Part shown: positions 1 through 64,000 of the stretch, one piece after another | Layout of the letters: every line of letters begins with the position of its first letter | How positions within the stretch are numbered: the stretch's first letter is position 1 | Assembly (NCBI GenBank): GCA_963823335.1 | Contig: CAWGLD010000004.1 | Span: 384,001 to 448,000 of the forward strand | Source: an uncultured delta proteobacterium | Lineage (GTDB): Bacteria; Desulfobacterota; Desulfobacteria; Desulfobacterales; B30-G6 | Direction: 5' to 3' | DNA length: 64,000 bases | Notes under the pieces: model-generated | Seen by the model: only the letters and a program-made list of their open reading frames with translations | What the model was told of the DNA's origin: nothing | Databases searched by the model: none | Position numbers and translations under genes: made by a program

Positions 1-181
1 TTGACAACCATGGCGCGTGCTGTGTTTGATCGCGGTTCAGGTCGTTATTGGATGGAACAATTCCATTCTTTTTTCCATCCATCAGTACCTGCATAAAACC
101 AAAAAATTGTTCACAATCTAAATGGAATTCAGCCATTTCTAAATGATTCTGAGCACGCTAATGCTTTATTCGCCGCATCTA

Positions 182-210
182 TTGACAAAGCAAAATTCAC
201 CATATAGATA
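182..210 (+). promoter_or_regulatory. Putative sigma70 promoter of the acs operon
   Basis: TTGACA (182-187), 17-nt spacer, imperfect -10 TAGATA (205-210). Confidence 0.4.
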
Positions 211-256
211 ATATCATTCGATCAAGATTGTCATTCATATCGTTTACATGTAAATG

Positions 257-333
257 CGCTCGCTAACCCCGCAGCATGTGAAGCACTGCCGCAAGGCAGA
301 ACCTACGGGGAATGCGTTCGCTGTTGCAGTTCA
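257..333. repeat. Dispersed palindromic repeat (CCCCGCAGCA...CGGGGAAT family), partial copy
   Basis: About 66 bp with only 4 mismatches to 54641-54706; related sequence at 22076-22112. Confidence 0.85.
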
Positions 334-483
334 AAATACAGAATCAAACCTATTTTATCAGGTAACGAGACAAAAAAATCTATGAAAGGGGGTATAAAAT
401 TTCTAACGGAATCGTTTTAAAACTTTTTTACATTGAATAGTAACGATCATCCCTAACCGGTATGTTGATAAGGAGGTAAAAAA

Positions 484-2061
484 TTGGCATTCGAATTTTA
501 TAAAGAATCTTATACTGGCGGTGTAAAGGAAATCACCCTTGGCGATGGAAAAAACGCCGTTACCGTCGGTGGGGAGACATGCTATCCCTTCTATCAGTTT
601 GAAGGCGACATGCCTAACAAACCAAAAATTGCCATGGAAGTCTGGGACATGCAGCCCGAAGACTGGCCGGAAGCAGCTGTTAAACCTTTTCAGGATGTCC
701 TTTCCGACCCGGCAGCCTGGGCCAAAAAATGCATCAAGGATTTCGGAGCCGAGCTGATCGTATTACAGTTGAAAAGCATCGACCCGAATGGAAATGATGT
801 TGGCCCCGAAGAAGCTGCGGCAATGGTCAAGAAGGTTGCCGAGGCCATCGACGTCCCCCTCATCGTGTGGGGCTGTGCCAATCCGCAAAAGGATGAAGAA
901 GTATTGAAAAAAGTGGCCGAAGTCTGCCAGGATTTCAATCTCGTTATGGGCCCTGTGGAGGATAAAAACCACAAGGGCATCGGTGCGGCAGCCATGGGTT
1001 ATGGTCACACCATCATATCTTCATCTCCCATCGATGTGAATATCGCCAAGCAGATCAACATTCTTCTTGAAAACCTGGGAATGCCCATGGACCGTGTCAT
1101 CATCGATCCGACAACGGGTGGACTGGGCTATGGTCTGGAATATAGTTACTCGGTCATGGAAAGACTCCGCATGGCGGCCATGGCGCAGGGTGACGACAAA
1201 CTCCAGTTCCCGCTCATCAACAACCTGGGTAACGAAGTCTGGAAGTGTAAGGAAGCCAAATTGAGCGCCAAAGAAGTACCGACCCTGGGCGACCCTGAAC
1301 GGAGAGGCATCATGATGGAAGCTGTGGGTGCCATATCCTACCTCATGGCCGGTTCGGACATTCTCATCATGCGGCACCCGGAAGCCATCCGGATGGTCAA
1401 ATCTTATATCGACCTGCTGGTGGATGGCGGTGGCGCAGGGGATATCGCGCCCGTCAGCAAGCAGTTGGACGATGTGGACATCGATTACGCGGCGCTGGCA
1501 CCCAAGCCGGACCTGACCATTGAGGAAGAGGTCAAGAAAGCTGCACCTGCCAAGAAAGCAGCGGAAAAACCAGAAGCTGCCAAACCCGCAGAAACGAAAG
1601 AAGCGCCCAAGAAAGCGGCTCCCAAGGCAGAAGCACCCGAAAAACCGGCACCAGCCAAGGAAGCGCCTGCAGTAGACAAAAAAGCAGAGGCGGAAGCCAA
1701 GGCCAAAGCCGAAGCAGACGCCAAAGCCAAGGCAGATGCGGACGCTAAGACCAAGGCCGAAGCAGATGCCAAGGCCAAGGCGGATGCCGAAACCAAAGCC
1801 AAAGCGGATGCCGAAGCCAAGGCCCAGGCAGATGCGGACGCCAATAAAAAAGCCGCTGCAGACGCCAAGGCCAAACGCGAAGCCGACGAAGATGCACTGC
1901 GTCAGAAACGCGCCGCCGAGCGCGAAGCTCTCGCCGCCAAACACGCACCATCAGCAGCCGGTGAGAAAATTTCCATGACACCCGCATCCGTGCAGAAATC
2001 CGAGCTTGAAAAAATGCTGGATAGACTCGACTGGGTCCACCGGCGGGTGAAACTGTATTAA
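484..2061 (+). CDS. acsD: Corrinoid Fe-S protein small subunit (CODH/ACS delta) with long Ala/Lys-rich C-terminal extension
   Basis: CdhD-type motifs (VGGETCYPFYQFEG, DPTTGGLGYGLEYSYSVMERLR, IMRHP); AAGGAGG RBS, TTG start; acs operon context. Confidence 0.95.
   Translation: MAFEFYKESYTGGVKEITLGDGKNAVTVGGETCYPFYQFEGDMPNKPKIAMEVWDMQPEDWPEAAVKPFQDVLSDPAAWAKKCIKDFGAELIVLQLKSIDPNGNDVGPEEAAAMVKKVAEAIDVPLIVWGCANPQKDEEVLKKVAEVCQDFNLVMGPVEDKNHKGIGAAAMGYGHTIISSSPIDVNIAKQINILLENLGMPMDRVIIDPTTGGLGYGLEYSYSVMERLRMAAMAQGDDKLQFPLINNLGNEVWKCKEAKLSAKEVPTLGDPERRGIMMEAVGAISYLMAGSDILIMRHPEAIRMVKSYIDLLVDGGGAGDIAPVSKQLDDVDIDYAALAPKPDLTIEEEVKKAAPAKKAAEKPEAAKPAETKEAPKKAAPKAEAPEKPAPAKEAPAVDKKAEAEAKAKAEADAKAKADADAKTKAEADAKAKADAETKAKADAEAKAQADADANKKAAADAKAKREADEDALRQKRAAEREALAAKHAPSAAGEKISMTPASVQKSELEKMLDRLDWVHRRVKLY
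1690..1880 (+). repeat. Intragenic ~24-nt tandem repeat encoding (A-E/D-A-D-A-K-A-K)n
   Basis: Repeated GCCAAGGCCAAAGCCGAAGCAGAC-like units; protein AKAEADAKAKADADAKTKAEADAK. Confidence 0.85.
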
Positions 2062-2135
2062 TCAATAAAAATGCCGCTAAGTAATATCCGATACCGGCAT
2101 AAAATCTAATTTATACTTCCGAGGAGGAACCTCTA

Positions 2136-4163
2136 ATGGCAGAAATAACCAAAGCTAAGGTAGCCAAAGAACCGAAATTGGCTGATCCGAAAATGGCAAG
2201 CATCGATGTTGCCAGCCAGGAAATGATCGCCCGTGCCCAGCAACTGGGTGTCGAAACGGTTTTCGACCGGGCGGTAAAAATGAAACCCTGTAACATCGGC
2301 ATTCAGGGAATCTGTTGTAAAAATTGTGCCATGGGCCCCTGCCGTCTACCACTCCCCAAGGGTGGCATCGAAGGTGAGGACGAAAGAAAAGGCCTGTGTG
2401 GTGCAACCCCGAATACCATTGCCGCACGTAACTTTGCCCGGATGGTCGCTGCCGGCGCGGCCGCCCACTCCGACCATGGCCGCGCTGTGGCCGAGGTCTT
2501 CAGATCTGCAGCCCGCAAAGAAACCGATGACTATAAGATTAAAGATACCGCCCGTCTGCTTGACATCGCCCCGCACCTGGGCGTTGCCATCAAGGTTGAG
2601 GTGGATGGTAAACAACAAGACAGGGACATCGATGAGATCGCCCTTGAAGTGGCTGAAGCCGCAATGAACGAGTGGGGCAAACCCGAAGGCGAGCTTCTTT
2701 ATGCCAAGAGAGCACCGGCGCCCCTTTATGAAAAATGGAAGAAAAACGGAGTTATCCCTCGAAATATCGACCGGGAAATCGTCGAGATCATGCACCGCAC
2801 CCACATGGGTGTCGACCAGGATTACAAAAACCTCGTCAAACAGTGCACCCGGGCATCCTTGGCCGATGGCTGGGGGGGCTCCATGCTGGCCACGGATCTT
2901 CAGGATATCATGTTCGGGACACCCTACCCCCTGCAGTCCGAAGCCAATATCGGCATCATGAAAGAAGATCATGTCAACGTCATCGTCCACGGCCACGAAC
3001 CGGTCCTGTCCGAAATGATCGTGGCCGCGTCTCAGACCAAAGAAATGCTGGACTACGCCAAATCAAAAGGCGCCAACGGCATTCAGCTGGGGGGCATCTG
3101 CTGCACGGCCAATGAAATACTGCAGCGTCACGGCGTACCACCGGCCGGCAACTTTCTGCAGCAGGAACTCGTCATCGTCACCGGCGCCTGCGATGCCATG
3201 GTGGTTGATGTCCAGTGTATCTTCCAGAACCTGGCCAATGTGGCAAAATGTTTTCACACCAAGCTCATCACCACCCACCCCATTGCCAAGATGGAGCAGG
3301 ACAACGTCATTCACATCGAATTTGACGAGCACCATGCACTGGAAGATGCCAAGCGGATTCTCCGATTGGCCATCGACAACTTTAAAAATCGTGCCACCGA
3401 GGTCATGATACCCAAGCATAAAGCCACCCAGATTGCCGGTTTCGGTGTTGAATCCATAAAATACCACCTGGGCGGCACTTTTCGCGGCACCTACTACACC
3501 CTGAACGACAACATCATCAATGGACGCATCCGAGGTCTCGCCGGTGTTGTGGGATGCAACAATGCGCGTTCCCAGCATAACAACGAGTGCATCACCATTA
3601 TCAAGGAACTGATCAAGAACGATGTCCTCGTTCTGACCACCGGCTGCAATGCCATCGCCTGTGCTACGCATGGGCTGCTGACCCCGGAAACCGCTGCGGT
3701 ATATTGCGGGCCCGGCCTGGCCGAGGTGTGCGAGACCGTGGGTATTCCACCGGTTCTGCACCTGGGTTCCTGTGTGGACAATAGCCGGATTCTCCTGGCA
3801 GCCACCGAGGTCGTCAAGGCCGGTGGACTGGGAAATGACATCAGTGATCTGCCTGCTGCAGGCAGCGCTCCGGAGTGGATGAGTGAAAAGGCCATTTCCA
3901 TCGGTCAATATTTTGTCTCTTCCGGTGTCTACACCGTTTTTGGCGGTGTTCTGCAGGTTAATGGTGCGCCTGTGTTCCAGGATTACCTGTTCAATGAGCT
4001 GGAAAAGGTTTACGGCGGCATGTGGGATATGTATACAAACCCCATGGATCATGCGCATGCCATGATCGCCCATATCGACAAAAAGCGTAAGGCACTCGGC
4101 ATCGATAAAGCCAGAGACAGGGTACTTATGGATATGGCAGACCGTCAGGCACTCGAGGCATAA
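2136..4163 (+). CDS. cooS: Anaerobic Ni-Fe carbon monoxide dehydrogenase catalytic subunit
   Basis: CCKNCAMGPC, HGHEP, CCTANE, GCNN, GSCVDNSR and EWMSEKA cluster-ligand motifs. Confidence 0.97.
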   Translation: MAEITKAKVAKEPKLADPKMASIDVASQEMIARAQQLGVETVFDRAVKMKPCNIGIQGICCKNCAMGPCRLPLPKGGIEGEDERKGLCGATPNTIAARNFARMVAAGAAAHSDHGRAVAEVFRSAARKETDDYKIKDTARLLDIAPHLGVAIKVEVDGKQQDRDIDEIALEVAEAAMNEWGKPEGELLYAKRAPAPLYEKWKKNGVIPRNIDREIVEIMHRTHMGVDQDYKNLVKQCTRASLADGWGGSMLATDLQDIMFGTPYPLQSEANIGIMKEDHVNVIVHGHEPVLSEMIVAASQTKEMLDYAKSKGANGIQLGGICCTANEILQRHGVPPAGNFLQQELVIVTGACDAMVVDVQCIFQNLANVAKCFHTKLITTHPIAKMEQDNVIHIEFDEHHALEDAKRILRLAIDNFKNRATEVMIPKHKATQIAGFGVESIKYHLGGTFRGTYYTLNDNIINGRIRGLAGVVGCNNARSQHNNECITIIKELIKNDVLVLTTGCNAIACATHGLLTPETAAVYCGPGLAEVCETVGIPPVLHLGSCVDNSRILLAATEVVKAGGLGNDISDLPAAGSAPEWMSEKAISIGQYFVSSGVYTVFGGVLQVNGAPVFQDYLFNELEKVYGGMWDMYTNPMDHAHAMIAHIDKKRKALGIDKARDRVLMDMADRQALEA

Positions 4164-4194
4164 GTCTGATTCAGGATAATAAAGGAGGAACAAT

Positions 4195-6408
4195 ATGTCT
4201 AAGTTAGTCGCATTTGCCGCCATACAGGGTGGTTATAAAGTTGTCTCAACGGCTGAAGGCCAGTTTAAAAACGCACTGGCAACATTCAATGCCGATTCCA
4301 AGATCGAATTCCCCAACACCGGTTACTACCTGCCGGTGATTTATTCACTGACCGGTATGAAAGTCGAAACCCTGGAAGACCTCAAGAAGCCCCTTGAATT
4401 TGCGCGCGGCCTGCTGCCGCCGCATGTCAAAGGTAAAAATCATCTGCCGTACCTCGGTCCTCTCCTGGATGCAGGCATGGCCGCCATTTTTTCCTATGAA
4501 ATTCTGGAGGCCCTGCGTATCCTGCGGGAACCGGACTATTACCTGCCCCAGGAAGATCCTGACATCGATGCGGGCAAGCTCTGGGTCGGCCCTGCCGATG
4601 ATATCATTCTCCGCAAACGGGGCGTGGAGTTCGTGGATGGTACCGCGCCCGGGTTTGCCGCGGTTGTCGGCGCTTGTCCGGACCCCGAAACCGCCAAGAT
4701 GATCGTGGAGGACTATCAGAAGAAGAACCTCTACATTTTCTGTGCCGCCCATCACAACGGCACATCGGTCATCGAGCAACTCATCGAGGCCGGTGTCCAG
4801 GTAGGCTGGAGCACCCGTATCGTTCCCTTTGGCCCGGATATTTCATCGGCCGTGTTCGCTCTGGGTTTTGCCAACCGGGCAGCCATGGCCTTTGGTGGTG
4901 TCCAGCCGGGCGATTATAAAAAAATTCTGCACTACAACAAGGACAGGGTCTTTGCCTTTGTCAACGCTTTCGGCGATATCGGCACCGAGTGGGGTGTCGC
5001 GGCCGCCGGCTGTGTCAACTGGGGTTTCCCGACCCTGGCCGACACCGATATTCCGGAAATTCTCCCCACCGGTATCTGTACCTACGAACACGTGGTGGCC
5101 AACGTGCCTCACGACGAAATCTGCCAGAGATCGGTGGAGGTCCGGGGTCTCAAGGTAACCGTTTCCGAAATCGACATCCCCTGTTCCTTTGGACCGGCCT
5201 TTGAAGGCGAGCGAGTCCGGGGGGCCGACCTTTACTGCCAGATGGGCGGCGGCAAGACTCAGGCCACCGAGCTGGTGAAAATGGCGGACATGAAAGAAAT
5301 CGAAGATGCCAAGGTGATCGTTGACGGACCGGATATCGGAGATATTAAAGAAGGTGAAACCCTGCCCCTGGGGATCTTTGTCCAGGTGGCCGGTCGTGAA
5401 ATGCAGACCGATTTCGAACCGATCCTGGAACGTCAGATCCATCACCTGATCAACTACATCCAGGGTATCATGCACATCGGACAGCGGGATATCGCCTGGA
5501 TCCGCGTGGGCAAGGCTGCCATTGAAAAGGGCTTCACCATCAAGGATATCGGTGTGGTCCTGCACGCCAAGTTCCACCAGGACTTCGGCAAGATTCTCGA
5601 CAAGGTGCAGGTTACCCTGATCACCGACAAGAAAAAGGTCGACGCCCTGACCAAAACAGCCCGGGCCGAATACAAGACCAGGGATGAGCGGGTCGAGAAG
5701 ATGACAGACGAAGATGTGGAAACCTACTATTCCTGTACGCTCTGCCAGTCATTTGCACCCACCCATGTCTGCTCTGTCAGCCCCGAAAGAACAGGTCTCT
5801 GCGGTGCCTACAACTGGATGGACTGCAAGGCCTCCTTCGAGATCAACCCCACCGGCCCGAATCAACCCATTGAAAAGGGTGAATGTATCGATCCGGTTCT
5901 GGGCCAGTGGAAAGGTGTCAATGAATTCGTCAACAAGGCCTCCAGGGGCGCGGTCACACATTACAATTTCTATTCCATGGTGATCGATCCCATGACAACC
6001 TGCGGGTGCTGTGAGTGTATCGCGGCCATGCTGCCCTCCTGTAACGGTGTCATGACCGTAGGACGGGATTACACCGGTGATACACCCTGCGGCATGAAGT
6101 TCACGACCCTTGCCGGTGTCATGGGAGGTGGTGCGTCATCACCTGGGTTTGTGGGTCACTCCAAGTTCAACATCACCCAGGGGAAATTCATCAAGGGTGA
6201 CGGCGGACTGCTGCGGGTGGTCTGGATGCCCAAGGTCCTCAAAGAGGAGATCAAGGAACGTCTGGAAAAGGTCGGCAAGGCCATGGGTGTTCCAGATCTG
6301 TATGACAAAATTGCGGATGAAACCGTAGGCGTTACCGAAGAAGAGATCCTGCCATGGCTCGAAGAAAAAGGCCACCCGGCACTCAAGATGGATCCGATCA
6401 TCGGATAA
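4195..6408 (+). CDS. acsB: Acetyl-CoA synthase
   Basis: CTLCQSFAPTHVC, ERTGLCGAY, PMTTCGCCEC and TPCGMKF A-cluster motifs. Confidence 0.97.
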   Translation: MSKLVAFAAIQGGYKVVSTAEGQFKNALATFNADSKIEFPNTGYYLPVIYSLTGMKVETLEDLKKPLEFARGLLPPHVKGKNHLPYLGPLLDAGMAAIFSYEILEALRILREPDYYLPQEDPDIDAGKLWVGPADDIILRKRGVEFVDGTAPGFAAVVGACPDPETAKMIVEDYQKKNLYIFCAAHHNGTSVIEQLIEAGVQVGWSTRIVPFGPDISSAVFALGFANRAAMAFGGVQPGDYKKILHYNKDRVFAFVNAFGDIGTEWGVAAAGCVNWGFPTLADTDIPEILPTGICTYEHVVANVPHDEICQRSVEVRGLKVTVSEIDIPCSFGPAFEGERVRGADLYCQMGGGKTQATELVKMADMKEIEDAKVIVDGPDIGDIKEGETLPLGIFVQVAGREMQTDFEPILERQIHHLINYIQGIMHIGQRDIAWIRVGKAAIEKGFTIKDIGVVLHAKFHQDFGKILDKVQVTLITDKKKVDALTKTARAEYKTRDERVEKMTDEDVETYYSCTLCQSFAPTHVCSVSPERTGLCGAYNWMDCKASFEINPTGPNQPIEKGECIDPVLGQWKGVNEFVNKASRGAVTHYNFYSMVIDPMTTCGCCECIAAMLPSCNGVMTVGRDYTGDTPCGMKFTTLAGVMGGGASSPGFVGHSKFNITQGKFIKGDGGLLRVVWMPKVLKEEIKERLEKVGKAMGVPDLYDKIADETVGVTEEEILPWLEEKGHPALKMDPIIG

Positions 6409-6422
6409 TTTAGAATTCGGCA

Positions 6423-6450
6423 GGGAGCGGTTTGTCTTTCCGCTCCCTTT
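6423..6450 (+). terminator. Stem-loop between acsB and acsC (terminator or processing site)
   Basis: GGGAGCGG...CCGCTCCC followed by TTT. Confidence 0.45.
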
Positions 6451-6525
6451 GCCCCGCCTTGAAACGATCATCCATGTTGATTCAAAAAATGAATTCTAAA
6501 TATAGATATAGATAAGGAGACAAAA

Positions 6526-7866
6526 ATGGCATTAACCGGTATTCAGATTTTTAAACTCCTGCCGAAAACCAACTGTAAGGAATGCGGCGTCCCCACCTGC
6601 CTTGCCTTTGCCATGAACCTGGCGTCCGGTAAAGCAGAACTCGACAGCTGCCCCTATGTATCGGATGAAGCAAAGGAACAGCTGGCAGAGGCTTCCGCTC
6701 CGCCCATCCGTCCCGTAAAAATCGGAAAAGGCGTCAGAGCCTTCACCACCGGCGGCGAAACCGTACAGTATCGACATGAAAAAACATTTTACAACCAGAC
6801 AACCCTCGCTGCACTGGTCGGTTCCGACATCTCGGATGCTGATCTTGCGGCCAAGCTGACAACCTGGAACGCATTTCAGTTTGAACGCGTGGGACTGAAT
6901 CTCAGACCCGAATTGGTGGCCTTAAAAGACGCCGGTGGCGATGCAGCCGCATTTGCCGCCAAAGCCAAGATCATCGCAGAGACATCGGAGTTCAATCTCG
7001 TACTGATGTCCGACAGCGCGGAAGCCATGAAAGCCGCCATCGACGTGGCCGGGTTCAAACGGCCCCTGCTGTATGCTGCCACCGAAGCCAATCTGGAGGC
7101 CTACGGAGAAATGGCCAAGGCAGCAGACCTGCCCCTGGCGGTCAAGGCCGATTCGGTGGAAGCCCTTATTCCGTTGACAGAAAAGCTGACGGAAATGGGA
7201 CTCAAAGATATCGTCATCGATCCGGGTTCGCGGGAGATCAAAAAAGCCCTGGAAGACCAGATCATCATCCGGCGGGCCGCCCTCAAAAACGGCAACCGGA
7301 TGATCGGGTTTCCCACCATCAACTTCCCTTGTGAAATGGCCTCGAACCTGGACATGGAAACCCTCATCGCCGGCATGTTTATCGCAAAGTACGGCGGCAT
7401 TGTGGTCCTCTCCGACTTCTCCGGTGATACACTCTTTCCGCTGCTTCTGGAACGGCTCAATATCTATACGGATCCACAGCGCCCAATGACCGTCACCGAG
7501 GGAATTTACGAGGTCAACAACCCGGATGAAAACTCACCCGTACTGGTGACCACCAACTTTGCCCTGACCTATTTTATTGTGTCAGGCGAGATCGAAGGCA
7601 GCAGGGTACCTGCCTATCTGCTCATCAAAGACTCCGAAGGTCTGTCGGTCATGACGGCCTGGGCTGCCGGAAAATTTGCCGGCGACGATGTCGGCATGTT
7701 CGTCAAGAAAAGCGGCATCATGGATAAAGTCAAGCATACGGAACTGATTATCCCTGGCTACGCTGCCGCCATCGCCGGTGATGTCGAGGAAGAACTTCCC
7801 GGTTGGACGATTACGGTTGGACCCAGGGAAGCAGCACACATCCCGGGTTTTTTGAAGTCCAGATAG
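6526..7866 (+). CDS. acsC: Corrinoid Fe-S protein large subunit (CODH/ACS gamma)
   Basis: N-terminal LPKTNCKECGVPTCLAFA...CP 4Fe-4S motif; VLVTTNFALTYF; GLSVMTAWAAGKF. Confidence 0.97.
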   Translation: MALTGIQIFKLLPKTNCKECGVPTCLAFAMNLASGKAELDSCPYVSDEAKEQLAEASAPPIRPVKIGKGVRAFTTGGETVQYRHEKTFYNQTTLAALVGSDISDADLAAKLTTWNAFQFERVGLNLRPELVALKDAGGDAAAFAAKAKIIAETSEFNLVLMSDSAEAMKAAIDVAGFKRPLLYAATEANLEAYGEMAKAADLPLAVKADSVEALIPLTEKLTEMGLKDIVIDPGSREIKKALEDQIIIRRAALKNGNRMIGFPTINFPCEMASNLDMETLIAGMFIAKYGGIVVLSDFSGDTLFPLLLERLNIYTDPQRPMTVTEGIYEVNNPDENSPVLVTTNFALTYFIVSGEIEGSRVPAYLLIKDSEGLSVMTAWAAGKFAGDDVGMFVKKSGIMDKVKHTELIIPGYAAAIAGDVEEELPGWTITVGPREAAHIPGFLKSR

Positions 7867-7952
7867 TTGAAGAACATTCTCCGGGAATCACCCTTTGAAC
7901 AGCGGACCGCCAACAGGTTTCGCTTCAGAACAACCACAAGCAGGGAGGTCAT

Positions 7953-8834
7953 ATGTTTCTCATAGGTGAAAGCTTAAACGTAATTTCCCAGAAGATCGGT
8001 CGCGCATACAAGGAGCGCGATCCCAAACCGATCCAGGAGGAAGCCCTTTTTCAGAAAGAAAAGGGAATGGATTATATCGATATCAACCTGGGACCGGCCA
8101 AGAAAGACGGTCCCGAATTGATGCCCTGGGTGGTAGAAGTGGTCCAGGAAGTTGTGGATGATGTGCCCCTGGCCCTCGACACATCCAATGTCGATGCCAT
8201 AGAGGCTGCCATCAAGGTCTGCAAACTGCCGCCGCTCATTAACTCCATCATGGTACGACCGGAAAGATATGAGCGGATGGTGCCCATTGCCGCCGAAAAC
8301 AATTGCGACTTTATAGCACTCATGTGGGGTCCAGATGGTCTTCCCCGCGATGAAAACGAGCGTGCGGCACTCTGTGTCGAGCTGGTCTACTTTGCCAACG
8401 AGGCCGGTATACCCAATGAAAAGATATGGGTAGACGGTATTGTCACACCCGTGAATATCCAGCAACCCCAGGCCATAAGTCTCATGGACTTCCAGGGCAT
8501 GCTCCAGGATATGGCCCCGGGTGTCAAAAGCACCTGCGGTCTTTCCAACATTTCCAACGGACCGCCGATTCACCTGCGCCCGATCCTGAATCAGACCTAC
8601 ATGGTCATGCTCCAGAAATACGGCATGTACTCAGTAATCGCCGATCCCCTGGATGATCTCCTCATCGACATCGCCAAGGGAAACCGTCAGGATATCGTCG
8701 ACCTGATTTACGGTATCATGGATGGTAATGACCCGGATATGGGCAGTCTCTCCAAGGAAATGCAGGATTTTGCCAAGACTACCAATGTTATCCTGGGCAA
8801 ATCCCTCTACTCGGATTCCTGGCTCGACGTCTAA
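7953..8834 (+). CDS. acsE: Methyltetrahydrofolate:corrinoid Fe-S protein methyltransferase
   Basis: Pterin-binding barrel motifs (IGESLN, YIDIN, LALDT, INS, CGLSNISNG); last gene of acs operon. Confidence 0.9.
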   Translation: MFLIGESLNVISQKIGRAYKERDPKPIQEEALFQKEKGMDYIDINLGPAKKDGPELMPWVVEVVQEVVDDVPLALDTSNVDAIEAAIKVCKLPPLINSIMVRPERYERMVPIAAENNCDFIALMWGPDGLPRDENERAALCVELVYFANEAGIPNEKIWVDGIVTPVNIQQPQAISLMDFQGMLQDMAPGVKSTCGLSNISNGPPIHLRPILNQTYMVMLQKYGMYSVIADPLDDLLIDIAKGNRQDIVDLIYGIMDGNDPDMGSLSKEMQDFAKTTNVILGKSLYSDSWLDV

Positions 8835-8853
8835 TCTTCGAAATTATTTGTGC

Positions 8854-8891
8854 AAAAAAAAGGCCCCTCTGAAGTAGAGGGGCCTTTTTTT
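8854..8891. terminator. Intrinsic, bidirectional-type terminator after acsE
   Basis: A-tract, GGCCCCTCT-GAAGT-AGAGGGGCC, T-tract. Confidence 0.85.
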
Positions 8892-8912
8892 ATAATTTAA
8901 GGAGAAATATTC

Positions 8913-9941
8913 ATGATACCCACCATACTTCAGACAACCATTGCCGGAAGCATGCCCAAACCAGCCTGGCTTGCCGAACCACTCAAATTATGGGCACCCT
9001 GGAGACTTGAGGGCCAAGATCTGGAAGAAGCCCAACGTGATGCGGTTCGACTGGTTTTGCAGGACCAGGAAAAAGCCGGTATCGACATCGTCAGCGATGG
9101 AGAACAGACACGTCGGCATTTCGTTACCACATTTATCCAACACCTGGCTGGCATCGATTTCGAAAAATCCCGAACCATCAGGATCCGCGACAGATATGAT
9201 GCCGATGTCCCCGTGGTTAACGGTCCGGTGATGCGCACAACGCCGGTATATGTCAAAGATGCCCGGTTTCTTCGCGCTGAAACCGGGCATCAGGTGAAGT
9301 ATACCCTGCCCGGCCCCATGACCATGGTCGATACACTCTTTGACGACTATTACCACAGCCGTGAAAAACTTGCCTGGGAGTTTGCGAAAATTCTGAACCA
9401 GGAAGCACACGAAATAGCCGACGCCGGTATTGACGTCATCCAGTTCGATGAACCGGCCTTTAATGTTTTCTTTGATGAAGTTCGTGATTGGGGAATAAAA
9501 ACCCTCGAACGTGCCGCCCAGGGTCTGTCCTGCAAAACTGCCGTTCACATCTGCTATGGGTACGGTATCAAGCAAAACACCGACTGGAAAGCAACCCTGG
9601 GATTGGAGTGGCGCCAATACGAAAACACATTTCCTTTGCTGCAGGCCTCAAGTATCGATCAGGTATCCCTGGAATGCCACAACTCGAAAGTTCCCATGGC
9701 ACTAATAGATCTTTTAAAAGGCAAGGACGTGCTGGTGGGAGCCATCGATGTGACCACCAACCAGATTGAAACGCCCCAGAGTGTTGCCGCCACTATCCGT
9801 GAAGCACTTGCCTATGTGGCACCGGAGAAACTGTATCCCTGCACCAACTGCGGCATGGTACCGCTTCCCCGGAAAGTCGCCGTGGATAAACTAAAAGCTC
9901 TCGCCGCCGGCGCCGCCCTCATAAGAGAGGAATTGGCCTAG
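8913..9941 (+). CDS. Core (catalytic-domain-only) cobalamin-independent methionine synthase, MesD/PRK09121-like
   Basis: 342 aa; GSMPKPAWL, DGEQTRRHFVTTF, LPGPMT, IQFDEP; Zn ligands in HICYG, LEC and TNCGM; no N-terminal folate-binding barrel. Confidence 0.88.
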   Translation: MIPTILQTTIAGSMPKPAWLAEPLKLWAPWRLEGQDLEEAQRDAVRLVLQDQEKAGIDIVSDGEQTRRHFVTTFIQHLAGIDFEKSRTIRIRDRYDADVPVVNGPVMRTTPVYVKDARFLRAETGHQVKYTLPGPMTMVDTLFDDYYHSREKLAWEFAKILNQEAHEIADAGIDVIQFDEPAFNVFFDEVRDWGIKTLERAAQGLSCKTAVHICYGYGIKQNTDWKATLGLEWRQYENTFPLLQASSIDQVSLECHNSKVPMALIDLLKGKDVLVGAIDVTTNQIETPQSVAATIREALAYVAPEKLYPCTNCGMVPLPRKVAVDKLKALAAGAALIREELA

Positions 9942-9957
9942 GTTCGTTAGAGTCAAA

Positions 9958-10737
9958 TTATCGCCTCTGCGGATTGCGTCCCATAAAGGCCACGGCGGTC
10001 TGAGCGTAGAGATCCGGGTAATGTTCGAAGATATTGTGTCCGCACTTGGGGAAAATAGCCAGTTCACCCTTTGAAAGATTACGAAAAAAAGCAACGCCCT
10101 GCTCGGCCTCGAAAAAATGACCCCGGTCCGGGTACATCACCAGGGTCGGGCAGGTAACACGCTGCAATTCGGGCCGCAGGTCAAAAAGGCCGCGGCCGTA
10201 GCTACCCCCGTACCGGCTGCAGAGACGGTAAAAAGATTCAGCACGATCAGGTCCATGCCAGTCGACATATTTCTTCTGGATATCAGCGGAAAGATCGTTG
10301 TATGTCGGAGGGAATTTAAGGCGGTTGAAGGCTTCCAGGGTTATGTCACTGAAACAGAGGGTGCTGGCAGCCGTCAAGGTTTGGACCTTGTCAGGGTATC
10401 GCACGGCATAGTCGACCCCCACCACACCGCCTTCGCACTGGCCCACGATGTGAAATGTGTCAAATCCCAGGTGGTCCACTAGCTGTGCCATGCAAGTCAC
10501 GGCAGCCTCCCGGAAGTCGGAACTGACATAATGGGTCTCAAAATCGATTCCGCCCTCGGATTGGCCGTAACCCCTGCGGTCATACACCAGCACACGGAAA
10601 CCGGCCGCCACTAGTCTGGGGGTAATCTTTTCCCACATCCTACTGCAGGAAAACCCATTGTGAAGCAAAACAACCGTGTCACCCTCTCCATAGACCTCAT
10701 AAAAAATATCATGCTCATTTATTTCGACAAAAGACAT
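9958..10737 (-). CDS. Alpha/beta-fold hydrolase with Cys at the nucleophile elbow
   Basis: LLHNGFS, YDRRGYGQS, GQCEGG, CGHN. Confidence 0.85.
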   Translation of the reverse strand: MSFVEINEHDIFYEVYGEGDTVVLLHNGFSCSRMWEKITPRLVAAGFRVLVYDRRGYGQSEGGIDFETHYVSSDFREAAVTCMAQLVDHLGFDTFHIVGQCEGGVVGVDYAVRYPDKVQTLTAASTLCFSDITLEAFNRLKFPPTYNDLSADIQKKYVDWHGPDRAESFYRLCSRYGGSYGRGLFDLRPELQRVTCPTLVMYPDRGHFFEAEQGVAFFRNLSKGELAIFPKCGHNIFEHYPDLYAQTAVAFMGRNPQRR

Positions 10738-11805
10738 AGGGGACGTCCTTTACTAATTAGACTTATCATGTTTCAATCGTGATAATATCCTGGTAACTGC
10801 AGAAGCCGTCACACCTAAGTAACGACCGGTTTCAGTCAGAGAAAGCCCCCATTCTTCAACCAGTTTTTTCGCAAGTTGCTTTCTCACCATGGAAACCTTT
10901 TTTCGCCGATTACCTGTTTTCAAGGCTTCAAGACTGATTTCTTCCTTGATACATATTTTTTGTATAAATGAAACAGCGCGTTTCATACGTTCGTGGGGAG
11001 CAAACTGTTCCTTTCTCGCTTGGTCTGATTCTTGAATCAGCTTTTCTACAAATTTACCACTTCCTAAAATCCGCTCATCTGACTTCTCACGAGCCCCACG
11101 ACGAATCGCACTTACCTCAGCCCAGCCCCCCTGTGATCTTACAAGGCCACCCCCAATCAAATCGTGGCGGCGCCCCTGATCAACCCCCTTTTTTATAAAC
11201 TGGCGGTAGACGCTTATCGCCTCGCCCTCCTTTTGCCCAAACCACTTAAGCACATAGTCCCGGTCCTGCCAGTCATTCTTTACTCGTCCTATTAACACCG
11301 AATGACCGCAATACCTGTAACCATTCAACATAGGGATATTTTCCACCAGATTTGCCCGCAATGGGTTTAGATGAATATACCTGACCAATTCCATGAAATA
11401 GGGATCTTCTTCACACACGATTGATTTATATCGGTTCTGAAACAAATGTCCGTGACGACTGTGACGAAGATTGTACGAAATAGCATAACCGGTCAAAAAT
11501 CGACGCATATACCGGGAAAGACCGGGTGCGCCACTACGTAATAGTATGTGGGCATGATTGGTCATCAAAGCCCAAGCATAGATTGACGTCTCTGTTTCAA
11601 GAGCGATAGATCCCATACGAAATATAAAATTCCGTCGATCTCGGTCATCACCGACGATCTTTCGCCCCTCTATGCCACGGATAATAACATGGTGCAGGGT
11701 TCCGGGGGCATCCAATCTGGCCTGTCTTGGCATCACTCACCTCATTTTGATATGATGTTTATATCCATATCTGGATTTGTCTCATTAGTCAAGGACGTCC
11801 CCTAT
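10736..11805 (-). mobile_element. ~1.07-kb HUH/Y1 transposase element bounded by 27-bp inverted repeats
   Basis: ATAGGGGACGTCCTTTACTAATTAGAC (10736-10762) matches the reverse complement of 11779-11805 at 25/27. Confidence 0.8.
10753..11733 (-). CDS. REP-associated tyrosine (Y1/HUH) transposase-like protein with C-terminal HTH
   Basis: MPRQARLDAPG-HHVIIRG, HUH motif MTNHAHIL, GHLFQNRYKS, catalytic YIHLNP, terminal HTH LSLTETGRYLGVTASAV. Confidence 0.9.
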   Translation of the reverse strand: MPRQARLDAPGTLHHVIIRGIEGRKIVGDDRDRRNFIFRMGSIALETETSIYAWALMTNHAHILLRSGAPGLSRYMRRFLTGYAISYNLRHSRHGHLFQNRYKSIVCEEDPYFMELVRYIHLNPLRANLVENIPMLNGYRYCGHSVLIGRVKNDWQDRDYVLKWFGQKEGEAISVYRQFIKKGVDQGRRHDLIGGGLVRSQGGWAEVSAIRRGAREKSDERILGSGKFVEKLIQESDQARKEQFAPHERMKRAVSFIQKICIKEEISLEALKTGNRRKKVSMVRKQLAKKLVEEWGLSLTETGRYLGVTASAVTRILSRLKHDKSN

Positions 11806-11822
11806 TGGGTTGATTTTTAGAA

Positions 11823-11920
11823 TTGACAAAAAATAAATGCCGAGTTACATATAGATTCGATTATCCATCAATCGATGGAAGCAATGCATAGGACATGATT
11901 GATGGAGCCTCTCCATCATG
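11823..11920 (+). promoter_or_regulatory. Promoter and palindromic candidate TetR operators
   Basis: TTGACA at 11823; TCCATC-AATC-GATGGA (11864-11879); TGATGGAG-CCT-CTCCATCA (11900-11918). Confidence 0.55.
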
Positions 11921-11946
11921 ATATTATTTAGGGAATTACACACAAT

Positions 11947-12600
11947 ATGCCCTCCCCTCTTGAAAAAGCACGTCTGAATCCAGATTCCATGAAAGCCAAA
12001 ATCCTGTGCGTTGCCCGCAAGCTGTTCGGCGACTACGGCTACAATGGCACCACCACCCGTATGATCGCAGGGAAGGTGGGTATCGACATTTCAACCCTCT
12101 ATTACCATTGGGGTGAAAAGCAGGATCTTTACGAGGCCCTTATCACCGACATCAACGAAGAGATCCAGCTGGAATTCAAAGAAGTCGAAAAAAATGTGAA
12201 AAACAAACCCCTGGCAGAACGTCTAGATATCGCCATCGACATCCTGACGGATTACCTCTTCGCTCATCCGGAAGTCTCCAACCTGATTCTCAACGATTCC
12301 TTCAATAAATCCAAACCAGCGTCTGTGCCGGATATCAAGATCGGTGATTTCACATCGAACATCGCCATAGCCATGGACCTGGCCAAGAGCAAAGCAAACG
12401 TATCGGTCCAGTCAAAAGCGCGAATCCTGGCGGTATGGAACTGTGTTCTCAACTTTATTTCCGGGGAGAGCTTCTTTCGGCCGATTCTCGACATCGACCG
12501 CCAGCACTATCTCGAAACAATCAAAGAAACACTGAAATTTATCATTGTACCGGCATTTACAAAGGAGAAAAAGGAGGAGACCTATGGCATTAAACCTTGA
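11947..12600 (+). CDS. TetR/AcrR family regulator
   Basis: ARKLFGDYGYNGTTTRMIAGKVGIDISTLYYHWGEKQDLY HTH. Confidence 0.93.
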   Translation: MPSPLEKARLNPDSMKAKILCVARKLFGDYGYNGTTTRMIAGKVGIDISTLYYHWGEKQDLYEALITDINEEIQLEFKEVEKNVKNKPLAERLDIAIDILTDYLFAHPEVSNLILNDSFNKSKPASVPDIKIGDFTSNIAIAMDLAKSKANVSVQSKARILAVWNCVLNFISGESFFRPILDIDRQHYLETIKETLKFIIVPAFTKEKKEETYGIKP

Positions 12601-14692
12601 TGCTGTCGGAAAAAAAATCGGTCCAATTTCCAAGGAGTACACCTGGAAAGACGCTGTGCTGTATGCCCTTGGCGTTGGCGCCGGATTTTCCGACCTGGAA
12701 TACTGTTATGAAAAGGATCTTAAGGTTATACCCAGTTTTGCGATCACCACTCTCTACGAAACCATGCCCCAGGCCCTGTCCCTCACTAACGTGAATCTTG
12801 CAGGTATTCTGCATGGTGAACAGGAACTGATCTTTCACAACCCAATCCCACCTAACGGCACAATGACCATCGAAGGATCCATCGCCAACGTCTATGACAA
12901 GGGTAAAGAAAAAGGCGCCCTGGTTATTGCCGAAAGCGAAGCCAGTCACTCCACCGGTATCAAACTCTTCACAGCCAGAAGTACCCTTTTCTCACGCTTA
13001 GACGGCGGATTCGGCGGCGAAAACCCGCCCTCGGAGACCATCGAATTCCCGGATCGTGATCCCGATTTCAGCGTCGATGCGTCACCTTCTGATAATCAGC
13101 CACTGATATACCGGTTGTCCGGAGATGTTTTTCAACTGCATGTGGATCCGGAATTTGCCCGCATGGCGGGATTCGAAAAACCGATCATGCACGGCCTGTG
13201 TACCCATGGCTATGCCTGCAGGGCTTTGATACAGGCCCTTATTCCGGGCCAGCCCGAAAATGCCAGACGCATGACCTGCCGTTTTACCAAACCGTTATAC
13301 CCGGGCATGCCCTTGAAAACCCTGATCTGGAAAACCGAAAAAGGCAAGGCGATATGGCGTGTGCAGAACATGGAAACGGGTGACATCGTGATTGACCGGG
13401 GTGTGTTTGAATACGGAGACATTCCCAAGAATGAAATTCGATTCGACGGCCGTGTGGCGGTTGTTACCGGTGCCGGGGCAGGACTTGGCCGCGTCTATGC
13501 CCTCGAATTGGCCAAACGGGGTGCCAAGATCGTCGTCAACGATCTGGGCGGTGCCCGGGACGGCTCCGGTGAAGGTTCTGCAACACCAGCCGACCAGGTT
13601 GTGTCGGAAATCAAAGCCCTGGGAGGAGAGGCCGTAGCGAATTACGATAACGTCGCCACGCCTGCAGGCGGCCAGAATATTATCAATAGTGCCCTTAATA
13701 CGTTTGGAACCGTGGATATTCTCATCAACAACGCCGGCATCCTGCGTGACAAGAGTTTTTTGAAGATGGAGCCCGAAAACTGGCAGTCCGTGCTGGATGT
13801 CCATTTAAACGGGGCTTATCATGTCACCCGACCGGCCTTTGCCGTCATGAAGGAGAAAGGGTACGGCCGAATCGTGATGACCACTTCGGCCGCTGGTCTC
13901 TATGGCAATTTCGGTCAGTCAAACTATACTGCAGCCAAGATGGCGCTCATCGGTCTCATGAACACCCTCAAACTTGAAGGTCAGAAATACAACGTCAAGG
14001 TCAACACCGTCGCACCCGTGGCGGCCTCGCGTCTGACGGAGGATGTCTTGCCCCCCGAATTTTTCGAAAAATTGAAACCCGAGTTCGTGGCGCCCATGGT
14101 CCTGTATCTTAGCTCAGAGGAATGCCCGGTCACCGGTAATATCTACAATGCGGGTATGGGATGTTACAACCGCGCCGCCATTGTCACCGGTGCCGGTGCC
14201 GTGATCGGAAAAGGCCAGGAGATCCCCACACCGGAACAGGTGGTTGCTTCCTGGAAAGATATCGCCTCCCTGAAGAATGCCAAAGAATACACCCAGCTCA
14301 ATGAACAGATCGGCGACCTTCTGGCAGCTTTTGCACCTCAAAAAGCCAAAGCGGCAGGACCTGCTGCGGCTGCCGGATCTGTGGCGGGTATTTTCACTGC
14401 CATGACAGACACCTTCAACACCGATGCAGCCGAGGGTGTCGATGTCATCTTTCAGTTCTGTATATCAGGAAAAGGGGGCGGGAACTGGTCCTGCACCATC
14501 AAAGACAAGACCTGTACAATCCATACCGGGATCAACGACCAGGCGGTGTGCACGCTCAAAATGGCCGACACTGATTTTTTGGACATGATGACCGGTAAGC
14601 TCCCAGCCATGCAGGCCTACACATCCGGGAAGCTGCAGATCGAAGGCGACATCATGAAATCTCAGCTTATTGAAAAACTGTTCAAAATCTAA
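12584..14692 (+). CDS. Fusion: (R)-specific enoyl-CoA hydratase-2 (double hotdog) + MFE-2-type SDR dehydrogenase + SCP2
   Basis: YALGVGA, LHGEQ, YRLSGDVFQLHVDP, PIMHGLCT; TGAGAGLG, NNAG, NYTAAK; terminal AMQAYTSGKLQIEGD; start moved to ATG after AGGAGG. Confidence 0.9.
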   Translation: MALNLDAVGKKIGPISKEYTWKDAVLYALGVGAGFSDLEYCYEKDLKVIPSFAITTLYETMPQALSLTNVNLAGILHGEQELIFHNPIPPNGTMTIEGSIANVYDKGKEKGALVIAESEASHSTGIKLFTARSTLFSRLDGGFGGENPPSETIEFPDRDPDFSVDASPSDNQPLIYRLSGDVFQLHVDPEFARMAGFEKPIMHGLCTHGYACRALIQALIPGQPENARRMTCRFTKPLYPGMPLKTLIWKTEKGKAIWRVQNMETGDIVIDRGVFEYGDIPKNEIRFDGRVAVVTGAGAGLGRVYALELAKRGAKIVVNDLGGARDGSGEGSATPADQVVSEIKALGGEAVANYDNVATPAGGQNIINSALNTFGTVDILINNAGILRDKSFLKMEPENWQSVLDVHLNGAYHVTRPAFAVMKEKGYGRIVMTTSAAGLYGNFGQSNYTAAKMALIGLMNTLKLEGQKYNVKVNTVAPVAASRLTEDVLPPEFFEKLKPEFVAPMVLYLSSEECPVTGNIYNAGMGCYNRAAIVTGAGAVIGKGQEIPTPEQVVASWKDIASLKNAKEYTQLNEQIGDLLAAFAPQKAKAAGPAAAAGSVAGIFTAMTDTFNTDAAEGVDVIFQFCISGKGGGNWSCTIKDKTCTIHTGINDQAVCTLKMADTDFLDMMTGKLPAMQAYTSGKLQIEGDIMKSQLIEKLFKI

Positions 14693-14850
14693 ATTCGCCT
14701 GGCGAATTTAGATGACGCAGCTTCGCTGCTTTTATTTCGCATTGGTTTCATTAAACGATCATTTTAAAAACATTAACCTTCAGTGGATAAAATCGCTGAA
14801 ATAGAATCGCGAAGCGACTGTATCGATCGAAGCACGCAGCGATTCGATTA
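14687..14850. repeat. Hairpin-rich spacer: 13-bp palindrome over the stop codon plus GCGAAGC-type mini-hairpins
   Basis: ATCTAAATTCGCC-T-GGCGAATTTAGAT; GCAGCTTCGCTGC; TCGCGAAGCGA. Confidence 0.6.
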
Positions 14851-14860
14851 GGAGAAGAAA

Positions 14861-17590
14861 ATGATTGGTATCACTTCATATGGCGCATACATACCACGTC
14901 TGAGACTGGACAGAATGTCCATTTTTCAGGGCATGGGCTGGTTTGCACCTGCTATTATGATGGTCGCTCAGGGAGAACGGTCCATGTGTAACTGGGATGA
15001 AGACACCCTTACAATGGCGGTTGCGGCTTCAAGAGACTGCCTCAAGGGCATGGACAAACACGCCTTGGACGGGCTGTATCTGGCATCCACGACCCTGCCC
15101 TTTGCTGATCGGCAGAACGCCGGTATCGTATCGGCCGCGTTGAATCTGGGTAGCAATCTGATCACATCTGATTTTGCAGCTTCTCAAAAAGCCGGCAGCA
15201 CGGCACTGATCACGGCCCTAGAATCTGTAAAAAGCGGAGACCGGAAAAGTATCCTGGTGGCGGCATCTGACAGTCGTGAAACTAGAACCGCTTACTTTTA
15301 TGAGATGTGGTTCGGTGATGGTGCGGCCGCCTTTACCGTGGGAGACAGCGATGTCATCGCAGCTTACAAGGGATCTTTTTCCGTGTCACATGATTTTGTC
15401 GATCACTACAGGGGAGCCCGTAACCAGTTCGACTACATGTGGGAAGAACGCTGGACCCGGGATGCCGGTTACGGAAAAATCATCCCGGAAGCCGTGAACG
15501 GTCTCCTGCAAAAACTCGGCATGACCATGGAACAGGTGGACAAACTGGTCTATCCATGCTTTTTCAAAGGCGATCATCGCAAAATTGCCCAGAATCTGGG
15601 GGCTTCACCGGATAAACTGGTGGACAATCTCCACGAAGTCTGTGGCGAAACCGGCACGGCTCACCCCTTCTTGATGATGACCGCAGCCCTGGAATCATCC
15701 AAACCCGGGGACCATATCCTCATGGCAGGATTTGGTCAGGGCTGCAACGCACTCATGTTCGAGGTAACCGAGCAGATCACCAAACTGGCACCCCGCAACG
15801 GGTTTGACGGCACCCTCAACAACAAAAAGACCCTTCACAATTACCAGAAATGGCTGAAATTCAGAAACCTGATTCAGACGGAGATGGGTATCCGTGCGGA
15901 AGCCCCCACCCAGACAGCCACCACCGTACTATGGCGTAAAAACAAGATGATTCTCGGGTTGGTGGGTGGCAAATGCGAAGCCTGCGGCACGCCCCAGTTT
16001 CCCAAAGCGGATATCTGCGTGAATCCGGACTGCGGTGCGGTCCACAGCCAGGTTGACTACGAATTTGCCGACGAGCCCGCCAAAGTGAAAACATTCACCG
16101 GTGACCTGTTAGCGGTGTCGGTGGATCCACCTGCCATTTACGGCATGGTTCAATTCGATGTGGGCGGCCGGATGATGGCGGACTACACGGACTGTACTCT
16201 GGATGAGATCAGGGTCGGCCTCCCGGTAAGCATGGAATTCAAACGCAAGGGTGTGGACAAGGATCGCGGTTTTAGCAATTATTTCTGGAAAGCGGTGCCT
16301 CTCCCCGGTGCGAATGTCCAAGAGGATCAGATATCGTTCGACGGCAGGGTGGCCATCGTGACCGGCGCGGGCGCAGGCCTGGGACGTGTATATGCACTGG
16401 CGCTCGCCAAGCGGGGAGCCAAAGTGGTGGTCAACGACCTGGGAGGTGCCAGGGACGGTTCCGGGGGCGGTTCTGCATCCCCTGCAGAAAAGGTAGTTGC
16501 CGAAATCAAGGCGTCTGGTGGAGAGGCTGTGGCCAATTATGACAATGTGGCCACGCCTGAGGGCGGTGAAAATATTGTCAGGACCGCTCTCGACACCTTC
16601 GGTGCGGTGGATATTCTGATCAACAATGCAGGAATCCTGAGAGATAAAAGCTTTCTGAAGATGGAGCCTGATAACTGGCAGGCGGTTCTATCCGTACACC
16701 TGCACGGGGCCTACCACGTCACCCGACCGGCCATGGTGGCCATGAAAGAAAAGGGCTACGGCAGGATCGTGATGACGACATCAGCCGCTGGTCTTTACGG
16801 CAATTTTGGCCAGACCAATTATTCGGCCGCCAAGATGGGTCTGGTTGGGCTGATGAACACCCTCAAACTGGAGGGGCAGAAATACGATATCAAGGTCAAC
16901 ACCATAGCGCCCATCGCGGCTTCGCGACTGACAGAGGATGTCATGCCGCCGGAACTTTTTGAAAAATCTAAACCGGAGTTTGTTTCTCCGCTGGTGATGT
17001 TCCTTGCCAGTGAAACGTGCCAGGAATCCGGCAGTATTTTCAATGTTGGCATGGGATACTTCAACCGCGCGGCCATCCACACCGGTCCCGGAGTTCAGCT
17101 GGGAGATCTGGAAAATTTGCCGACACCCGAGATGATCCGTGAAAACATGGATGCCATTGACTCACTCGAGGGGGCCACGGAAATGGCAGATGCCAATGCG
17201 GCCATATTTGCTCTGATATCACCGCCGGCCGACGCGGGAGCAGACGAACCAGCACAAGACAGCACTGGTGATCTCGATGTAGAAGCATGTTTCGCCAACA
17301 TGAAAAATACGTTCAATGCCGAGGCCGCCGAAGGTATCCATGTGGTGTTTCAATTCAGTATTTCAGGTCAAGGCGGCGGGGAATGGAGCTGTGTTATCAA
17401 TGACAAAACCTGCACCATCGATGTGGGTAGCCACGACAAACCCAATTGCACCCTTAAGATGGCAGACAATGATTTTCTCGACATGATCGCAGGAAAGCTC
17501 CCGGCCATGCAGGCTTACACCTCAGGGAAACTGCAGATTGAAGGGGATATTCTCAAGTCTCAGTTGATTGAAAAACTATTTACGATCTAG
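14861..17590 (+). CDS. Fusion: HMG-CoA-synthase/KAS-III-like domain (no catalytic Cys) + DUF35 Zn-ribbon/OB-fold + SDR + SCP2
   Basis: MIGITSYGAYIPRLRL, DEDTLTMA, ASQKAG in place of ACxxG; CEACG...CVNPDC; second MFE-2-type SDR; SCP2 tail. Confidence 0.85.
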   Translation: MIGITSYGAYIPRLRLDRMSIFQGMGWFAPAIMMVAQGERSMCNWDEDTLTMAVAASRDCLKGMDKHALDGLYLASTTLPFADRQNAGIVSAALNLGSNLITSDFAASQKAGSTALITALESVKSGDRKSILVAASDSRETRTAYFYEMWFGDGAAAFTVGDSDVIAAYKGSFSVSHDFVDHYRGARNQFDYMWEERWTRDAGYGKIIPEAVNGLLQKLGMTMEQVDKLVYPCFFKGDHRKIAQNLGASPDKLVDNLHEVCGETGTAHPFLMMTAALESSKPGDHILMAGFGQGCNALMFEVTEQITKLAPRNGFDGTLNNKKTLHNYQKWLKFRNLIQTEMGIRAEAPTQTATTVLWRKNKMILGLVGGKCEACGTPQFPKADICVNPDCGAVHSQVDYEFADEPAKVKTFTGDLLAVSVDPPAIYGMVQFDVGGRMMADYTDCTLDEIRVGLPVSMEFKRKGVDKDRGFSNYFWKAVPLPGANVQEDQISFDGRVAIVTGAGAGLGRVYALALAKRGAKVVVNDLGGARDGSGGGSASPAEKVVAEIKASGGEAVANYDNVATPEGGENIVRTALDTFGAVDILINNAGILRDKSFLKMEPDNWQAVLSVHLHGAYHVTRPAMVAMKEKGYGRIVMTTSAAGLYGNFGQTNYSAAKMGLVGLMNTLKLEGQKYDIKVNTIAPIAASRLTEDVMPPELFEKSKPEFVSPLVMFLASETCQESGSIFNVGMGYFNRAAIHTGPGVQLGDLENLPTPEMIRENMDAIDSLEGATEMADANAAIFALISPPADAGADEPAQDSTGDLDVEACFANMKNTFNAEAAEGIHVVFQFSISGQGGGEWSCVINDKTCTIDVGSHDKPNCTLKMADNDFLDMIAGKLPAMQAYTSGKLQIEGDILKSQLIEKLFTI

Positions 17591-17626
17591 ATTCTCACAG
17601 TGAATTTAGATTAATGGAGGAATACC

Positions 17627-18835
17627 ATGGCCACAGGAATCAAAGATAAAGTCGCTATCATCGGTATGGGCTGCACCCGCTTCGGGGAAAGGTGGGATGT
17701 GGGTGCGGAAGAACTGATGGTGGAAGCATTCCAGGAATGCCTTGCCGATGCCGGCATTGAAAAAAATGAGATCGAGGCTGCCTGGTTCGGAAGTTGTCTG
17801 GATGAAGTCAATGTCGGCAAAAGCGCATTGCCTCTGTCCCTGACACTGAGATTGCCCATGATACCCGTAACACGGGTCGAAAACTTTTGTGCAACAGGTA
17901 CCGAAGCATTTCGAGGGGCTTGCTATGCGGTTGCATCGGGCGCTTACGACATCTGCCTGGCTCTGGGTGCCGAAAAGTTAAAGGATACAGGCTACGGGGG
18001 ACTGCCCAGCTTTACCGGATCCAATGCCGGGACGCTTACCTGGCAGTGGTTCCCAAATTTGACGGCACCGGGTGCATTTGCGCAACTCGCCAGTGCCTAT
18101 GCCGCCAAATACAAGGTCAAAGATCAGGATCTGAAACGTGCCATGGCGCATGTGTCGGCCAAAAGCCATGCCAACGGGGCACTCAATCCAAAAGCTCACC
18201 TGAGAAAGGCGGTAACGGAAGATCAAATAATGGCATCTCCCATTATTGCACATCCACTGGGTCTCTTTGACTGCTGCGGGGTCAGCGATGGGGCCGCCTG
18301 CGCCATCGTGACAACGCCGGAAATCGCCAGAAAGATGGGCAAGAAAGATTTCATCACCGTCAAAGCACTTCAGCTGGCCCTGAGCAGTGGCGAAGAACTC
18401 GGTTACAACAGCTGGGATGGCGATCATTTCATGACCACCAGCAAATGCAGCACAAAAGCATATCAGGAAGCGGGAATCGACAATCCCCGTGAAGACATCA
18501 GCATGATGGAAGTTCACGACTGTTTCTCGATTACGGAACTGGTCACCTATGAAGACCTCCATATCTCCGAGAGGGGAAAGGCAGTCACGGACGCCATGGA
18601 CGGATTCTACGACATGGACGGCCAGGTTCCCTGCCAGGTGGACGGTGGTCTCAAGTGTTTCGGCCACCCCATCGGTGCTTCCGGGCTGCGTATGCTCTAC
18701 GAAATGTATCTTCAGCTGCACGGACGGGCGGAGGAACGACAGCTCGAAAACCCGAAATTCGGTTTGACCCACAATCTGGGTGGATTTCCCGCCATGAATG
18801 TGTGTAGTATATCGATTATAGGTAAAAACTCCTGA
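17627..18835 (+). CDS. SCP2/SCPx-type thiolase
   Basis: ENFCATG, HDCF, GHPIGASG and HNLGG motifs. Confidence 0.92.
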   Translation: MATGIKDKVAIIGMGCTRFGERWDVGAEELMVEAFQECLADAGIEKNEIEAAWFGSCLDEVNVGKSALPLSLTLRLPMIPVTRVENFCATGTEAFRGACYAVASGAYDICLALGAEKLKDTGYGGLPSFTGSNAGTLTWQWFPNLTAPGAFAQLASAYAAKYKVKDQDLKRAMAHVSAKSHANGALNPKAHLRKAVTEDQIMASPIIAHPLGLFDCCGVSDGAACAIVTTPEIARKMGKKDFITVKALQLALSSGEELGYNSWDGDHFMTTSKCSTKAYQEAGIDNPREDISMMEVHDCFSITELVTYEDLHISERGKAVTDAMDGFYDMDGQVPCQVDGGLKCFGHPIGASGLRMLYEMYLQLHGRAEERQLENPKFGLTHNLGGFPAMNVCSISIIGKNS

Positions 18836-18854
18836 TGCAAAGATAAAAAGGGCT

Positions 18855-18998
18855 TGTCATTTGCTCCGCGTCATTAATTGTCATTTACTTCGTGTCATTG
18901 ATCGTAGCAAAAAGCTATCAGCTTTAAGCAACAATAAATGACATCCGAAGGATAAATTACGCCCGAAGGGCATAATGACGCGCGTAGCGCAAATGACA
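18855..18998. repeat. AATGAC + mini-hairpin modular array, locus 1
   Basis: AATGAC-ATCCGAAGGAT, AATTAC-GCCCGAAGGGC, AATGAC-GCGCGTAGCGC; inverted GTCATT arm on the left. Confidence 0.85.
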
Positions 18999-19054
18999 GC
19001 TGGTAAGATAGATATAATCCTCGGGCCTTTTTCTCCGATCAAACAGGAAAAGAT

Positions 19055-20197
19055 ATGGACATATTAAACTATACCGACGCACACAAGAAATTCCGGGAGC
19101 GACTGAGGTCATTCATGGCCGAGGAAGTGACACCAAACGTCGACCAATGGGAAAAGGACGGTATCGAGCCCAAGAGCATCTGGCGCAAAATGGGACAAAA
19201 TGGTTTTCTGTGCACGGATGTTCCCCAGGAATATAAGGGTATGGGTGGCGATTTTCTCTATTCCGTCATCGTTACGGAAGAGCTCTCCCACACATTTCAT
19301 ACCGGTCTGGCGGCTGTACTCCACTCCGATATCGTGGTGCCGTACATCTGTGCGTTCGGGTCGGAACCCCTCAAGCAGAAGTATCTCCCCGGCTGCGTTT
19401 CAGGCGATATCATCACCGCCATCGCCATGACGGAACCCGGTGCCGGCAGTGATCTTGCGAGCATCGCCACCACCGCCGAAGAGGAAGGTGACGAGGTCAT
19501 TATCAACGGCTCCAAAACATTTATCTCCAACGGTATCAACGGGGAGCTTTTTATTATCGCGGCCAGAGATCCAGCGATGGAAAATCCATACCAGGCCATA
19601 TCCCTGTATCTTGTTGAAGATGGAACACCGGGCTTTGAAAGGGGTCGTCATCTTGAAAAGATGGGCTGGTGGAGCCAGGATACAGCGGAGCTCTTTTTCT
19701 CCAAGTGCAGGATCCCCGCGACCAACCGTCTGGGAGAAAAGGGTATGGGATTTCTCATGCTCATGCAGAAACTGCAGCAGGAACGTCTCATGTGCGCACT
19801 GGGAGCACTCGTTGCCGCGGAACGGATGGTCGAGTGGATTACCAACTACTGCAAGCAGACAAAGGTATTTGGCAAACCCCTCTCAAAATCCCAGGTAACC
19901 CAGTTTGCCCTGGTAGAGATGGCCACAGATATCAAACTGGGACGGGCATTTACAGAAAAGCTGGTTGCGGATCACATGGAACGCAAAGACATCATCGTCG
20001 AAACATCCATGGCCAAATTCTGGACCACCGAAATGGCCAACCGGATAGCGGACCGCAGTATCGACCTTTGCGGGGATTTCGGTGCCCTTGAAAAATGCCC
20101 CATGGCCCGGGCCTGGCGCGACATTCGTGTAACAAGAATTTTCGCCGGCACCAACGAGGTCATGCGGGGGATAGCGGCCAAGTTTATGGGGCTGTAG
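19055..20197 (+). CDS. Acyl-CoA dehydrogenase (long-chain-like)
   Basis: AIAMTEPGAGSDL, INGSKTFISNG, RIFAGTNEVM. Confidence 0.95.
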   Translation: MDILNYTDAHKKFRERLRSFMAEEVTPNVDQWEKDGIEPKSIWRKMGQNGFLCTDVPQEYKGMGGDFLYSVIVTEELSHTFHTGLAAVLHSDIVVPYICAFGSEPLKQKYLPGCVSGDIITAIAMTEPGAGSDLASIATTAEEEGDEVIINGSKTFISNGINGELFIIAARDPAMENPYQAISLYLVEDGTPGFERGRHLEKMGWWSQDTAELFFSKCRIPATNRLGEKGMGFLMLMQKLQQERLMCALGALVAAERMVEWITNYCKQTKVFGKPLSKSQVTQFALVEMATDIKLGRAFTEKLVADHMERKDIIVETSMAKFWTTEMANRIADRSIDLCGDFGALEKCPMARAWRDIRVTRIFAGTNEVMRGIAAKFMGL

Positions 20198-20230
20198 CAG
20201 AGGTGTGGAGGGTTGGAGGGAAACAACCAG

Positions 20231-20395
20231 GTCATTAGCAGAGTGAATGACGCTGCGCTGTCTTTCACTCTGCGTCATTAGTTGCCATTTACTTCGTGTC
20301 ATTCATTGTGGCTGTCAGCTACCGGCTACAATGAATGACGCGCGAAGCGCAAATGTCGTCCGATAGGAAAAATGACGCACATCGTGCAAATGACA
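20231..20395. repeat. AATGAC + mini-hairpin modular array, locus 2
   Basis: AATGAC-GCGCGAAGCGC, AATGTC-GTCCGATAGGA, AATGAC-GCACATCGTGC. Confidence 0.85.
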
Positions 20396-20466
20396 TGGGT
20401 ATCGAAGATTAAAGTCACCTTAATTTAGATAAAAATTCCTAACATGCCTCAGTAAGGGGGTAAAGT

Positions 20467-21975
20467 ATGAACAAATACGATGCCATCGTCATCGGGGCAG
20501 GCAATGGTGGATTGACTGCATCCACCGCGCTGGCCCAGAAGGGACTGAACGTCCTGTTGCTGGAACGGCACAATATCCCGGGCGGATGTGCCACAAGTTT
20601 TTGCCGGGGCCGCTTCGAATTCGAGATTGCCCTGCACCAGCTCAGCGGCCTGGGGACAACTGAAATACCGGGTCCTTTGCGAATGGACCTGGACAGCCTG
20701 GGTGTCATGCAGGATCTGGAATTTGTGGAAATTAGCGATCTATACAGCGTCCAGAATCCTGATGGTTTCCATATCGCTTTAAAGCCGGACAAAGAGCAGA
20801 TCCTTGATGAGCTCAAGAATGCGTTCCCTCACGAAAAGGAAGCCATCGAGGCCTTTTTTGCCCTGGTTTATAAATATGCCGGCGATATGATCGGCGCATT
20901 CATTTTCCGGGACCCTGAAGCCTCGCGTGAGAAATACCCCAACCTCTATACCTATGCTTTTAAAACCGCCCAATCCGTAATTGACGACTTTTTTACGGAC
21001 CCGCTCCTGAAAGCGGTTCTTTCTGTCTATTGGGGCTATTTGGGTGTGTCCACAGATCAGATGGCTTTTGCATACCTTGCCATGCTGCTCTTTCAGTATA
21101 TCGAATTCAAACCGTTTCATATTAAAGGTGGAAGTCAGGCCCTCTCCAACACGATATTAAACAAATTTCTATCCCACGGCGGCTCCGTTAGATTCAATTG
21201 TGGTGCCAGTCGGATCCTTACAGAGGGAGATACCGTCCAGGGAGTTGTCACCGACCGGGGTGATGTTGTGGAATCTGACTATATTGTCTCCAATGCCTCA
21301 CCCATGGTAACGTACGGCCAGTTGATCGGTGAAGAACAGATACCGGAAAATACCATCAGAGAAGTCAAAAGCCGCCAATTGAGCACTTCCGCTTTTACCA
21401 TGTTTGTGGGTTTCGACTGTGAACCAGACGAGATCGGCATCCATGAGTCTACCAACTTTCTGCTGGTGAACACGGATATGAGCATCCGCAATCATGACCG
21501 CATGCAAAGACTGGATATCGACGATGAACTCATGGTGCTCAGCTGCTATGATGTATCTGATCCGGAATTCTCTCCCGAGGGCACATGTCAGGCGAACATT
21601 GTCACCCTGAAATACGGGGAACCCTGGTTGAGACTGCCACCGCAACAATATATAGATACCAAATACCGTTGTGCAGAAAAGATGCTTCAGCGCGTTCAGG
21701 CCATATATCCAGACATTCGCGTACATATCGAAGAAATCGAAGTGGGCACCCCCCTGACCCACATGCGTTATCTGGGACATCCCCTGGGCGCCATTTATGG
21801 CTTTGAACAGCGGACCAAGGATTCTCTATTCTTTCAACCAGGACGATTTACGCCCATAAAAGGCCTTTATTTTGCTGGCTGTTGGACTGGTGACGGCGGG
21901 TTTGAACCCACACTGCGTTCCGGTATAGCCGCTGCCAGATCCATCACCAAGCAAATTGAAAATAAAATCGTTTAA
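20467..21975 (+). CDS. Phytoene dehydrogenase/retinol saturase-like FAD oxidoreductase (COG1233)
   Basis: YDAIVIGAGNGGL...LLERHNIPGGC, KGGSQALS, GTPLT...GAIYG, GLYFAGCWT. Confidence 0.88.
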   Translation: MNKYDAIVIGAGNGGLTASTALAQKGLNVLLLERHNIPGGCATSFCRGRFEFEIALHQLSGLGTTEIPGPLRMDLDSLGVMQDLEFVEISDLYSVQNPDGFHIALKPDKEQILDELKNAFPHEKEAIEAFFALVYKYAGDMIGAFIFRDPEASREKYPNLYTYAFKTAQSVIDDFFTDPLLKAVLSVYWGYLGVSTDQMAFAYLAMLLFQYIEFKPFHIKGGSQALSNTILNKFLSHGGSVRFNCGASRILTEGDTVQGVVTDRGDVVESDYIVSNASPMVTYGQLIGEEQIPENTIREVKSRQLSTSAFTMFVGFDCEPDEIGIHESTNFLLVNTDMSIRNHDRMQRLDIDDELMVLSCYDVSDPEFSPEGTCQANIVTLKYGEPWLRLPPQQYIDTKYRCAEKMLQRVQAIYPDIRVHIEEIEVGTPLTHMRYLGHPLGAIYGFEQRTKDSLFFQPGRFTPIKGLYFAGCWTGDGGFEPTLRSGIAAARSITKQIENKIV

Positions 21976-22037
21976 CACCTTTGCTGAGTCCTTTAAGTGT
22001 AAAACTGACGTATGCCTTTTTTAAAAAATATAAAACC

Positions 22038-22181
22038 CACGAAACACGAAATTTGAAAAACACGAAATTTTTAAGACCCTTGCAGCAGGCTGCGGGGAAT
22101 CTCCGACCGTAAGAAATTCATTCTATTTTGGATTTTCGGTTCATGGTCTTTTTCGTGTTTTCGACCTTTCGTGATTTCGTG
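22038..22181. repeat. Inverted CACGAAA/TTTCGTG arms enclosing a fragment of the CCCCGCAGCA family
   Basis: 3x CACGAAA on the left, 3-4x TTTCGTG on the right; central CCCTTGCAGCAGGCTGCGGGGAATCTCCGACCGTAAG. Confidence 0.75.
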
Positions 22182-22225
22182 ATAAAAGATCCTTTCCGGT
22201 ATATCCGGTTTGCGAGGAGGTAATC

Positions 22226-23383
22226 ATGAAAAAGGGTATCTGGGAAGACTTCGACGGATATGACAGTATCAACGAAGAGATCAAGGCGAGCCGCTTAACC
22301 GCAAACAAACGTTCCTTTGCGTTGGATTTTGCCGACCAGTATATCAAACGACTTCATCCTGAACACCTGATGCTCAAGGTTGCCGATATTATCCAGGAAA
22401 CACCTACCACAAAAACGTTTCGGCTGGTTTCTGACGGCCACGATTTGCCGCCTTTTCAGGCAGGACAGTATCTGTCGCTCTTCATTGAAGTCCGAGGCAT
22501 TCGTACGAGTCGTCCCTACTCCATATCATCGCAACCCAATCAGATCGGTTACTATGATATCACGGTAAAACAGGTGCCGAATGGATTGGTGTCCACTTTT
22601 CTGCTCGATCACGTCAGTATTGGCGACAGCCTGACGGTTTCGGGACCACAGGGGAATTTTTACTTCAACCCACTGGTGCACGATCAAAACATGATCTGTA
22701 TTGCGGGCGGAAGCGGTATTACGCCCTTCATGAGCATGATCCGTGAAATTGTAGACCGCAACCTGCCACGCACGCTAACCCTTTTTTACGGGAATCGACA
22801 GGCAGACGACGTTATCTTTCATGAACAATTGACCCGTATTTCGGATCGCTTTGACAGCATTGACTACATCCCGGTCATCGAAAATGCATCCGAAGATTAC
22901 CAGGGCCAATGCGGTCTCATAACTGCCGACCTAATCAAAAAAAAGGCCGGTGCGTCGGAAGCTACAACCTTCTTCCTGTGCGGCCCCCAGGGAATGTACG
23001 ATTTCTGTCTGCCCCAGATCGACCAGTTGGGCGTACCGCGCCGAAAAATAAGAAAAGAGTTGTATGGCCCCCCCCTCCATATCTGCAAAGACCCTGGATG
23101 GCCAGAAGAGATCGAACAGGATCGCCTTTTTTCCGTGTCGGTTAAAGATGGCCAAACAATCAGCGCACCGGCAGCCACCCCCCTCCTGGTTTCACTCGAA
23201 AAAGCAGGGGTTGTGCCCCCTTCCATCTGTCGATCGGGTGAATGCAGTATGTGCCGCATCAAAATCCTGTCCGGTAAGGTTTTCCAGCCTGCCGGCACAC
23301 CTGTTAGAAAATCGGATCGACAATACGGGTATGTCCATTCATGTGTTTCGTACCCTCTGGAGGATTTGGAAATACTTTTATGA
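22226..23383 (+). CDS. FNR-type FAD/NAD(P)H oxidoreductase with C-terminal 2Fe-2S ferredoxin (PaaE/Hcr-like)
   Basis: RPYSISS, AGGSGITP, LCGP, CRSGECSMC...C. Confidence 0.92.
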   Translation: MKKGIWEDFDGYDSINEEIKASRLTANKRSFALDFADQYIKRLHPEHLMLKVADIIQETPTTKTFRLVSDGHDLPPFQAGQYLSLFIEVRGIRTSRPYSISSQPNQIGYYDITVKQVPNGLVSTFLLDHVSIGDSLTVSGPQGNFYFNPLVHDQNMICIAGGSGITPFMSMIREIVDRNLPRTLTLFYGNRQADDVIFHEQLTRISDRFDSIDYIPVIENASEDYQGQCGLITADLIKKKAGASEATTFFLCGPQGMYDFCLPQIDQLGVPRRKIRKELYGPPLHICKDPGWPEEIEQDRLFSVSVKDGQTISAPAATPLLVSLEKAGVVPPSICRSGECSMCRIKILSGKVFQPAGTPVRKSDRQYGYVHSCVSYPLEDLEILL

Positions 23384-23384
23384 T

Positions 23385-23576
23385 AGGGTTCAAGGGCCCG
23401 AGGGTGATACAAGGGTTCGAGGGTAGCTAACAGCTATATACGGACAGCAGCAGCACATCTTCCAAGCAGCATAGCGTCCCAGCATACAAGGATTCGATGG
23501 GCCAAGGGAAACATCTGGAAGCAAGGGCTTATCGATCTGAAAACAATCACTTGAACCCTTGGATCCTCGAACCCTT
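23385..23576. repeat. G-rich/C-rich octamer inverted arms
   Basis: AGGGTTCAAGGGCCCGAGGG...AGGGTTCGAGGG / CTTGAACCCTTGGATCCTCGAACCCT; the first 33 nt nearly match 47057-47089. Confidence 0.75.
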
Positions 23577-23617
23577 ACAGAACAACCGATCTTGACTACC
23601 CAAATTGGAGGTAATAT

Positions 23618-24421
23618 ATGCCCGAACTCCTGGCAGAAAAAAATGGTCCTATTTACACCCTCACCTTGAACCGCCCTGAAAAACGGAACGCCCTGCCCTT
23701 TGAAATGCTCAGGGATATCTGTCTGAAAATTGAAGAGCAGATCATCGATCCCGAGATAAGGGGTATTATTATCAAGGGCAACGGAAAAGTTTTTTCGGCA
23801 GGTGTGGACTTCAATTCGCTGGGTATGCTTGCCGGTCGTTTCATGGGGGATCACGCTGCCGGGGGAGCGCCCATCCGAGCCGATATTCACAAATTTCAAC
23901 AATATCTGAATCGAATCGAATCTATCGAAATCCCGGTTCTTTGTGCCATGCACGGGGGTGTTTTCGGTATGGCCCTGGAACTGGCACTGGCCTGCGATTT
24001 GCGCCTGATGAGCGACGATTGCGTCTGGGGATTGCCGGAACATCAGTTTGGCCTCATCGCGGACCTTGGTGGAACATCCCGTCTGCACCGGACCATCGGC
24101 GCTTCCCGGGCCATGGAGGTCCTCATGACAGGTAGACGATATCCAGCGGCAAAAGCCCTTGAATGGGGACTCATAAGCTATCTTTACCCTGAAGATATCC
24201 TGGTGGCAGAAGCTGAAAAGCTGATATTGGACATTTCAAAAATGGCTCCCATGGCCGTCGGCGCAACCAAAAAAATCATCAAACGGGGCGAAGGCGTGGA
24301 CCTCATGACCCAGTTGGATATGGAGGTGAGTTACCAGAGCATCCTGCTGAGAAGTGAAGATTTTCAGGAAGGCATCACTGCTTTGATGGAAAAACGGGAG
24401 CCGGTATGGAAGCGGAAATAG
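23618..24421 (+). CDS. Enoyl-CoA hydratase/isomerase (crotonase)
   Basis: LTLNRPEKRNAL, FSAGVD, ELALACDLR, LPE. Confidence 0.93.
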   Translation: MPELLAEKNGPIYTLTLNRPEKRNALPFEMLRDICLKIEEQIIDPEIRGIIIKGNGKVFSAGVDFNSLGMLAGRFMGDHAAGGAPIRADIHKFQQYLNRIESIEIPVLCAMHGGVFGMALELALACDLRLMSDDCVWGLPEHQFGLIADLGGTSRLHRTIGASRAMEVLMTGRRYPAAKALEWGLISYLYPEDILVAEAEKLILDISKMAPMAVGATKKIIKRGEGVDLMTQLDMEVSYQSILLRSEDFQEGITALMEKREPVWKRK

Positions 24422-24473
24422 CATCGCTGCACCATGCTGTTTGACGCAGCTTTGTCACTACAGCAAAAGATAC

Positions 24474-24619
24474 TAGAAGCTATCTCAAAAAAGTTTTTTA
24501 GCCCAATTTCTGTGTTGGTCCCTTGCTTCAACTCCTCGGAATACTTGAGTATGCCTGCGGGTTGAAGTTCGGGCCCGCCTTGAACTTGAGCCAAAACCCT
24601 TTTTTTGAGATGGCTTCTA
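24474..24619. mobile_element. 146-bp MITE (ERIC-like interior)
   Basis: TIR TAGAAGCTATCTCAAAAAA / TTTTTTGAGATGGCTTCTA (18/19); partial copy at 40995-41086; solo end near 51102-51119. Confidence 0.8.
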
Positions 24620-24813
24620 AAGCTATCTCATAAATTCGTTTTGAACCAACACCGGTTGTTCTCCGTGACCCGACGAGTTTTATGGCCGCAATAAAACCAA
24701 ACATTTTTTTGACAACCAGGATAATTTCGCTTTACATTCGGTGAAAACGACTTATTTTTTTCTGATTAAATCCCAGCGTCTAAATTAAAGGGTCACACAT
24801 CCAAGGACAGGCA

Positions 24814-25146
24814 ATGAAATACACAGTTCCGGAAGAATACCAGGCACAATTTAATACCTTGATCCGGTCGGTACCCGTGGAGCTTCAGAAAGACGACGAG
24901 TTCAAAGAAACCGTGCTGGTCTATCTAAAAATGGGCGGCATCAGCCTGGCTCGTCACTATGCCGAGACAACCGCCAGGTATCTGCATGTCGATGTCCTCG
25001 AACTCGGTACAGGTCTCCGTTTTCCAAAAGTTGTCGAAGTCAAACAGGATGACGAGAATGACGATGACGATGACGAGAATGACGATGACGACGACGATGA
25101 CGAGAATGACGATGACGACGAGGCAGAAGATGAGATTCCTAAGTAA
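24814..25146 (+). CDS. Small hypothetical protein with Asp-rich repeat tail
   Basis: AAGGA RBS; upstream TTGACA-N18-TACATT (24709-24738); tail of three DDEND-poly-D repeats. Confidence 0.7.
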   Translation: MKYTVPEEYQAQFNTLIRSVPVELQKDDEFKETVLVYLKMGGISLARHYAETTARYLHVDVLELGTGLRFPKVVEVKQDDENDDDDDENDDDDDDDENDDDDEAEDEIPK

Positions 25147-25221
25147 ATCATGTGGGTGATCTTATTCGGTGCTACCTGAAAAACAGGATTCTGATCGTGT
25201 CAAAAGACATTTTTGAGTTGA

Positions 25222-28212
25222 CTAAATTTTTTGAAGACGTAGTTGCCTGTCAGATATCCTCTGGTTGACCTGCCTCAGGCGATCGTCACTGGATATCACT
25301 GCCACACCGTATTGCCCGCTTTCCGCCCCGAAATACCGCCGTGCCGTTTCCAGGATATCCTTTTTTTTCAACACCAGGAGTCTCTTTTTGAACCGGCGCC
25401 GGTCTTCATCCTTCATGGAAACAATTTTCCTGTAAAACGCTTTCTTGGCTGCAGGACCGGGAGGATCGGGTTTATCGATATCTGAACAGACCTGCAGGAT
25501 GGCTTCCTTGATGTCCTCGTCCCCATACTTGCCGGATGTAATAAATGCGGATGCCCGTCCATACACATCCAGTGTCTCCAGAATATGGGGATCCCTGTAG
25601 GAGGCGAAGCTGAAAAGACCATTCTCGATGTTATAGAGCGCAAAGCCACCGTATGCCCCCCCTTTCTCGCGAATTTCCCTGTGCAGAAACAGTGATCGGA
25701 GTATTTTACTGATGACGGACAACCTGGGCGCGTCTTCGTGATCCATTCGAACGGTTTTAAGGGCTTTGGCAACAAAGGAAACAGACGTGGATGTACTCCA
25801 TCCCTCCCTGGGTATCTCATCCGGCACCGTCAAAGGCGGCGGTTCGAAACCGGAAAATTTTTCAGTATCATCCCCAACATGGGGTGTAAGAGATCGAAAA
25901 TCAAGAATCGGGATACCCTGTTCCAGGGAGTCTGCTTCCCCCACCAGGGCCGTCCTGAAATTCTCCCGGATAACCAATCGTTTGCGGATATCCATCATGT
26001 CACCGGCAATGATTTCCAGGTCTTCAGGAGCGAGGGCTTCCGTTATGTCCTTCATGTATTTGAGCTGATGAACACCACTCCAGATTTCACTGATATACGC
26101 TGCGGTTGAAAAAAATCTGGAAGCCAGTGATATGGCATATCGATGGCCACTGTGCAGAATCGTCGATTCCAGTCCAGCCCGGTATTCCAGCAAAAGACTT
26201 TTCAGGCGTGCAGGATCTGTAAATGAAACCTCGAAAAGAATCTCTTGGATAAGTTCAAACATCCTGTCCAAGTTTCGGTTCAGGCATTTCCCATTGACGG
26301 TGACAAACGGCATGCACCTGCCGGCATCGTCAAATCGCGTCCGCGCGTTCGATGTGAGGTTGATACCACCGGTATAGGTATCGATGCGCTGAACGATTTC
26401 TGTAAAGTCATGTCTTCGTGTTCCCAGTCTTGGCAATGCATAGCAGAAAAAAGGGACCAGGGGCAGTTGGGTGGCAGCGAGATCTGCGATTCCCATGGCA
26501 GTGGTGGTATAAAAAATGCCCGATGTGGGCTGGTTGTAGCAGGTGGCAGTGGTTGTCCCAGAACACCTGGACGCTGGGGTGGTGTGTATGTCGGCCGGAA
26601 TATCTTCAAGGTCCAATGTGGGTAAAACAGAGATATCCTCGGTCGTCTCCTGCAAAAGCGCCAGGGCTTTGGCATCTTCCCGGATCTTTTCCAAGGCCGC
26701 TTCATCCAGGGTGTTCTTGATCTGATCGAGTTCCGACCGAACCCGTTCTGTTTCCTTTGCTTCCATGCTGTCGTCTGGGGACAGCACAATCAGCGCCCGG
26801 TGGGGATTGTCCAACAAATGGCGTTTTATCTGCTCTTCAAAATATCCGTTTTCGGCGACTTCTTTACGAATCTTATCGAGGTCTTTGTCGAATTTCAAAA
26901 CACTTTCGGAACTGCCGCCGTGAAGCCAGTTACCCACAAAAGACAGGAGCAGCTTGATGCCGTATGGATACGGGGCGTTGGTGATCTCTCGGCGGTGAAA
27001 TTCAACTTGATGGATAGCTGCGTCGACAAGATGGCTGTCGATTCCTTTGTCTACCAGGTTCTGTAATACCGTCAATACAATACCCTCGATTTTTTCAGCA
27101 TCCGACTCGGCCACATCCTTTAGACCGCAAGCAAACAGCGTGTCGCGGTTGTCTGCATCAAATCCGGTACCATCCGAAAGGGCCGTTCCCAATGCCGAGT
27201 CCATCAGGGCTTTCCTCAAAGGTGAGGCGGAATTGCCCAGCAAAATCTGCTCCAGCAACTTGAGGACCAGTATTTGAAAAGCGTCCTGAATATCACAGGT
27301 CAGCCAGGTGACACACACCTGAGATTTTTTCGCTGCGTCCGCAGCAGCATCCAGGGGATACCGATATCCAGCACGTTTGGGTCCTGTCCATCGGGGCTGT
27401 GGTATAACCTCCGTGTCTGGATCTATACGCTCATGGTGCTGTAATACCTTGTCATGAATAATGCGGATATGCTCCACCAGCGGCAAATCACCATAGGTAT
27501 AAAAAAAAGAGTTGCTGGGATGATAGTGTCGCTGATGAAATCGCTTCAAGCATTCGTGTGTAAGCGTTGGTATCACCGCAGGGTCACCACCGGAGTTATA
27601 ACTGTAGGTCGTTTCAGGATACATGGCGTTGAGCATGGATCTCACCATGACTTGGTCCGGTGATGACATGGCGCCTTTCATTTCATTGTAGACAACACCT
27701 TTGTAAACCAACTTCGATTCTTTTTCAGGGATATCTTCGATTTCGAGCCGGTGTCCCTCCTGCCTGAAGCTGAGCCTGTCGATGTTGGGATAAAATGATG
27801 CATCCAGATAGACATCCATCAGATTGTAGAAATCTTTTCTATTCTGGGTGCAAAATGGATACATGGTCCAGTCCGAAGCGGTGAATGCATTCATAAATGT
27901 ATTCAAGCTGCGCTTCAACATGGAGAAAAAAGGATCGCGGACAGGAAATTTCCTGGAACCGCAGAGCACGGTGTGTTCAAGAATATGCGCCACGCCTGTT
28001 GAATCCGCCGGGACTGTCTTGAATGCCACGCTGAAAGTGTTTTCCCTGTCATCATTCCCGATATGAATGTGTCTGGCACCCGTAGGCAGATGTTCCATGT
28101 CAATCAGAACGGAATTGATCATTCCCAGTTCTGTTATCATCCTGATCTGGTAACCCAGCTTCCGGCAGGTCTCTTTGAATTTCGAATGTTGATACTGATC
28201 TATATCCGGCAT
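25222..28212 (-). CDS. Insulinase-family M16C metallopeptidase (presequence protease-like)
   Basis: STGVAHILEHTVLCGS, FMNAFT, GVVYNEMKG, IREKGGAYG. Confidence 0.95.
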   Translation of the reverse strand: MPDIDQYQHSKFKETCRKLGYQIRMITELGMINSVLIDMEHLPTGARHIHIGNDDRENTFSVAFKTVPADSTGVAHILEHTVLCGSRKFPVRDPFFSMLKRSLNTFMNAFTASDWTMYPFCTQNRKDFYNLMDVYLDASFYPNIDRLSFRQEGHRLEIEDIPEKESKLVYKGVVYNEMKGAMSSPDQVMVRSMLNAMYPETTYSYNSGGDPAVIPTLTHECLKRFHQRHYHPSNSFFYTYGDLPLVEHIRIIHDKVLQHHERIDPDTEVIPQPRWTGPKRAGYRYPLDAAADAAKKSQVCVTWLTCDIQDAFQILVLKLLEQILLGNSASPLRKALMDSALGTALSDGTGFDADNRDTLFACGLKDVAESDAEKIEGIVLTVLQNLVDKGIDSHLVDAAIHQVEFHRREITNAPYPYGIKLLLSFVGNWLHGGSSESVLKFDKDLDKIRKEVAENGYFEEQIKRHLLDNPHRALIVLSPDDSMEAKETERVRSELDQIKNTLDEAALEKIREDAKALALLQETTEDISVLPTLDLEDIPADIHTTPASRCSGTTTATCYNQPTSGIFYTTTAMGIADLAATQLPLVPFFCYALPRLGTRRHDFTEIVQRIDTYTGGINLTSNARTRFDDAGRCMPFVTVNGKCLNRNLDRMFELIQEILFEVSFTDPARLKSLLLEYRAGLESTILHSGHRYAISLASRFFSTAAYISEIWSGVHQLKYMKDITEALAPEDLEIIAGDMMDIRKRLVIRENFRTALVGEADSLEQGIPILDFRSLTPHVGDDTEKFSGFEPPPLTVPDEIPREGWSTSTSVSFVAKALKTVRMDHEDAPRLSVISKILRSLFLHREIREKGGAYGGFALYNIENGLFSFASYRDPHILETLDVYGRASAFITSGKYGDEDIKEAILQVCSDIDKPDPPGPAAKKAFYRKIVSMKDEDRRRFKKRLLVLKKKDILETARRYFGAESGQYGVAVISSDDRLRQVNQRISDRQLRLQKI

Positions 28213-28295
28213 GGCGGCATCCCCTGGTCAATCATTGGCGGCAGCCCCAAAAAGCTGCCAATATCGAGTTACATGCAATATCATGAAACATTGGG

Positions 28296-28682
28296 TCAAT
28301 CAGACGTGTAGATGCCCCGGCTGAGTCTTTTGATCCGCCCTAGGCTGTACAGCCGAAAGAGGATATTTCGCAGCTTTTTATCCTCGAATTCCGTTTTGAG
28401 TTTGATTTCCGATATTTTTAATCCCTTTTTGGATTGCTTGATGACGCCATACACGATGTCGGAGGCCGTGAGCGTATTCTTGTCTTTTTTTGCTACGCTG
28501 ACACCGGTTTTACCTGGACCTTGTCTTGGGGGTTTTCTCTGGGTGGTTCGAATCAATTTTTCGAGACGATCAAGGCGGGTGTGAAGTTTTTCGACATCCT
28601 TTTTGGTCGGGATGTCATATTGATGGATGAAAAATTTGACCATTGTATCGAATGAAACGGCTTTATGTTTACCTTTTACCAT
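28296..28682 (-). CDS. Small basic protein: coiled-coil N-terminus + winged-helix C-terminus
   Basis: AAGGAGG RBS; DIPTKKDVEKLHTRLDRLEK; GLKISEIK...LRNILFRL...IKRLSRGIY. Confidence 0.7.
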   Translation of the reverse strand: MVKGKHKAVSFDTMVKFFIHQYDIPTKKDVEKLHTRLDRLEKLIRTTQRKPPRQGPGKTGVSVAKKDKNTLTASDIVYGVIKQSKKGLKISEIKLKTEFEDKKLRNILFRLYSLGRIKRLSRGIYTSD

Positions 28683-28929
28683 TGAAACCTCCTTGTGTAC
28701 GGGCTCTACTTTGGTGATGCTGTATGCAATTGGCAGCAAGCAGTAAACCACTGAACGATATGTCTTGCGTCATCCTCTCTTTACTAGCTGAAAGAGAACA
28801 TAGAAGCAATAGCGTACACTCTAATGATTTATGGTATGAAAGTCAAGTCGGGCCGATTTCGTTTGCTGCCCGCATGCTTTCGTGCTAATTGAGGAGGCGC
28901 ATTTGGGATTATCTATAACCGGAAAAGAA

Positions 28930-29415
28930 ATGGCGGCAATAAAAATATCTCTAAAGAACCGACTGAAGGCCTTCTTTGTCCGGATCAAAGAACTGCAGGG
29001 GGACCCCCGGTATGTCGCCACGGGAATGGCCATCGGCGTTTTCGTAGGGGTTACACCGACGATTCCCTTCCATACGATTATCGCCATAGCACTGGCGTTT
29101 ATATTGAGGGGCAGCAAGCCTGCCGCGGCCATCGGTGTCTGGTTCGCCAATCCCATAACGATCCCTTTTTTTTACATCGGCAGCTTTAAGATAGGTAAGC
29201 TCATATTGAACAAGCCCATACCTTTTGGCGTCGAATTCGAGCCCATAACAGCGTTAATGACCTTGGGTCTGGATGTAACCATCGCAATGATCCTTGGAGG
29301 GGCTATTCTGGGTATTCTGCCGACTATCATCGCTTACAGCCTGACCTACCGCATTATGACCAGGGTGCGGGAAAAGTCCAGAAATAAAAGACAGGGTTCG
29401 AGGGGCCAAGGGTGA
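28930..29415 (+). CDS. DUF2062 family membrane protein
   Basis: PRYVATGMAIGVFVGVTP...WFANPITIP. Confidence 0.8.
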   Translation: MAAIKISLKNRLKAFFVRIKELQGDPRYVATGMAIGVFVGVTPTIPFHTIIAIALAFILRGSKPAAAIGVWFANPITIPFFYIGSFKIGKLILNKPIPFGVEFEPITALMTLGLDVTIAMILGGAILGILPTIIAYSLTYRIMTRVREKSRNKRQGSRGQG

Positions 29416-29602
29416 AAGGACAGGGTCGGAGGGGCTGAGGTTTGGAGGGTAAACGATAAGCCTCATAATCCTTAAGAGATAGACAACTTCCCTGCCTTCG
29501 CAATTTAAAATTGAACGAATAGAGCCAATGAACTCAAAAATCATAATAATCACAATGGCCATGTGCCCCCTCGAACCCTGGAACCCTTGGACCCTTGGAC
29601 CC
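29393..29602. repeat. G-rich/C-rich octamer inverted arms
   Basis: AGGGTTCGAGGGGCCAAGGG... / CCCCTCGAACCCTGGAACCCTTGGACCCTTGGACCCT. Confidence 0.75.
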
Positions 29603-29613
29603 TGCATTTAATC

Positions 29614-30465
29614 ATGACCTCACCATCCACACTCATGAAAACCTGGAATCTACGTGCCAAAAAGGAGATGGGACAAAATTTTTTGTCGGACCGGGGCACT
29701 GCAGATAAAATTGTTGCCCGATCCGGTATCACAGCAGACGATGTTGTCCTCGAGATTGGAGCCGGGCTCGGATCCCTGACCCTTCCCCTGGCGCGTACAG
29801 CCAGGAAAGTATATGCCATTGAAAAAGACAGTACCCTGCTGCCCCCCCTCAAGGATGAACTCCTGGCATCCGGCACAAAAAATGTCATCTTGATAAACGA
29901 AAATATTCTCGCTTTGGATATTGTATCCATTGCCCGCACCGAGCAGCGATCTCTGGTGGTTATGGGGAACATCCCCTATAACATCTCATCTCAGATTCTT
30001 GTTCAATTGATGACAGCCAGACATCACCTAAAAAAGGCGGCCCTGATGTTTCAAAAAGAGCTGGCCCAGCGGATCATGGCTGCACCCGGTTCAAAAGCGT
30101 ATGGCCGTCTGTCTGTGATGGCCGGCTATTGTTCGACGGTGGATGTGATAACAGAAGTCAAGGCCGCCTGTTTCTTTCCAAAACCAAAAGTAGACTCCCT
30201 GGTTATAGCCATTTCCTTCAAGGATCGTGCAGAACCCTCTGCCAAGGATGAGTCATTGCTGTTTAAAGTCGTCAAGGCATCGTTTTCAAAACGACGCAAA
30301 ACACTTAGAAACGCATTGTCCGGTTCAATTCTTCAGATCGATGCCGCCACGGCTGCCAGGGAACTTGTAGCGGCAGGCATCGACCCCGTCCGCCGTGCGG
30401 AAACATTGACCGTTGAGGAATTTGTGCACCTGAGCAACCAATTTTATGATGCCGGGTACAGATAA
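29614..30465 (+). CDS. rsmA: 16S rRNA m6,2A1518/1519 dimethyltransferase
   Basis: KKEMGQNFL, VLEIGAGLGSLT, GNIPYNIS, MFQKE, PKPKVDS, RRAETL. Confidence 0.96.
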   Translation: MTSPSTLMKTWNLRAKKEMGQNFLSDRGTADKIVARSGITADDVVLEIGAGLGSLTLPLARTARKVYAIEKDSTLLPPLKDELLASGTKNVILINENILALDIVSIARTEQRSLVVMGNIPYNISSQILVQLMTARHHLKKAALMFQKELAQRIMAAPGSKAYGRLSVMAGYCSTVDVITEVKAACFFPKPKVDSLVIAISFKDRAEPSAKDESLLFKVVKASFSKRRKTLRNALSGSILQIDAATAARELVAAGIDPVRRAETLTVEEFVHLSNQFYDAGYR

Positions 30466-30533
30466 CCTGAAATCATTTGTAGAGGAGATACGACACTGGC
30501 ATTCTTGAAGATAGTTCGAGCGAATATGGATAA

Positions 30534-31049
30534 TCACGTGATTGTTTGGTGATGTCTTTGACTCAGTATATAGAATCCTATAAGCGGATCTTCCTTTTCT
30601 GCATCATCAAACTCAGCCCCTATATGGTTTTCACAAATATGCTTGGCATACACGGTCTTCTGGATATACGTCCCACTCTTGTCTTTAAGGTGAAAAGCAA
30701 GAAGGATAGGATTTTCAAAGAACTTGTCGGAAGTTCTGATGGTTCTGTTTGGATAGGGTTTGATTCTTACCCCGGTGGATGACAAATCGACAACTCTCAT
30801 TGCGTTACCTTCTGAAGCTCTCCATTCACCGGCCTGACTGCAAATACATGGAATATCCACTACCATTCTGTAGCGTTGTCTTCTTTCGAGAATGGATGTC
30901 CATGAACACCCGCAGATACACTTTGATTTCACTTTGGTCCTGTTGTTACGTTTCATGTATTTGGAAACATTTACTGTTTTTGATTTAATGCAGTTTGGGC
31001 AAGTAAATGTGGCCTCATTTGATTTGTCTATATGGACTGTCTTGATCAT
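30534..31049 (-). CDS. PilZ domain protein with N-terminal Cys-rich (Zn-ribbon-like) segment
   Basis: CPNC...CICGC; ERRQRYR (RxxxR) and DLSSTG. Confidence 0.75.
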   Translation of the reverse strand: MIKTVHIDKSNEATFTCPNCIKSKTVNVSKYMKRNNRTKVKSKCICGCSWTSILERRQRYRMVVDIPCICSQAGEWRASEGNAMRVVDLSSTGVRIKPYPNRTIRTSDKFFENPILLAFHLKDKSGTYIQKTVYAKHICENHIGAEFDDAEKEDPLIGFYILSQRHHQTIT

Positions 31050-31264
31050 TTCATCATCCCCGGGCAAACGAACCAAAAATACGAGCGTATTCCCCCTAGC
31101 TTGCTGTGAAGTTCTTCAATATATTCTGTATTGTGAAAAAGAAAGGTTTTTTTTGCGAGGTTTTGCATTGTCCTCGTTGTGTGTTTCCGCTGAAACAAAT
31201 ACATCCGGTTCATTGAACAGACCGGCACGATATTATTTGGGAACGGCCATTCCGCTATAGCGGT

Positions 31265-32179
31265 TTAAAATTTGCTAAATGTGTCACAACGGTTCATATC
31301 GCCGCTTGCCAAACCAATTTTGAACCATTTCACCCGTTGGGCCGAACTACCATGGGTAAATGAGTCCGGACTCACATATCCTCTGGACTGTTTCTGTAAA
31401 GTGTCATCGCCAATGGCACTGGCTGCCGTGAGGCCTTCTTCTACATCACCTGTTTCGAGTAGTTGTCTGGCACTGTTGGCATGATTGGCCCAGACGCCTG
31501 CGAGACAGTCAGCCTGTAGTTCCTGTTGAACAGAGAGCTTGTTGCTTTCGGCTTTACTCAGTTTATTGCGTGCTGCATGTATTTTACCGGATATGCCCAA
31601 CAGGGTCTGGATATGGTGGCCCACTTCGTGGGCAATGACATAGGCCTGGGCAAAATCTCCCGGTGCCTTGAAACGGTTTTTCAACTGGTCAAAAAAACCC
31701 AGGTCAATGTAGACCTGTTGATCGCCCGGGCAGTAGAAGGGCCCCATGGCTGACTGGGCCATTCCGCAAGCTGATTTGACTGAGTCTCGAAACAGTACAA
31801 GACGTGGTTCCTGATAGCTCATTCCCCTTTGTCGGAACAAGGTGTGCCAGGTTTCTTCGGTATCGGCCAGGATGACTGAAACGAAATCCACCAGTTCTCT
31901 CTCTTCAGCCGTTTCCCGGAGCGGTTCAGTAGATATACCGGGTGGGGTACCTGGTTGTAACCCAAGACCGGCCAACATATTTCCCAGGTTTCCGCTAAAC
32001 AACCCGTAAGCCCCCACACACACTATCAGTATTGCGGTACCTTTAAAGCCTAAAAATCTAAATACCATGGGAAGCAGATTTAACATGCCGCCCCCACGAC
32101 CTGAACGGTCGCGTCCGGAGATCCGCATACTTCGTCGATCTTCCACATTGCTGCTTTTACGATTTCCACGCCAACGCAT
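31265..32179 (-). CDS. Neutral zinc metallopeptidase (YpfJ family)
   Basis: MRWRGNRKSSNVEDRR, GPFYCPGD, HEVGHH, ELQADC, SFTHGSS. Confidence 0.92.
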   Translation of the reverse strand: MRWRGNRKSSNVEDRRSMRISGRDRSGRGGGMLNLLPMVFRFLGFKGTAILIVCVGAYGLFSGNLGNMLAGLGLQPGTPPGISTEPLRETAEERELVDFVSVILADTEETWHTLFRQRGMSYQEPRLVLFRDSVKSACGMAQSAMGPFYCPGDQQVYIDLGFFDQLKNRFKAPGDFAQAYVIAHEVGHHIQTLLGISGKIHAARNKLSKAESNKLSVQQELQADCLAGVWANHANSARQLLETGDVEEGLTAASAIGDDTLQKQSRGYVSPDSFTHGSSAQRVKWFKIGLASGDMNRCDTFSKF

Positions 32180-32203
32180 CACTATTCTCCCAATCTGTTT
32201 GCG

Positions 32204-33466
32204 TTACATCTCCTCCGCTATCGACACTGTCCGATCTCCCAGCATATTGACATAGCTGCCCATCTCGTTGTCGTACCAGCCATAAATGACTGCCTGGGTT
32301 ACCGGGACTCTGATGATGGTCTTTTTCAAGGAAGCCACCACGGTTGCGTCGAGACCTGGTACCCGTTCGAGATCGATGGTCACTTCGGCCGTCCGTCGAT
32401 GGGTCTCGTGTCCCTCTATAATGGCTGCAGCCCTGGGAAGGCCTATGATATCCCCTGAAACATTCTGATCGTCGGTGTAGTGGAGATATCCGTTCGGATC
32501 GTTCTCCGCTGTCTGCCGGTAAATGTCATTGATAAGATCCCGGCGTATGGGTTCGTTTGACAGCTCTTCCTGAAGGTTGACCACCAGAATGATCAAAGAG
32601 CCGGAGGCGGTGGGGATTCGGACTGATTCCGCGATAAATCCTATCTGCGCCATTTCGGGAATCACAAGCCTCAAGGCATTGGCAGCACCCGTTGTCGTCA
32701 GAATGATATTGTTCATAATGCTTCTGTTTTTGCGAAGGTCGGTTTTACCCTGTTTCGGCAGTCGGTCCAGCACCGCCTGGGACCCTGTCGCTGCATGAAC
32801 GGTGGCCATGGATGCAGACAGGATACGCTTGGGACCAAATGCATTCAACAGAGGCTTTACCATGTGTGCCAGACAGGTGGTTGTACAGGATGCATTCGAT
32901 ATGATCCGATGCCTTCTCGGATCATAATCGTTGGCATTTATGCCCATGACCGTCGTGACAGCATCTTCCGGCATAGCGGTGATCTTGTCCACGATCTTGA
33001 AAGGCGCAGAGAGAATGACCTTGTCGGCACCGGCTTCCAGATGTCCCCTTGCTGATCCGTTGGGATGCTCAGCCGGCAGGGTCGGGTCGAGAAACTGGCC
33101 AGTGGTGTCCACCACCAGCCGGACGTTTTCCTGGCGCCATCCGATCTCGCAGGGGAGTCTGTTTGAACGTAAAAATTTCACGCGTGTGCCGTCCATCATC
33201 ATGGTACCCGCATTCTCGTTCAACTCTGATATTACAGGTGTTGCAGCCTGCCCATATAGGAAGGCGTGAAGCCGACCATATGTTGAATCTCTTTCGGCAT
33301 AATGGGCAATATCCTGAAGGGACGTTCCCGATGCACGACCGATATTGACAACGATCTCTTTAAAGTATTTGCGCGCGATGTGATGCCACACGGTCAGCTT
33401 GCCGATTCTGCCGAATCCAGCCACCCCCAGTTTCAGATCATTGGTGTTTGCGCTGTCTTTTCTCAT
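32204..33466 (-). CDS. Glyceraldehyde-3-phosphate dehydrogenase family protein (long, divergent)
   Basis: AGFGRIG, DSTYG, SNASCTTTCL, TTGAA, WYDNE. Confidence 0.88.
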   Translation of the reverse strand: MRKDSANTNDLKLGVAGFGRIGKLTVWHHIARKYFKEIVVNIGRASGTSLQDIAHYAERDSTYGRLHAFLYGQAATPVISELNENAGTMMMDGTRVKFLRSNRLPCEIGWRQENVRLVVDTTGQFLDPTLPAEHPNGSARGHLEAGADKVILSAPFKIVDKITAMPEDAVTTVMGINANDYDPRRHRIISNASCTTTCLAHMVKPLLNAFGPKRILSASMATVHAATGSQAVLDRLPKQGKTDLRKNRSIMNNIILTTTGAANALRLVIPEMAQIGFIAESVRIPTASGSLIILVVNLQEELSNEPIRRDLINDIYRQTAENDPNGYLHYTDDQNVSGDIIGLPRAAAIIEGHETHRRTAEVTIDLERVPGLDATVVASLKKTIIRVPVTQAVIYGWYDNEMGSYVNMLGDRTVSIAEEM

Positions 33467-33496
33467 GTTGCCTCCTGAACCATCAATTATGCCGGG

Positions 33497-36400
33497 TTAG
33501 GATGTGTTTACCGCTAAGGTTCCCAGGTATACCGACCCTTCGCGTCCATCGATGCTGATCCTGTCCCCCGAAGTCATACGAACCTTACCAAAAGAACAGA
33601 CCTTCTCCTTTTCATCACACACCATGTCGTTGCATCCCACAACACTTGTCTTCCCCAGTCGATGGGTGACCACGGCCGCATGAGACGTGACACCACCCCG
33701 GGAGGTCAACAGTCCGTCAGAAGCATAAATCTCCTTGATATCGTCCGGCACCGTATCACTCCTGACCAGGATCAGGGGTGTGTCAGGCTCCAGTTGACGC
33801 CATCTGTCAATTTCTTTGAGGGTGAAAACGATCCGCCCGCTTATGGCACCGCCACTAACGCCTATACCATGCCCTAGGAATCGATCTTCTTCGATCATGT
33901 CCAGGTTGAAGGTCATGGCCTTCTTCCGCTCGCGTATACCCATATCACGCGTCTGCAGCAGGTATAAATCTCTTGCTTCGGGGCCTTCAAATGTAAATTC
34001 CATCTCCTGGGGACTCCATCCACGTCTTTCGATCAGTTCGATGGCCCAGCCTTTCATGGTCTCGTAAATCTTTGGAAAATGTGTTTCCAGGGTAATATCG
34101 GTTTCCCGCATCTCGATATCCTGTTGGGAAATCGAGATCGGCAATGTCGTAACCAGACCGGAAACCACGTCCTCTCCCTGGTTGCCGATGGTAAAATCAC
34201 CCCATAACCGAAGACTGTCGCCTAACCACCTCGGGTTGTGCGTAAAGAACACACCCGCGCCGGCCTGTTCCGACAGATTGCCGAAAACCATGGTTTGCAC
34301 AGTAACCGCCGTACCCCAATCGTCCGATATGCCCATGATTTTTCGATAGGTTCTGGCGCGGGAGGATTTCCAGCTTCCCAGGACGTTTCGAATCGTCTCA
34401 TAGAGCTGTTCCAGGGGGTCCTCCATGATTCTAACACCCGTGTCATTGATAAAACGTTTGTACGATAAAGCTACTTTACGCATCTGTCTGCCCGTCAGGT
34501 CGCGTTTGAACTGAACCCCGGCGCGTCGTTTTAATTCACCGATAATGGCATCAAAATCATCCCGTTCCAGACCAAATGACATGCCGTAACATTGCAGAAA
34601 ACGCCGATAGCTGTCCCATGCAAACCATTCGTTTTTCGTCACCGCGGCGATTCCTTCTGTAATCTCCTCATTGATCCCTACATTTAGAAATGTATCCATC
34701 ATCCCCGGTTGGGAGATGGACGATCCACTCCTCACCGAAAAAAGAAGCGGATTTTTCGGACTCCCAAAGGATTTCCCGGTCCGTTCTTCGATGACCGAGA
34801 TCTGCTGCACTACCTGCTCCCTGAAATTATCTTCGGCAGGTTTATAGCTCTCGATAATTTCCTGACACCTAAAAACCTCCGTTGTAAGGATAAAGCCGGG
34901 GGGCACCGGCATGCCGTAATTGTTCAGTTTTACCATATTCAGACCCTTGCTTCCCAGATGAATGATACCGGAAACTCTCGGGCTGACACCATGGATCAGC
35001 GCCATGGCATTTTTGGGATCGTATAACAGAAGTTGTTGTAGCTGCTTCTTGGGAAGCTTGTTGGCTTGCTGAAAGAGTGTGCTGAGAATGCGACTCAAAA
35101 AAAGATCCAGCTGCTGGATACCGGTGGTCATGGCAATCCTGTCACGAAAAAATATCTCAGAAATGCGGTGCTGGAAATTCTCTTTTTCAGGCTCGCCGCT
35201 TGCCGGAAGATACTTTTTCATAACCTGGTTCGGGGTCAATTTCTCAATGATACCCATCAGGTTTTTGCCATGCATGTTCCCGAAATGATCATTGGTGATA
35301 TTTTTTACCGCCTGGGCAAACCCTTTGAAAATATCCAGGTACTGTGTGAAGGTGAATCCCCTGGCCTCCAGGGAATGCGCAAGCATTTCAATCTGTCTTT
35401 CGACTTCCACCGAATGGATTCCCTCGATTTTGAGGGCCTTGTCGAAAAGCATGAGATGGTCATAAATCTGGTAGAATGTTGCCTTGGTTATCAGACTCAG
35501 ATCCGTGCTTTCCACGAGTTCCTCAAAGAGAGTATTCACGAGAGACTCGAGTCGATACGTCAAACCCAGTGCGTCAAATTTCATCTCGTGGTAGGATCCG
35601 TACATGGAAGGGATGTCGACCGTAAAATGCCTCTTTTTGTATATATCCTCTTTCACCTCGAATGGTGTGTCTGACAGAATAAGGTATTTCAAAAATTCGA
35701 GATACTCGAGCATCATGGAGATCTTTTTCCTCAAAGACGGCTCGGCCAGTGCAGCTTCGAGCTTGTCGAGACCCGGAAAAGCTTCTATTTTCAATTTCCG
35801 GATATGGTTATTGACCTCAATAAAATCGAGATGGTACTTCTGCTGAAGATGCCGGTAAAAGGATACCGCCAGAAGCATCTTCTCCACATCGCTCTCTGGA
35901 GCATCCTTCATATCCCCCAGCAACGCCTTCAGATGGTCTTCTTCGATGGTAAGAAGATCCCCCGGAAAATTCAGGTTTTTCCCGGCCAGGTGGTTGATCA
36001 CAGCGTTTAAGCCGTCAATATAGGGCCCTTGGCTTTGAATCTGGTTAAAAATGACCGGTGGTAAAAATGGTTTTAAGAGCTCCTTATCCCTTGTCTGCCA
36101 GAATTTCAGGGTGGCCTCCATGAAAAGGATAATGAGATTGCTGCTTTCTACATGGCTCTGCTTGCGCAGGAAATGAACCAGTACATCCTTTCTCTGACAC
36201 AGCTCATCGATACGCGTGGATATGTCCCGGAGATTGCCCTCGGCGCCGATATCGTTAAAGTAGACCGGGAAGAGACGCGCCAGCTGTTTGATGAGATTAT
36301 ATACCGGTTCGATGTCACTGTTCAAAATCCGGGTAATGTCACGGGGAAACAGGTCCGTATCCTTGATAAAAACACCGCACAAAGACAGATAGATGGTCAG

Positions 36401-37678
36401 ACTGGATATCAACCGAATGGAGTATTTTGGATTCAACTCGATCAATTCCAGCCAGGTCCGAATATTCAGGATATGAGATGGGTTGACCTTTACCTGCCAG
36501 TCATCCCCCACCCCGCCGAGCCTGGGTGCCTGGAAACCGAGATCGATGACATTCTCGACAAAATGATTCACCAACTCGCTGTCATCCGTCTTGTAAACCC
36601 CCTTGCCCATATTCAAAACACAATTGAGCGCTGTGGCAGGGTATCTCTCCGCTTGAAGATGAAGAATGGAAAAGGTCTTCTCTATCAAATTCCAGATATA
36701 AAAATGGGCCTCGTTTCCGATCAGCCAGCTCAGGGTTCGGTTGATATCCCTCAAGGCTTCCTCGTGAATAGTGGACAACCCCGAAACATTCATCATCAGG
36801 AACAAAAAGATGACCTTCCACCGGTTGCCCTTATTGTTTCGGGCCCCGGCCTCCAGGAGTTTTTCGGGAATCCTGCGATAATGTTCAACGATCTGATTGT
36901 AACCGGTGAGCTGAATCAACTGCGCTGTCAGTTCCCGGTGAGCAACCTCGCCCACATCGGCAATACGTGAAAGCTGTCGTTCCCATTTGCGGATGGTTGC
37001 ATGCGATATGCCTTTGAACAAAGAGTCCCAATCACATCCTGGTTCTCCCCCCTCGACCTTGCTTTCGAACCAGGTCTGGGGATCCTTTTCACTCAGCCAG
37101 TACTGATACGTTGCATGGAAATAGCGAATGATCAGTCGATTCAGATCCGAACAGTCCATATCCGAATGTTCGGTATTCTCCAGGAGATTTTCACCCAGTC
37201 GTTTCAATTGATAGTGGCTTTTGACAAACAGAAAGAAAATATCGTTCGGATAATTCTGGATTACCTGGAAAGCATGACAGAGCACCGGGGAAAATCGATC
37301 CAGGGCATCTCCTGAATCTTTTAATAGTTTCTGGATAAACAGCAGCAGGTTGTCCACCGCGTCCCTCTTGGTGGACATGGCGCATTCCGCAGTTATGGTC
37401 TCGGACAGAATCTCAACAAAGCATCGCGCTGCATCCGCACCCTGGGGATGTGCTTTCAGCAGGTGGAAATAGTCCAGGGAATAGTTTCTGGCTTCATTGA
37501 CGATAAACTGCCAGTTTTTATATGGGTGGGACAATTCCTCCAAAAAGGTCCTGACCCCCTCCCGGATGCCGAAGTATTGCGACATGGCCTCATGAAGGGC
37601 ATCGTACCTGGGGTCTATGGTGACATCGACATGGTAATCTGCGATGTTGACTTCAAGCGCTTTGGATTTGATGGTCAA
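33497..37678 (-). CDS. PPDK-like dikinase: ~900-aa unknown N-domain + ATP-grasp + phospho-His domain, no PEP/pyruvate barrel
   Basis: LGSKG...PVPPGF, SVRSG..PGMMDT, GEDVVSG, LLQTR, GGVTSHAAVV; ends after ISIDG. Confidence 0.85.
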   Translation of the reverse strand: MTIKSKALEVNIADYHVDVTIDPRYDALHEAMSQYFGIREGVRTFLEELSHPYKNWQFIVNEARNYSLDYFHLLKAHPQGADAARCFVEILSETITAECAMSTKRDAVDNLLLFIQKLLKDSGDALDRFSPVLCHAFQVIQNYPNDIFFLFVKSHYQLKRLGENLLENTEHSDMDCSDLNRLIIRYFHATYQYWLSEKDPQTWFESKVEGGEPGCDWDSLFKGISHATIRKWERQLSRIADVGEVAHRELTAQLIQLTGYNQIVEHYRRIPEKLLEAGARNNKGNRWKVIFLFLMMNVSGLSTIHEEALRDINRTLSWLIGNEAHFYIWNLIEKTFSILHLQAERYPATALNCVLNMGKGVYKTDDSELVNHFVENVIDLGFQAPRLGGVGDDWQVKVNPSHILNIRTWLELIELNPKYSIRLISSLTIYLSLCGVFIKDTDLFPRDITRILNSDIEPVYNLIKQLARLFPVYFNDIGAEGNLRDISTRIDELCQRKDVLVHFLRKQSHVESSNLIILFMEATLKFWQTRDKELLKPFLPPVIFNQIQSQGPYIDGLNAVINHLAGKNLNFPGDLLTIEEDHLKALLGDMKDAPESDVEKMLLAVSFYRHLQQKYHLDFIEVNNHIRKLKIEAFPGLDKLEAALAEPSLRKKISMMLEYLEFLKYLILSDTPFEVKEDIYKKRHFTVDIPSMYGSYHEMKFDALGLTYRLESLVNTLFEELVESTDLSLITKATFYQIYDHLMLFDKALKIEGIHSVEVERQIEMLAHSLEARGFTFTQYLDIFKGFAQAVKNITNDHFGNMHGKNLMGIIEKLTPNQVMKKYLPASGEPEKENFQHRISEIFFRDRIAMTTGIQQLDLFLSRILSTLFQQANKLPKKQLQQLLLYDPKNAMALIHGVSPRVSGIIHLGSKGLNMVKLNNYGMPVPPGFILTTEVFRCQEIIESYKPAEDNFREQVVQQISVIEERTGKSFGSPKNPLLFSVRSGSSISQPGMMDTFLNVGINEEITEGIAAVTKNEWFAWDSYRRFLQCYGMSFGLERDDFDAIIGELKRRAGVQFKRDLTGRQMRKVALSYKRFINDTGVRIMEDPLEQLYETIRNVLGSWKSSRARTYRKIMGISDDWGTAVTVQTMVFGNLSEQAGAGVFFTHNPRWLGDSLRLWGDFTIGNQGEDVVSGLVTTLPISISQQDIEMRETDITLETHFPKIYETMKGWAIELIERRGWSPQEMEFTFEGPEARDLYLLQTRDMGIRERKKAMTFNLDMIEEDRFLGHGIGVSGGAISGRIVFTLKEIDRWRQLEPDTPLILVRSDTVPDDIKEIYASDGLLTSRGGVTSHAAVVTHRLGKTSVVGCNDMVCDEKEKVCSFGKVRMTSGDRISIDGREGSVYLGTLAVNTS

Positions 37679-38191
37679 AGTAACTCTCCATATACTGTCA
37701 GCGGTCAGCTTTCATAGCGTTCAATAGAATAACAATCCGAGCAAGATTAACAGAAAAATCGTTGAAATTCAAGGAGAGTTGACCTTCGACATCGTTCGTG
37801 TAACCTGACGGCAGGCTGATCTAATCTCAGAAACATCATCAATCCGGCAGGACATTACGCGAGTGATACAGATTGATCATAATATGTTTTTTTTAAATAA
37901 AAGGAGTCTCCTCGGCTGAGGGACTTATTCGGAATATATTCATTAGAAACAGGCCTCAACTGGCAACGCATTTGTACCAGGCCGAGGTTCTTTTGATCCA
38001 ATCAGCATCATTGGCTTTGCGGAGTTTCTAATGTGAATAAATAAACCATAATGAAACCGTAGTGTCAGCCTTGTGTCTTCGTAGTTTCATTTACGTGGTC
38101 TTCGCCGACAATTTGTTGTTCACCTGGCTGACCGATCATATTTATGTCGCGCTCACGGGCTTCACTTATGTATCGACCTTAAAATACGGTT

Positions 38192-38795
38192 TCACTTCGC
38201 CTCTAACGGCACCAGGTTAAAGCCAAGATACTTGTCTTTATAGTAGGAGCCTTTTGTCCTCACAGCAGCCCAGGCAATTTCGATCATCAGTTCCTTAAAA
38301 GGGTGTTTGCGCACCGGACTTCTTCCACTTTTTCGTTTCCCGGCACTCTCATTGTTGCCGGGACAAAGCCCTCCCCATGAAGCTAAAGCTTTCTCTGATC
38401 TAAAGGCTGTTAATGTATCACCAATATGACCGATGATCGATTGGGCTGTTTTTTTATCAATACCGGGAACCTGATCTAGTTGGTCGATCATCTCCTGATG
38501 GGGAAGCATAATATCATCCAGGCGTCTGGTAATAGCTTCAATTTCACTCTCAAGGTGATTGATAGTCTGCATCATCATTTTCAGCTGAAAACGATGAAAC
38601 CATGTCCTTGTGGACATCTAACCCGCAACAAATAGGGTGTACAACGGAAATAATTTTGCTACTGTTTTTCTGTGTCATAGCTATCCTCCTTCATTTGATA
38701 AATTTTCATGCTCCATTTTTTAGAGGATAGCTATGGCATTTCAATATAAATTTATGTTTCATGCTTCGTTGTGCGCGTTTGGGCATGAAAATTTA
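38192..38795 (-). pseudogene. Internally deleted, truncated IS110-family element with left non-coding end
   Basis: GGAGG + ATG at 38678 gives MTQKNSSKIISVVHPICCGLDVHK; out-of-frame junction to VPGIDKKTA...GLCPGNNESAGK; homology ends after YYKDKY. Confidence 0.85.
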
Positions 38796-38814
38796 TGACA
38801 ACCCCTGTGGAACT

Positions 38815-40074
38815 TCAGCGGCGTGGCGTATCCGGCTGGAAATTGACCCTCAATACCGCATACAGGCTTCCCATGACAAGCATCAGCGATATGAAAAAGA
38901 TGATCCGGTATGAATCCCCGTGCAGACACGCAAAACGATCCAGAAAGTAGCCATAGGCCAATGGGAGTGCCAGCGCAAAAGGTATCGTCAGAATGGGGCC
39001 CACAGCAAAGTAACTGGTGGTGTCTCTTAAACCGGAAAGCTTCTTGACCGAGGGTGGAAAAACAATCATGCGTGTTCCCCTGGAAATCCCCAGCAGAAAA
39101 CTTGCCAGGAAAAAACTCCACTGGTAGTCAAACACTATCAGCAGCAGCAATGCCGCCATGGACGCCATCTTGGAAAAGATATACTTGTTGCGCAGTAAAA
39201 AGAAATCGAGTGAACCCAGGAAGACATTGGTAACAATGGCTCCCACATAGATACAACTCACGAAAAAACCGGCCGCAATCGGCGCTGCGATGCCGCAGAA
39301 GACCGTTGCGTAGTTCGCATAAAAAGAAATAACCGTAACAATCACATAAAAATCCATGTCCCCAGCCAGAAAGATCAGAAAATTCCGGTTCTGGAAAATC
39401 CGGTCCACGGATCGTTGCAGATATTTGAAAAAAGATCTTGGTGAATTGTCATTTTCAGGATCCGGAAGCGATATTTCCTTGGTGGCAAAAAAAAACAGCG
39501 ACCCCAGGCAAAAAAGCAGGCCCACGGTCAGGAAAATACCTCCGGATGCTGTTTGAGAAAATGAGTATTTTTCTACGAATTTAACGAGCAACAAACTGCT
39601 GGCAAGTCTGGCAATATTCTGGGCGATCATCATAAACCCCAGACCGGAAAACGTTCGTTCCTCTGAAAATATATTGACAAGATAGTTCAACCACACCGGA
39701 ACAGTCATACCGAGGCAAATAGTAAAGACAGCGTACGACACGAAAAATATCGTCAGCACCGGCGCATGTTCTCCAAAGGAAAACAGAATCGCCCCAAAAA
39801 AAACCAGGGACATGCCCGATACCAGGTGCAGATATATGACAGACCCGCGCTTGAACGCCAGACCCGCTGTGAAATAGCTGGAAAGTAGTGCAAAAACAGA
39901 GTTCCCCAGGAAAGAAAAAGCAGGGATCAGTCCCACCTGAAAGCTGGAAGCCCCCAGACTCTTCAAGAAAAGCTGCAAAAAGGTCGATTCCAGAACAACC
40001 GGAAGCCCCAGGCCCCAGAGGAATTCACAACCGGATATACCGATAACATTTCGTTTGTAGTAGGTATCAATCAA
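38815..40074 (-). CDS. MFS transporter
   Basis: About 12 hydrophobic segments; AAGGAG upstream of TTG at 40074. Confidence 0.8.
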   Translation of the reverse strand: MIDTYYKRNVIGISGCEFLWGLGLPVVLESTFLQLFLKSLGASSFQVGLIPAFSFLGNSVFALLSSYFTAGLAFKRGSVIYLHLVSGMSLVFFGAILFSFGEHAPVLTIFFVSYAVFTICLGMTVPVWLNYLVNIFSEERTFSGLGFMMIAQNIARLASSLLLVKFVEKYSFSQTASGGIFLTVGLLFCLGSLFFFATKEISLPDPENDNSPRSFFKYLQRSVDRIFQNRNFLIFLAGDMDFYVIVTVISFYANYATVFCGIAAPIAAGFFVSCIYVGAIVTNVFLGSLDFFLLRNKYIFSKMASMAALLLLIVFDYQWSFFLASFLLGISRGTRMIVFPPSVKKLSGLRDTTSYFAVGPILTIPFALALPLAYGYFLDRFACLHGDSYRIIFFISLMLVMGSLYAVLRVNFQPDTPRR

Positions 40075-40224
40075 CACGATCTCCTTGACCCTCTTAAACA
40101 AGAATGCATCCCTATAGCAGATATGGGAGTAAAGAAAAAGCGTCCATCTATTGGCAGTCAACGAAACCAAAATCCAAAAACTTAAAACAATTTGTTGTGG
40201 TGAACAGAATAGATCTGTTAAAGA

Positions 40225-40992
40225 ATGTTTATGAGGCAGTCAGATTATCGAACACCCAAAAACCAGTCTTTGTGGCTGGCAACACGCTTGCCGGGACTCT
40301 TTTTGTATACCCGAATTATTCTGGTCGTCCTGACAGCAGCCAGGCGCTGCAGGGAGAATACCTATACGCTTGATAAAATAATCGCCAGCAGTTCCAGTAT
40401 TCTGAGAACTCTGGAGCGTATCGGTGCTGATGTTTTGGTGAAGAACATGTCTGCCTTTATTGAGTTGAAAACACCCTGTATCTTTGTGGCCAACCACATG
40501 AGTGCCCTGGAAACCTTTATCCTGCCATGTTTTATCATGCCATACCGTAAAATCACTTTTGTAGTTAAAAAAGGCCTGACCCAATACCCGGTCTTGAAAC
40601 ATGCTATTAACAGTCTTGATCCCATCGTGGTCGATCGCAAGAATCCCAGAAAAGATCTCAAGGCGGTTCTGGAGCAGGGAATTGACGTTCTGAAACAGAA
40701 CATATCCGTTCTCCTTTTCCCCCAAACAACACGAAGTCTTCACTTCGACCCGGCACAATTCAACACCCTCGGCATCAAACTGGCAAAAAAGAGCCGTCTA
40801 CCGATTGTGCCCATCGCCTTGAAGACGGATGCCTGGGGCATCGGTCACCTGTTGAAGGACTTCGGTAAAATCGATCCATCCAAAGCGGTTCGAATGGCCT
40901 TTGGAGATCCCATTCATGTAACCGGAAACGGGAAACAGGAACATCAGCAAATTCTGTCCTTTATCGGGGATACGTTGCGCGGATGGGGATAG
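40225..40992 (+). CDS. Lysophospholipid (1-acylglycerol-3-phosphate) acyltransferase family
   Basis: ANHMSALET, VDR, LFPQTTRS, IVPIAL; start uncertain. Confidence 0.85.
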   Translation: MFMRQSDYRTPKNQSLWLATRLPGLFLYTRIILVVLTAARRCRENTYTLDKIIASSSSILRTLERIGADVLVKNMSAFIELKTPCIFVANHMSALETFILPCFIMPYRKITFVVKKGLTQYPVLKHAINSLDPIVVDRKNPRKDLKAVLEQGIDVLKQNISVLLFPQTTRSLHFDPAQFNTLGIKLAKKSRLPIVPIALKTDAWGIGHLLKDFGKIDPSKAVRMAFGDPIHVTGNGKQEHQQILSFIGDTLRGWG

Positions 40993-40994
40993 AG

Positions 40995-41086
40995 ATGCCT
41001 GCGGGTTGAAGTTCGGGCCCGCCTTGAACTTGACGAAGATCCCGCTCTTTTTGCGGGGAACCAAAACCCTTTTTTTGAGATGGCTT
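40995..41086. mobile_element. Partial copy of the 24474-24619 MITE with an extra hairpin insert
   Basis: ATGCCTGCGGGTTGAAGTTCGGGCCCGCCTTGAACTTGA identical; same right end. Confidence 0.8.
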
Positions 41087-41192
41087 ATAGTCTATCAGAA
41101 GACAGGCGGAATGGCAAGCAGTCTACCGCTTGTTATACAATAACAGCCAATTCTTACGGTAACTTACCTCCATTGAAAACGGTCAAGCCGCT

Positions 41193-41642
41193 ATGACTAC
41201 AATTCGTAAAAAGACCATCCAGGGATTGAATGCGGGTGACACTTTTGCGGTAACACGAACGTTCACTGAAACGGACATGCATCTTTTTGCTGATATCACA
41301 AGAGATTACAACCCTGTTCATTTTAATGAACGCTTTGCAGCATCTAAAAAATTCAATGGGAAAATCTGTCACGGCCTCCTGGCGGCCAGTATCATTACCG
41401 AGATCGGCGGCCAGATCGGATGGCTGGCATCCGGTATGAATTTTCGTTTTAAAAAACCGGTATATTTCAAAGACACCATCACCTGCCACTTCACCATCAC
41501 TTCCATTGACGAGAATGGCAGGGCCATCGCTGAAGCAGTTTACAAAAACCAGGATGGTACGGTTGTACTGGAAGCGACCATCACCGGTATCCTCCCGAAT
41601 GTGCAGGAACGCGACCTTCTGTCGGAGATGATGGACGAGTAG
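41193..41642 (+). CDS. MaoC/PhaJ-like (R)-specific enoyl-CoA hydratase
   Basis: FADITRDYNPVHFN...ICHGLL, FKKPVY. Confidence 0.88.
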   Translation: MTTIRKKTIQGLNAGDTFAVTRTFTETDMHLFADITRDYNPVHFNERFAASKKFNGKICHGLLAASIITEIGGQIGWLASGMNFRFKKPVYFKDTITCHFTITSIDENGRAIAEAVYKNQDGTVVLEATITGILPNVQERDLLSEMMDE

Positions 41643-41803
41643 GGTCGGAGGGGTAAGGCAATCAGGGTTCAAAGGGCCGAAACTGGAAGAGCTGGGTTGG
41701 AGGGGTGAAGGTTTGGAGGGGAAAATCTTGGCTGTAGACTGAAAACGATAAACAGACCCCCAGCATCCAGGCTTCCCAGCATCCCATCATTCCATTATTC
41801 CCA
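41641..41803. repeat. G-rich/C-rich octamer arms
   Basis: AGGGTCGGAGGGG...GGGTTGGAGGGGTGAAGGTTTGGAGGGG / CCAGCATCCAGGCTTCCCAGCATCCCATCATTCC. Confidence 0.65.
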
Positions 41804-41938
41804 TGGGATTTTAACGATTTTATTTGACAACAGGCCCTGAGTGCGGTTTGATAAGGACTTACAATTTAAAAAATCCTTGTAGCGACGGGGTGGAGATGCC
41901 CGATACCTGAGTCACCTGAAAACGAATAGGAGAAAACA

Positions 41939-42214
41939 ATGAATAAAGCGGATTTGGCAGATGCTCTCAGTGAAGCAAACGGTTTGACAAAAACTGAGGC
42001 CAAAGTAATCGTCGACACTTTTTTCAGCGAAATGGTCGAAACCTTGGCACGGGGAGAGCGTGTGGAAATACGTGGGTTTTGTTCCTTTTATGTCAAACAG
42101 TACAAACCCTATGTCGGCAGAAATCCCAAAACCGGAGAAACTGTTCAAATATCGCCCAAAAAACTGCCCTATTTCAAATGTGGGAAAGAGCTCAAAGAGC
42201 GGGTGGATTACTAA
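41939..42214 (+). CDS. ihfB: Integration host factor beta / HU family
   Basis: GERVEIRGFCSF...GRNPKTGE...PYFKCGKELKERV. Confidence 0.85.
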   Translation: MNKADLADALSEANGLTKTEAKVIVDTFFSEMVETLARGERVEIRGFCSFYVKQYKPYVGRNPKTGETVQISPKKLPYFKCGKELKERVDY

Positions 42215-42350
42215 TACTCAAAAGCTTCTAGGGCATATTTCCAAAATATCTCAGCCCTGCAAAATCTCCAATTTCACTTCATCTTCAACTTCAAATGCCG
42301 TCACGCATAGCTCACTATGGCGAAACGGCATTTTTAATTGGCTTCTAATC

Positions 42351-43517
42351 TTATTCGTCAGGAATCCCTAAAAAATACCGCAATCCCGAGAGGTTATCCG
42401 TCGTAATCATCCCATGGCTGTACTCCTTCAATATCTCTTTGGGGCTGAACGCAATGGCCAGACCGGCATTCTCCAGCATGAACCGATCATTGGCACCATC
42501 GCCCACCGCAACGATCTGATCGACGGAAATCCGCTCTGCCTCTGCAATTTTCTGAAGGATCTCCCCTTTTCGTTTGGCATCGACGATGTCGCCTTTGATC
42601 TCCCCGGTAACAACGCCGTCTTCGACAGCCAGTTCATTGGCAAAAACATAATCGAGGTTGAGTCGCTTCTTGAGATAGTCGGTGAAAAACGAGAAACCAC
42701 CGGAGACCACACCGACCTTGTAACCCATTCGGTGAAGCGTGGCAATGAGCTCTTCAGCCCCGGGTGTCAGGTGAATCCCTCTGGTCAGGATCTCGAGCTG
42801 TTCCACTGTCAGCCCCTTCAAAAGACGCACACGCTTTTTCACGGCCTCTGTATAACTCATTTCACCGTTCATGGCCTTGGTAGTCATTTCCTTGACCGTT
42901 TCCCCGACACCCGCCACTTTTGCCAGCTCATCGATGATCTCTCCCTGGATAATGGTACTGTCGCAATCGAAAAGAACAACCTGTTTGTGTTTCTGAAATA
43001 CATTGTAATCCCGCAATGACACATCCAGGCCTGAATTCTCTGCAAACGCATAGAGCATCCGACGCATACCTTTGATGTCAGAAACATCCGAGGTGTCGAT
43101 GGTGATTTCCGTAGCGATGTATTCTCCCCGGGCAATCATTTTGATGGTTTCGATATTGATGCTGTTCTCGGAAAACATACCCGAAACCGACGCAACAATA
43201 CCTGGACGATCTTTTCCCATGAGAGTGAAAATCATCATGCGCTTGTCAACCTTGCGGCGTCCTTCAACATACGGTTCGACTCGAATCCCCATGTTGAAGT
43301 TAGAACGGATGGGCTCCAAGGCCTGGAGCAGGCCACCATAATCTTTGTCCGAGGTACTTAAATCGACCACCAGAAACATGGTAAAATGCCCCCGGACGGA
43401 GCGGGCCTCGATGTCGACAATATTGATATGCAGGTCCGACAGGATCTGTGTAACCGAATGAACCAGACCGGGGCGATCTTGCCCGACCGCCGAGATAACG
43501 TAGAGTAATTTTCCCAA
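42351..43517 (-). CDS. serB: Phosphoserine phosphatase with two ACT domains
   Basis: GQDRPGL and GKDRPGI ACT motifs; FDCDSTII, VSGGF, GDGAND; AGGAG + TTG start. Confidence 0.93.
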   Translation of the reverse strand: MGKLLYVISAVGQDRPGLVHSVTQILSDLHINIVDIEARSVRGHFTMFLVVDLSTSDKDYGGLLQALEPIRSNFNMGIRVEPYVEGRRKVDKRMMIFTLMGKDRPGIVASVSGMFSENSINIETIKMIARGEYIATEITIDTSDVSDIKGMRRMLYAFAENSGLDVSLRDYNVFQKHKQVVLFDCDSTIIQGEIIDELAKVAGVGETVKEMTTKAMNGEMSYTEAVKKRVRLLKGLTVEQLEILTRGIHLTPGAEELIATLHRMGYKVGVVSGGFSFFTDYLKKRLNLDYVFANELAVEDGVVTGEIKGDIVDAKRKGEILQKIAEAERISVDQIVAVGDGANDRFMLENAGLAIAFSPKEILKEYSHGMITTDNLSGLRYFLGIPDE

Positions 43518-43644
43518 TTTTGCTCCTGAGTTACAAATTGAAGAAAGAGATAAAAAACACACGGACATGCATCATAAGTCCGGGCGGAAGTCAAGCCCAA
43601 ATAAAATCGCATAGCAATTTTATCCTGTGCGGCTTGGCCGTTTT

Positions 43645-43815
43645 TGCCCTGCGGGCGCCATTTGTCCTTCGGATGTCATTATTCGTCATTTGTCCTATCG
43701 GGCGTAATTTGCACTTCGTGCGATATTAGCGCTACGCGCGTATACCCTATGTGCGTAATTTATTGTTGCTCACAGCAACTTGCCGGGAGGCTGCTTATCG
43801 ATTAAAGCTTATGAC
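43645..43815. repeat. AATGAC + mini-hairpin modular array, locus 3 (mostly minus orientation)
   Basis: Minus strand: GCGCGTAGCGC, GCACGAAGTGC, GCCCGATAGGAC, ATCCGAAGGAC, GCCCGCAGGGC units. Confidence 0.85.
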
Positions 43816-43817
43816 TC

Positions 43818-43910
43818 ACCCTCCATCCCGCCGCCCCTGTTCTTTCACCCTCGAACCCTCCAAACCTCCACCCCTCCAACCCTGCTTTGCCCCTCCAACC
43901 CTCCAAACCT
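43818..43910. repeat. C-rich octamer tandem arm
   Basis: CCCTCGAACCCTCCAAACCTCCACCCCTCCAACCC...CCCTCCAACCCTCCAAACC. Confidence 0.75.
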
Positions 43911-43926
43911 TATTAAAATCCTGCCC

Positions 43927-43955
43927 TTGCAATAACGGCAGCCCGTGATTATAAT
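43927..43955 (+). promoter_or_regulatory. Sigma70 promoter of the ClpX-like gene
   Basis: TTGCAA-N17-TATAAT. Confidence 0.7.
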
Positions 43956-43965
43956 GTAAATCGTT

Positions 43966-45714
43966 ATGAAAGAGATAAATGAAAAAATACCGACACCCCA
44001 GGAACTTGAAAAAGAAATAGCTGAATTTCTTACAAAAAAATTTGGCGGGAATGTCAAGGTTGCCCAGCCGATGGTTCTCCAGCAGGAAAACATGGTTGAT
44101 TCCGATGAAAAACCGCCTAAAAGAGAAAAGAAAATCAGTTTCGATCTCAAGCCGGAAGAGTTGGTTGCTTACCTGGATCAGTACATTGTCAAACAGGAGA
44201 GCGCCAAGGCAATTCTTGCCACCAAAATATGTACCCACTTCAACCGCATAAAGCGCTATCAGGCCGCACCCGATACTGTCAATGACCTGGTGGGAAGCAT
44301 TAAGAACAATGTTCTCATGATCGGTCCCACCGGCGTCGGAAAGACCTATATGATCAAGCTTATCGCCAAGAAAATCGGTGTGCCGTTTGTGAAAGGAGAT
44401 GCCACCAAGTTCAGCGAGACAGGTTATGTGGGAGGTGATGTAGAAGACCTGGTACGGGATCTGGTTCGAGAAGCTGATGGCGACATCGAACATGCCCAGC
44501 ATGGCATTATCTACATCGATGAAATCGACAAGATTGCATCCAGTCGCAACTTTGTAGGTGCCGATGTCAGTAGAACCGGTGTGCAACGGGCCCTTTTGAA
44601 ACCCATGGAAGAAACCGAGGTGGATCTCAAGGTTCCCCACGATCCAATTTCAATGCTTCAGGAGGTGGAACATTTTCGGAAAACCGGCAAGCGTGAAAAG
44701 AACGTGGTGAATACCAAAAAAATCCTTTTTATCATGAGTGGGGCCTTCAATGACATCGGGGAAATCGTTCAGAAGCGTATCTCCTCCCAGGGAATCGGGT
44801 TTGGTGCGACACTTCAAAAAACCGATGACAAGGCCGATTTGTTGAAGCACATCAAATCGGAAGACCTGATTCAATTCGGTTTCGAATCGGAGTTTGTCGG
44901 ACGACTACCGGTCCGCGCCGTATTTGAATTTCTGAACGAAACCGATCTCTACAACATTTTAAAGAACCCCAACAACCCGGTAACCTTAGGCAAAAAACTC
45001 GATTTTGCAGCATATGGCATCGATGCAAAATTCGAAGACAAGGCCCTTCAAGCACTGGCTAGAGAAGCCGCCAAAGAAAATACCGGCGCCCGGGGACTTG
45101 TAAGTGCCGTGGAGAGCGCGCTGCTGCTCTATGAAAAACGGCTTCCCTCAACAAACCTGCGCAAATTTCCCATAACCGTCGAACTGGTTGATTCACCCAA
45201 AACCACCTTTGAGAACATGATGAACGCCCCGGATGACGGTAATTGGGAAGACACATTCGAACGCCTGGTGCAGGAAGAAAAAGACGGCATCCGTGATTAT
45301 GTCATCGCCAACAGAGATCATATCGTCAGCAAATATATGATGAACCTGCCGGCATCACGAATCGATATCGTGGCTGATCAATACAGCAAAAATGCCACCG
45401 ACATCAGCAGGATTATCCAAAAGATCAAAGTCTACTACGATGATATCAAAGCCACCGAACTCCAGTTTTTAAAATCCCATGACGTCAACCTGGTATTGGA
45501 AGACAGTGCCATCGATTATGTCATAAAGAATATATTCGGCTCAACAATCAACCCGAAGGAACTCTTCAAACAGCTGTCCGATGACTTTGAGTTTGGTTTG
45601 AAACTGGTAAGAGATAAAACCGGCCGAAATCGTTTCTTCATCACCAGAGAAGCCCTTCTGGCCCCGGAAAAATTCATCGAGGACTTGATAAAAGACAAAC
45701 TGCCGATTGACTAA
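43966..45714 (+). CDS. ClpX-like AAA+ ATPase lacking the zinc-binding domain, with C-terminal extension
   Basis: GPTGVGKT, ETGYVG, IYIDEIDK, GVQRALLK, IGF loop, EFVGRLP, TGARGL. Confidence 0.88.
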   Translation: MKEINEKIPTPQELEKEIAEFLTKKFGGNVKVAQPMVLQQENMVDSDEKPPKREKKISFDLKPEELVAYLDQYIVKQESAKAILATKICTHFNRIKRYQAAPDTVNDLVGSIKNNVLMIGPTGVGKTYMIKLIAKKIGVPFVKGDATKFSETGYVGGDVEDLVRDLVREADGDIEHAQHGIIYIDEIDKIASSRNFVGADVSRTGVQRALLKPMEETEVDLKVPHDPISMLQEVEHFRKTGKREKNVVNTKKILFIMSGAFNDIGEIVQKRISSQGIGFGATLQKTDDKADLLKHIKSEDLIQFGFESEFVGRLPVRAVFEFLNETDLYNILKNPNNPVTLGKKLDFAAYGIDAKFEDKALQALAREAAKENTGARGLVSAVESALLLYEKRLPSTNLRKFPITVELVDSPKTTFENMMNAPDDGNWEDTFERLVQEEKDGIRDYVIANRDHIVSKYMMNLPASRIDIVADQYSKNATDISRIIQKIKVYYDDIKATELQFLKSHDVNLVLEDSAIDYVIKNIFGSTINPKELFKQLSDDFEFGLKLVRDKTGRNRFFITREALLAPEKFIEDLIKDKLPID

Positions 45715-45717
45715 AGC

Positions 45718-45852
45718 TGACGGCTTCATAAAAAGTCGCAAAATTTAATTTAGCGTTATTCCCATGAAGGTTGAAATCCAGTTTTTTAAATTAGTTCTGG
45801 ATGCCTGGCTTCGCAAGCGTGACGAATTTTAGGATCTTTTACAAGTTCATCA
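45718..45852. mobile_element. Degenerate MITE/REP pair
   Basis: Imperfect TIRs TGACGGCTTCATAAAAAGTC / GATCTTTTACAAGTTCATCA around GTTATTCCC...AATCCAG / CTGGATGCC...GTGAC. Confidence 0.55.
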
Positions 45853-45863
45853 AGGGGATACCC

Positions 45864-47048
45864 ATGATTGGCATATCAAAACTCTACTGTGGCACAGTGG
45901 AGCCTTCCGATGCATTACGCTATGGAAGGCTGTCATCGTCATTGCCTTCGCATCTTCTTCAGTTCTCGGCGGACAAAAGACCCGTGGTGGTATGGAATAT
46001 TACACGCCGCTGCAACTTGAAATGCGTTCACTGCTATGCCCAGGCAACAAAAGACGCACAAATCAACGAGCTCACAACCCAGGAAGGCATGAAGCTCATC
46101 GACGACCTGGCCGCATTTGGTGTACCGGTTCTGCTCTTCTCGGGCGGGGAGCCCCTGGTCAGAAAAGATCTGCCCGAGCTGGCTGAGTATGCGGTCCAAA
46201 AAGGAATGCGCGCAGTCATCTCCACCAATGGCACCCTCATTACACCCCAGATGGCCCGTAAATTGAAAGATATCGGCCTTTCCTATGTCGGCATCAGTCT
46301 GGATGGCATGACATCCATCAACGATGCGTTCCGGGGTGTCAAGGGCGCTTTCAACGCAGCCATGAAGGGTATCGAAAATTGCCAGGCTGTGGGGATCAAG
46401 GTCGGGCTCCGATTTACCATCAATAAGGCCAACGCAGATGAAATCGGGAAAATATTCGATCTACTGGAAGAAAAGGAAATCCCCAGAGTCTGCTTTTACC
46501 ACCTGGTCTATGCCGGTCGCGGCTCTAAGCTGATCGAGGAAGACCTTTCCCATGAAGAATCCCGAAAAGTCGTTGATTTGATTATCGACCGTACCAAAGA
46601 CCTCCACGACCGCGGCATCCCAAAAGAAGTGCTCACCGTCGACAACCATGCCGACGGTCCCTATCTGTACCTGCGGTTACTCAAAGAAAACCCCCGGCGT
46701 GCCGGGGACGTTCTTGAACTGCTGCAAATGAACGAAGGCAACAGTTCCGGAAGAGGCATCGGTTGTATCAGCTGGGATGGCGAGGTCTATGCCGATCAGT
46801 TCTGGCGGCACTTCAGTTTCGGCAATGTCCGGCAGCGGCCCTTTTCCGAAATCTGGACCGACACCTCCAATGAACTCATGCGGCAGCTCAAAGAAAAGAA
46901 GAAACATGTCAAGGGACGCTGCGCCGACTGTCAATGGCTCGATATTTGCGGGGGAAACTTCAGAGTGAGGGCGGAAGCCGTCAGCGGTGATATATGGGCA
47001 CCGGACCCGGCCTGTTATCTGACGGATGAGGAGATAGGGATTGAGTAG
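45864..47048 (+). CDS. ahbC: Radical SAM 12,18-didecarboxysiroheme deacetylase (alternative heme pathway)
   Basis: MIGISKLYCG, WNITRRCNLKCVHCY, TVDNHADG, SPASM cysteines. Confidence 0.92.
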   Translation: MIGISKLYCGTVEPSDALRYGRLSSSLPSHLLQFSADKRPVVVWNITRRCNLKCVHCYAQATKDAQINELTTQEGMKLIDDLAAFGVPVLLFSGGEPLVRKDLPELAEYAVQKGMRAVISTNGTLITPQMARKLKDIGLSYVGISLDGMTSINDAFRGVKGAFNAAMKGIENCQAVGIKVGLRFTINKANADEIGKIFDLLEEKEIPRVCFYHLVYAGRGSKLIEEDLSHEESRKVVDLIIDRTKDLHDRGIPKEVLTVDNHADGPYLYLRLLKENPRRAGDVLELLQMNEGNSSGRGIGCISWDGEVYADQFWRHFSFGNVRQRPFSEIWTDTSNELMRQLKEKKKHVKGRCADCQWLDICGGNFRVRAEAVSGDIWAPDPACYLTDEEIGIE

Positions 47049-47056
47049 GGAAAAAT

Positions 47057-47150
47057 AGGGTTCAAGGGGCTGAGGGTGATACAAGGGTTGGAGGTTTGGA
47101 AGGGAATAGTGTCCATTGAGTTTGTTGGGTTTCTTGAGTTCATTGGGTTG
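47057..47150. repeat. G-rich octamer arm plus ATTGAGTT/TTGGGTT 9-mer repeats
   Basis: AGGGTTCAAGGGGCTGAGGGTGATACAAGGGTT; CATTGAGTTTGTTGGGTTTCTTGAGTTCATTGGGTT. Confidence 0.7.
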
Positions 47151-47204
47151 ATGGAACAGGGTTGTGTTGAGAGATATCTGTTTGCCAAGAGCAACCGGCC
47201 AAGA

Positions 47205-47316
47205 GCTACAATAAATAACGCGCGCAGCGCTAATATCGTCCGATAGGACAAATGACTATGAATGACATCCGAAGGATAAATTACGCCCGAAGGGCATAAT
47301 GACGCCCGAAGGGCAA
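47205..47316. repeat. AATGAC + mini-hairpin modular array, locus 4
   Basis: GCGCGCAGCGC, GTCCGATAGGAC, ATCCGAAGGAT and 2x GCCCGAAGGGC, each preceded by an AATGAC-like linker. Confidence 0.87.
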
Positions 47317-47330
47317 TGCGAGGTATATCT

Positions 47331-48308
47331 ATGCTCTTCCCAGACTATCGACCCAGGCGATTGAGACAAAGCAGGGCGTTTCGGCGCATGATCCGTGAAA
47401 CACAACTCTGTGTGGATGACCTGATTCTGCCCATATTCGCCGTCGGCGGCAAAAACGTCAAAAACCCCATTCCATCCATGCCGGGGCAATTTCAACTCTC
47501 GGTAGACAACGTCGTCAAGCTGGCCAAGACCACCCATGACCTGGACATACCGGCCATTATACTGTTTGGTCTGCCGGACAAAAAGGACCCGCTGGGAACC
47601 GGGGCTTATGCCAAAAACGGCATTGTGCAACAGGCAGTCAAGGCGGTTAAGGACAGTCAGCCGGACCTGGCCGTTATTACGGACGTCTGCCTTTGCCAGT
47701 ATACAGATCATGGCCATTGCGGTATTGTGGAGGGTGACACCGTAGACAATGATGCATCCCTGGATCTGATTGCCAGGACTGCATTGTCTCATTGCCGTGC
47801 CGGGGCCGATATGGTGGCCCCTTCAGACATGATGGACGGCCGGGTCACTGAAATAAGAAATCTTCTGGATGAAAACGATTTCAGCCGGATTCCCATCATG
47901 TCCTATGCAGCAAAATACTGCTCGTCCTATTATGGCCCGTTCCGGGAGGCGGCTGACTCCGCTCCACAGTTTGGTGATCGCAGAACCTATCAGATGGATC
48001 CTGCCAACGCGGTTGAAGCCATTCGGGAAGCAACCATGGACGTGGAGGAAGGGGCGGATATCATCATGGTGAAACCGGCCCTGGCCTATTTGGATGTGAT
48101 CAACAGAATCCGGGAAGAGATCGATCTTCCTGTGGCGGCCTATAATGTCAGCGGCGAATATGCCATGATCAAGGCGGCCGATCAATTGGGCTGGCTGGAC
48201 GGCAAAAAGGTGATGCTGGAAACATTGACCGCCATCAAACGTGCCGGGGCCGATATGATACTGACGTACTTTGCCATTGAAGCAGCCGGCATATTGATGG
48301 AAAAGTAA
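47331..48308 (+). CDS. hemB: Porphobilinogen synthase (Zn-type)
   Basis: RPRRLR, DVCLCQYTDHGHCG, APSDMMDG, MVKPA, YNVSGEY. Confidence 0.97.
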   Translation: MLFPDYRPRRLRQSRAFRRMIRETQLCVDDLILPIFAVGGKNVKNPIPSMPGQFQLSVDNVVKLAKTTHDLDIPAIILFGLPDKKDPLGTGAYAKNGIVQQAVKAVKDSQPDLAVITDVCLCQYTDHGHCGIVEGDTVDNDASLDLIARTALSHCRAGADMVAPSDMMDGRVTEIRNLLDENDFSRIPIMSYAAKYCSSYYGPFREAADSAPQFGDRRTYQMDPANAVEAIREATMDVEEGADIIMVKPALAYLDVINRIREEIDLPVAAYNVSGEYAMIKAADQLGWLDGKKVMLETLTAIKRAGADMILTYFAIEAAGILMEK

Positions 48309-48414
48309 AAAGCCCAATTTCTGCGTTGCACTTCATCCCGCTGCCACTCAACGTACCTGGGGTACGCCTCGTGACACGAGATTTGTGACGCCTTGAACTT
48401 GGAATTTTTACTTT
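48302..48414. mobile_element. ERIC-like MITE overlapping the hemB stop codon
   Basis: TIR AAAGTAAAAA / TTTTTACTTT; shares GCCCAATTTCTG and CGCCTTGAACTTG with the 24474 element. Confidence 0.7.
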
Positions 48415-48584
48415 CCCATTTTGGACGTTCAGACTTAACTGTTGCCATAGATATATTCCGTTTGGCGTCTGGTTTGAGCTCCGGCGGGTGACGGCAAACA
48501 GCCGGTCGCCTGTTTAAAGCGGGTTAGCGATCGTTGGGAAGACCAGTAGATTGGATTGGATTTATGATTATCAAGTGTTGCAAC

Positions 48585-49697
48585 ATGCCGATAAAAAGTC
48601 ATCCCCATGCTTTGAAAGAAGAGTCCAAGCGCGCGAATCTGCGTCTGGTCGCCTGGGAGATCACCAGGAACTGCAATCTGTCCTGTGTTCACTGTCGTGC
48701 ATCCGCAACCATGGGCCCCTACGAGGGTGAACTCGACACCACTGCCTGTTTGAATCTTCTGGACCAGATACACGTGGTGGGTGATCCGATCGTTATTCTG
48801 ACCGGTGGAGAACCCTTGCTGAGACCGGACATTTTTGAGATCGCCCGGTATGGGTCCGACAAAGGTCTTCGTATGGTGATGGCCCCCAACGGAACACTCA
48901 TCACCGAAGACAAAGCCCGGCAGATGGCAGACGCCGGAATCAAGCGAATCAGCATCAGCCTGGATGGCGCCACCCGGGAAATTCATGACCGGTTTCGGGG
49001 TGTGGACGGCGCTTTTGACGGTGCCCTTCAGGGAATTGCCATGGCGAAAAAAGCCGGTGTCGAATTCCAGATCAACACAACCATCACAAAATCGAACCTG
49101 GATCAGATTCCCGACATTCAGAAACTGGCCGTGACTCTGGGTGCTGTTGCTCACCACATCTTCCTGCTGGTTCCCACCGGCAGAGGAAAATACATCGTGG
49201 ACACGGAAATCGATGCCCAGGAGTATGAAGAAACCCTGAACTGGTTCTACGACCAGAGAGACAAGGCGCCCCTACAGCTCAAAGCCACCTGCGCCCCCCA
49301 CTATTACCGCATCCTCAGACAACGCGCAAAAAAAGATGGTCAGAAGGTGACCTTTCAGACTCACGGTCTGGATGCTGTCAGCCGCGGATGTCTGGGAGGG
49401 GTCGGGTTCTGCTTCATATCTCACACCGGTCTGGTACAGCCGTGCGGCTTTCTCAATGTGGCCTGTGGTGATGTTACGCAGAAACCGTTCCATGAAATCT
49501 GGAACCGGTCGGATGTGTTTCTGCGACTGCGTGACTATGACTGCCTCACCGGAAAATGTGGTGACTGTGAATATAAAAAAGTCTGTGGTGGCTGCCGGGC
49601 CCGGGCCTTTGAGGCCACCGGTGACTACATGACCGAAGAACCCCTATGCAATTATATCCCGGCATCCCCACACCGGGGAACAAATATCACGAGCTGA
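48585..49697 (+). CDS. ahbD: Radical SAM heme b synthase (Fe-coproporphyrin decarboxylase)
   Basis: LRLVAWEITRNCNLSCVHCRA, FLLVPTGRG, KATCAPHYYR, SPASM motif; start uncertain. Confidence 0.92.
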   Translation: MPIKSHPHALKEESKRANLRLVAWEITRNCNLSCVHCRASATMGPYEGELDTTACLNLLDQIHVVGDPIVILTGGEPLLRPDIFEIARYGSDKGLRMVMAPNGTLITEDKARQMADAGIKRISISLDGATREIHDRFRGVDGAFDGALQGIAMAKKAGVEFQINTTITKSNLDQIPDIQKLAVTLGAVAHHIFLLVPTGRGKYIVDTEIDAQEYEETLNWFYDQRDKAPLQLKATCAPHYYRILRQRAKKDGQKVTFQTHGLDAVSRGCLGGVGFCFISHTGLVQPCGFLNVACGDVTQKPFHEIWNRSDVFLRLRDYDCLTGKCGDCEYKKVCGGCRARAFEATGDYMTEEPLCNYIPASPHRGTNITS

Positions 49698-49715
49698 TAT
49701 TCTTGTAGCAAGGGA

Positions 49716-49839
49716 GTCAACTACCACCCGTGAAACGGGTGGCTTGGATTTCTCCCAAAATGGGGGAAATCCAAAGGAGACGGCATGTCTCCGTAAGTTC
49801 AGGTTCGGAACCGCGTGCCAAGCACGCGGTTTGTAGAAC
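49716..49839. mobile_element. ~124-bp non-coding IS200/IS605-type remnant (PATE-like)
   Basis: GTCAACTACCACCCGTGAAACGGGTGGCTTG end motif plus three further hairpins. Confidence 0.65.
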
Positions 49840-49893
49840 AATCATTATCCCACCGTTAATTGCATTGAACCGTTATATTTACATCACAAAAAA

Positions 49894-49922
49894 TTGACAT
49901 CTCACTTTTTTTTGGTTATCCT
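49894..49922 (+). promoter_or_regulatory. Sigma70 promoter of the 49982-54463 cluster
   Basis: TTGACA-N17-TATCCT. Confidence 0.6.
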
Positions 49923-49981
49923 CACAAAATCTTTCAGGTTATCTGTGCACCTCTATCAGTAAATCAGGCGATAAGGACGAT

Positions 49982-50806
49982 ATGCTGTACCCCGACAAAG
50001 CTTACGGGCAACAGGCGCATGGCCGTACCCGTGTACCCGTTATCTTGCGGGTCCTGTTGCTCGCCGTTTTTCTGGGTGTCTCGGGTCTGCCGGATCCGGT
50101 AGCTGCTGAAACAACGATTCTGAAAAAGCTCCGTGTGGGTGACCATGGCGCCTATACCCGGGTTGTGTTTGAATTCTCGGCGCCGGTTCAATATCAGCTT
50201 TCCGAAACCGATTCCACTTCCATCGTTTCCATACGGTTCCTGGATACAGCATCTCAGCTGACGGGCACACCCGTGCCGGACGCACCGGACTGTATCGACG
50301 CTGTATCGACGTTACAGGATGGAAGCGACACCATTGCCAACATCTCATTCGCCCCAAAAGGGTTCAAACTAAATCCGTTCACGGTCCAGGGCCCGGACAG
50401 GATGGTGTTGGATGTGTTTTGTGAAGCAGTACCGGTGGCACCCGTCGCGCTGACCGAGCCCCGGGATATGGCACCATCACCAATTGCTGTCGCAGAACCC
50501 GCTATGGAAAAGCCGGTGTCAACACCTCCATCGATCAAACAAGCACAACCGCCTGAAAAAGGGGACCTGATTGCCAAAAAACAGGAACCCTCTTCCAAAA
50601 GGGATAATTCCCAGAAATATCTGCTCCTGATTCTGGCGGCAATTACAGGCATTATCGTTCTCTTGATCGCACTGATCATTTTTCAAAAAAGAGGCCTTGC
50701 TGAAAGCCATTTGGCCAGGGACCCCGATACAACAAGGGAGACCGATGACAGGATGCATGCTATCGACACAAAAATCAAAGAAGAGCTTATGAAATATGAC
50801 CAATAA
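49982..50806 (+). CDS. Exported AMIN-like domain, Pro-rich linker and TM anchor
   Basis: Signal peptide; LRVGDHGAYTRVVFEF and GPDRMVLDV; TM LLLILAAITGIIVLLIALIIF. Confidence 0.7.
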   Translation: MLYPDKAYGQQAHGRTRVPVILRVLLLAVFLGVSGLPDPVAAETTILKKLRVGDHGAYTRVVFEFSAPVQYQLSETDSTSIVSIRFLDTASQLTGTPVPDAPDCIDAVSTLQDGSDTIANISFAPKGFKLNPFTVQGPDRMVLDVFCEAVPVAPVALTEPRDMAPSPIAVAEPAMEKPVSTPPSIKQAQPPEKGDLIAKKQEPSSKRDNSQKYLLLILAAITGIIVLLIALIIFQKRGLAESHLARDPDTTRETDDRMHAIDTKIKEELMKYDQ

Positions 50807-51080
50807 AAACGCAAAAGAAATCGATTTCAGTCTTTCGGATGAAGAAAAAGACGATCTCGATCAGATGATACATGATTTTAATCGAGAGCGAAGCACGCTT
50901 CTGGAAAATCCGAACCCGGAAGATCAGCTGAAAGTCATCAAAGATCGATTCGACCAGCTCGGAGATGTCATTCTTAAAATAAATGATCGGGTCGATTCGT
51001 TGTATGAGATCGTGCGGCTCATGCATCAAAAAAGCGAAATACTCAATGCCCGGATCGATGAAATAAGGGATGCCCTGTAG
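50796..51080 (+). CDS. Small acidic coiled-coil protein
   Basis: Overlaps the previous gene by 11 nt; heptad pattern. Confidence 0.65.
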   Translation: MTNKNAKEIDFSLSDEEKDDLDQMIHDFNRERSTLLENPNPEDQLKVIKDRFDQLGDVILKINDRVDSLYEIVRLMHQKSEILNARIDEIRDAL

Positions 51081-51141
51081 ATACAATCGCAATACAAAGC
51101 ATTTTTGAGATGGGTTCTAAACAACACGTGGGGAGTCAACA

Positions 51142-52305
51142 TTGAATAGCCAAAATGAGAGCCAGAAAAACACCATTCAGAGGATTGTCGAAGGATCCCT
51201 GCGGCTGTCCACAGCAGAAGAATTTGAAAAGCTGATTGAGCAGTTCGATGACAACGCAGACATCCACAGGGAATACGCGGATTTTCTCGCCCAGAAAAAA
51301 GAGACCGATGCTGCCTATCAGGAATACAACAGGACAGCCGATCTTTTCATTCAAGCCAACAAAGCCCTTCAGGCAATCGTTGCCAGGATCCGGGCATGGA
51401 GCATTGTCAAGCCCAATCATGAGCAAGGGCGATCCTTCCATGCAGCCATTCGGAAAACAGCTCCGGGTGAATCACCTCTGCAAACATTTTTTGCCGAAAT
51501 GTCCTACCCCGAATTTATCGGCATCATGTTGAGAATGATTCGTGTCCGATTCCCGGCCGATCAGTTCGTCATCAAGTATGGCGATCCCGGTAACGACATC
51601 TACTTTATCGTTTCGGGTACGATCGAAGAGAGAACACATATACCTGCGAACAAACGGGGCGCATTGTCCAGTACCTCCATCAAGTTTCTATCCGATAATG
51701 ATATTTTTGGCGAAGTCTTTCCCCTGGAACAGTTCAATGTTTCCAAATCGGATATCAAGACCCTCACGGCTGTGGAACTCGTTAAAATAAAAAAACCGAT
51801 TCTGACGGATATCCTTAAAAAACATAAAGGCATCGAGAAACTTCTCGAAAATCTTTACAAAGGCCCCTCCGGAGACGCCAAAGGAAGAGCCTGGACAAGT
51901 GTCAGACGTTCCGTCAGACATGAAATCCCCATTAAGATCAATCTGAAAATATTTCTGTCGGACAATAAAACCGGACTCGATTCGGTGGGGTATACTAGGG
52001 ACATATCACTGGGAGGCGCCTGCATCGAATTAACAGAAAAGCACTGGGGAGCTAAACAGGAAACGGTGATAGATTCGGACGCGATGTTACACATCTATCT
52101 ACCCAATGTCGACGAAACCCTCGAAATTATGGGAACCGTTCTCTGGATTAGAAAAGATACGCAAGGAGACAAGGACCTGTCGCTCATCGGTATTCAGTTT
52201 AAAACATTGTCTGATGCCGACAGAGACTTTCTGAATGAATACTGTTTCGGGAGCGATGGAGAGCAAAATCTGATTTGGGACTTGTGGGAAACATATGTTA
52301 AATAA
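51142..52305 (+). CDS. TPR-like + cNMP-binding-like + PilZ domain protein
   Basis: GDPGNDIYFIVSG...DIFGE; RRSVR; DISLGG. Confidence 0.85.
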   Translation: MNSQNESQKNTIQRIVEGSLRLSTAEEFEKLIEQFDDNADIHREYADFLAQKKETDAAYQEYNRTADLFIQANKALQAIVARIRAWSIVKPNHEQGRSFHAAIRKTAPGESPLQTFFAEMSYPEFIGIMLRMIRVRFPADQFVIKYGDPGNDIYFIVSGTIEERTHIPANKRGALSSTSIKFLSDNDIFGEVFPLEQFNVSKSDIKTLTAVELVKIKKPILTDILKKHKGIEKLLENLYKGPSGDAKGRAWTSVRRSVRHEIPIKINLKIFLSDNKTGLDSVGYTRDISLGGACIELTEKHWGAKQETVIDSDAMLHIYLPNVDETLEIMGTVLWIRKDTQGDKDLSLIGIQFKTLSDADRDFLNEYCFGSDGEQNLIWDLWETYVK

Positions 52306-52356
52306 AATCGTTGCACGATTTTATAGAACGCGACGTTGTCGCTCTACAGCGAAAGG

Positions 52357-53286
52357 ATGACTGTGAAAGAAGCGAACAATCTCAATCAAAAACCGGGCCC
52401 GACAATTTGGGCTGTCGGTGGTGGCAAGGGAGGCGTGGGAAAGAGTGTCATCAGCACGCTGCTTGGTTTCTGGCTCTCTCAGATGGGCAAACGGACTGTC
52501 CTGATCGATGTCGATTTTGGCGGGGCGAATCTCCACACCATGCTGGGGATAAAGAGCCCACCAAAAACCATCAATGACTTCATCACCAAGAAATATGATC
52601 GGCTTGAGGATATCTGCATCGAAACGGGTATCAAGAACCTGCGATTGTTGAGTGGTGCCAGTGAAATTCTGTCTTTGGCCAATCTCCAGTTCGCCCAGAA
52701 AATAAAAATCATGCAAAGTATTTCGCAACTGGACACCGAATTCGCCATACTCGATTTAGGTTCGGGCACATCTTACAATGTTCTCGATTTTTTTCTTATG
52801 GCCCACAGGAAGATCGTTGTGTTGACACCTCAGCCAATTTCTATTCAGAATGCCTATGCCTTTGTCAGAAATGCTGTGTATCGCAAATTGAGCAGGTTAA
52901 GCAGCCAGAAACCAGCCCTTCTTGCTACGATTAAAACGGCGATGGATCCTAAAAACGAGATGAATGTCCGGACCGTGAAGGATCTTCTCAATGCCGTAAA
53001 GGAAAACAACAGCGAAGAAGATATGAATCTGCTCAGCCAGGAGATCACTGAAATCCGTCCGGCCCTGGTGACCAACATGACAAAAAGCCCCAGAGACAAG
53101 GAGGCCGGACGGATCATTCAACTCGTTTCACAAAAGTATCTGATGATTCACCCAACAATTTTAGGAAGTATCATGCGCGACAATCAGATAGACAATATGA
53201 TATCCGGTATGTCTCCCCTGACCACCATCGACCGATCCTGCGAAGCCATTGCAGGGGTGTACAATATCGTCACCGACCTGATATAG
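52357..53286 (+). CDS. MinD/FlhG(FleN)-like ATPase
   Basis: GGGKGGVGKS, DVDFGGANLH, ILDLGSG. Confidence 0.88.
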   Translation: MTVKEANNLNQKPGPTIWAVGGGKGGVGKSVISTLLGFWLSQMGKRTVLIDVDFGGANLHTMLGIKSPPKTINDFITKKYDRLEDICIETGIKNLRLLSGASEILSLANLQFAQKIKIMQSISQLDTEFAILDLGSGTSYNVLDFFLMAHRKIVVLTPQPISIQNAYAFVRNAVYRKLSRLSSQKPALLATIKTAMDPKNEMNVRTVKDLLNAVKENNSEEDMNLLSQEITEIRPALVTNMTKSPRDKEAGRIIQLVSQKYLMIHPTILGSIMRDNQIDNMISGMSPLTTIDRSCEAIAGVYNIVTDLI

Positions 53287-53299
53287 GGAAAAAACTTTT

Positions 53300-54463
53300 T
53301 TGGAATTTCAAACTGTAGATAAACGAAGCATTTTGAACAGACTCGCTGACGGATCATTGAGTCTTACATCCGAAAAGGAGTATCAGGATCTGATGTCTCT
53401 TTTTCCAGACAAGGGTGAAATTTCCAGAACTTATGGCGATTTTCTGTCAGAGCGAGAAAAAAAGAACGAAGCTTTCCGAAATTATACCCATGCCGCCCGG
53501 CTTTTCCTGGGTGAAGGTAAGACATGTCAGGCCATTGTCTCAAAAATACTGGCCTGGCGTATTTTCAAACCCACCCATGCAGAAGGCCGTGCTTTTCATT
53601 CAGCACTACAGACCAGTATCAAAGAGGAGTCTCCTCTCTGCCATCTTTTTACCAACATTGACTACCAGGAGCTCATCGCCCTCATGCTGAGACTGGTAAG
53701 AGTGCAGTTCCCTGCCGGCCAGACAATCATCCGTAGCGGCCAGACCTGTGGGGATATTTTCTTTGTCGTTTCAGGTACACTCGAGGAAAAAGTCGCCCAG
53801 CCGGTCAGCGCAAAGGAAAACAGATCGGAACCATTGACGCAGCAACTTTTCGACAATGATATTTTCGGTGATATTTTCCCTATTCACAAAAATACGACAT
53901 CCCTATCGGATATCAACACACTCACTCCGGTAGAAGTGGTCAAGATCGGCAAAGCCGCCCTGGTTGAAGCCTGTCAAAAGTATCCCCGTCTGCAACAACT
54001 CTTGATAAAGCTGTACAAAGGCCCTCCCAGCAGGAAATATGGGCGATCATGGCCAAGCGTCCGCCGTTCAACCCGGCATGACAACCCGGTTCGTGCTACG
54101 GTAATGCTGGCCCTGCGCAAGGGAGACGCTACCCGGATCGCTTTCGAAGGCATGAGTCGGGACATCTCGTTGGGTGGTGCCTGTATTGACCTGGGGCTGA
54201 AATATGGTTCCCTGCGCACGGAAACCCTGGCCAATACCAAGTCGATCGTGGAAATCAAGCTGCCTTCCGGCGAGGGCATTTCCATTCCGGGCTGGATAGC
54301 CTGGAGCAAAAAAATAGAAGAGCCCGGCGGCACCAGCATCATCGCCGGCATCAAATTTGAACCATTATCCAACGAGGCACGGGATTTTCTGAAAGTCTAT
54401 TGTTTTGGATATGAAAGTGAAGAGAGTTTGATGTGGGGGTTGTGGGAAGACTACCTCTCCTGA
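53300..54463 (+). CDS. Paralogous TPR-like + cNMP-binding-like + PilZ protein
   Basis: Same length (387 aa) and motifs as 51142-52305; RRSTR, DISLGG. Confidence 0.85.
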   Translation: MEFQTVDKRSILNRLADGSLSLTSEKEYQDLMSLFPDKGEISRTYGDFLSEREKKNEAFRNYTHAARLFLGEGKTCQAIVSKILAWRIFKPTHAEGRAFHSALQTSIKEESPLCHLFTNIDYQELIALMLRLVRVQFPAGQTIIRSGQTCGDIFFVVSGTLEEKVAQPVSAKENRSEPLTQQLFDNDIFGDIFPIHKNTTSLSDINTLTPVEVVKIGKAALVEACQKYPRLQQLLIKLYKGPPSRKYGRSWPSVRRSTRHDNPVRATVMLALRKGDATRIAFEGMSRDISLGGACIDLGLKYGSLRTETLANTKSIVEIKLPSGEGISIPGWIAWSKKIEEPGGTSIIAGIKFEPLSNEARDFLKVYCFGYESEESLMWGLWEDYLS

Positions 54464-54574
54464 GTTTTAAGGGGCGATCTTACCCCATCCGCGGCGTTGC
54501 GAACCATTCGCAGTAGCGAACTACAGCTTCATGGCCCGGCGCCTTGCGGATGAGGCAACCTCGCCCCTTAAAAC
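54464..54574. mobile_element. 111-bp ERIC-like MITE
   Basis: Perfect 14-bp TIR GTTTTAAGGGGCGA / TCGCCCCTTAAAAC. Confidence 0.8.
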
Positions 54575-54575
54575 A

Positions 54576-54717
54576 TTGAAGAACCTCGCAGCAAGCTACG
54601 AGGAATCTTCGACCGTAAGGAAGGCTGTCTAATCTAGATTCGCTCGCTAACCCCGCAGCATGCGAAGCACTGCCGAACGGCAGAACCTACGGGGAATGCG
54701 CTCGCTTTTTCGGTTCA
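54576..54717. repeat. Longest copy of the CCCCGCAGCA...CGGGGAAT family
   Basis: Left half resembles 22076-22112; right half matches 257-333. Confidence 0.8.
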
Positions 54718-54752
54718 GGTTGTAGGGTAATGCTTCGGAAAATGGAGGGTGA

Positions 54753-54879
54753 AACCCAACCATTTTACAAATCTGATCGGTTCTGGCACAAGGCATTTCA
54801 GCCTGAAGCCATAGTGTTCTATTGCGATGGCTGAATAACGCGGTGCCTGGGCCGATCAGGCTTGTAAAATGGTTGGGTT
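54753..54879. mobile_element. 127-bp ERIC-like MITE (reverse orientation)
   Basis: Perfect 18-bp TIR AACCCAACCATTTTACAA / TTGTAAAATGGTTGGGTT. Confidence 0.82.
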
Positions 54880-55234
54880 AGTCGATGGGTAGGGTATCCT
54901 TGAATGTCTCGAAGCAGTTGCGAATGGATTCCTTTGTGTCAGGCATGAGACTTATATATTTACATCCGATGCCCCTTTTTCCCTGGCTGATCAGTTGGGC
55001 TTTGAAACGAATCGTGCTTTCTTCCGTTGGTAACATCATACTCACATCCACCAGGGTACCGAGTTTCAGCTTTTTGTTGGTAACCAGCTCGAAAAAGAAA
55101 CCTCCCAGGCTGATATCGGTCACCTTTACCACCTGATGAATTCCCCGGATAGTGGCTTTGCAGTGAAAAACAAGTCTCGGATGCTCCCGCCGCTCCAAGC
55201 CGCCGTTAGCATGGTTATTTTGAATATCGACCAT
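54878..55234 (-). CDS. Stand-alone PilZ domain protein
   Basis: ERREHPR, DISLGG. Confidence 0.85.
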   Translation of the reverse strand: MVDIQNNHANGGLERREHPRLVFHCKATIRGIHQVVKVTDISLGGFFFELVTNKKLKLGTLVDVSMMLPTEESTIRFKAQLISQGKRGIGCKYISLMPDTKESIRNCFETFKDTLPID

Positions 55235-55381
55235 ACCGATATGTATCCTCAATAAGAAATCGTTAAACGATTTTTGTGAAACGCCACGTTGTCGCTATTT
55301 GTACCTAATCTGAGTTCTCAAGTCAATACGGCAATCAAATTTCCAAAGACAATACGTTTGCTTTCGAGGTTCCCCGGCACA

Positions 55382-57496
55382 CTATCTGGCGGAATTTTCC
55401 GGCGTTATTTTTATGGCATTCAATACCAGCGTGATGGGTCGATCCTCCTCACTTTTACCTGCAAAGCGGATGGGGCCCGAACGCCGGTAGTCATCTTCTG
55501 TTGGACCGGCTGCAAGCCACTTCTCCCTGGATGCTTTGGCAGTCTGAAAGGCAGTCGACTGGATATCCACGACGCTCTTTTCGATTACGAGAGCCAGTTT
55601 GCCTTTGCGTTCCTCCAAGTGCATCAGCGGCGCAATGGGAATGCCGATGGGTTCCCATTCTGCAAAATCCTTCTCCAGGTTCTTGATACCTGCCATCTGG
55701 CCGGTACTTCCGTTGGCAATCAGGCTGAAAACAGTCAATCCCAGATTATAGGTGTAATTGCAATCAAACCGGGTAGGGTCGTTTCCCCGCCCGTCATAAC
55801 CGTAAAAATGGGCCTGGGTCTGGAATTTCGGAACCGATTTCTGGTATATTTTTTCTACGGGTGCGGGAATATCATCGGATTCCTTGACCAGACCCGCTTG
55901 CAGAAGCACCTGCTTGAGGGTTTTAATACTGATAATCGATTTCTCCACCATCAGAAACTTGTCGGCCGGGTAATTCCTGAAAATCGCCTTACCATAACGG
56001 TCTGGATCCAACCCGCCCTTGGCCATGCTTTTGCGGTACAAATCCTGGTGGATACCCACTTTGTAAGCCCCCTCTTCTTTCAGGATATTGAGGTAGTCCT
56101 TCACCAGGCCCATGACCACCTTGTCTGTCTCCACCTGCGAAAATTGGAAGTTTCCATGACTGTCCCGTTCCATCAAAAGACCCTCCTGGAAAAATTCCGG
56201 AATGTCATTGAACAGGTCGTCGTCCCTTCGATTCCACACGGCAGTGCCGCCCTCTTCTTCGGAACGACGCGCCAGACGTCTCAAAAATTCCAGTTTGTCT
56301 TCCAGAGCCGGATAAGCGCTATGAAAATCTGAATCGTGGGTCTGGTTGTAGTCTGCGATGATCGTGTTCAGTTTTATGATAAAAACCTGTATCTCGTTTA
56401 CAAACTCCAGAATACCTTCAGGTATCACGATAACACCGTAGTTCTTGCCGAAAGCGGCCCGCCGGACAATGCCGTCGCATATCACCCGGGAAAGGTGTCT
56501 GAGGGTCATGCCATAGGCATGGTAGTCTGTTTCCCCACTCTTTTCAGCTGCCTGTATTCGCTGATTATCTGTATAATCAGCCAGTTCTTCGCCGATGAGC
56601 GTTATGTTGGCGTGCGTCTGCAGGGCGACCTCGAGCGCTAGATGACTGGCTACCCGTCCCATGACCTTGCAGATGTGCCAGTATTTTACATCCGAACTGC
56701 TGTCGGTGCAAAGGTTGGCTACCGAGTTGGCAAAGGCCCTTGCCGCCGTATGAAAACCAAAGGACATGGCACACAGAACGTGCCCCTGGACGTCTTTGAC
56801 CTGAATATCACCGTCAATGGTTTTCGGAACCCCGATGACCTGAATATTGGCCTCAAACATCTCCTGGGCCAAAAACGCTGCATTGGTGTTTGAGTCGTCG
56901 CCCCCGACCACCACCAGGGCGCTCAGGTTCAACGCCTGGCATGTCTCTTTGGAAAGCGCCATCTTTTTGGGCGTGTCGATCTTTGTGCGACCAGTCTTGA
57001 TCATGGTGAACCCGCCCAGATTTCGATATTGGTTCACAAGATCGTCATCTATCTCGATGACATCATTTTCCACGATGCCTTCCGGCCCCAGCAGAAAACC
57101 GTAAACACTGTTTTCCGGATTCGCTTTTTTTGCTGCATCGTAAACCCCTGCAATGACATTATGACCACCCGGGGCAGGGCCACCGGAGAAGACAATACCG
57201 ATATTGCGCTGCTTGCTGTAAGATGCCGCAAGTGCTTTGTCTGGCTTGTTTTCGCCCACAACCTTCTGTACCACATTGCCGATGATGGCTGGCAGGCTTT
57301 TCTGGGCTTCCCTGTCGACATCGAATCGGTATGTGTCCTGGGAAATCAGTCGGGTGTATGGCTGCTGAAAAACCTTGCAAACAAGTGGTTTGTGGGCTCG
57401 CCGTTCGATCATTTCCTGGCTGTCACGACCGATAGCCTTTCTTATCTCCGGTTTATCCATCAGTTCGTCAACTGAAACGCCTTGTGAATCCTGCAT
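55382..57496 (-). CDS. pfp: Pyrophosphate-dependent 6-phosphofructokinase (long clade)
   Basis: SGGPAPGGHNVI, GGDDSNT, PKTIDGD, MGR; GGAGG RBS. Confidence 0.88.
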   Translation of the reverse strand: MQDSQGVSVDELMDKPEIRKAIGRDSQEMIERRAHKPLVCKVFQQPYTRLISQDTYRFDVDREAQKSLPAIIGNVVQKVVGENKPDKALAASYSKQRNIGIVFSGGPAPGGHNVIAGVYDAAKKANPENSVYGFLLGPEGIVENDVIEIDDDLVNQYRNLGGFTMIKTGRTKIDTPKKMALSKETCQALNLSALVVVGGDDSNTNAAFLAQEMFEANIQVIGVPKTIDGDIQVKDVQGHVLCAMSFGFHTAARAFANSVANLCTDSSSDVKYWHICKVMGRVASHLALEVALQTHANITLIGEELADYTDNQRIQAAEKSGETDYHAYGMTLRHLSRVICDGIVRRAAFGKNYGVIVIPEGILEFVNEIQVFIIKLNTIIADYNQTHDSDFHSAYPALEDKLEFLRRLARRSEEEGGTAVWNRRDDDLFNDIPEFFQEGLLMERDSHGNFQFSQVETDKVVMGLVKDYLNILKEEGAYKVGIHQDLYRKSMAKGGLDPDRYGKAIFRNYPADKFLMVEKSIISIKTLKQVLLQAGLVKESDDIPAPVEKIYQKSVPKFQTQAHFYGYDGRGNDPTRFDCNYTYNLGLTVFSLIANGSTGQMAGIKNLEKDFAEWEPIGIPIAPLMHLEERKGKLALVIEKSVVDIQSTAFQTAKASREKWLAAGPTEDDYRRSGPIRFAGKSEEDRPITLVLNAIKITPENSAR

Positions 57497-57828
57497 ACAT
57501 AACCTCCATTTTTCAATCTGGTTCATGGATAATTTGGTATTACGTATTTATGAGATGCAACTTCGTCACGCTAAAAAGGATCTCACTGATGGCTGATATT
57601 TGACGGCAGCCACGCAGAAACCATTACCGGTATTACGGAATGGGATAGTATCCGTTGAGAAGGGTTCCTGTCAAGGTGTTCATGCCAATCGTTTTAACAA
57701 AGAATCCTTTACTTTATCTATCGAATAATATATTTATTATTTTTACGCTGTTTCATTCTATTTTGGAGAAAACGCCTTGTGTGCGTTTAGTGGTATTGGA
57801 TAAAATACAAACAAAAGGGAGGCTAACA

Positions 57829-58656
57829 ATGAAAAAGGGTTTATTGTTCGGATTGGCTGTATTTCTGTTCGCAGGGATCTTTTTCTCAACAACAGCCATA
57901 GGCGCCGATATTGAACTGGCAAAAAAATCTCATATTGAAAAAATTCTTGAGAGAGGGGAGCTGAGGGTCGGTTTCGAATCCGGCTATGTGCCCTTTGAAA
58001 TGACGGATAAAAAAGGCAACTTTATCGGGTTTGACATGGACTTCGGCAGAAGACTTGCCAAATCCATGGGTGTAAAATTCGTACCCGTCAACACCGCATG
58101 GGACGGTATCATCCCCGCCCTCATGACCGATAAGTTCGATATTATTATGGGCGGCATGACCATTACCCAGGAAAGAAATCTCAAGATTCTTTTTGCGGAT
58201 CCTTACATTGTCGTGGGACAATCCATTCTGCTGAACAAAAAACATGAAGGAAAAGTTCTGTCCTACAAAGACCTCAATGATCCCAAGTTTATCCTGACAT
58301 CCAGGATGGGGACCACCGGTGAACAGGCCATAAAAAAACATATCCCCAACGCCACCTACAAAGGCTTTGAATCCGAAGCAGAGGCCGGTCTGGAAGTTAT
58401 CAACGGCAAGGCCGATGCCCTGGTCTACGATCTGCCCTTCTGTGGCTTCCTCTATGGCAGTCAAGGCAAAGGAAAAACCGTTTTCCTGAACGAGCCGTTC
58501 ACCTATGAGCCGCTGGCATGGGCCATCAACAAAGGCGATCCGGACTTTCTCAACTATCTGAACAATTTCCTGCGGCAATCCAAAGGCGATGGATTCTATG
58601 AACAAGTCTACAACAAGTGGATTATCGGTTCCGACTGGAAAAAAGAGCTCGAGTAA
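57829..58656 (+). CDS. Polar amino-acid ABC transporter substrate-binding protein
   Basis: Signal peptide; YVPFEM, GFDMD, GGMTITQER. Confidence 0.93.
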   Translation: MKKGLLFGLAVFLFAGIFFSTTAIGADIELAKKSHIEKILERGELRVGFESGYVPFEMTDKKGNFIGFDMDFGRRLAKSMGVKFVPVNTAWDGIIPALMTDKFDIIMGGMTITQERNLKILFADPYIVVGQSILLNKKHEGKVLSYKDLNDPKFILTSRMGTTGEQAIKKHIPNATYKGFESEAEAGLEVINGKADALVYDLPFCGFLYGSQGKGKTVFLNEPFTYEPLAWAINKGDPDFLNYLNNFLRQSKGDGFYEQVYNKWIIGSDWKKELE

Positions 58657-58801
58657 TCACCGAACCGTCAAAAATATCGACTAGCAGTAAACAGGCTGGC
58701 TATCTTCTTCCAATGGGTGGCTGGCCTGTTTTATAATTACCCCAATCAAATTAAAGCCGCCCTGCAAATTGGGACAGCTTATAGGTTTTAGAAAAGAAGC
58801 C

Positions 58802-59812
58802 ATGAACACACCCGGGAAAAATCAACTGACATTGAGACCCGCTTCCTACAATATGTGGGTGGGCGTCTTCGTCGTGTTTTTACTAATTGTGGCCGGCCTT
58901 TTTTATTATGCGACCCAGAAAATCGAATATGTCTGGCGCTGGAACCGCATGCCTATTTATTTCGCCTACAAAGACAAGGTTGAGACCAATTCCGAAATTG
59001 CAGGTGAAGTCGACAAGATTGTCAGCAACGGCAAGCAATCCATCGTGACGGTTAAAGGCGAAACGGAAACCGTTTCATACACGGTCCCCACTACAGGCTT
59101 AACGGTTGTCGAGGGGGAGATCATCTCTCTCCGAGACAATATCGGCTCACATGAAACATGGAAGCCTGGCCTGCTGCTGATCGGTCTGTGGCTGACGCTG
59201 AAGCTGAGCATCATGGCGACGATTTTTGGTGTTCTTATCGGTGTGGCAGGGGGCCTGGCAAGAATTTCATCCAATCCGGCCTTTAAATGGACAACCATCG
59301 TCTATGTCGAAATTATACGCGGGTCACCGTTGATGGTACAGATTCTCATCTGGTATTTTGTCCTCGGAACGGTTATCAACGATCTCCTTGCCACGTATGG
59401 CATGGGACGGATTTCTGCCTTCTGGTACGGTGTTGCTTCCCTGGCCTGCTTTGCCGGTGCCTATGTGACGGAAATTGTCAGGGCCGGTATACAATCCATT
59501 CATCGCGGCCAGACCGAAGCGGCCAGATCCCTGGGTATGAGCTATGCCCAGTGTCTGCGATACATAATTTTACCCCAGGCGCTCCGACGTATTCTGCCGC
59601 CCCTGGCGGGGCAATTTATCAGCCTCATCAAAGACTCGTCACTTTTAGGTATTATTGCCATTCGTGAATTGACCAAAGCAGGCAGAGAGGCTGTCTCAGC
59701 CAGTCTGCAGCCGTTTGAAATCTATCTGGTTGTAGCGGTGCTGTATCTGGTTTTGACCTTTTCCCTTTCCATGTTCGTTCAACACCTTGAGAGAAGGAGT
59801 GCCGTAAAGTGA
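58802..59812 (+). CDS. Polar amino-acid ABC transporter permease with extra loop domain
   Basis: [30 protein letters not shown]. Confidence 0.93.
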
Positions 59813-60540
59813 TTGACGTCCAAAATATTTACAAGACCTTCTTTGTGCCGCATGAAGTCAAAGCGCTCGTCAATGTATCCTGTCAAATCAAGGCCGGCGA
59901 AGTCGTGGTTGTCTGCGGGCCCTCCGGATCGGGCAAGAGCACCCTGTTACGATGCATGAACCGCCTTGAAAAAGCGGAAACAGGCCATATTGTCATTGAC
60001 GGTACCGACATTCTCAGCCCCAAGACCAACATCAATAAAGTCCGTGCCGAAGTGGGGATGGTCTTCCAGTCTTTCAATCTTTTCCCCCACAAGACCGTTT
60101 TTGAGAACGTTGCCCTGGCCCAGCTCGTGGTCCGCAAAAGATCCAAAAAAGACGCCCGCAAGAAAGCCGATTTTCTGCTCGATAAGGTCGGGATTACCGA
60201 CAAGGCAAAGGCCTATCCGGACAATCTCTCGGGCGGACAACAGCAGCGTGTGGCCATCGCCCGGGCTTTGGCCATGGACCCGAAGGTGATGCTGTTCGAC
60301 GAACCCACGTCGGCCCTGGACCCGGAAATGATCGGCGAGGTCCTGGATGTCATGAAAACACTGGCGCGAGAAGGCATGACCATGGTTGTGGTTACGCACG
60401 AGATGGGATTTGCCAAAGAAGTGGCAGACCGCGTCATATTTATGGACGCCGGTTCTGTGGTCGAAGTGGGTACACCCAAGCATTTTTTCGAAAACCCCGA
60501 GCACGATCGAACCAAACTGTTCTTGAGTCAGATACTCTAA
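59809..60540 (+). CDS. Polar amino-acid ABC transporter ATP-binding protein (GlnQ family)
   Basis: [26 protein letters not shown]. Confidence 0.95.
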
Positions 60541-60542
60541 CC

Positions 60543-60717
60543 TGCTTCGCACATCTTGCACTTCGTGCGATATTAGCGCTGCGCGCGTCATTGATGGTCA
60601 TTTACTTCGTGTCATTCATCGTAGCTCTCAGCTTTAAGCAACAATGAATTACGCGCGAAGCGCAAATATCGTCCGATAGGACAAATGTCACACGAAATGT
60701 AAATGACGTCCGAAGAA
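60543..60717. repeat. AATGAC + mini-hairpin modular array, locus 5
   Basis: Both arms present around ATCGTAGC...AGCTTTAAGCAACAAT. Confidence 0.87.
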
Positions 60718-60865
60718 CAGTTTTCCATATCTTGTGTCTAAAATCCGTTTTAGCACTCCAGCTTGTGTTTTATCTTTACAACTCCCCCATTCCTTGTTAT
60801 AAATTCGTATTCATAAATAACCATCGTTACACGATTGTTATTAACGTACCAGGAGAACACCTCTC

Positions 60866-63800
60866 ATGAAGCTGAAAAAATTGGAAATACTGGGATTCAA
60901 GTCTTTTCCGGAAAAGGCGGCTATTTCGTTTCCCCAGGGTATTTCTGCTGTCGTCGGTCCCAATGGCTGCGGCAAAAGCAATATTGTCGATGCACTGCGC
61001 TGGGTGATGGGTGAACAGAGTGTCAAACAGCTGCGCGGCAAGAACATGGAAGATGTTATCTTTTCCGGCACCAGTGGCAAACCGCCCTTGAACATGGCCG
61101 AGGTTTCCCTGACACTGCTCAACGACAACGGGTCAGCCCCCGAAGAACTCAAAGACTTCACCGAAATCAATGTAACCAGGCGACTGTACCGATCCGGAGA
61201 GAGTGCCTTCTTTATCAATCGCCAGCCCTGCCGCTTGAAGGACATCCATAACGTCTTCATGGGAACTGGCATGGGAGCCAAGACCTATGCGGTCATTCAG
61301 CAAGGCAACATCGGTGTCATAACGGACGCCGGTCCTGATGAGCGACGCCTGTTTATCGAAGAGGCCGCCGGGGTCACACGATATAAAAACCGCAAAAAGG
61401 AAGCCCTGAGCAAAGTCGCTTCAACACACCAGAACCTCTTACGGGTAAGTGACATTATAACGGAAGTCAATCGCCAGATGGCGGGTCTGAAGCGTCAGGC
61501 ACGGATAGCCGAACGGTATAAAAAATACTCGGACCGGCTCAAAACGCTCACTATTCAACTGGGCATCCATTACTATGATGACTATGCCGAAAAAATAGCC
61601 AGTACCAGCCGGCTGCTTCAAACACGAAAAGACGACGATCTCCAGCATGCATCCCAGCTAAAGAAAATCGACGCGGCAGTGGAAGAGATTAAATTGAAAC
61701 GCTGGCAAAAGAATCAGGAAATCTCGACCCAGAAATCACAGACATTCGAGGCCCAGCGTAAAATAGACCGCCTAGAAACGGATATCGACCACCTGCGCAA
61801 CGAGATCGAACGGTATGCGCATGAGGTGATCGGACTGGAAACAGCCAGAAACGGCCTGGAGGAAAAAAATTCCAGCATCATCGAAGAGATCGATGTGGTC
61901 GAAAAAGAATATGCGTCGCTGTCTGCCGAAAAAAAAGTGGCCACATCCCAGATCGACGCGAAACAGACAGATTATCAACACATACGGGACCAGCTAACCC
62001 AACTGAATCAACAGCTCGAGGTGAGCAAATCAGCTCTCATGGAGATGGTTGCCGAGGAAGCACGCTACAAAAATACCTACCAGAACGCCAACAACAACAA
62101 AGAAAATCTGGCCCGGCGACGGAACCGTATAGACCAGGATATCGAAGCAGCTCAACAGCATGTCCAGGAAGCTAAAGAATCTGTTTTGGTGCATGAAAAA
62201 GACATTTCTCTTCTTCGAGAAAACCTGGCAAAACTGAAGACTGAACTGACGGCCATTGAAAACCAGGTCAACACCAAAATAAAATCTCTGAGCCGGCAGG
62301 TTAAACAGACCCAATCTACGGAAATGGAGCGCAATCAGATCCGATCACAGGTGTCGGCACTGAAGAAATTGTCTGAAAGCTACGCCTGGTACCGCGACGG
62401 TGTTCAGGCAATTATGCGCATTCGCACGAATCCGTCCGAAAATACGTCACCCGGTTCTGAACTCCCGGAACAGCCGAAAGCAGGTGTCGGCACCGGGTTT
62501 TCGAAAGATATTGTAGGGCTGATGGCGGAGGTCATCGAACCGGATCCGACATACGAAACAGCAGTGGAATCGGTTCTGGGAGATGCGCTGCAATATATCA
62601 TCGTCAAGGATCAGGAGACCGGCATACAGGCCATAGACTATCTCCAGGCCACAGGCGCGGGGCGGGGCGGGTTTATTCCTATTCCGGGCATCAAACCCGT
62701 ATCGCCGAATACCCTGGGGAGCACTGAATCGTCCCAAAGCCTTCTGCAGCATGTGTCTGTGAAAGCCGGCTTTGAAGATGTCGCCAACGCGCTCCTGGGT
62801 CATGTCTTCGTGGCCGACAATCTGGTCGAAGCCCGTACCCGTTTCAATCAAAACGGCCGCATCCAGACGATTGTCACCAAGGACGGCAACATCATTTCCC
62901 ACCAGGGTGTCTTTCTCGGCGGCAGTAAGGATAAATTGTCCAACATTCTCACCAAAAGGCAGGAACTGAAGGGGATGACCCGACAGGCAGCACAACTCGA
63001 CAAGAAGGTCGAATCCGAAAGAAATACACAGGAAATCCTTGGAAAAGAGGTTCGAAAGCTGGAAGAAACCTTGCAGCAGCATATCGAAAAGAAAGAGAAA
63101 CTCCTGGTTGAAGAAAGAGAAGCCGAAAAAAATCTGTACCAGACTGCTGAAGAATTGAAACATGCCCGGCGCCATCTGGAAATGCTGCTCCTCGAGCGGG
63201 AACAGCTGATCGGCGAAGAAAACAACATCGATGTCGAAATCAGTAAATTTCAAAAGGCCATCGCCGAAATAGAACAAAACGTTGGCAATGCCCAGAAGAC
63301 CGTCACAGATACCAATCAAAAAATAAGCGGTGTCACGGAGGTCCTTGAAAACGCCAATCGACAGATTGTCGATCTGCGTCTCAAGCATACCTCACTCATC
63401 GCAAGCGTCGAAAACAACCAAAACACGTTGCGGCGTCTAAAGGATTTCTGGCAGGATGGTTTAAAAAGACTGGAGCAACTCACCCAGGACATTACCATCA
63501 AAAAAGAGAAGCGCATCGCATTGAAAGAAAACAACAAACGCCTGGACGATGAACTGTCCCATATGTATGTGCAGTTCAAGCAACTCAAAGAGGTACTCCA
63601 GCATAATGAGGCTGACTACTTGACCATTGACGAAGAGCTGCAGGAAAAGGACGTTATTGTTTCGAACATCCAGAAAGCCAGGGAAACCACGCTCCAGAAT
63701 ATTCGCCTGCTTGAACTGGAACAGTCGCAACAGACCATCAAGCAGGAAAATATCGCTAACCGTTTAGAGGAGAAATACTTTCAGACCATCGACCAACTGA

Positions 63801-64000
63801 GGCTGCAGGTAGAAAAGATACCCGAAGCCCCCCCCTTGCCGGTCACAGGCATGGAAGAAGAAAAAGAACGTCTGGGATCTAAAATCGCCAGAATCGGGGA
63901 TGTTAACCTGGGAGCCATCGATGAATACGATGAGTTGAAAACCCGCTATGATTTTCTCATGGAGCAGCAGGAAGATCTTGACAAGGCCATCCAGGATCTT
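60866..64000 (+). CDS. smc: Chromosome segregation protein SMC (partial, runs off the window)
   Basis: MKLKKLEILGFKSF, GPNGCGKSNIVDA, RLFIEEAAG, coiled coils, hinge, GDVNLGAIDEY; absent from the ORF track because no stop lies inside the window. Confidence 0.95.
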   Translation, partial: MKLKKLEILGFKSFPEKAAISFPQGISAVVGPNGCGKSNIVDALRWVMGEQSVKQLRGKNMEDVIFSGTSGKPPLNMAEVSLTLLNDNGSAPEELKDFTEINVTRRLYRSGESAFFINRQPCRLKDIHNVFMGTGMGAKTYAVIQQGNIGVITDAGPDERRLFIEEAAGVTRYKNRKKEALSKVASTHQNLLRVSDIITEVNRQMAGLKRQARIAERYKKYSDRLKTLTIQLGIHYYDDYAEKIASTSRLLQTRKDDDLQHASQLKKIDAAVEEIKLKRWQKNQEISTQKSQTFEAQRKIDRLETDIDHLRNEIERYAHEVIGLETARNGLEEKNSSIIEEIDVVEKEYASLSAEKKVATSQIDAKQTDYQHIRDQLTQLNQQLEVSKSALMEMVAEEARYKNTYQNANNNKENLARRRNRIDQDIEAAQQHVQEAKESVLVHEKDISLLRENLAKLKTELTAIENQVNTKIKSLSRQVKQTQSTEMERNQIRSQVSALKKLSESYAWYRDGVQAIMRIRTNPSENTSPGSELPEQPKAGVGTGFSKDIVGLMAEVIEPDPTYETAVESVLGDALQYIIVKDQETGIQAIDYLQATGAGRGGFIPIPGIKPVSPNTLGSTESSQSLLQHVSVKAGFEDVANALLGHVFVADNLVEARTRFNQNGRIQTIVTKDGNIISHQGVFLGGSKDKLSNILTKRQELKGMTRQAAQLDKKVESERNTQEILGKEVRKLEETLQQHIEKKEKLLVEEREAEKNLYQTAEELKHARRHLEMLLLEREQLIGEENNIDVEISKFQKAIAEIEQNVGNAQKTVTDTNQKISGVTEVLENANRQIVDLRLKHTSLIASVENNQNTLRRLKDFWQDGLKRLEQLTQDITIKKEKRIALKENNKRLDDELSHMYVQFKQLKEVLQHNEADYLTIDEELQEKDVIVSNIQKARETTLQNIRLLELEQSQQTIKQENIANRLEEKYFQTIDQLRLQVEKIPEAPPLPVTGMEEEKERLGSKIARIGDVNLGAIDEYDELKTRYDFLMEQQEDLDKAIQDL

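Follow-up and report, generated by a model that had tools for sequence, protein, structure and literature searches.

A putative MesX-independent, MesD-like core methionine synthase encoded behind the acs operon of an uncultured Wood-Ljungdahl bacterium

The closest described system is MesD/MesX of aerobes, represented by ACIAD3523/3524 of Acinetobacter baylyi and by the structure 3RPD from Shewanella (Price, Deutschbauer, Arkin 2021, PMC7857596). By that account MesD occurs only in aerobes and relies on MesX and O2, and the canonical enzyme requires neither cobalamin nor folate. MesD without MesX was recorded there for 4 of 399 proteomes (table S1). According to Deobald 2020 (PMC7005905), the core-MetE/MesB of Dehalococcoides mccartyi (cbdbA481/DET0516) uses only methylcob(III)alamin, and MesA of methanogens and MesC of anaerobic archaea are described as core synthases thought to use corrinoid proteins (PMC7857596). 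A split MetH has been reported in Phaeobacter inhibens and Ruegeria pomeroyi (MtgC/D/E; PMC12478193, PMC12366255).

The DNA analysed here (the window, 64,000 nucleotides from an uncultured delta proteobacterium) carries a MesD-like gene behind an acs operon (Table 1). An earlier note, made from the letters alone, had described this gene as a catalytic-only MetE of 342 aa with Zn ligands, starting 78 bp after acsE and resembling the PRK09121/MesD family, and the description was confirmed. Both open reading frames were recovered with an intergenic gap of 78 bp. PF01717 spans residues 7-331 of the 342, corresponding to the MetE catalytic domain only, and the N-terminal MetE domain PF08267 scored 19.4 bits, under its cut-off of 27. 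The MetE model TIGR01371 reached 87.6 bits (cut-off 929.95) and matched only in its C-terminal half, indicating that the protein is not a two-domain MetE. The NCBIfam equivalog NF006589/PRK09121 ("methionine synthase") matched residues 4-342 of 342 at 603.4 bits (cut-off 392), and PDB 3RPD aligned without gaps at 530 bits. An ESM Atlas look-up with the window protein returned generic PF01717 clusters only.

Table 1. Features of the window at and around the MesD-like gene
Feature	Position	Strand	Basis or remark
acsD-like (CFeSP small subunit), 525 aa; low-complexity C-terminal extension of ~210 aa	484..2061	+	PF03599, NF003377
cooS/acsA, anaerobic CO dehydrogenase catalytic subunit	2136..4163	+	TIGR01702 601 bits, cut-off 478
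acsB, acetyl-CoA synthase (alpha/beta type)	4195..6408	+	NF007078 1096 bits, cut-off 809
acsC, CFeSP large (corrinoid-binding) subunit	6526..7866	+	NF003195 619 bits, cut-off 306; PF04060, PF03599
acsE, methyl-THF:CFeSP methyltransferase, 293 aa	7953..8834	+	PF00809; NF005719 220 bits, under cut-off 259
Bidirectional intrinsic terminator closing the acs operon	8854..8891	.	A8, 8-bp GC stem, 7-nt loop, T7
Segment missing in congeners G007, G004 and G006 between the same flanks	8894..9931	+	presence/absence polymorphism
Shine-Dalgarno AAGGAG	8899..8904	+	8 nt before the MesD-like ATG, read from the sequence
MesD-like, MesX-independent core methionine synthase (putative), 342 aa	8913..9941	+	profile, structure, tree and alignment matches
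Alpha/beta-fold hydrolase, convergent	9958..10737	-	PF00561, PF12697
IS200/REP-associated tyrosine transposase-like protein, C-terminal HTH	10753..11736	-	PF01797, PF13384; NF047646 54.7 bits, under cut-off 80

Residues of the window protein were mapped onto the numbering of PMC7857596 by counting along the 3RPD alignment. By this count the putative Zn ligands are H212, C214, E254 and C313, the putative homocysteine-binding residues are S13, E64 and D179, and Y217 is the tyrosine of the MesD-specific insertion. All of these are invariant across the aligned sequences (148 MesX-linked and 125 MesX-less), and the active site is intact. The window protein shares with MesD/MesX the catalytic-only architecture, the NCBIfam equivalog, these Zn- and homocysteine-binding residues with the insertion tyrosine, and about 68-70% identity. 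We infer from this that the gene, a member of the MesD sequence family, encodes an intact "core" methionine synthase, acting as a Zn-dependent homocysteine S-methyltransferase. Our confidence is slightly above even, and it applies to a joint reading: a core synthase independent of MesX, an accessory gene, read-through from the acs operon and a methyl-corrinoid donor.

In contrast to the MesD/MesX systems, the window genome lacks mesX. The MesX profile (DUF1852, PF08908) gave no match in the window, as the earlier note had stated, or in the whole window genome (G000, 93.9% complete, 11 contigs), and tblastn with Pseudomonas MesX against this genome returned nothing better than E 4.6. Thus a mesX gene elsewhere in the genome, which that note had named as counting against its reading, was found by neither search. 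The flanks of the MesD-like gene are fully assembled, and mesX does not adjoin it. As controls, MesX was detected by tblastn or profile in 78 of 78 loci and in 5/5 aerobe genomes, whereas it was found in 0/26 genomes carrying MesX-less-type genes (the window genome and 25 others, 0/5 and 0/20). The genes of these 25 other carriers are 55-87% identical to the window protein. In the MesX-linked clade, at 66-70% identity, mesX lies directly upstream in 151 of 154 loci (78/78 and 73/76), and it was missing from 6/6 contig loci at 75-79% identity although the upstream room sufficed. Close MesD relatives without MesX are thus present in 26 genomes, mostly Wood-Ljungdahl bacteria of one order. As part of the same joint reading, and at the same modest lean in its favour, the lineage of the window protein would need no MesX and hence not use the MesX/O2 route, so that MesX-less enzymes probably obtain their methyl group by another one. 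The literature searched on MesD/MesX, DUF1852 and core methionine synthase yielded no MesX-less MesD clade; table S1 of PMC7857596 lies outside that scope and may bear on the point.

A quick IQ-TREE analysis with SH-aLRT support was carried out on 89 rows. The 38 MesX-adjacent rows (38/38) formed one clade (SH-aLRT 99) with the window protein outside it, and further MesX-less lineages branched deeper than the window protein. This branching order makes the MesX-less state look ancestral in the MesD family. The earlier note had taken the gene for a repurposed MesD, and a canonical MesD in that role does not agree with the tree; its interpretation overall is partly supported. The same separation was visible in phmmer scores against Acinetobacter MesD, which were 646-771 bits for MesX-linked and 531-596 bits for MesX-less proteins with a clean gap between them, the window protein falling below the gap at 547 bits. 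The published thresholds for MesD against ACIAD3523 are at least 390 bits by BLASTp or at least 560 bits by phmmer; with the A. pittii orthologue (L036) standing in for ACIAD3523, the window protein scored 508 bits by BLASTp, which would exceed the first threshold, and the said 547 bits by phmmer, which would fall short of the second. Furthermore, 11 positions were fixed differently in the MesX-linked and MesX-less groups (9, 10, 45, 131, 175, 191, 202, 208, 242, 272 and 304).

Like MesB, the window protein is a short MetE-type enzyme from a host with CFeSP and with a proposed corrinoid methyl source. MesB is recognized by at least 173 bits against DET0516 and by a host that encodes AcsC and AcsD, and both of these subunits are encoded in the window. 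However, its identity to MesB-like proteins from relatives (L086-L089) was only 28-31%, and a very long branch separated it from them, in a comparison that is indirect and limited to those proteins; it did not group with them, a grouping with MesB/C being what the earlier note had named as refuting its reading. MesA and MesC differ from it as separate families, less than 30% identical according to PMC7857596.

In agreement with the earlier note, which had placed the gene in an anaerobe with a Wood-Ljungdahl operon, the window genome encodes a CODH/ACS operon as well as dsrA (616 bits), features that set the host apart from those of MesD/MesX. The metagenomes containing the sequence came from marine and estuarine sediments. 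Together these observations point to an anaerobic, presumably sulfate-reducing host. Two heme-copper oxidase homologues were also identified, so this organism may come into contact with oxygen. MetE, a MesB-like protein and full-length MetH were not found in this 94%-complete genome. It carries, at C4:44773-45651 and elsewhere, stand-alone homocysteine S-methyltransferase (PF02574), B12-binding and pterin-binding proteins, the B12-binding ones being several small corrinoid proteins, and the PF02574 protein is kept in 7/9 congeners. The stand-alone PF02574, pterin-binding and corrinoid modules of the genus possibly constitute a split MetH, and the stand-alone homocysteine S-methyltransferase may also supply methionine by itself. 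A parallel methionine route like that of split MetH is thus conceivable; unlike the split-MetH modules, which are other genes, the window protein is of an unrelated fold and family.

Ahead of acsE the gene order is acsD-like, cooS/acsA, acsB and acsC. The acsD-like protein has PF03599 at residues 16-300 (NF003377, 689 bits, cut-off 527) and TolA-like low-complexity matches over residues 348-492. Among seven congeners with a match, AcsE was 97-99% identical to that of the window in five and 93-94% in the other two. On the other side, the hydrolase gene ends 16 bp from the stop of the MesD-like gene, and it adjoins the acs terminator in congeners too.

The adjacency of the MesD-like gene to this operon, for which the earlier note had named a strain-specific occurrence as refuting its reading, proved to be largely lineage-specific. 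The gene was present in 0/9 congeners. By blastn, three of these (G007, G004 and G006) were colinear with the window over 7000-8893 and again from 9932/9958, and two others (G001 and G005) had a different sequence between the acs terminator and the hydrolase gene. The acs-adjoining arrangement was common only to the window genome and one 1.9-kb contig of a relative (G791:C660), and the gene was near acsC/acsE in 0/23 other carrier genomes where its position could be judged. Moreover, no corrinoid, CFeSP or methyltransferase gene, and no other partner, was conserved beside it in the roughly 20 MesX-less loci inspected. The relative G053 has a frameshifted copy. The gene is thus dispensable, as its absence from all nine congeners and this copy indicate, and where it is kept it is under purifying selection, with dN 0.074, dS 0.90 and dN/dS 0.08 between the window gene and the G791:C660 copy. 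The flanking hydrolase gave a similar dS of 0.79 in the same comparison. In congeners the spacer may hold a remnant of the last MesD-like codons: 41 of 2000 shuffles scored as high against the G791:C660 tail and 186 of 2000 against the tail of the window gene. A recent insertion into the window genome was considered; it is weakened by the same arrangement in G791:C660, by the co-divergence of gene and flank and by the possible congener remnant. Given purifying selection and the stand-alone MetH-like modules, the window gene is probably an accessory methionine synthase.

The strong terminator that the earlier note had seen between acsE and the gene was borne out by folding. Its stem (GGCCCCTC/GAGGGGCC) lies at 8862-8884 between the A8 and T7 flanks, with -32.1 kcal/mol and z -5.95, and the hairpin is kept in G007, G004, G006, G001, G005 and G791:C660, including congeners without the MesD-like gene. 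Only about 21 nt separate its T-run from the MesD-like ATG. A promoter scan found no sigma-70-like site in 7700-10200; the junction creates a TATAAT at 8891-8896, which was rejected as being too near the Shine-Dalgarno sequence to serve the gene. Metatranscriptome contigs from three runs span acsE, the terminator and the MesD-like gene (8573-8975, 8592-9020 and 8763-9172), and a DNA contig over 8779-9329 showed 0 differences to the window. Because RNA-library contigs also span the convergent junction with the hydrolase gene, DNA carry-over in the RNA libraries is possible; neither the depth of the contigs nor the uncovered bins of these runs were taken as evidence of expression level. A 97-letter skip at the joint 9325>9423 was set aside, its shorter side having 23 letters only. 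The gene has its own ribosome-binding site and, since the space after the terminator is too short for a promoter of its own, is most likely transcribed through read-through from the acs operon. The strong terminator may keep its expression poor. Rfam families, riboswitches included, were absent from the window and from 14 MesX-less loci; the two matches seen were unrelated, namely a C4 RNA in L036 and, in L019, a cobalamin riboswitch that lies downstream of mesD.

With regard to the methyl donor, the window enzyme would take the methyl group from a methylated corrinoid and transfer it to homocysteine, forming methionine. The donor could be CFeSP, one of the small corrinoid proteins of the genome or free methylcobamide. 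A methylated corrinoid, with CFeSP as one candidate, is our best guess, since MesA and MesB offer an analogy and neither oxygen nor MesX would be available; the methylcob(III)alamin use of the Dehalococcoides core-MetE and the several stand-alone B12-binding proteins of the genome add to its plausibility. A non-corrinoid donor is nevertheless quite possible, since canonical MesD, about 68-70% identical, needs neither cobalamin nor folate. In the more specific form favoured by the earlier note, the enzyme is tied to the Wood-Ljungdahl operon and, in the way that has been suggested for MesB and MesC, receives its methyl group from methyl-CFeSP (AcsCD). The 78-bp distance to acsE on a shared strand, the RNA-library contigs across this junction in 3/3 runs and the persistence of the arrangement under purifying selection in two lineages dS ~0.9 apart are consistent with this, as are the CFeSP genes in 23 of the 25 other MesX-less carriers (4/5 and 19/20) and the lack of a MesB-like or MetE gene in the window genome. 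However, acs genes are near-universal in the order (AcsE in 15/17 relatives), so the co-occurrence says little. In other carrier genomes the gene was never on the acsC/acsE contig, three congeners with 98-99% identical AcsE and the same flanks do without it, and a strong terminator intervenes. One carrier, the Gammaproteobacteria MAG G062, has the gene and lacks any CFeSP, with no CdhD-family protein, no separate MetH-like corrinoid protein and only a full MetH. We consider this specific form unlikely; methyl transfer from methyl-CFeSP to the window enzyme is possible, with nothing specific pointing to it.

The cofactor needs of the nearest characterised relatives, neither B12 nor folate (PMC7857596), would also fit a corrinoid-independent back-up synthase with a non-corrinoid donor, useful when corrinoid enzymes are inactivated, for example under transient oxygen or oxidative stress. 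In L106, L107, L108 and G805 the divergently oriented neighbour encodes a periplasmic Cu/Zn superoxide dismutase, with a hemerythrin/PAS protein upstream in the first of these, and MsrA and a SnoaL-like protein lie beside the 59% clade in G1038 and G947; G062 without CFeSP and the heme-copper oxidase homologues of the window genome fit as well. Yet these oxidative-stress neighbours come from few related lineages and lie outside the operon of the gene, no candidate enzyme for forming the donor is conserved beside it, and canonical MesD alone fails in E. coli without MesX (PMC7857596), all of which makes a back-up role somewhat less probable still. The absence from the congeners, the frameshifted copy in G053, the possible remnant and the lack of a promoter-like site could instead mean that the gene is a silent or near-silent passenger behind the acs terminator, heading for loss, with methionine coming from a split MetH of stand-alone modules; the PF02574 protein occurs in most congeners, its partner modules are present and Phaeobacter offers a documented case of split MetH (PMC12478193, PMC12366255). 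Against this stand the dN/dS of 0.08 over dS 0.9, the intact catalytic residues, the good Shine-Dalgarno sequence and the coverage of the gene by RNA-library contigs, and we regard a passenger as very improbable.

The preferred reading, an accessory core synthase fed by a methylated corrinoid, would allow a broader and distinctly tentative proposal, which we think more doubtful than the reading itself. In this proposal MesX-less MesD-like enzymes of anaerobes represent the ancestral oxygen-independent MesD, fed by methyl-corrinoids (CFeSP in Wood-Ljungdahl organisms), and the aerobic MesD/MesX system arose once, with MesX recruited to provide methyl groups in a new way. The partner switch would then be marked by the 11 clade-specific substitutions, which would offer a direct experimental handle on the methyl donor of MesD. 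The original chemistry of the family was probably oxygen-independent; CFeSP as donor does not follow from the present results. For annotation, pipelines and predictors that equate PRK09121 matches with MesD will mislabel the MesX-less genes.

The comparison of MesX-linked with MesX-less proteins narrows partner specificity to the 11 discriminating residues and to fusions. Among 17 longer relatives, no fusion to a B12-binding domain or CFeSP was found. Singleton fusions to EamA, S49, beta-lactamase and others look like gene-calling joins, and the only recurrent fusion, seen twice, was MesX-MesD.

Profile searches and ORF calls placed a string of Wood-Ljungdahl genes at the start of the window, followed by the mesD-like ORF, confirming the earlier observation of a short MetE-type ORF just past acsE with no MesX. 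The acsD-like product, the CFeSP small subunit, has 525 aa, with a CdhD domain at residues 16-300 followed by some 210 aa of low complexity, a tail matching TolA and MSCRAMM repeat models. Open frames of 512-528 aa were also found for this gene in the order-level relatives G047, G024 and G015.

Coordinates of the acs genes, the mesD-like gene and two fusion-protein genes in the window
Feature	Position	Strand	Basis or remark
acsD-like	484-2061	+	profile matches
cooS/acsA	2136-4163	+	profile matches
acsB	4195-6408	+	profile matches
acsC	6526-7866	+	profile matches
acsE	7953-8834	+	profile matches
mesD-like ORF, 342 aa	8913-9941	+	start 78 bp past acsE
MaoC-type hydratase + SDR + SCP2, 715 aa	12545-14692		profile matches
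HMG-CoA-synthase/KAS-III-like + ChsH2-type Zn-ribbon/OB fold + SDR + SCP2, 909 aa	14861-17590		profile matches

Between acsE and the mesD-like gene, a GC stem of 8 bp (8862-8869 / 8877-8884) stands between an A8 run and a T7 run. This hairpin, with a folding energy of -32.1 kcal/mol (z -5.95; none of 200 shuffles was as stable), has the form of a terminator in either direction. From the T-run to the mesD-like ATG there are only about 21 nt, and AAGGAG stands 8 nt ahead of that ATG. No sigma-70-like sites were found by a promoter scan of positions 7700-10200, and no Rfam families across the window. The acsE/mesD-like stretch was also present in sediment metagenomes of several studies, with 0 differences in a DNA contig across 8779-9329, and contigs of three estuary metatranscriptome runs span acsE, terminator and mesD-like gene (8573-8975, 8592-9020 and 8763-9172), which shows that the arrangement is real in nature. 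The RNA contigs give a weak hint of read-through from acsE into the mesD-like gene; contigs cannot show a single transcript, and DNA carry-over is a possible source of them, since the same libraries also span the junction of the convergent genes (9941-9958). In all three RNA-library contigs the A-run ahead of the stem (8854) was one A shorter, and in two RNA libraries a joint at 9325-9423 leaves out 97 nt of the mesD-like gene, its shorter side being only 23 letters. Both are probably strain variation or mis-joins.

The mesD-like protein has only the catalytic domain of MetE, with PF01717 matching residues 7-331 and the N-terminal MetE domain under the cut-off in the Pfam search. Its assignment by eye to PRK09121/MesD was right at the family level, since it matched NCBIfam NF006589/PRK09121 end to end (603 bits, cut-off 392), aligned without gaps to PDB 3RPD (530 bits), regarded as a MesD structure by Price et al. 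(PMC7857596), and retained the family's residues. Counted from the 3RPD alignment, Ser22, Glu73, Asp188 and Tyr226 of that paper correspond to S13, E64, D179 and Y217, which together with H212, C214, E254 and C313 were invariant in 148 MesX-linked and 125 MesX-less sequences.

That no DUF1852 gene lies in the window was borne out, and the same held for the genome (G000; 93.9% complete, 11 contigs). A PF08908 profile search of G000 returned nothing and a Pseudomonas MesX (602 bits against PF08908) used as tblastn query gave a best E of only 4.6, while the controls were positive, tblastn recovering mesX in 78 of 78 aerobe loci and the family search in five of five aerobe genomes. There was no second PF01717 gene in G000, hence neither MetE nor a MesB-like protein, and no full-length MetH (best match 170 bits, cut-off 1011, the matches being separate domains). 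Where the encoded protein was 66-70% identical to the window protein, mesX lay directly upstream in all 78 loci on GTDB genome contigs and in 73 of 76 on metagenome contigs; the other three start at most 137 nt from where their contig stops, and among the metagenome mesX matches two are partial, at a contig edge. At 75-79% identity (loci L001, L002 and L105-L108), mesX was found in none of six contig loci, with 3-8 kb of upstream sequence available. In genome-wide searches MesX was likewise found in none of five carrier genomes (G047, G024, G015, G061 and G062) and in none of 20 further carriers of the same order.

In a quick IQ-TREE phylogeny of 89 rows, all 38 MesX-adjacent rows formed a single clade (SH-aLRT 99). 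Outside it fell the window protein, along with the remaining MesX-less loci and the nearest metagenome proteins. The idea of a repurposed canonical MesD was thus not upheld, the window protein belonging to a MesX-less lineage. Next to branch were the MesX-less proteins of G024 and G015 (60% identity), and below them stood Chloroflexota proteins at 37-48%; one Chloroflexota row, L198, comes from an unpublished genome (G501), and no conclusion depends on it. Association with MesX is likely to be the derived state, but this polarity is not firm because the tree is a quick one with a midpoint root on the long branch to MesB-like proteins. Using Acinetobacter pittii MesD as a stand-in for the paper's reference, phmmer gave 646-771 bits for MesX-linked and 531-596 bits for MesX-less proteins, with a gap between the groups and the window protein at 547. 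With this stand-in the window protein (BLASTp 508 bits, 68% identity) lay above the 390 bits of the paper's BLASTp rule and below the 560 bits of its phmmer rule. Eleven positions were fixed differently in the MesX-linked and MesX-less groups, four with charge changes (191 R/N, 208 K/E, 242 L/K and 272 D/K). Two longer relatives, P0143 (680 aa) and P0144 (691 aa), are natural MesX-MesD fusions (PF08908 + PF01717) whose MesD part is 65-67% identical to the window protein; these fusions support the idea that MesX and MesD of the canonical group are physical partners.

The mesD-like gene is sporadic. Above 32% identity it had no match in nine congeners; 24 genomes of the order sample (401 including G000) had matches of at least 55% identity (seven at 75-100%, 17 at 55-61%), the phylum sample (401 genomes) gave G000 plus a single match at 36%, and the Chloroflexota sample (301 genomes) one match at 77%. 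In the congeners G007, G004 and G006, with AcsE 98-99% identical, DNA homology ran across acsE and the terminator until about 8893 and restarted at 9932-9959 within the convergent hydrolase gene, so that exactly the ribosome-binding site and the mesD-like ORF are missing. G001 and G005 (AcsE 97% identical) have different sequence from the terminator to the hydrolase gene. No other carrier had the gene on a contig with acsC or acsE, apart from G791:C660. Over its 1,862 bp this contig runs colinear with 8659-10515 (82% DNA identity): after the acsE 3' end (96% aa identity) and the terminator come the mesD-like gene (87%) and the hydrolase. Since a complete acsE (79% identity) sits on another contig of G791, C660 was probably binned wrongly and stems from a relative of G000. 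The acs linkage is therefore seen in G000 and G791:C660, is absent from congeners and other carriers, and is confined to the genus-level group of G000. Elsewhere the neighbours vary, including Lon protease with BrnT, sucrose-phosphate genes, an MFS transporter, Cu/Zn superoxide dismutase, MsrA with a SnoaL-like protein, integrases and a heavy-metal ATPase. Oxidative-stress genes recur beside MesX-less mesD-like genes in two sets: L106-L108 and L254 (G805) have a periplasmic Cu/Zn superoxide dismutase in divergent orientation, along with genes for macro-domain and ADP-ribosylglycohydrolase proteins, and L258 (G1038) and L259 (G947) have MsrA and a SnoaL-like protein next to the gene. In G053, of the same order, a MesX-less-type copy (C2:430808-431808; L085, L093-L095) lies in four pieces in different frames, 59-77% identical, and looks frameshifted.

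Between G000 and G791:C660 the mesD-like gene had dN/dS 0.08 and dS 0.90, and the flanking hydrolase dS 0.79. The hydrolase segment of G000 was 84-85% identical to the gene-less G007, G004, G006 and G005 versus 79% to G791:C660. The congener spacer holds TTGGCATAA, resembling the last two codons and stop of the mesD-like gene (41 of 2000 shuffles scored as high against the G791:C660 tail, 186 of 2000 against the G000 tail). Taken together, these data favour an old presence at the acs site with later deletions; transfer via the conserved flanks is an alternative, and fresh insertion is less likely. Whichever history applies, the gene is accessory and dispensable. Two genes downstream, an IS200/REP-associated tyrosine transposase-like protein with a C-terminal HTH is encoded at 10753-11736 (-); congener homology covers most of this gene (to 11313), which is thus no peculiarity of G000.

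The earlier note had proposed methyl-AcsCD as methyl donor. A methyl-corrinoid is the leading candidate donor: the MesX/O2 route is closed to the G000 enzyme, a Dehalococcoides core synthase accepted only methylcob(III)alamin (PMC7005905), and CFeSP genes occurred in 23 of 25 other carriers. However, acs genes are near-universal in the order anyway (15 of 17 relatives), and one carrier, G062, has a full MetH but neither CFeSP nor separate corrinoid proteins. MesX-less loci had no conserved corrinoid neighbour, the only recurrent fusion partner in 17 longer relatives was MesX, in the canonical group, and cobalamin was not required by canonical MesD, the nearest studied relative (PMC7857596). 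Methyl transfer from AcsCD, as argued from the operon setting, is possible but not supported further. More solid, as judged from sequence, and more general than that mechanism is a MesX-less sister lineage of MesD in Wood-Ljungdahl bacteria of one order, which is probably oxygen-independent. A literature search that did not cover supplementary table S1 of PMC7857596 found no description of such a lineage.

The mesD-like gene is probably not the sole methionine route in G000, because other modules are encoded. These include two PF02574 homocysteine S-methyltransferases, one standing alone at C4:44773-45651 (221 bits; kept in seven of nine congeners at 63-88% identity) and the other weaker; a further MeTr-type pterin-binding protein (NF005719, 359 bits, cut-off 259); several small corrinoid proteins; and an MtrH/UroD-like/RACo cluster. 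A three-part split MetH is documented in Phaeobacter and Ruegeria (PMC12478193, PMC12366255). Methyl-THF is made, as five MTHFR homologues show. The full corrinoid methyltransferase cluster at C5:237755-242735 (L193:3755-8735), with MtrH-like protein, UroD-like methyltransferase, corrinoid protein and RACo-type reductive activator, suggests that a methylated substrate is demethylated or serves for growth.

Elsewhere in the window, a 1393-aa protein (33497-37678, -) has PPDK_N and PEP-utilizer mobile domains only in its last ~490 residues, the first ~900 having no Pfam match at E 1e-8. A ParA/MinD-like ATPase lies between two 387-aa paralogues (cNMP-binding + PilZ) at 51142-54463, with a third, small PilZ protein on the opposite strand at 54878-55252. 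The two large fusion proteins follow a TetR gene and are themselves followed by a thiolase (NF004810, 712 bits) and an acyl-CoA dehydrogenase, a set resembling a module for side-chain beta-oxidation, its substrate being a bulky lipid or steroid-like compound.
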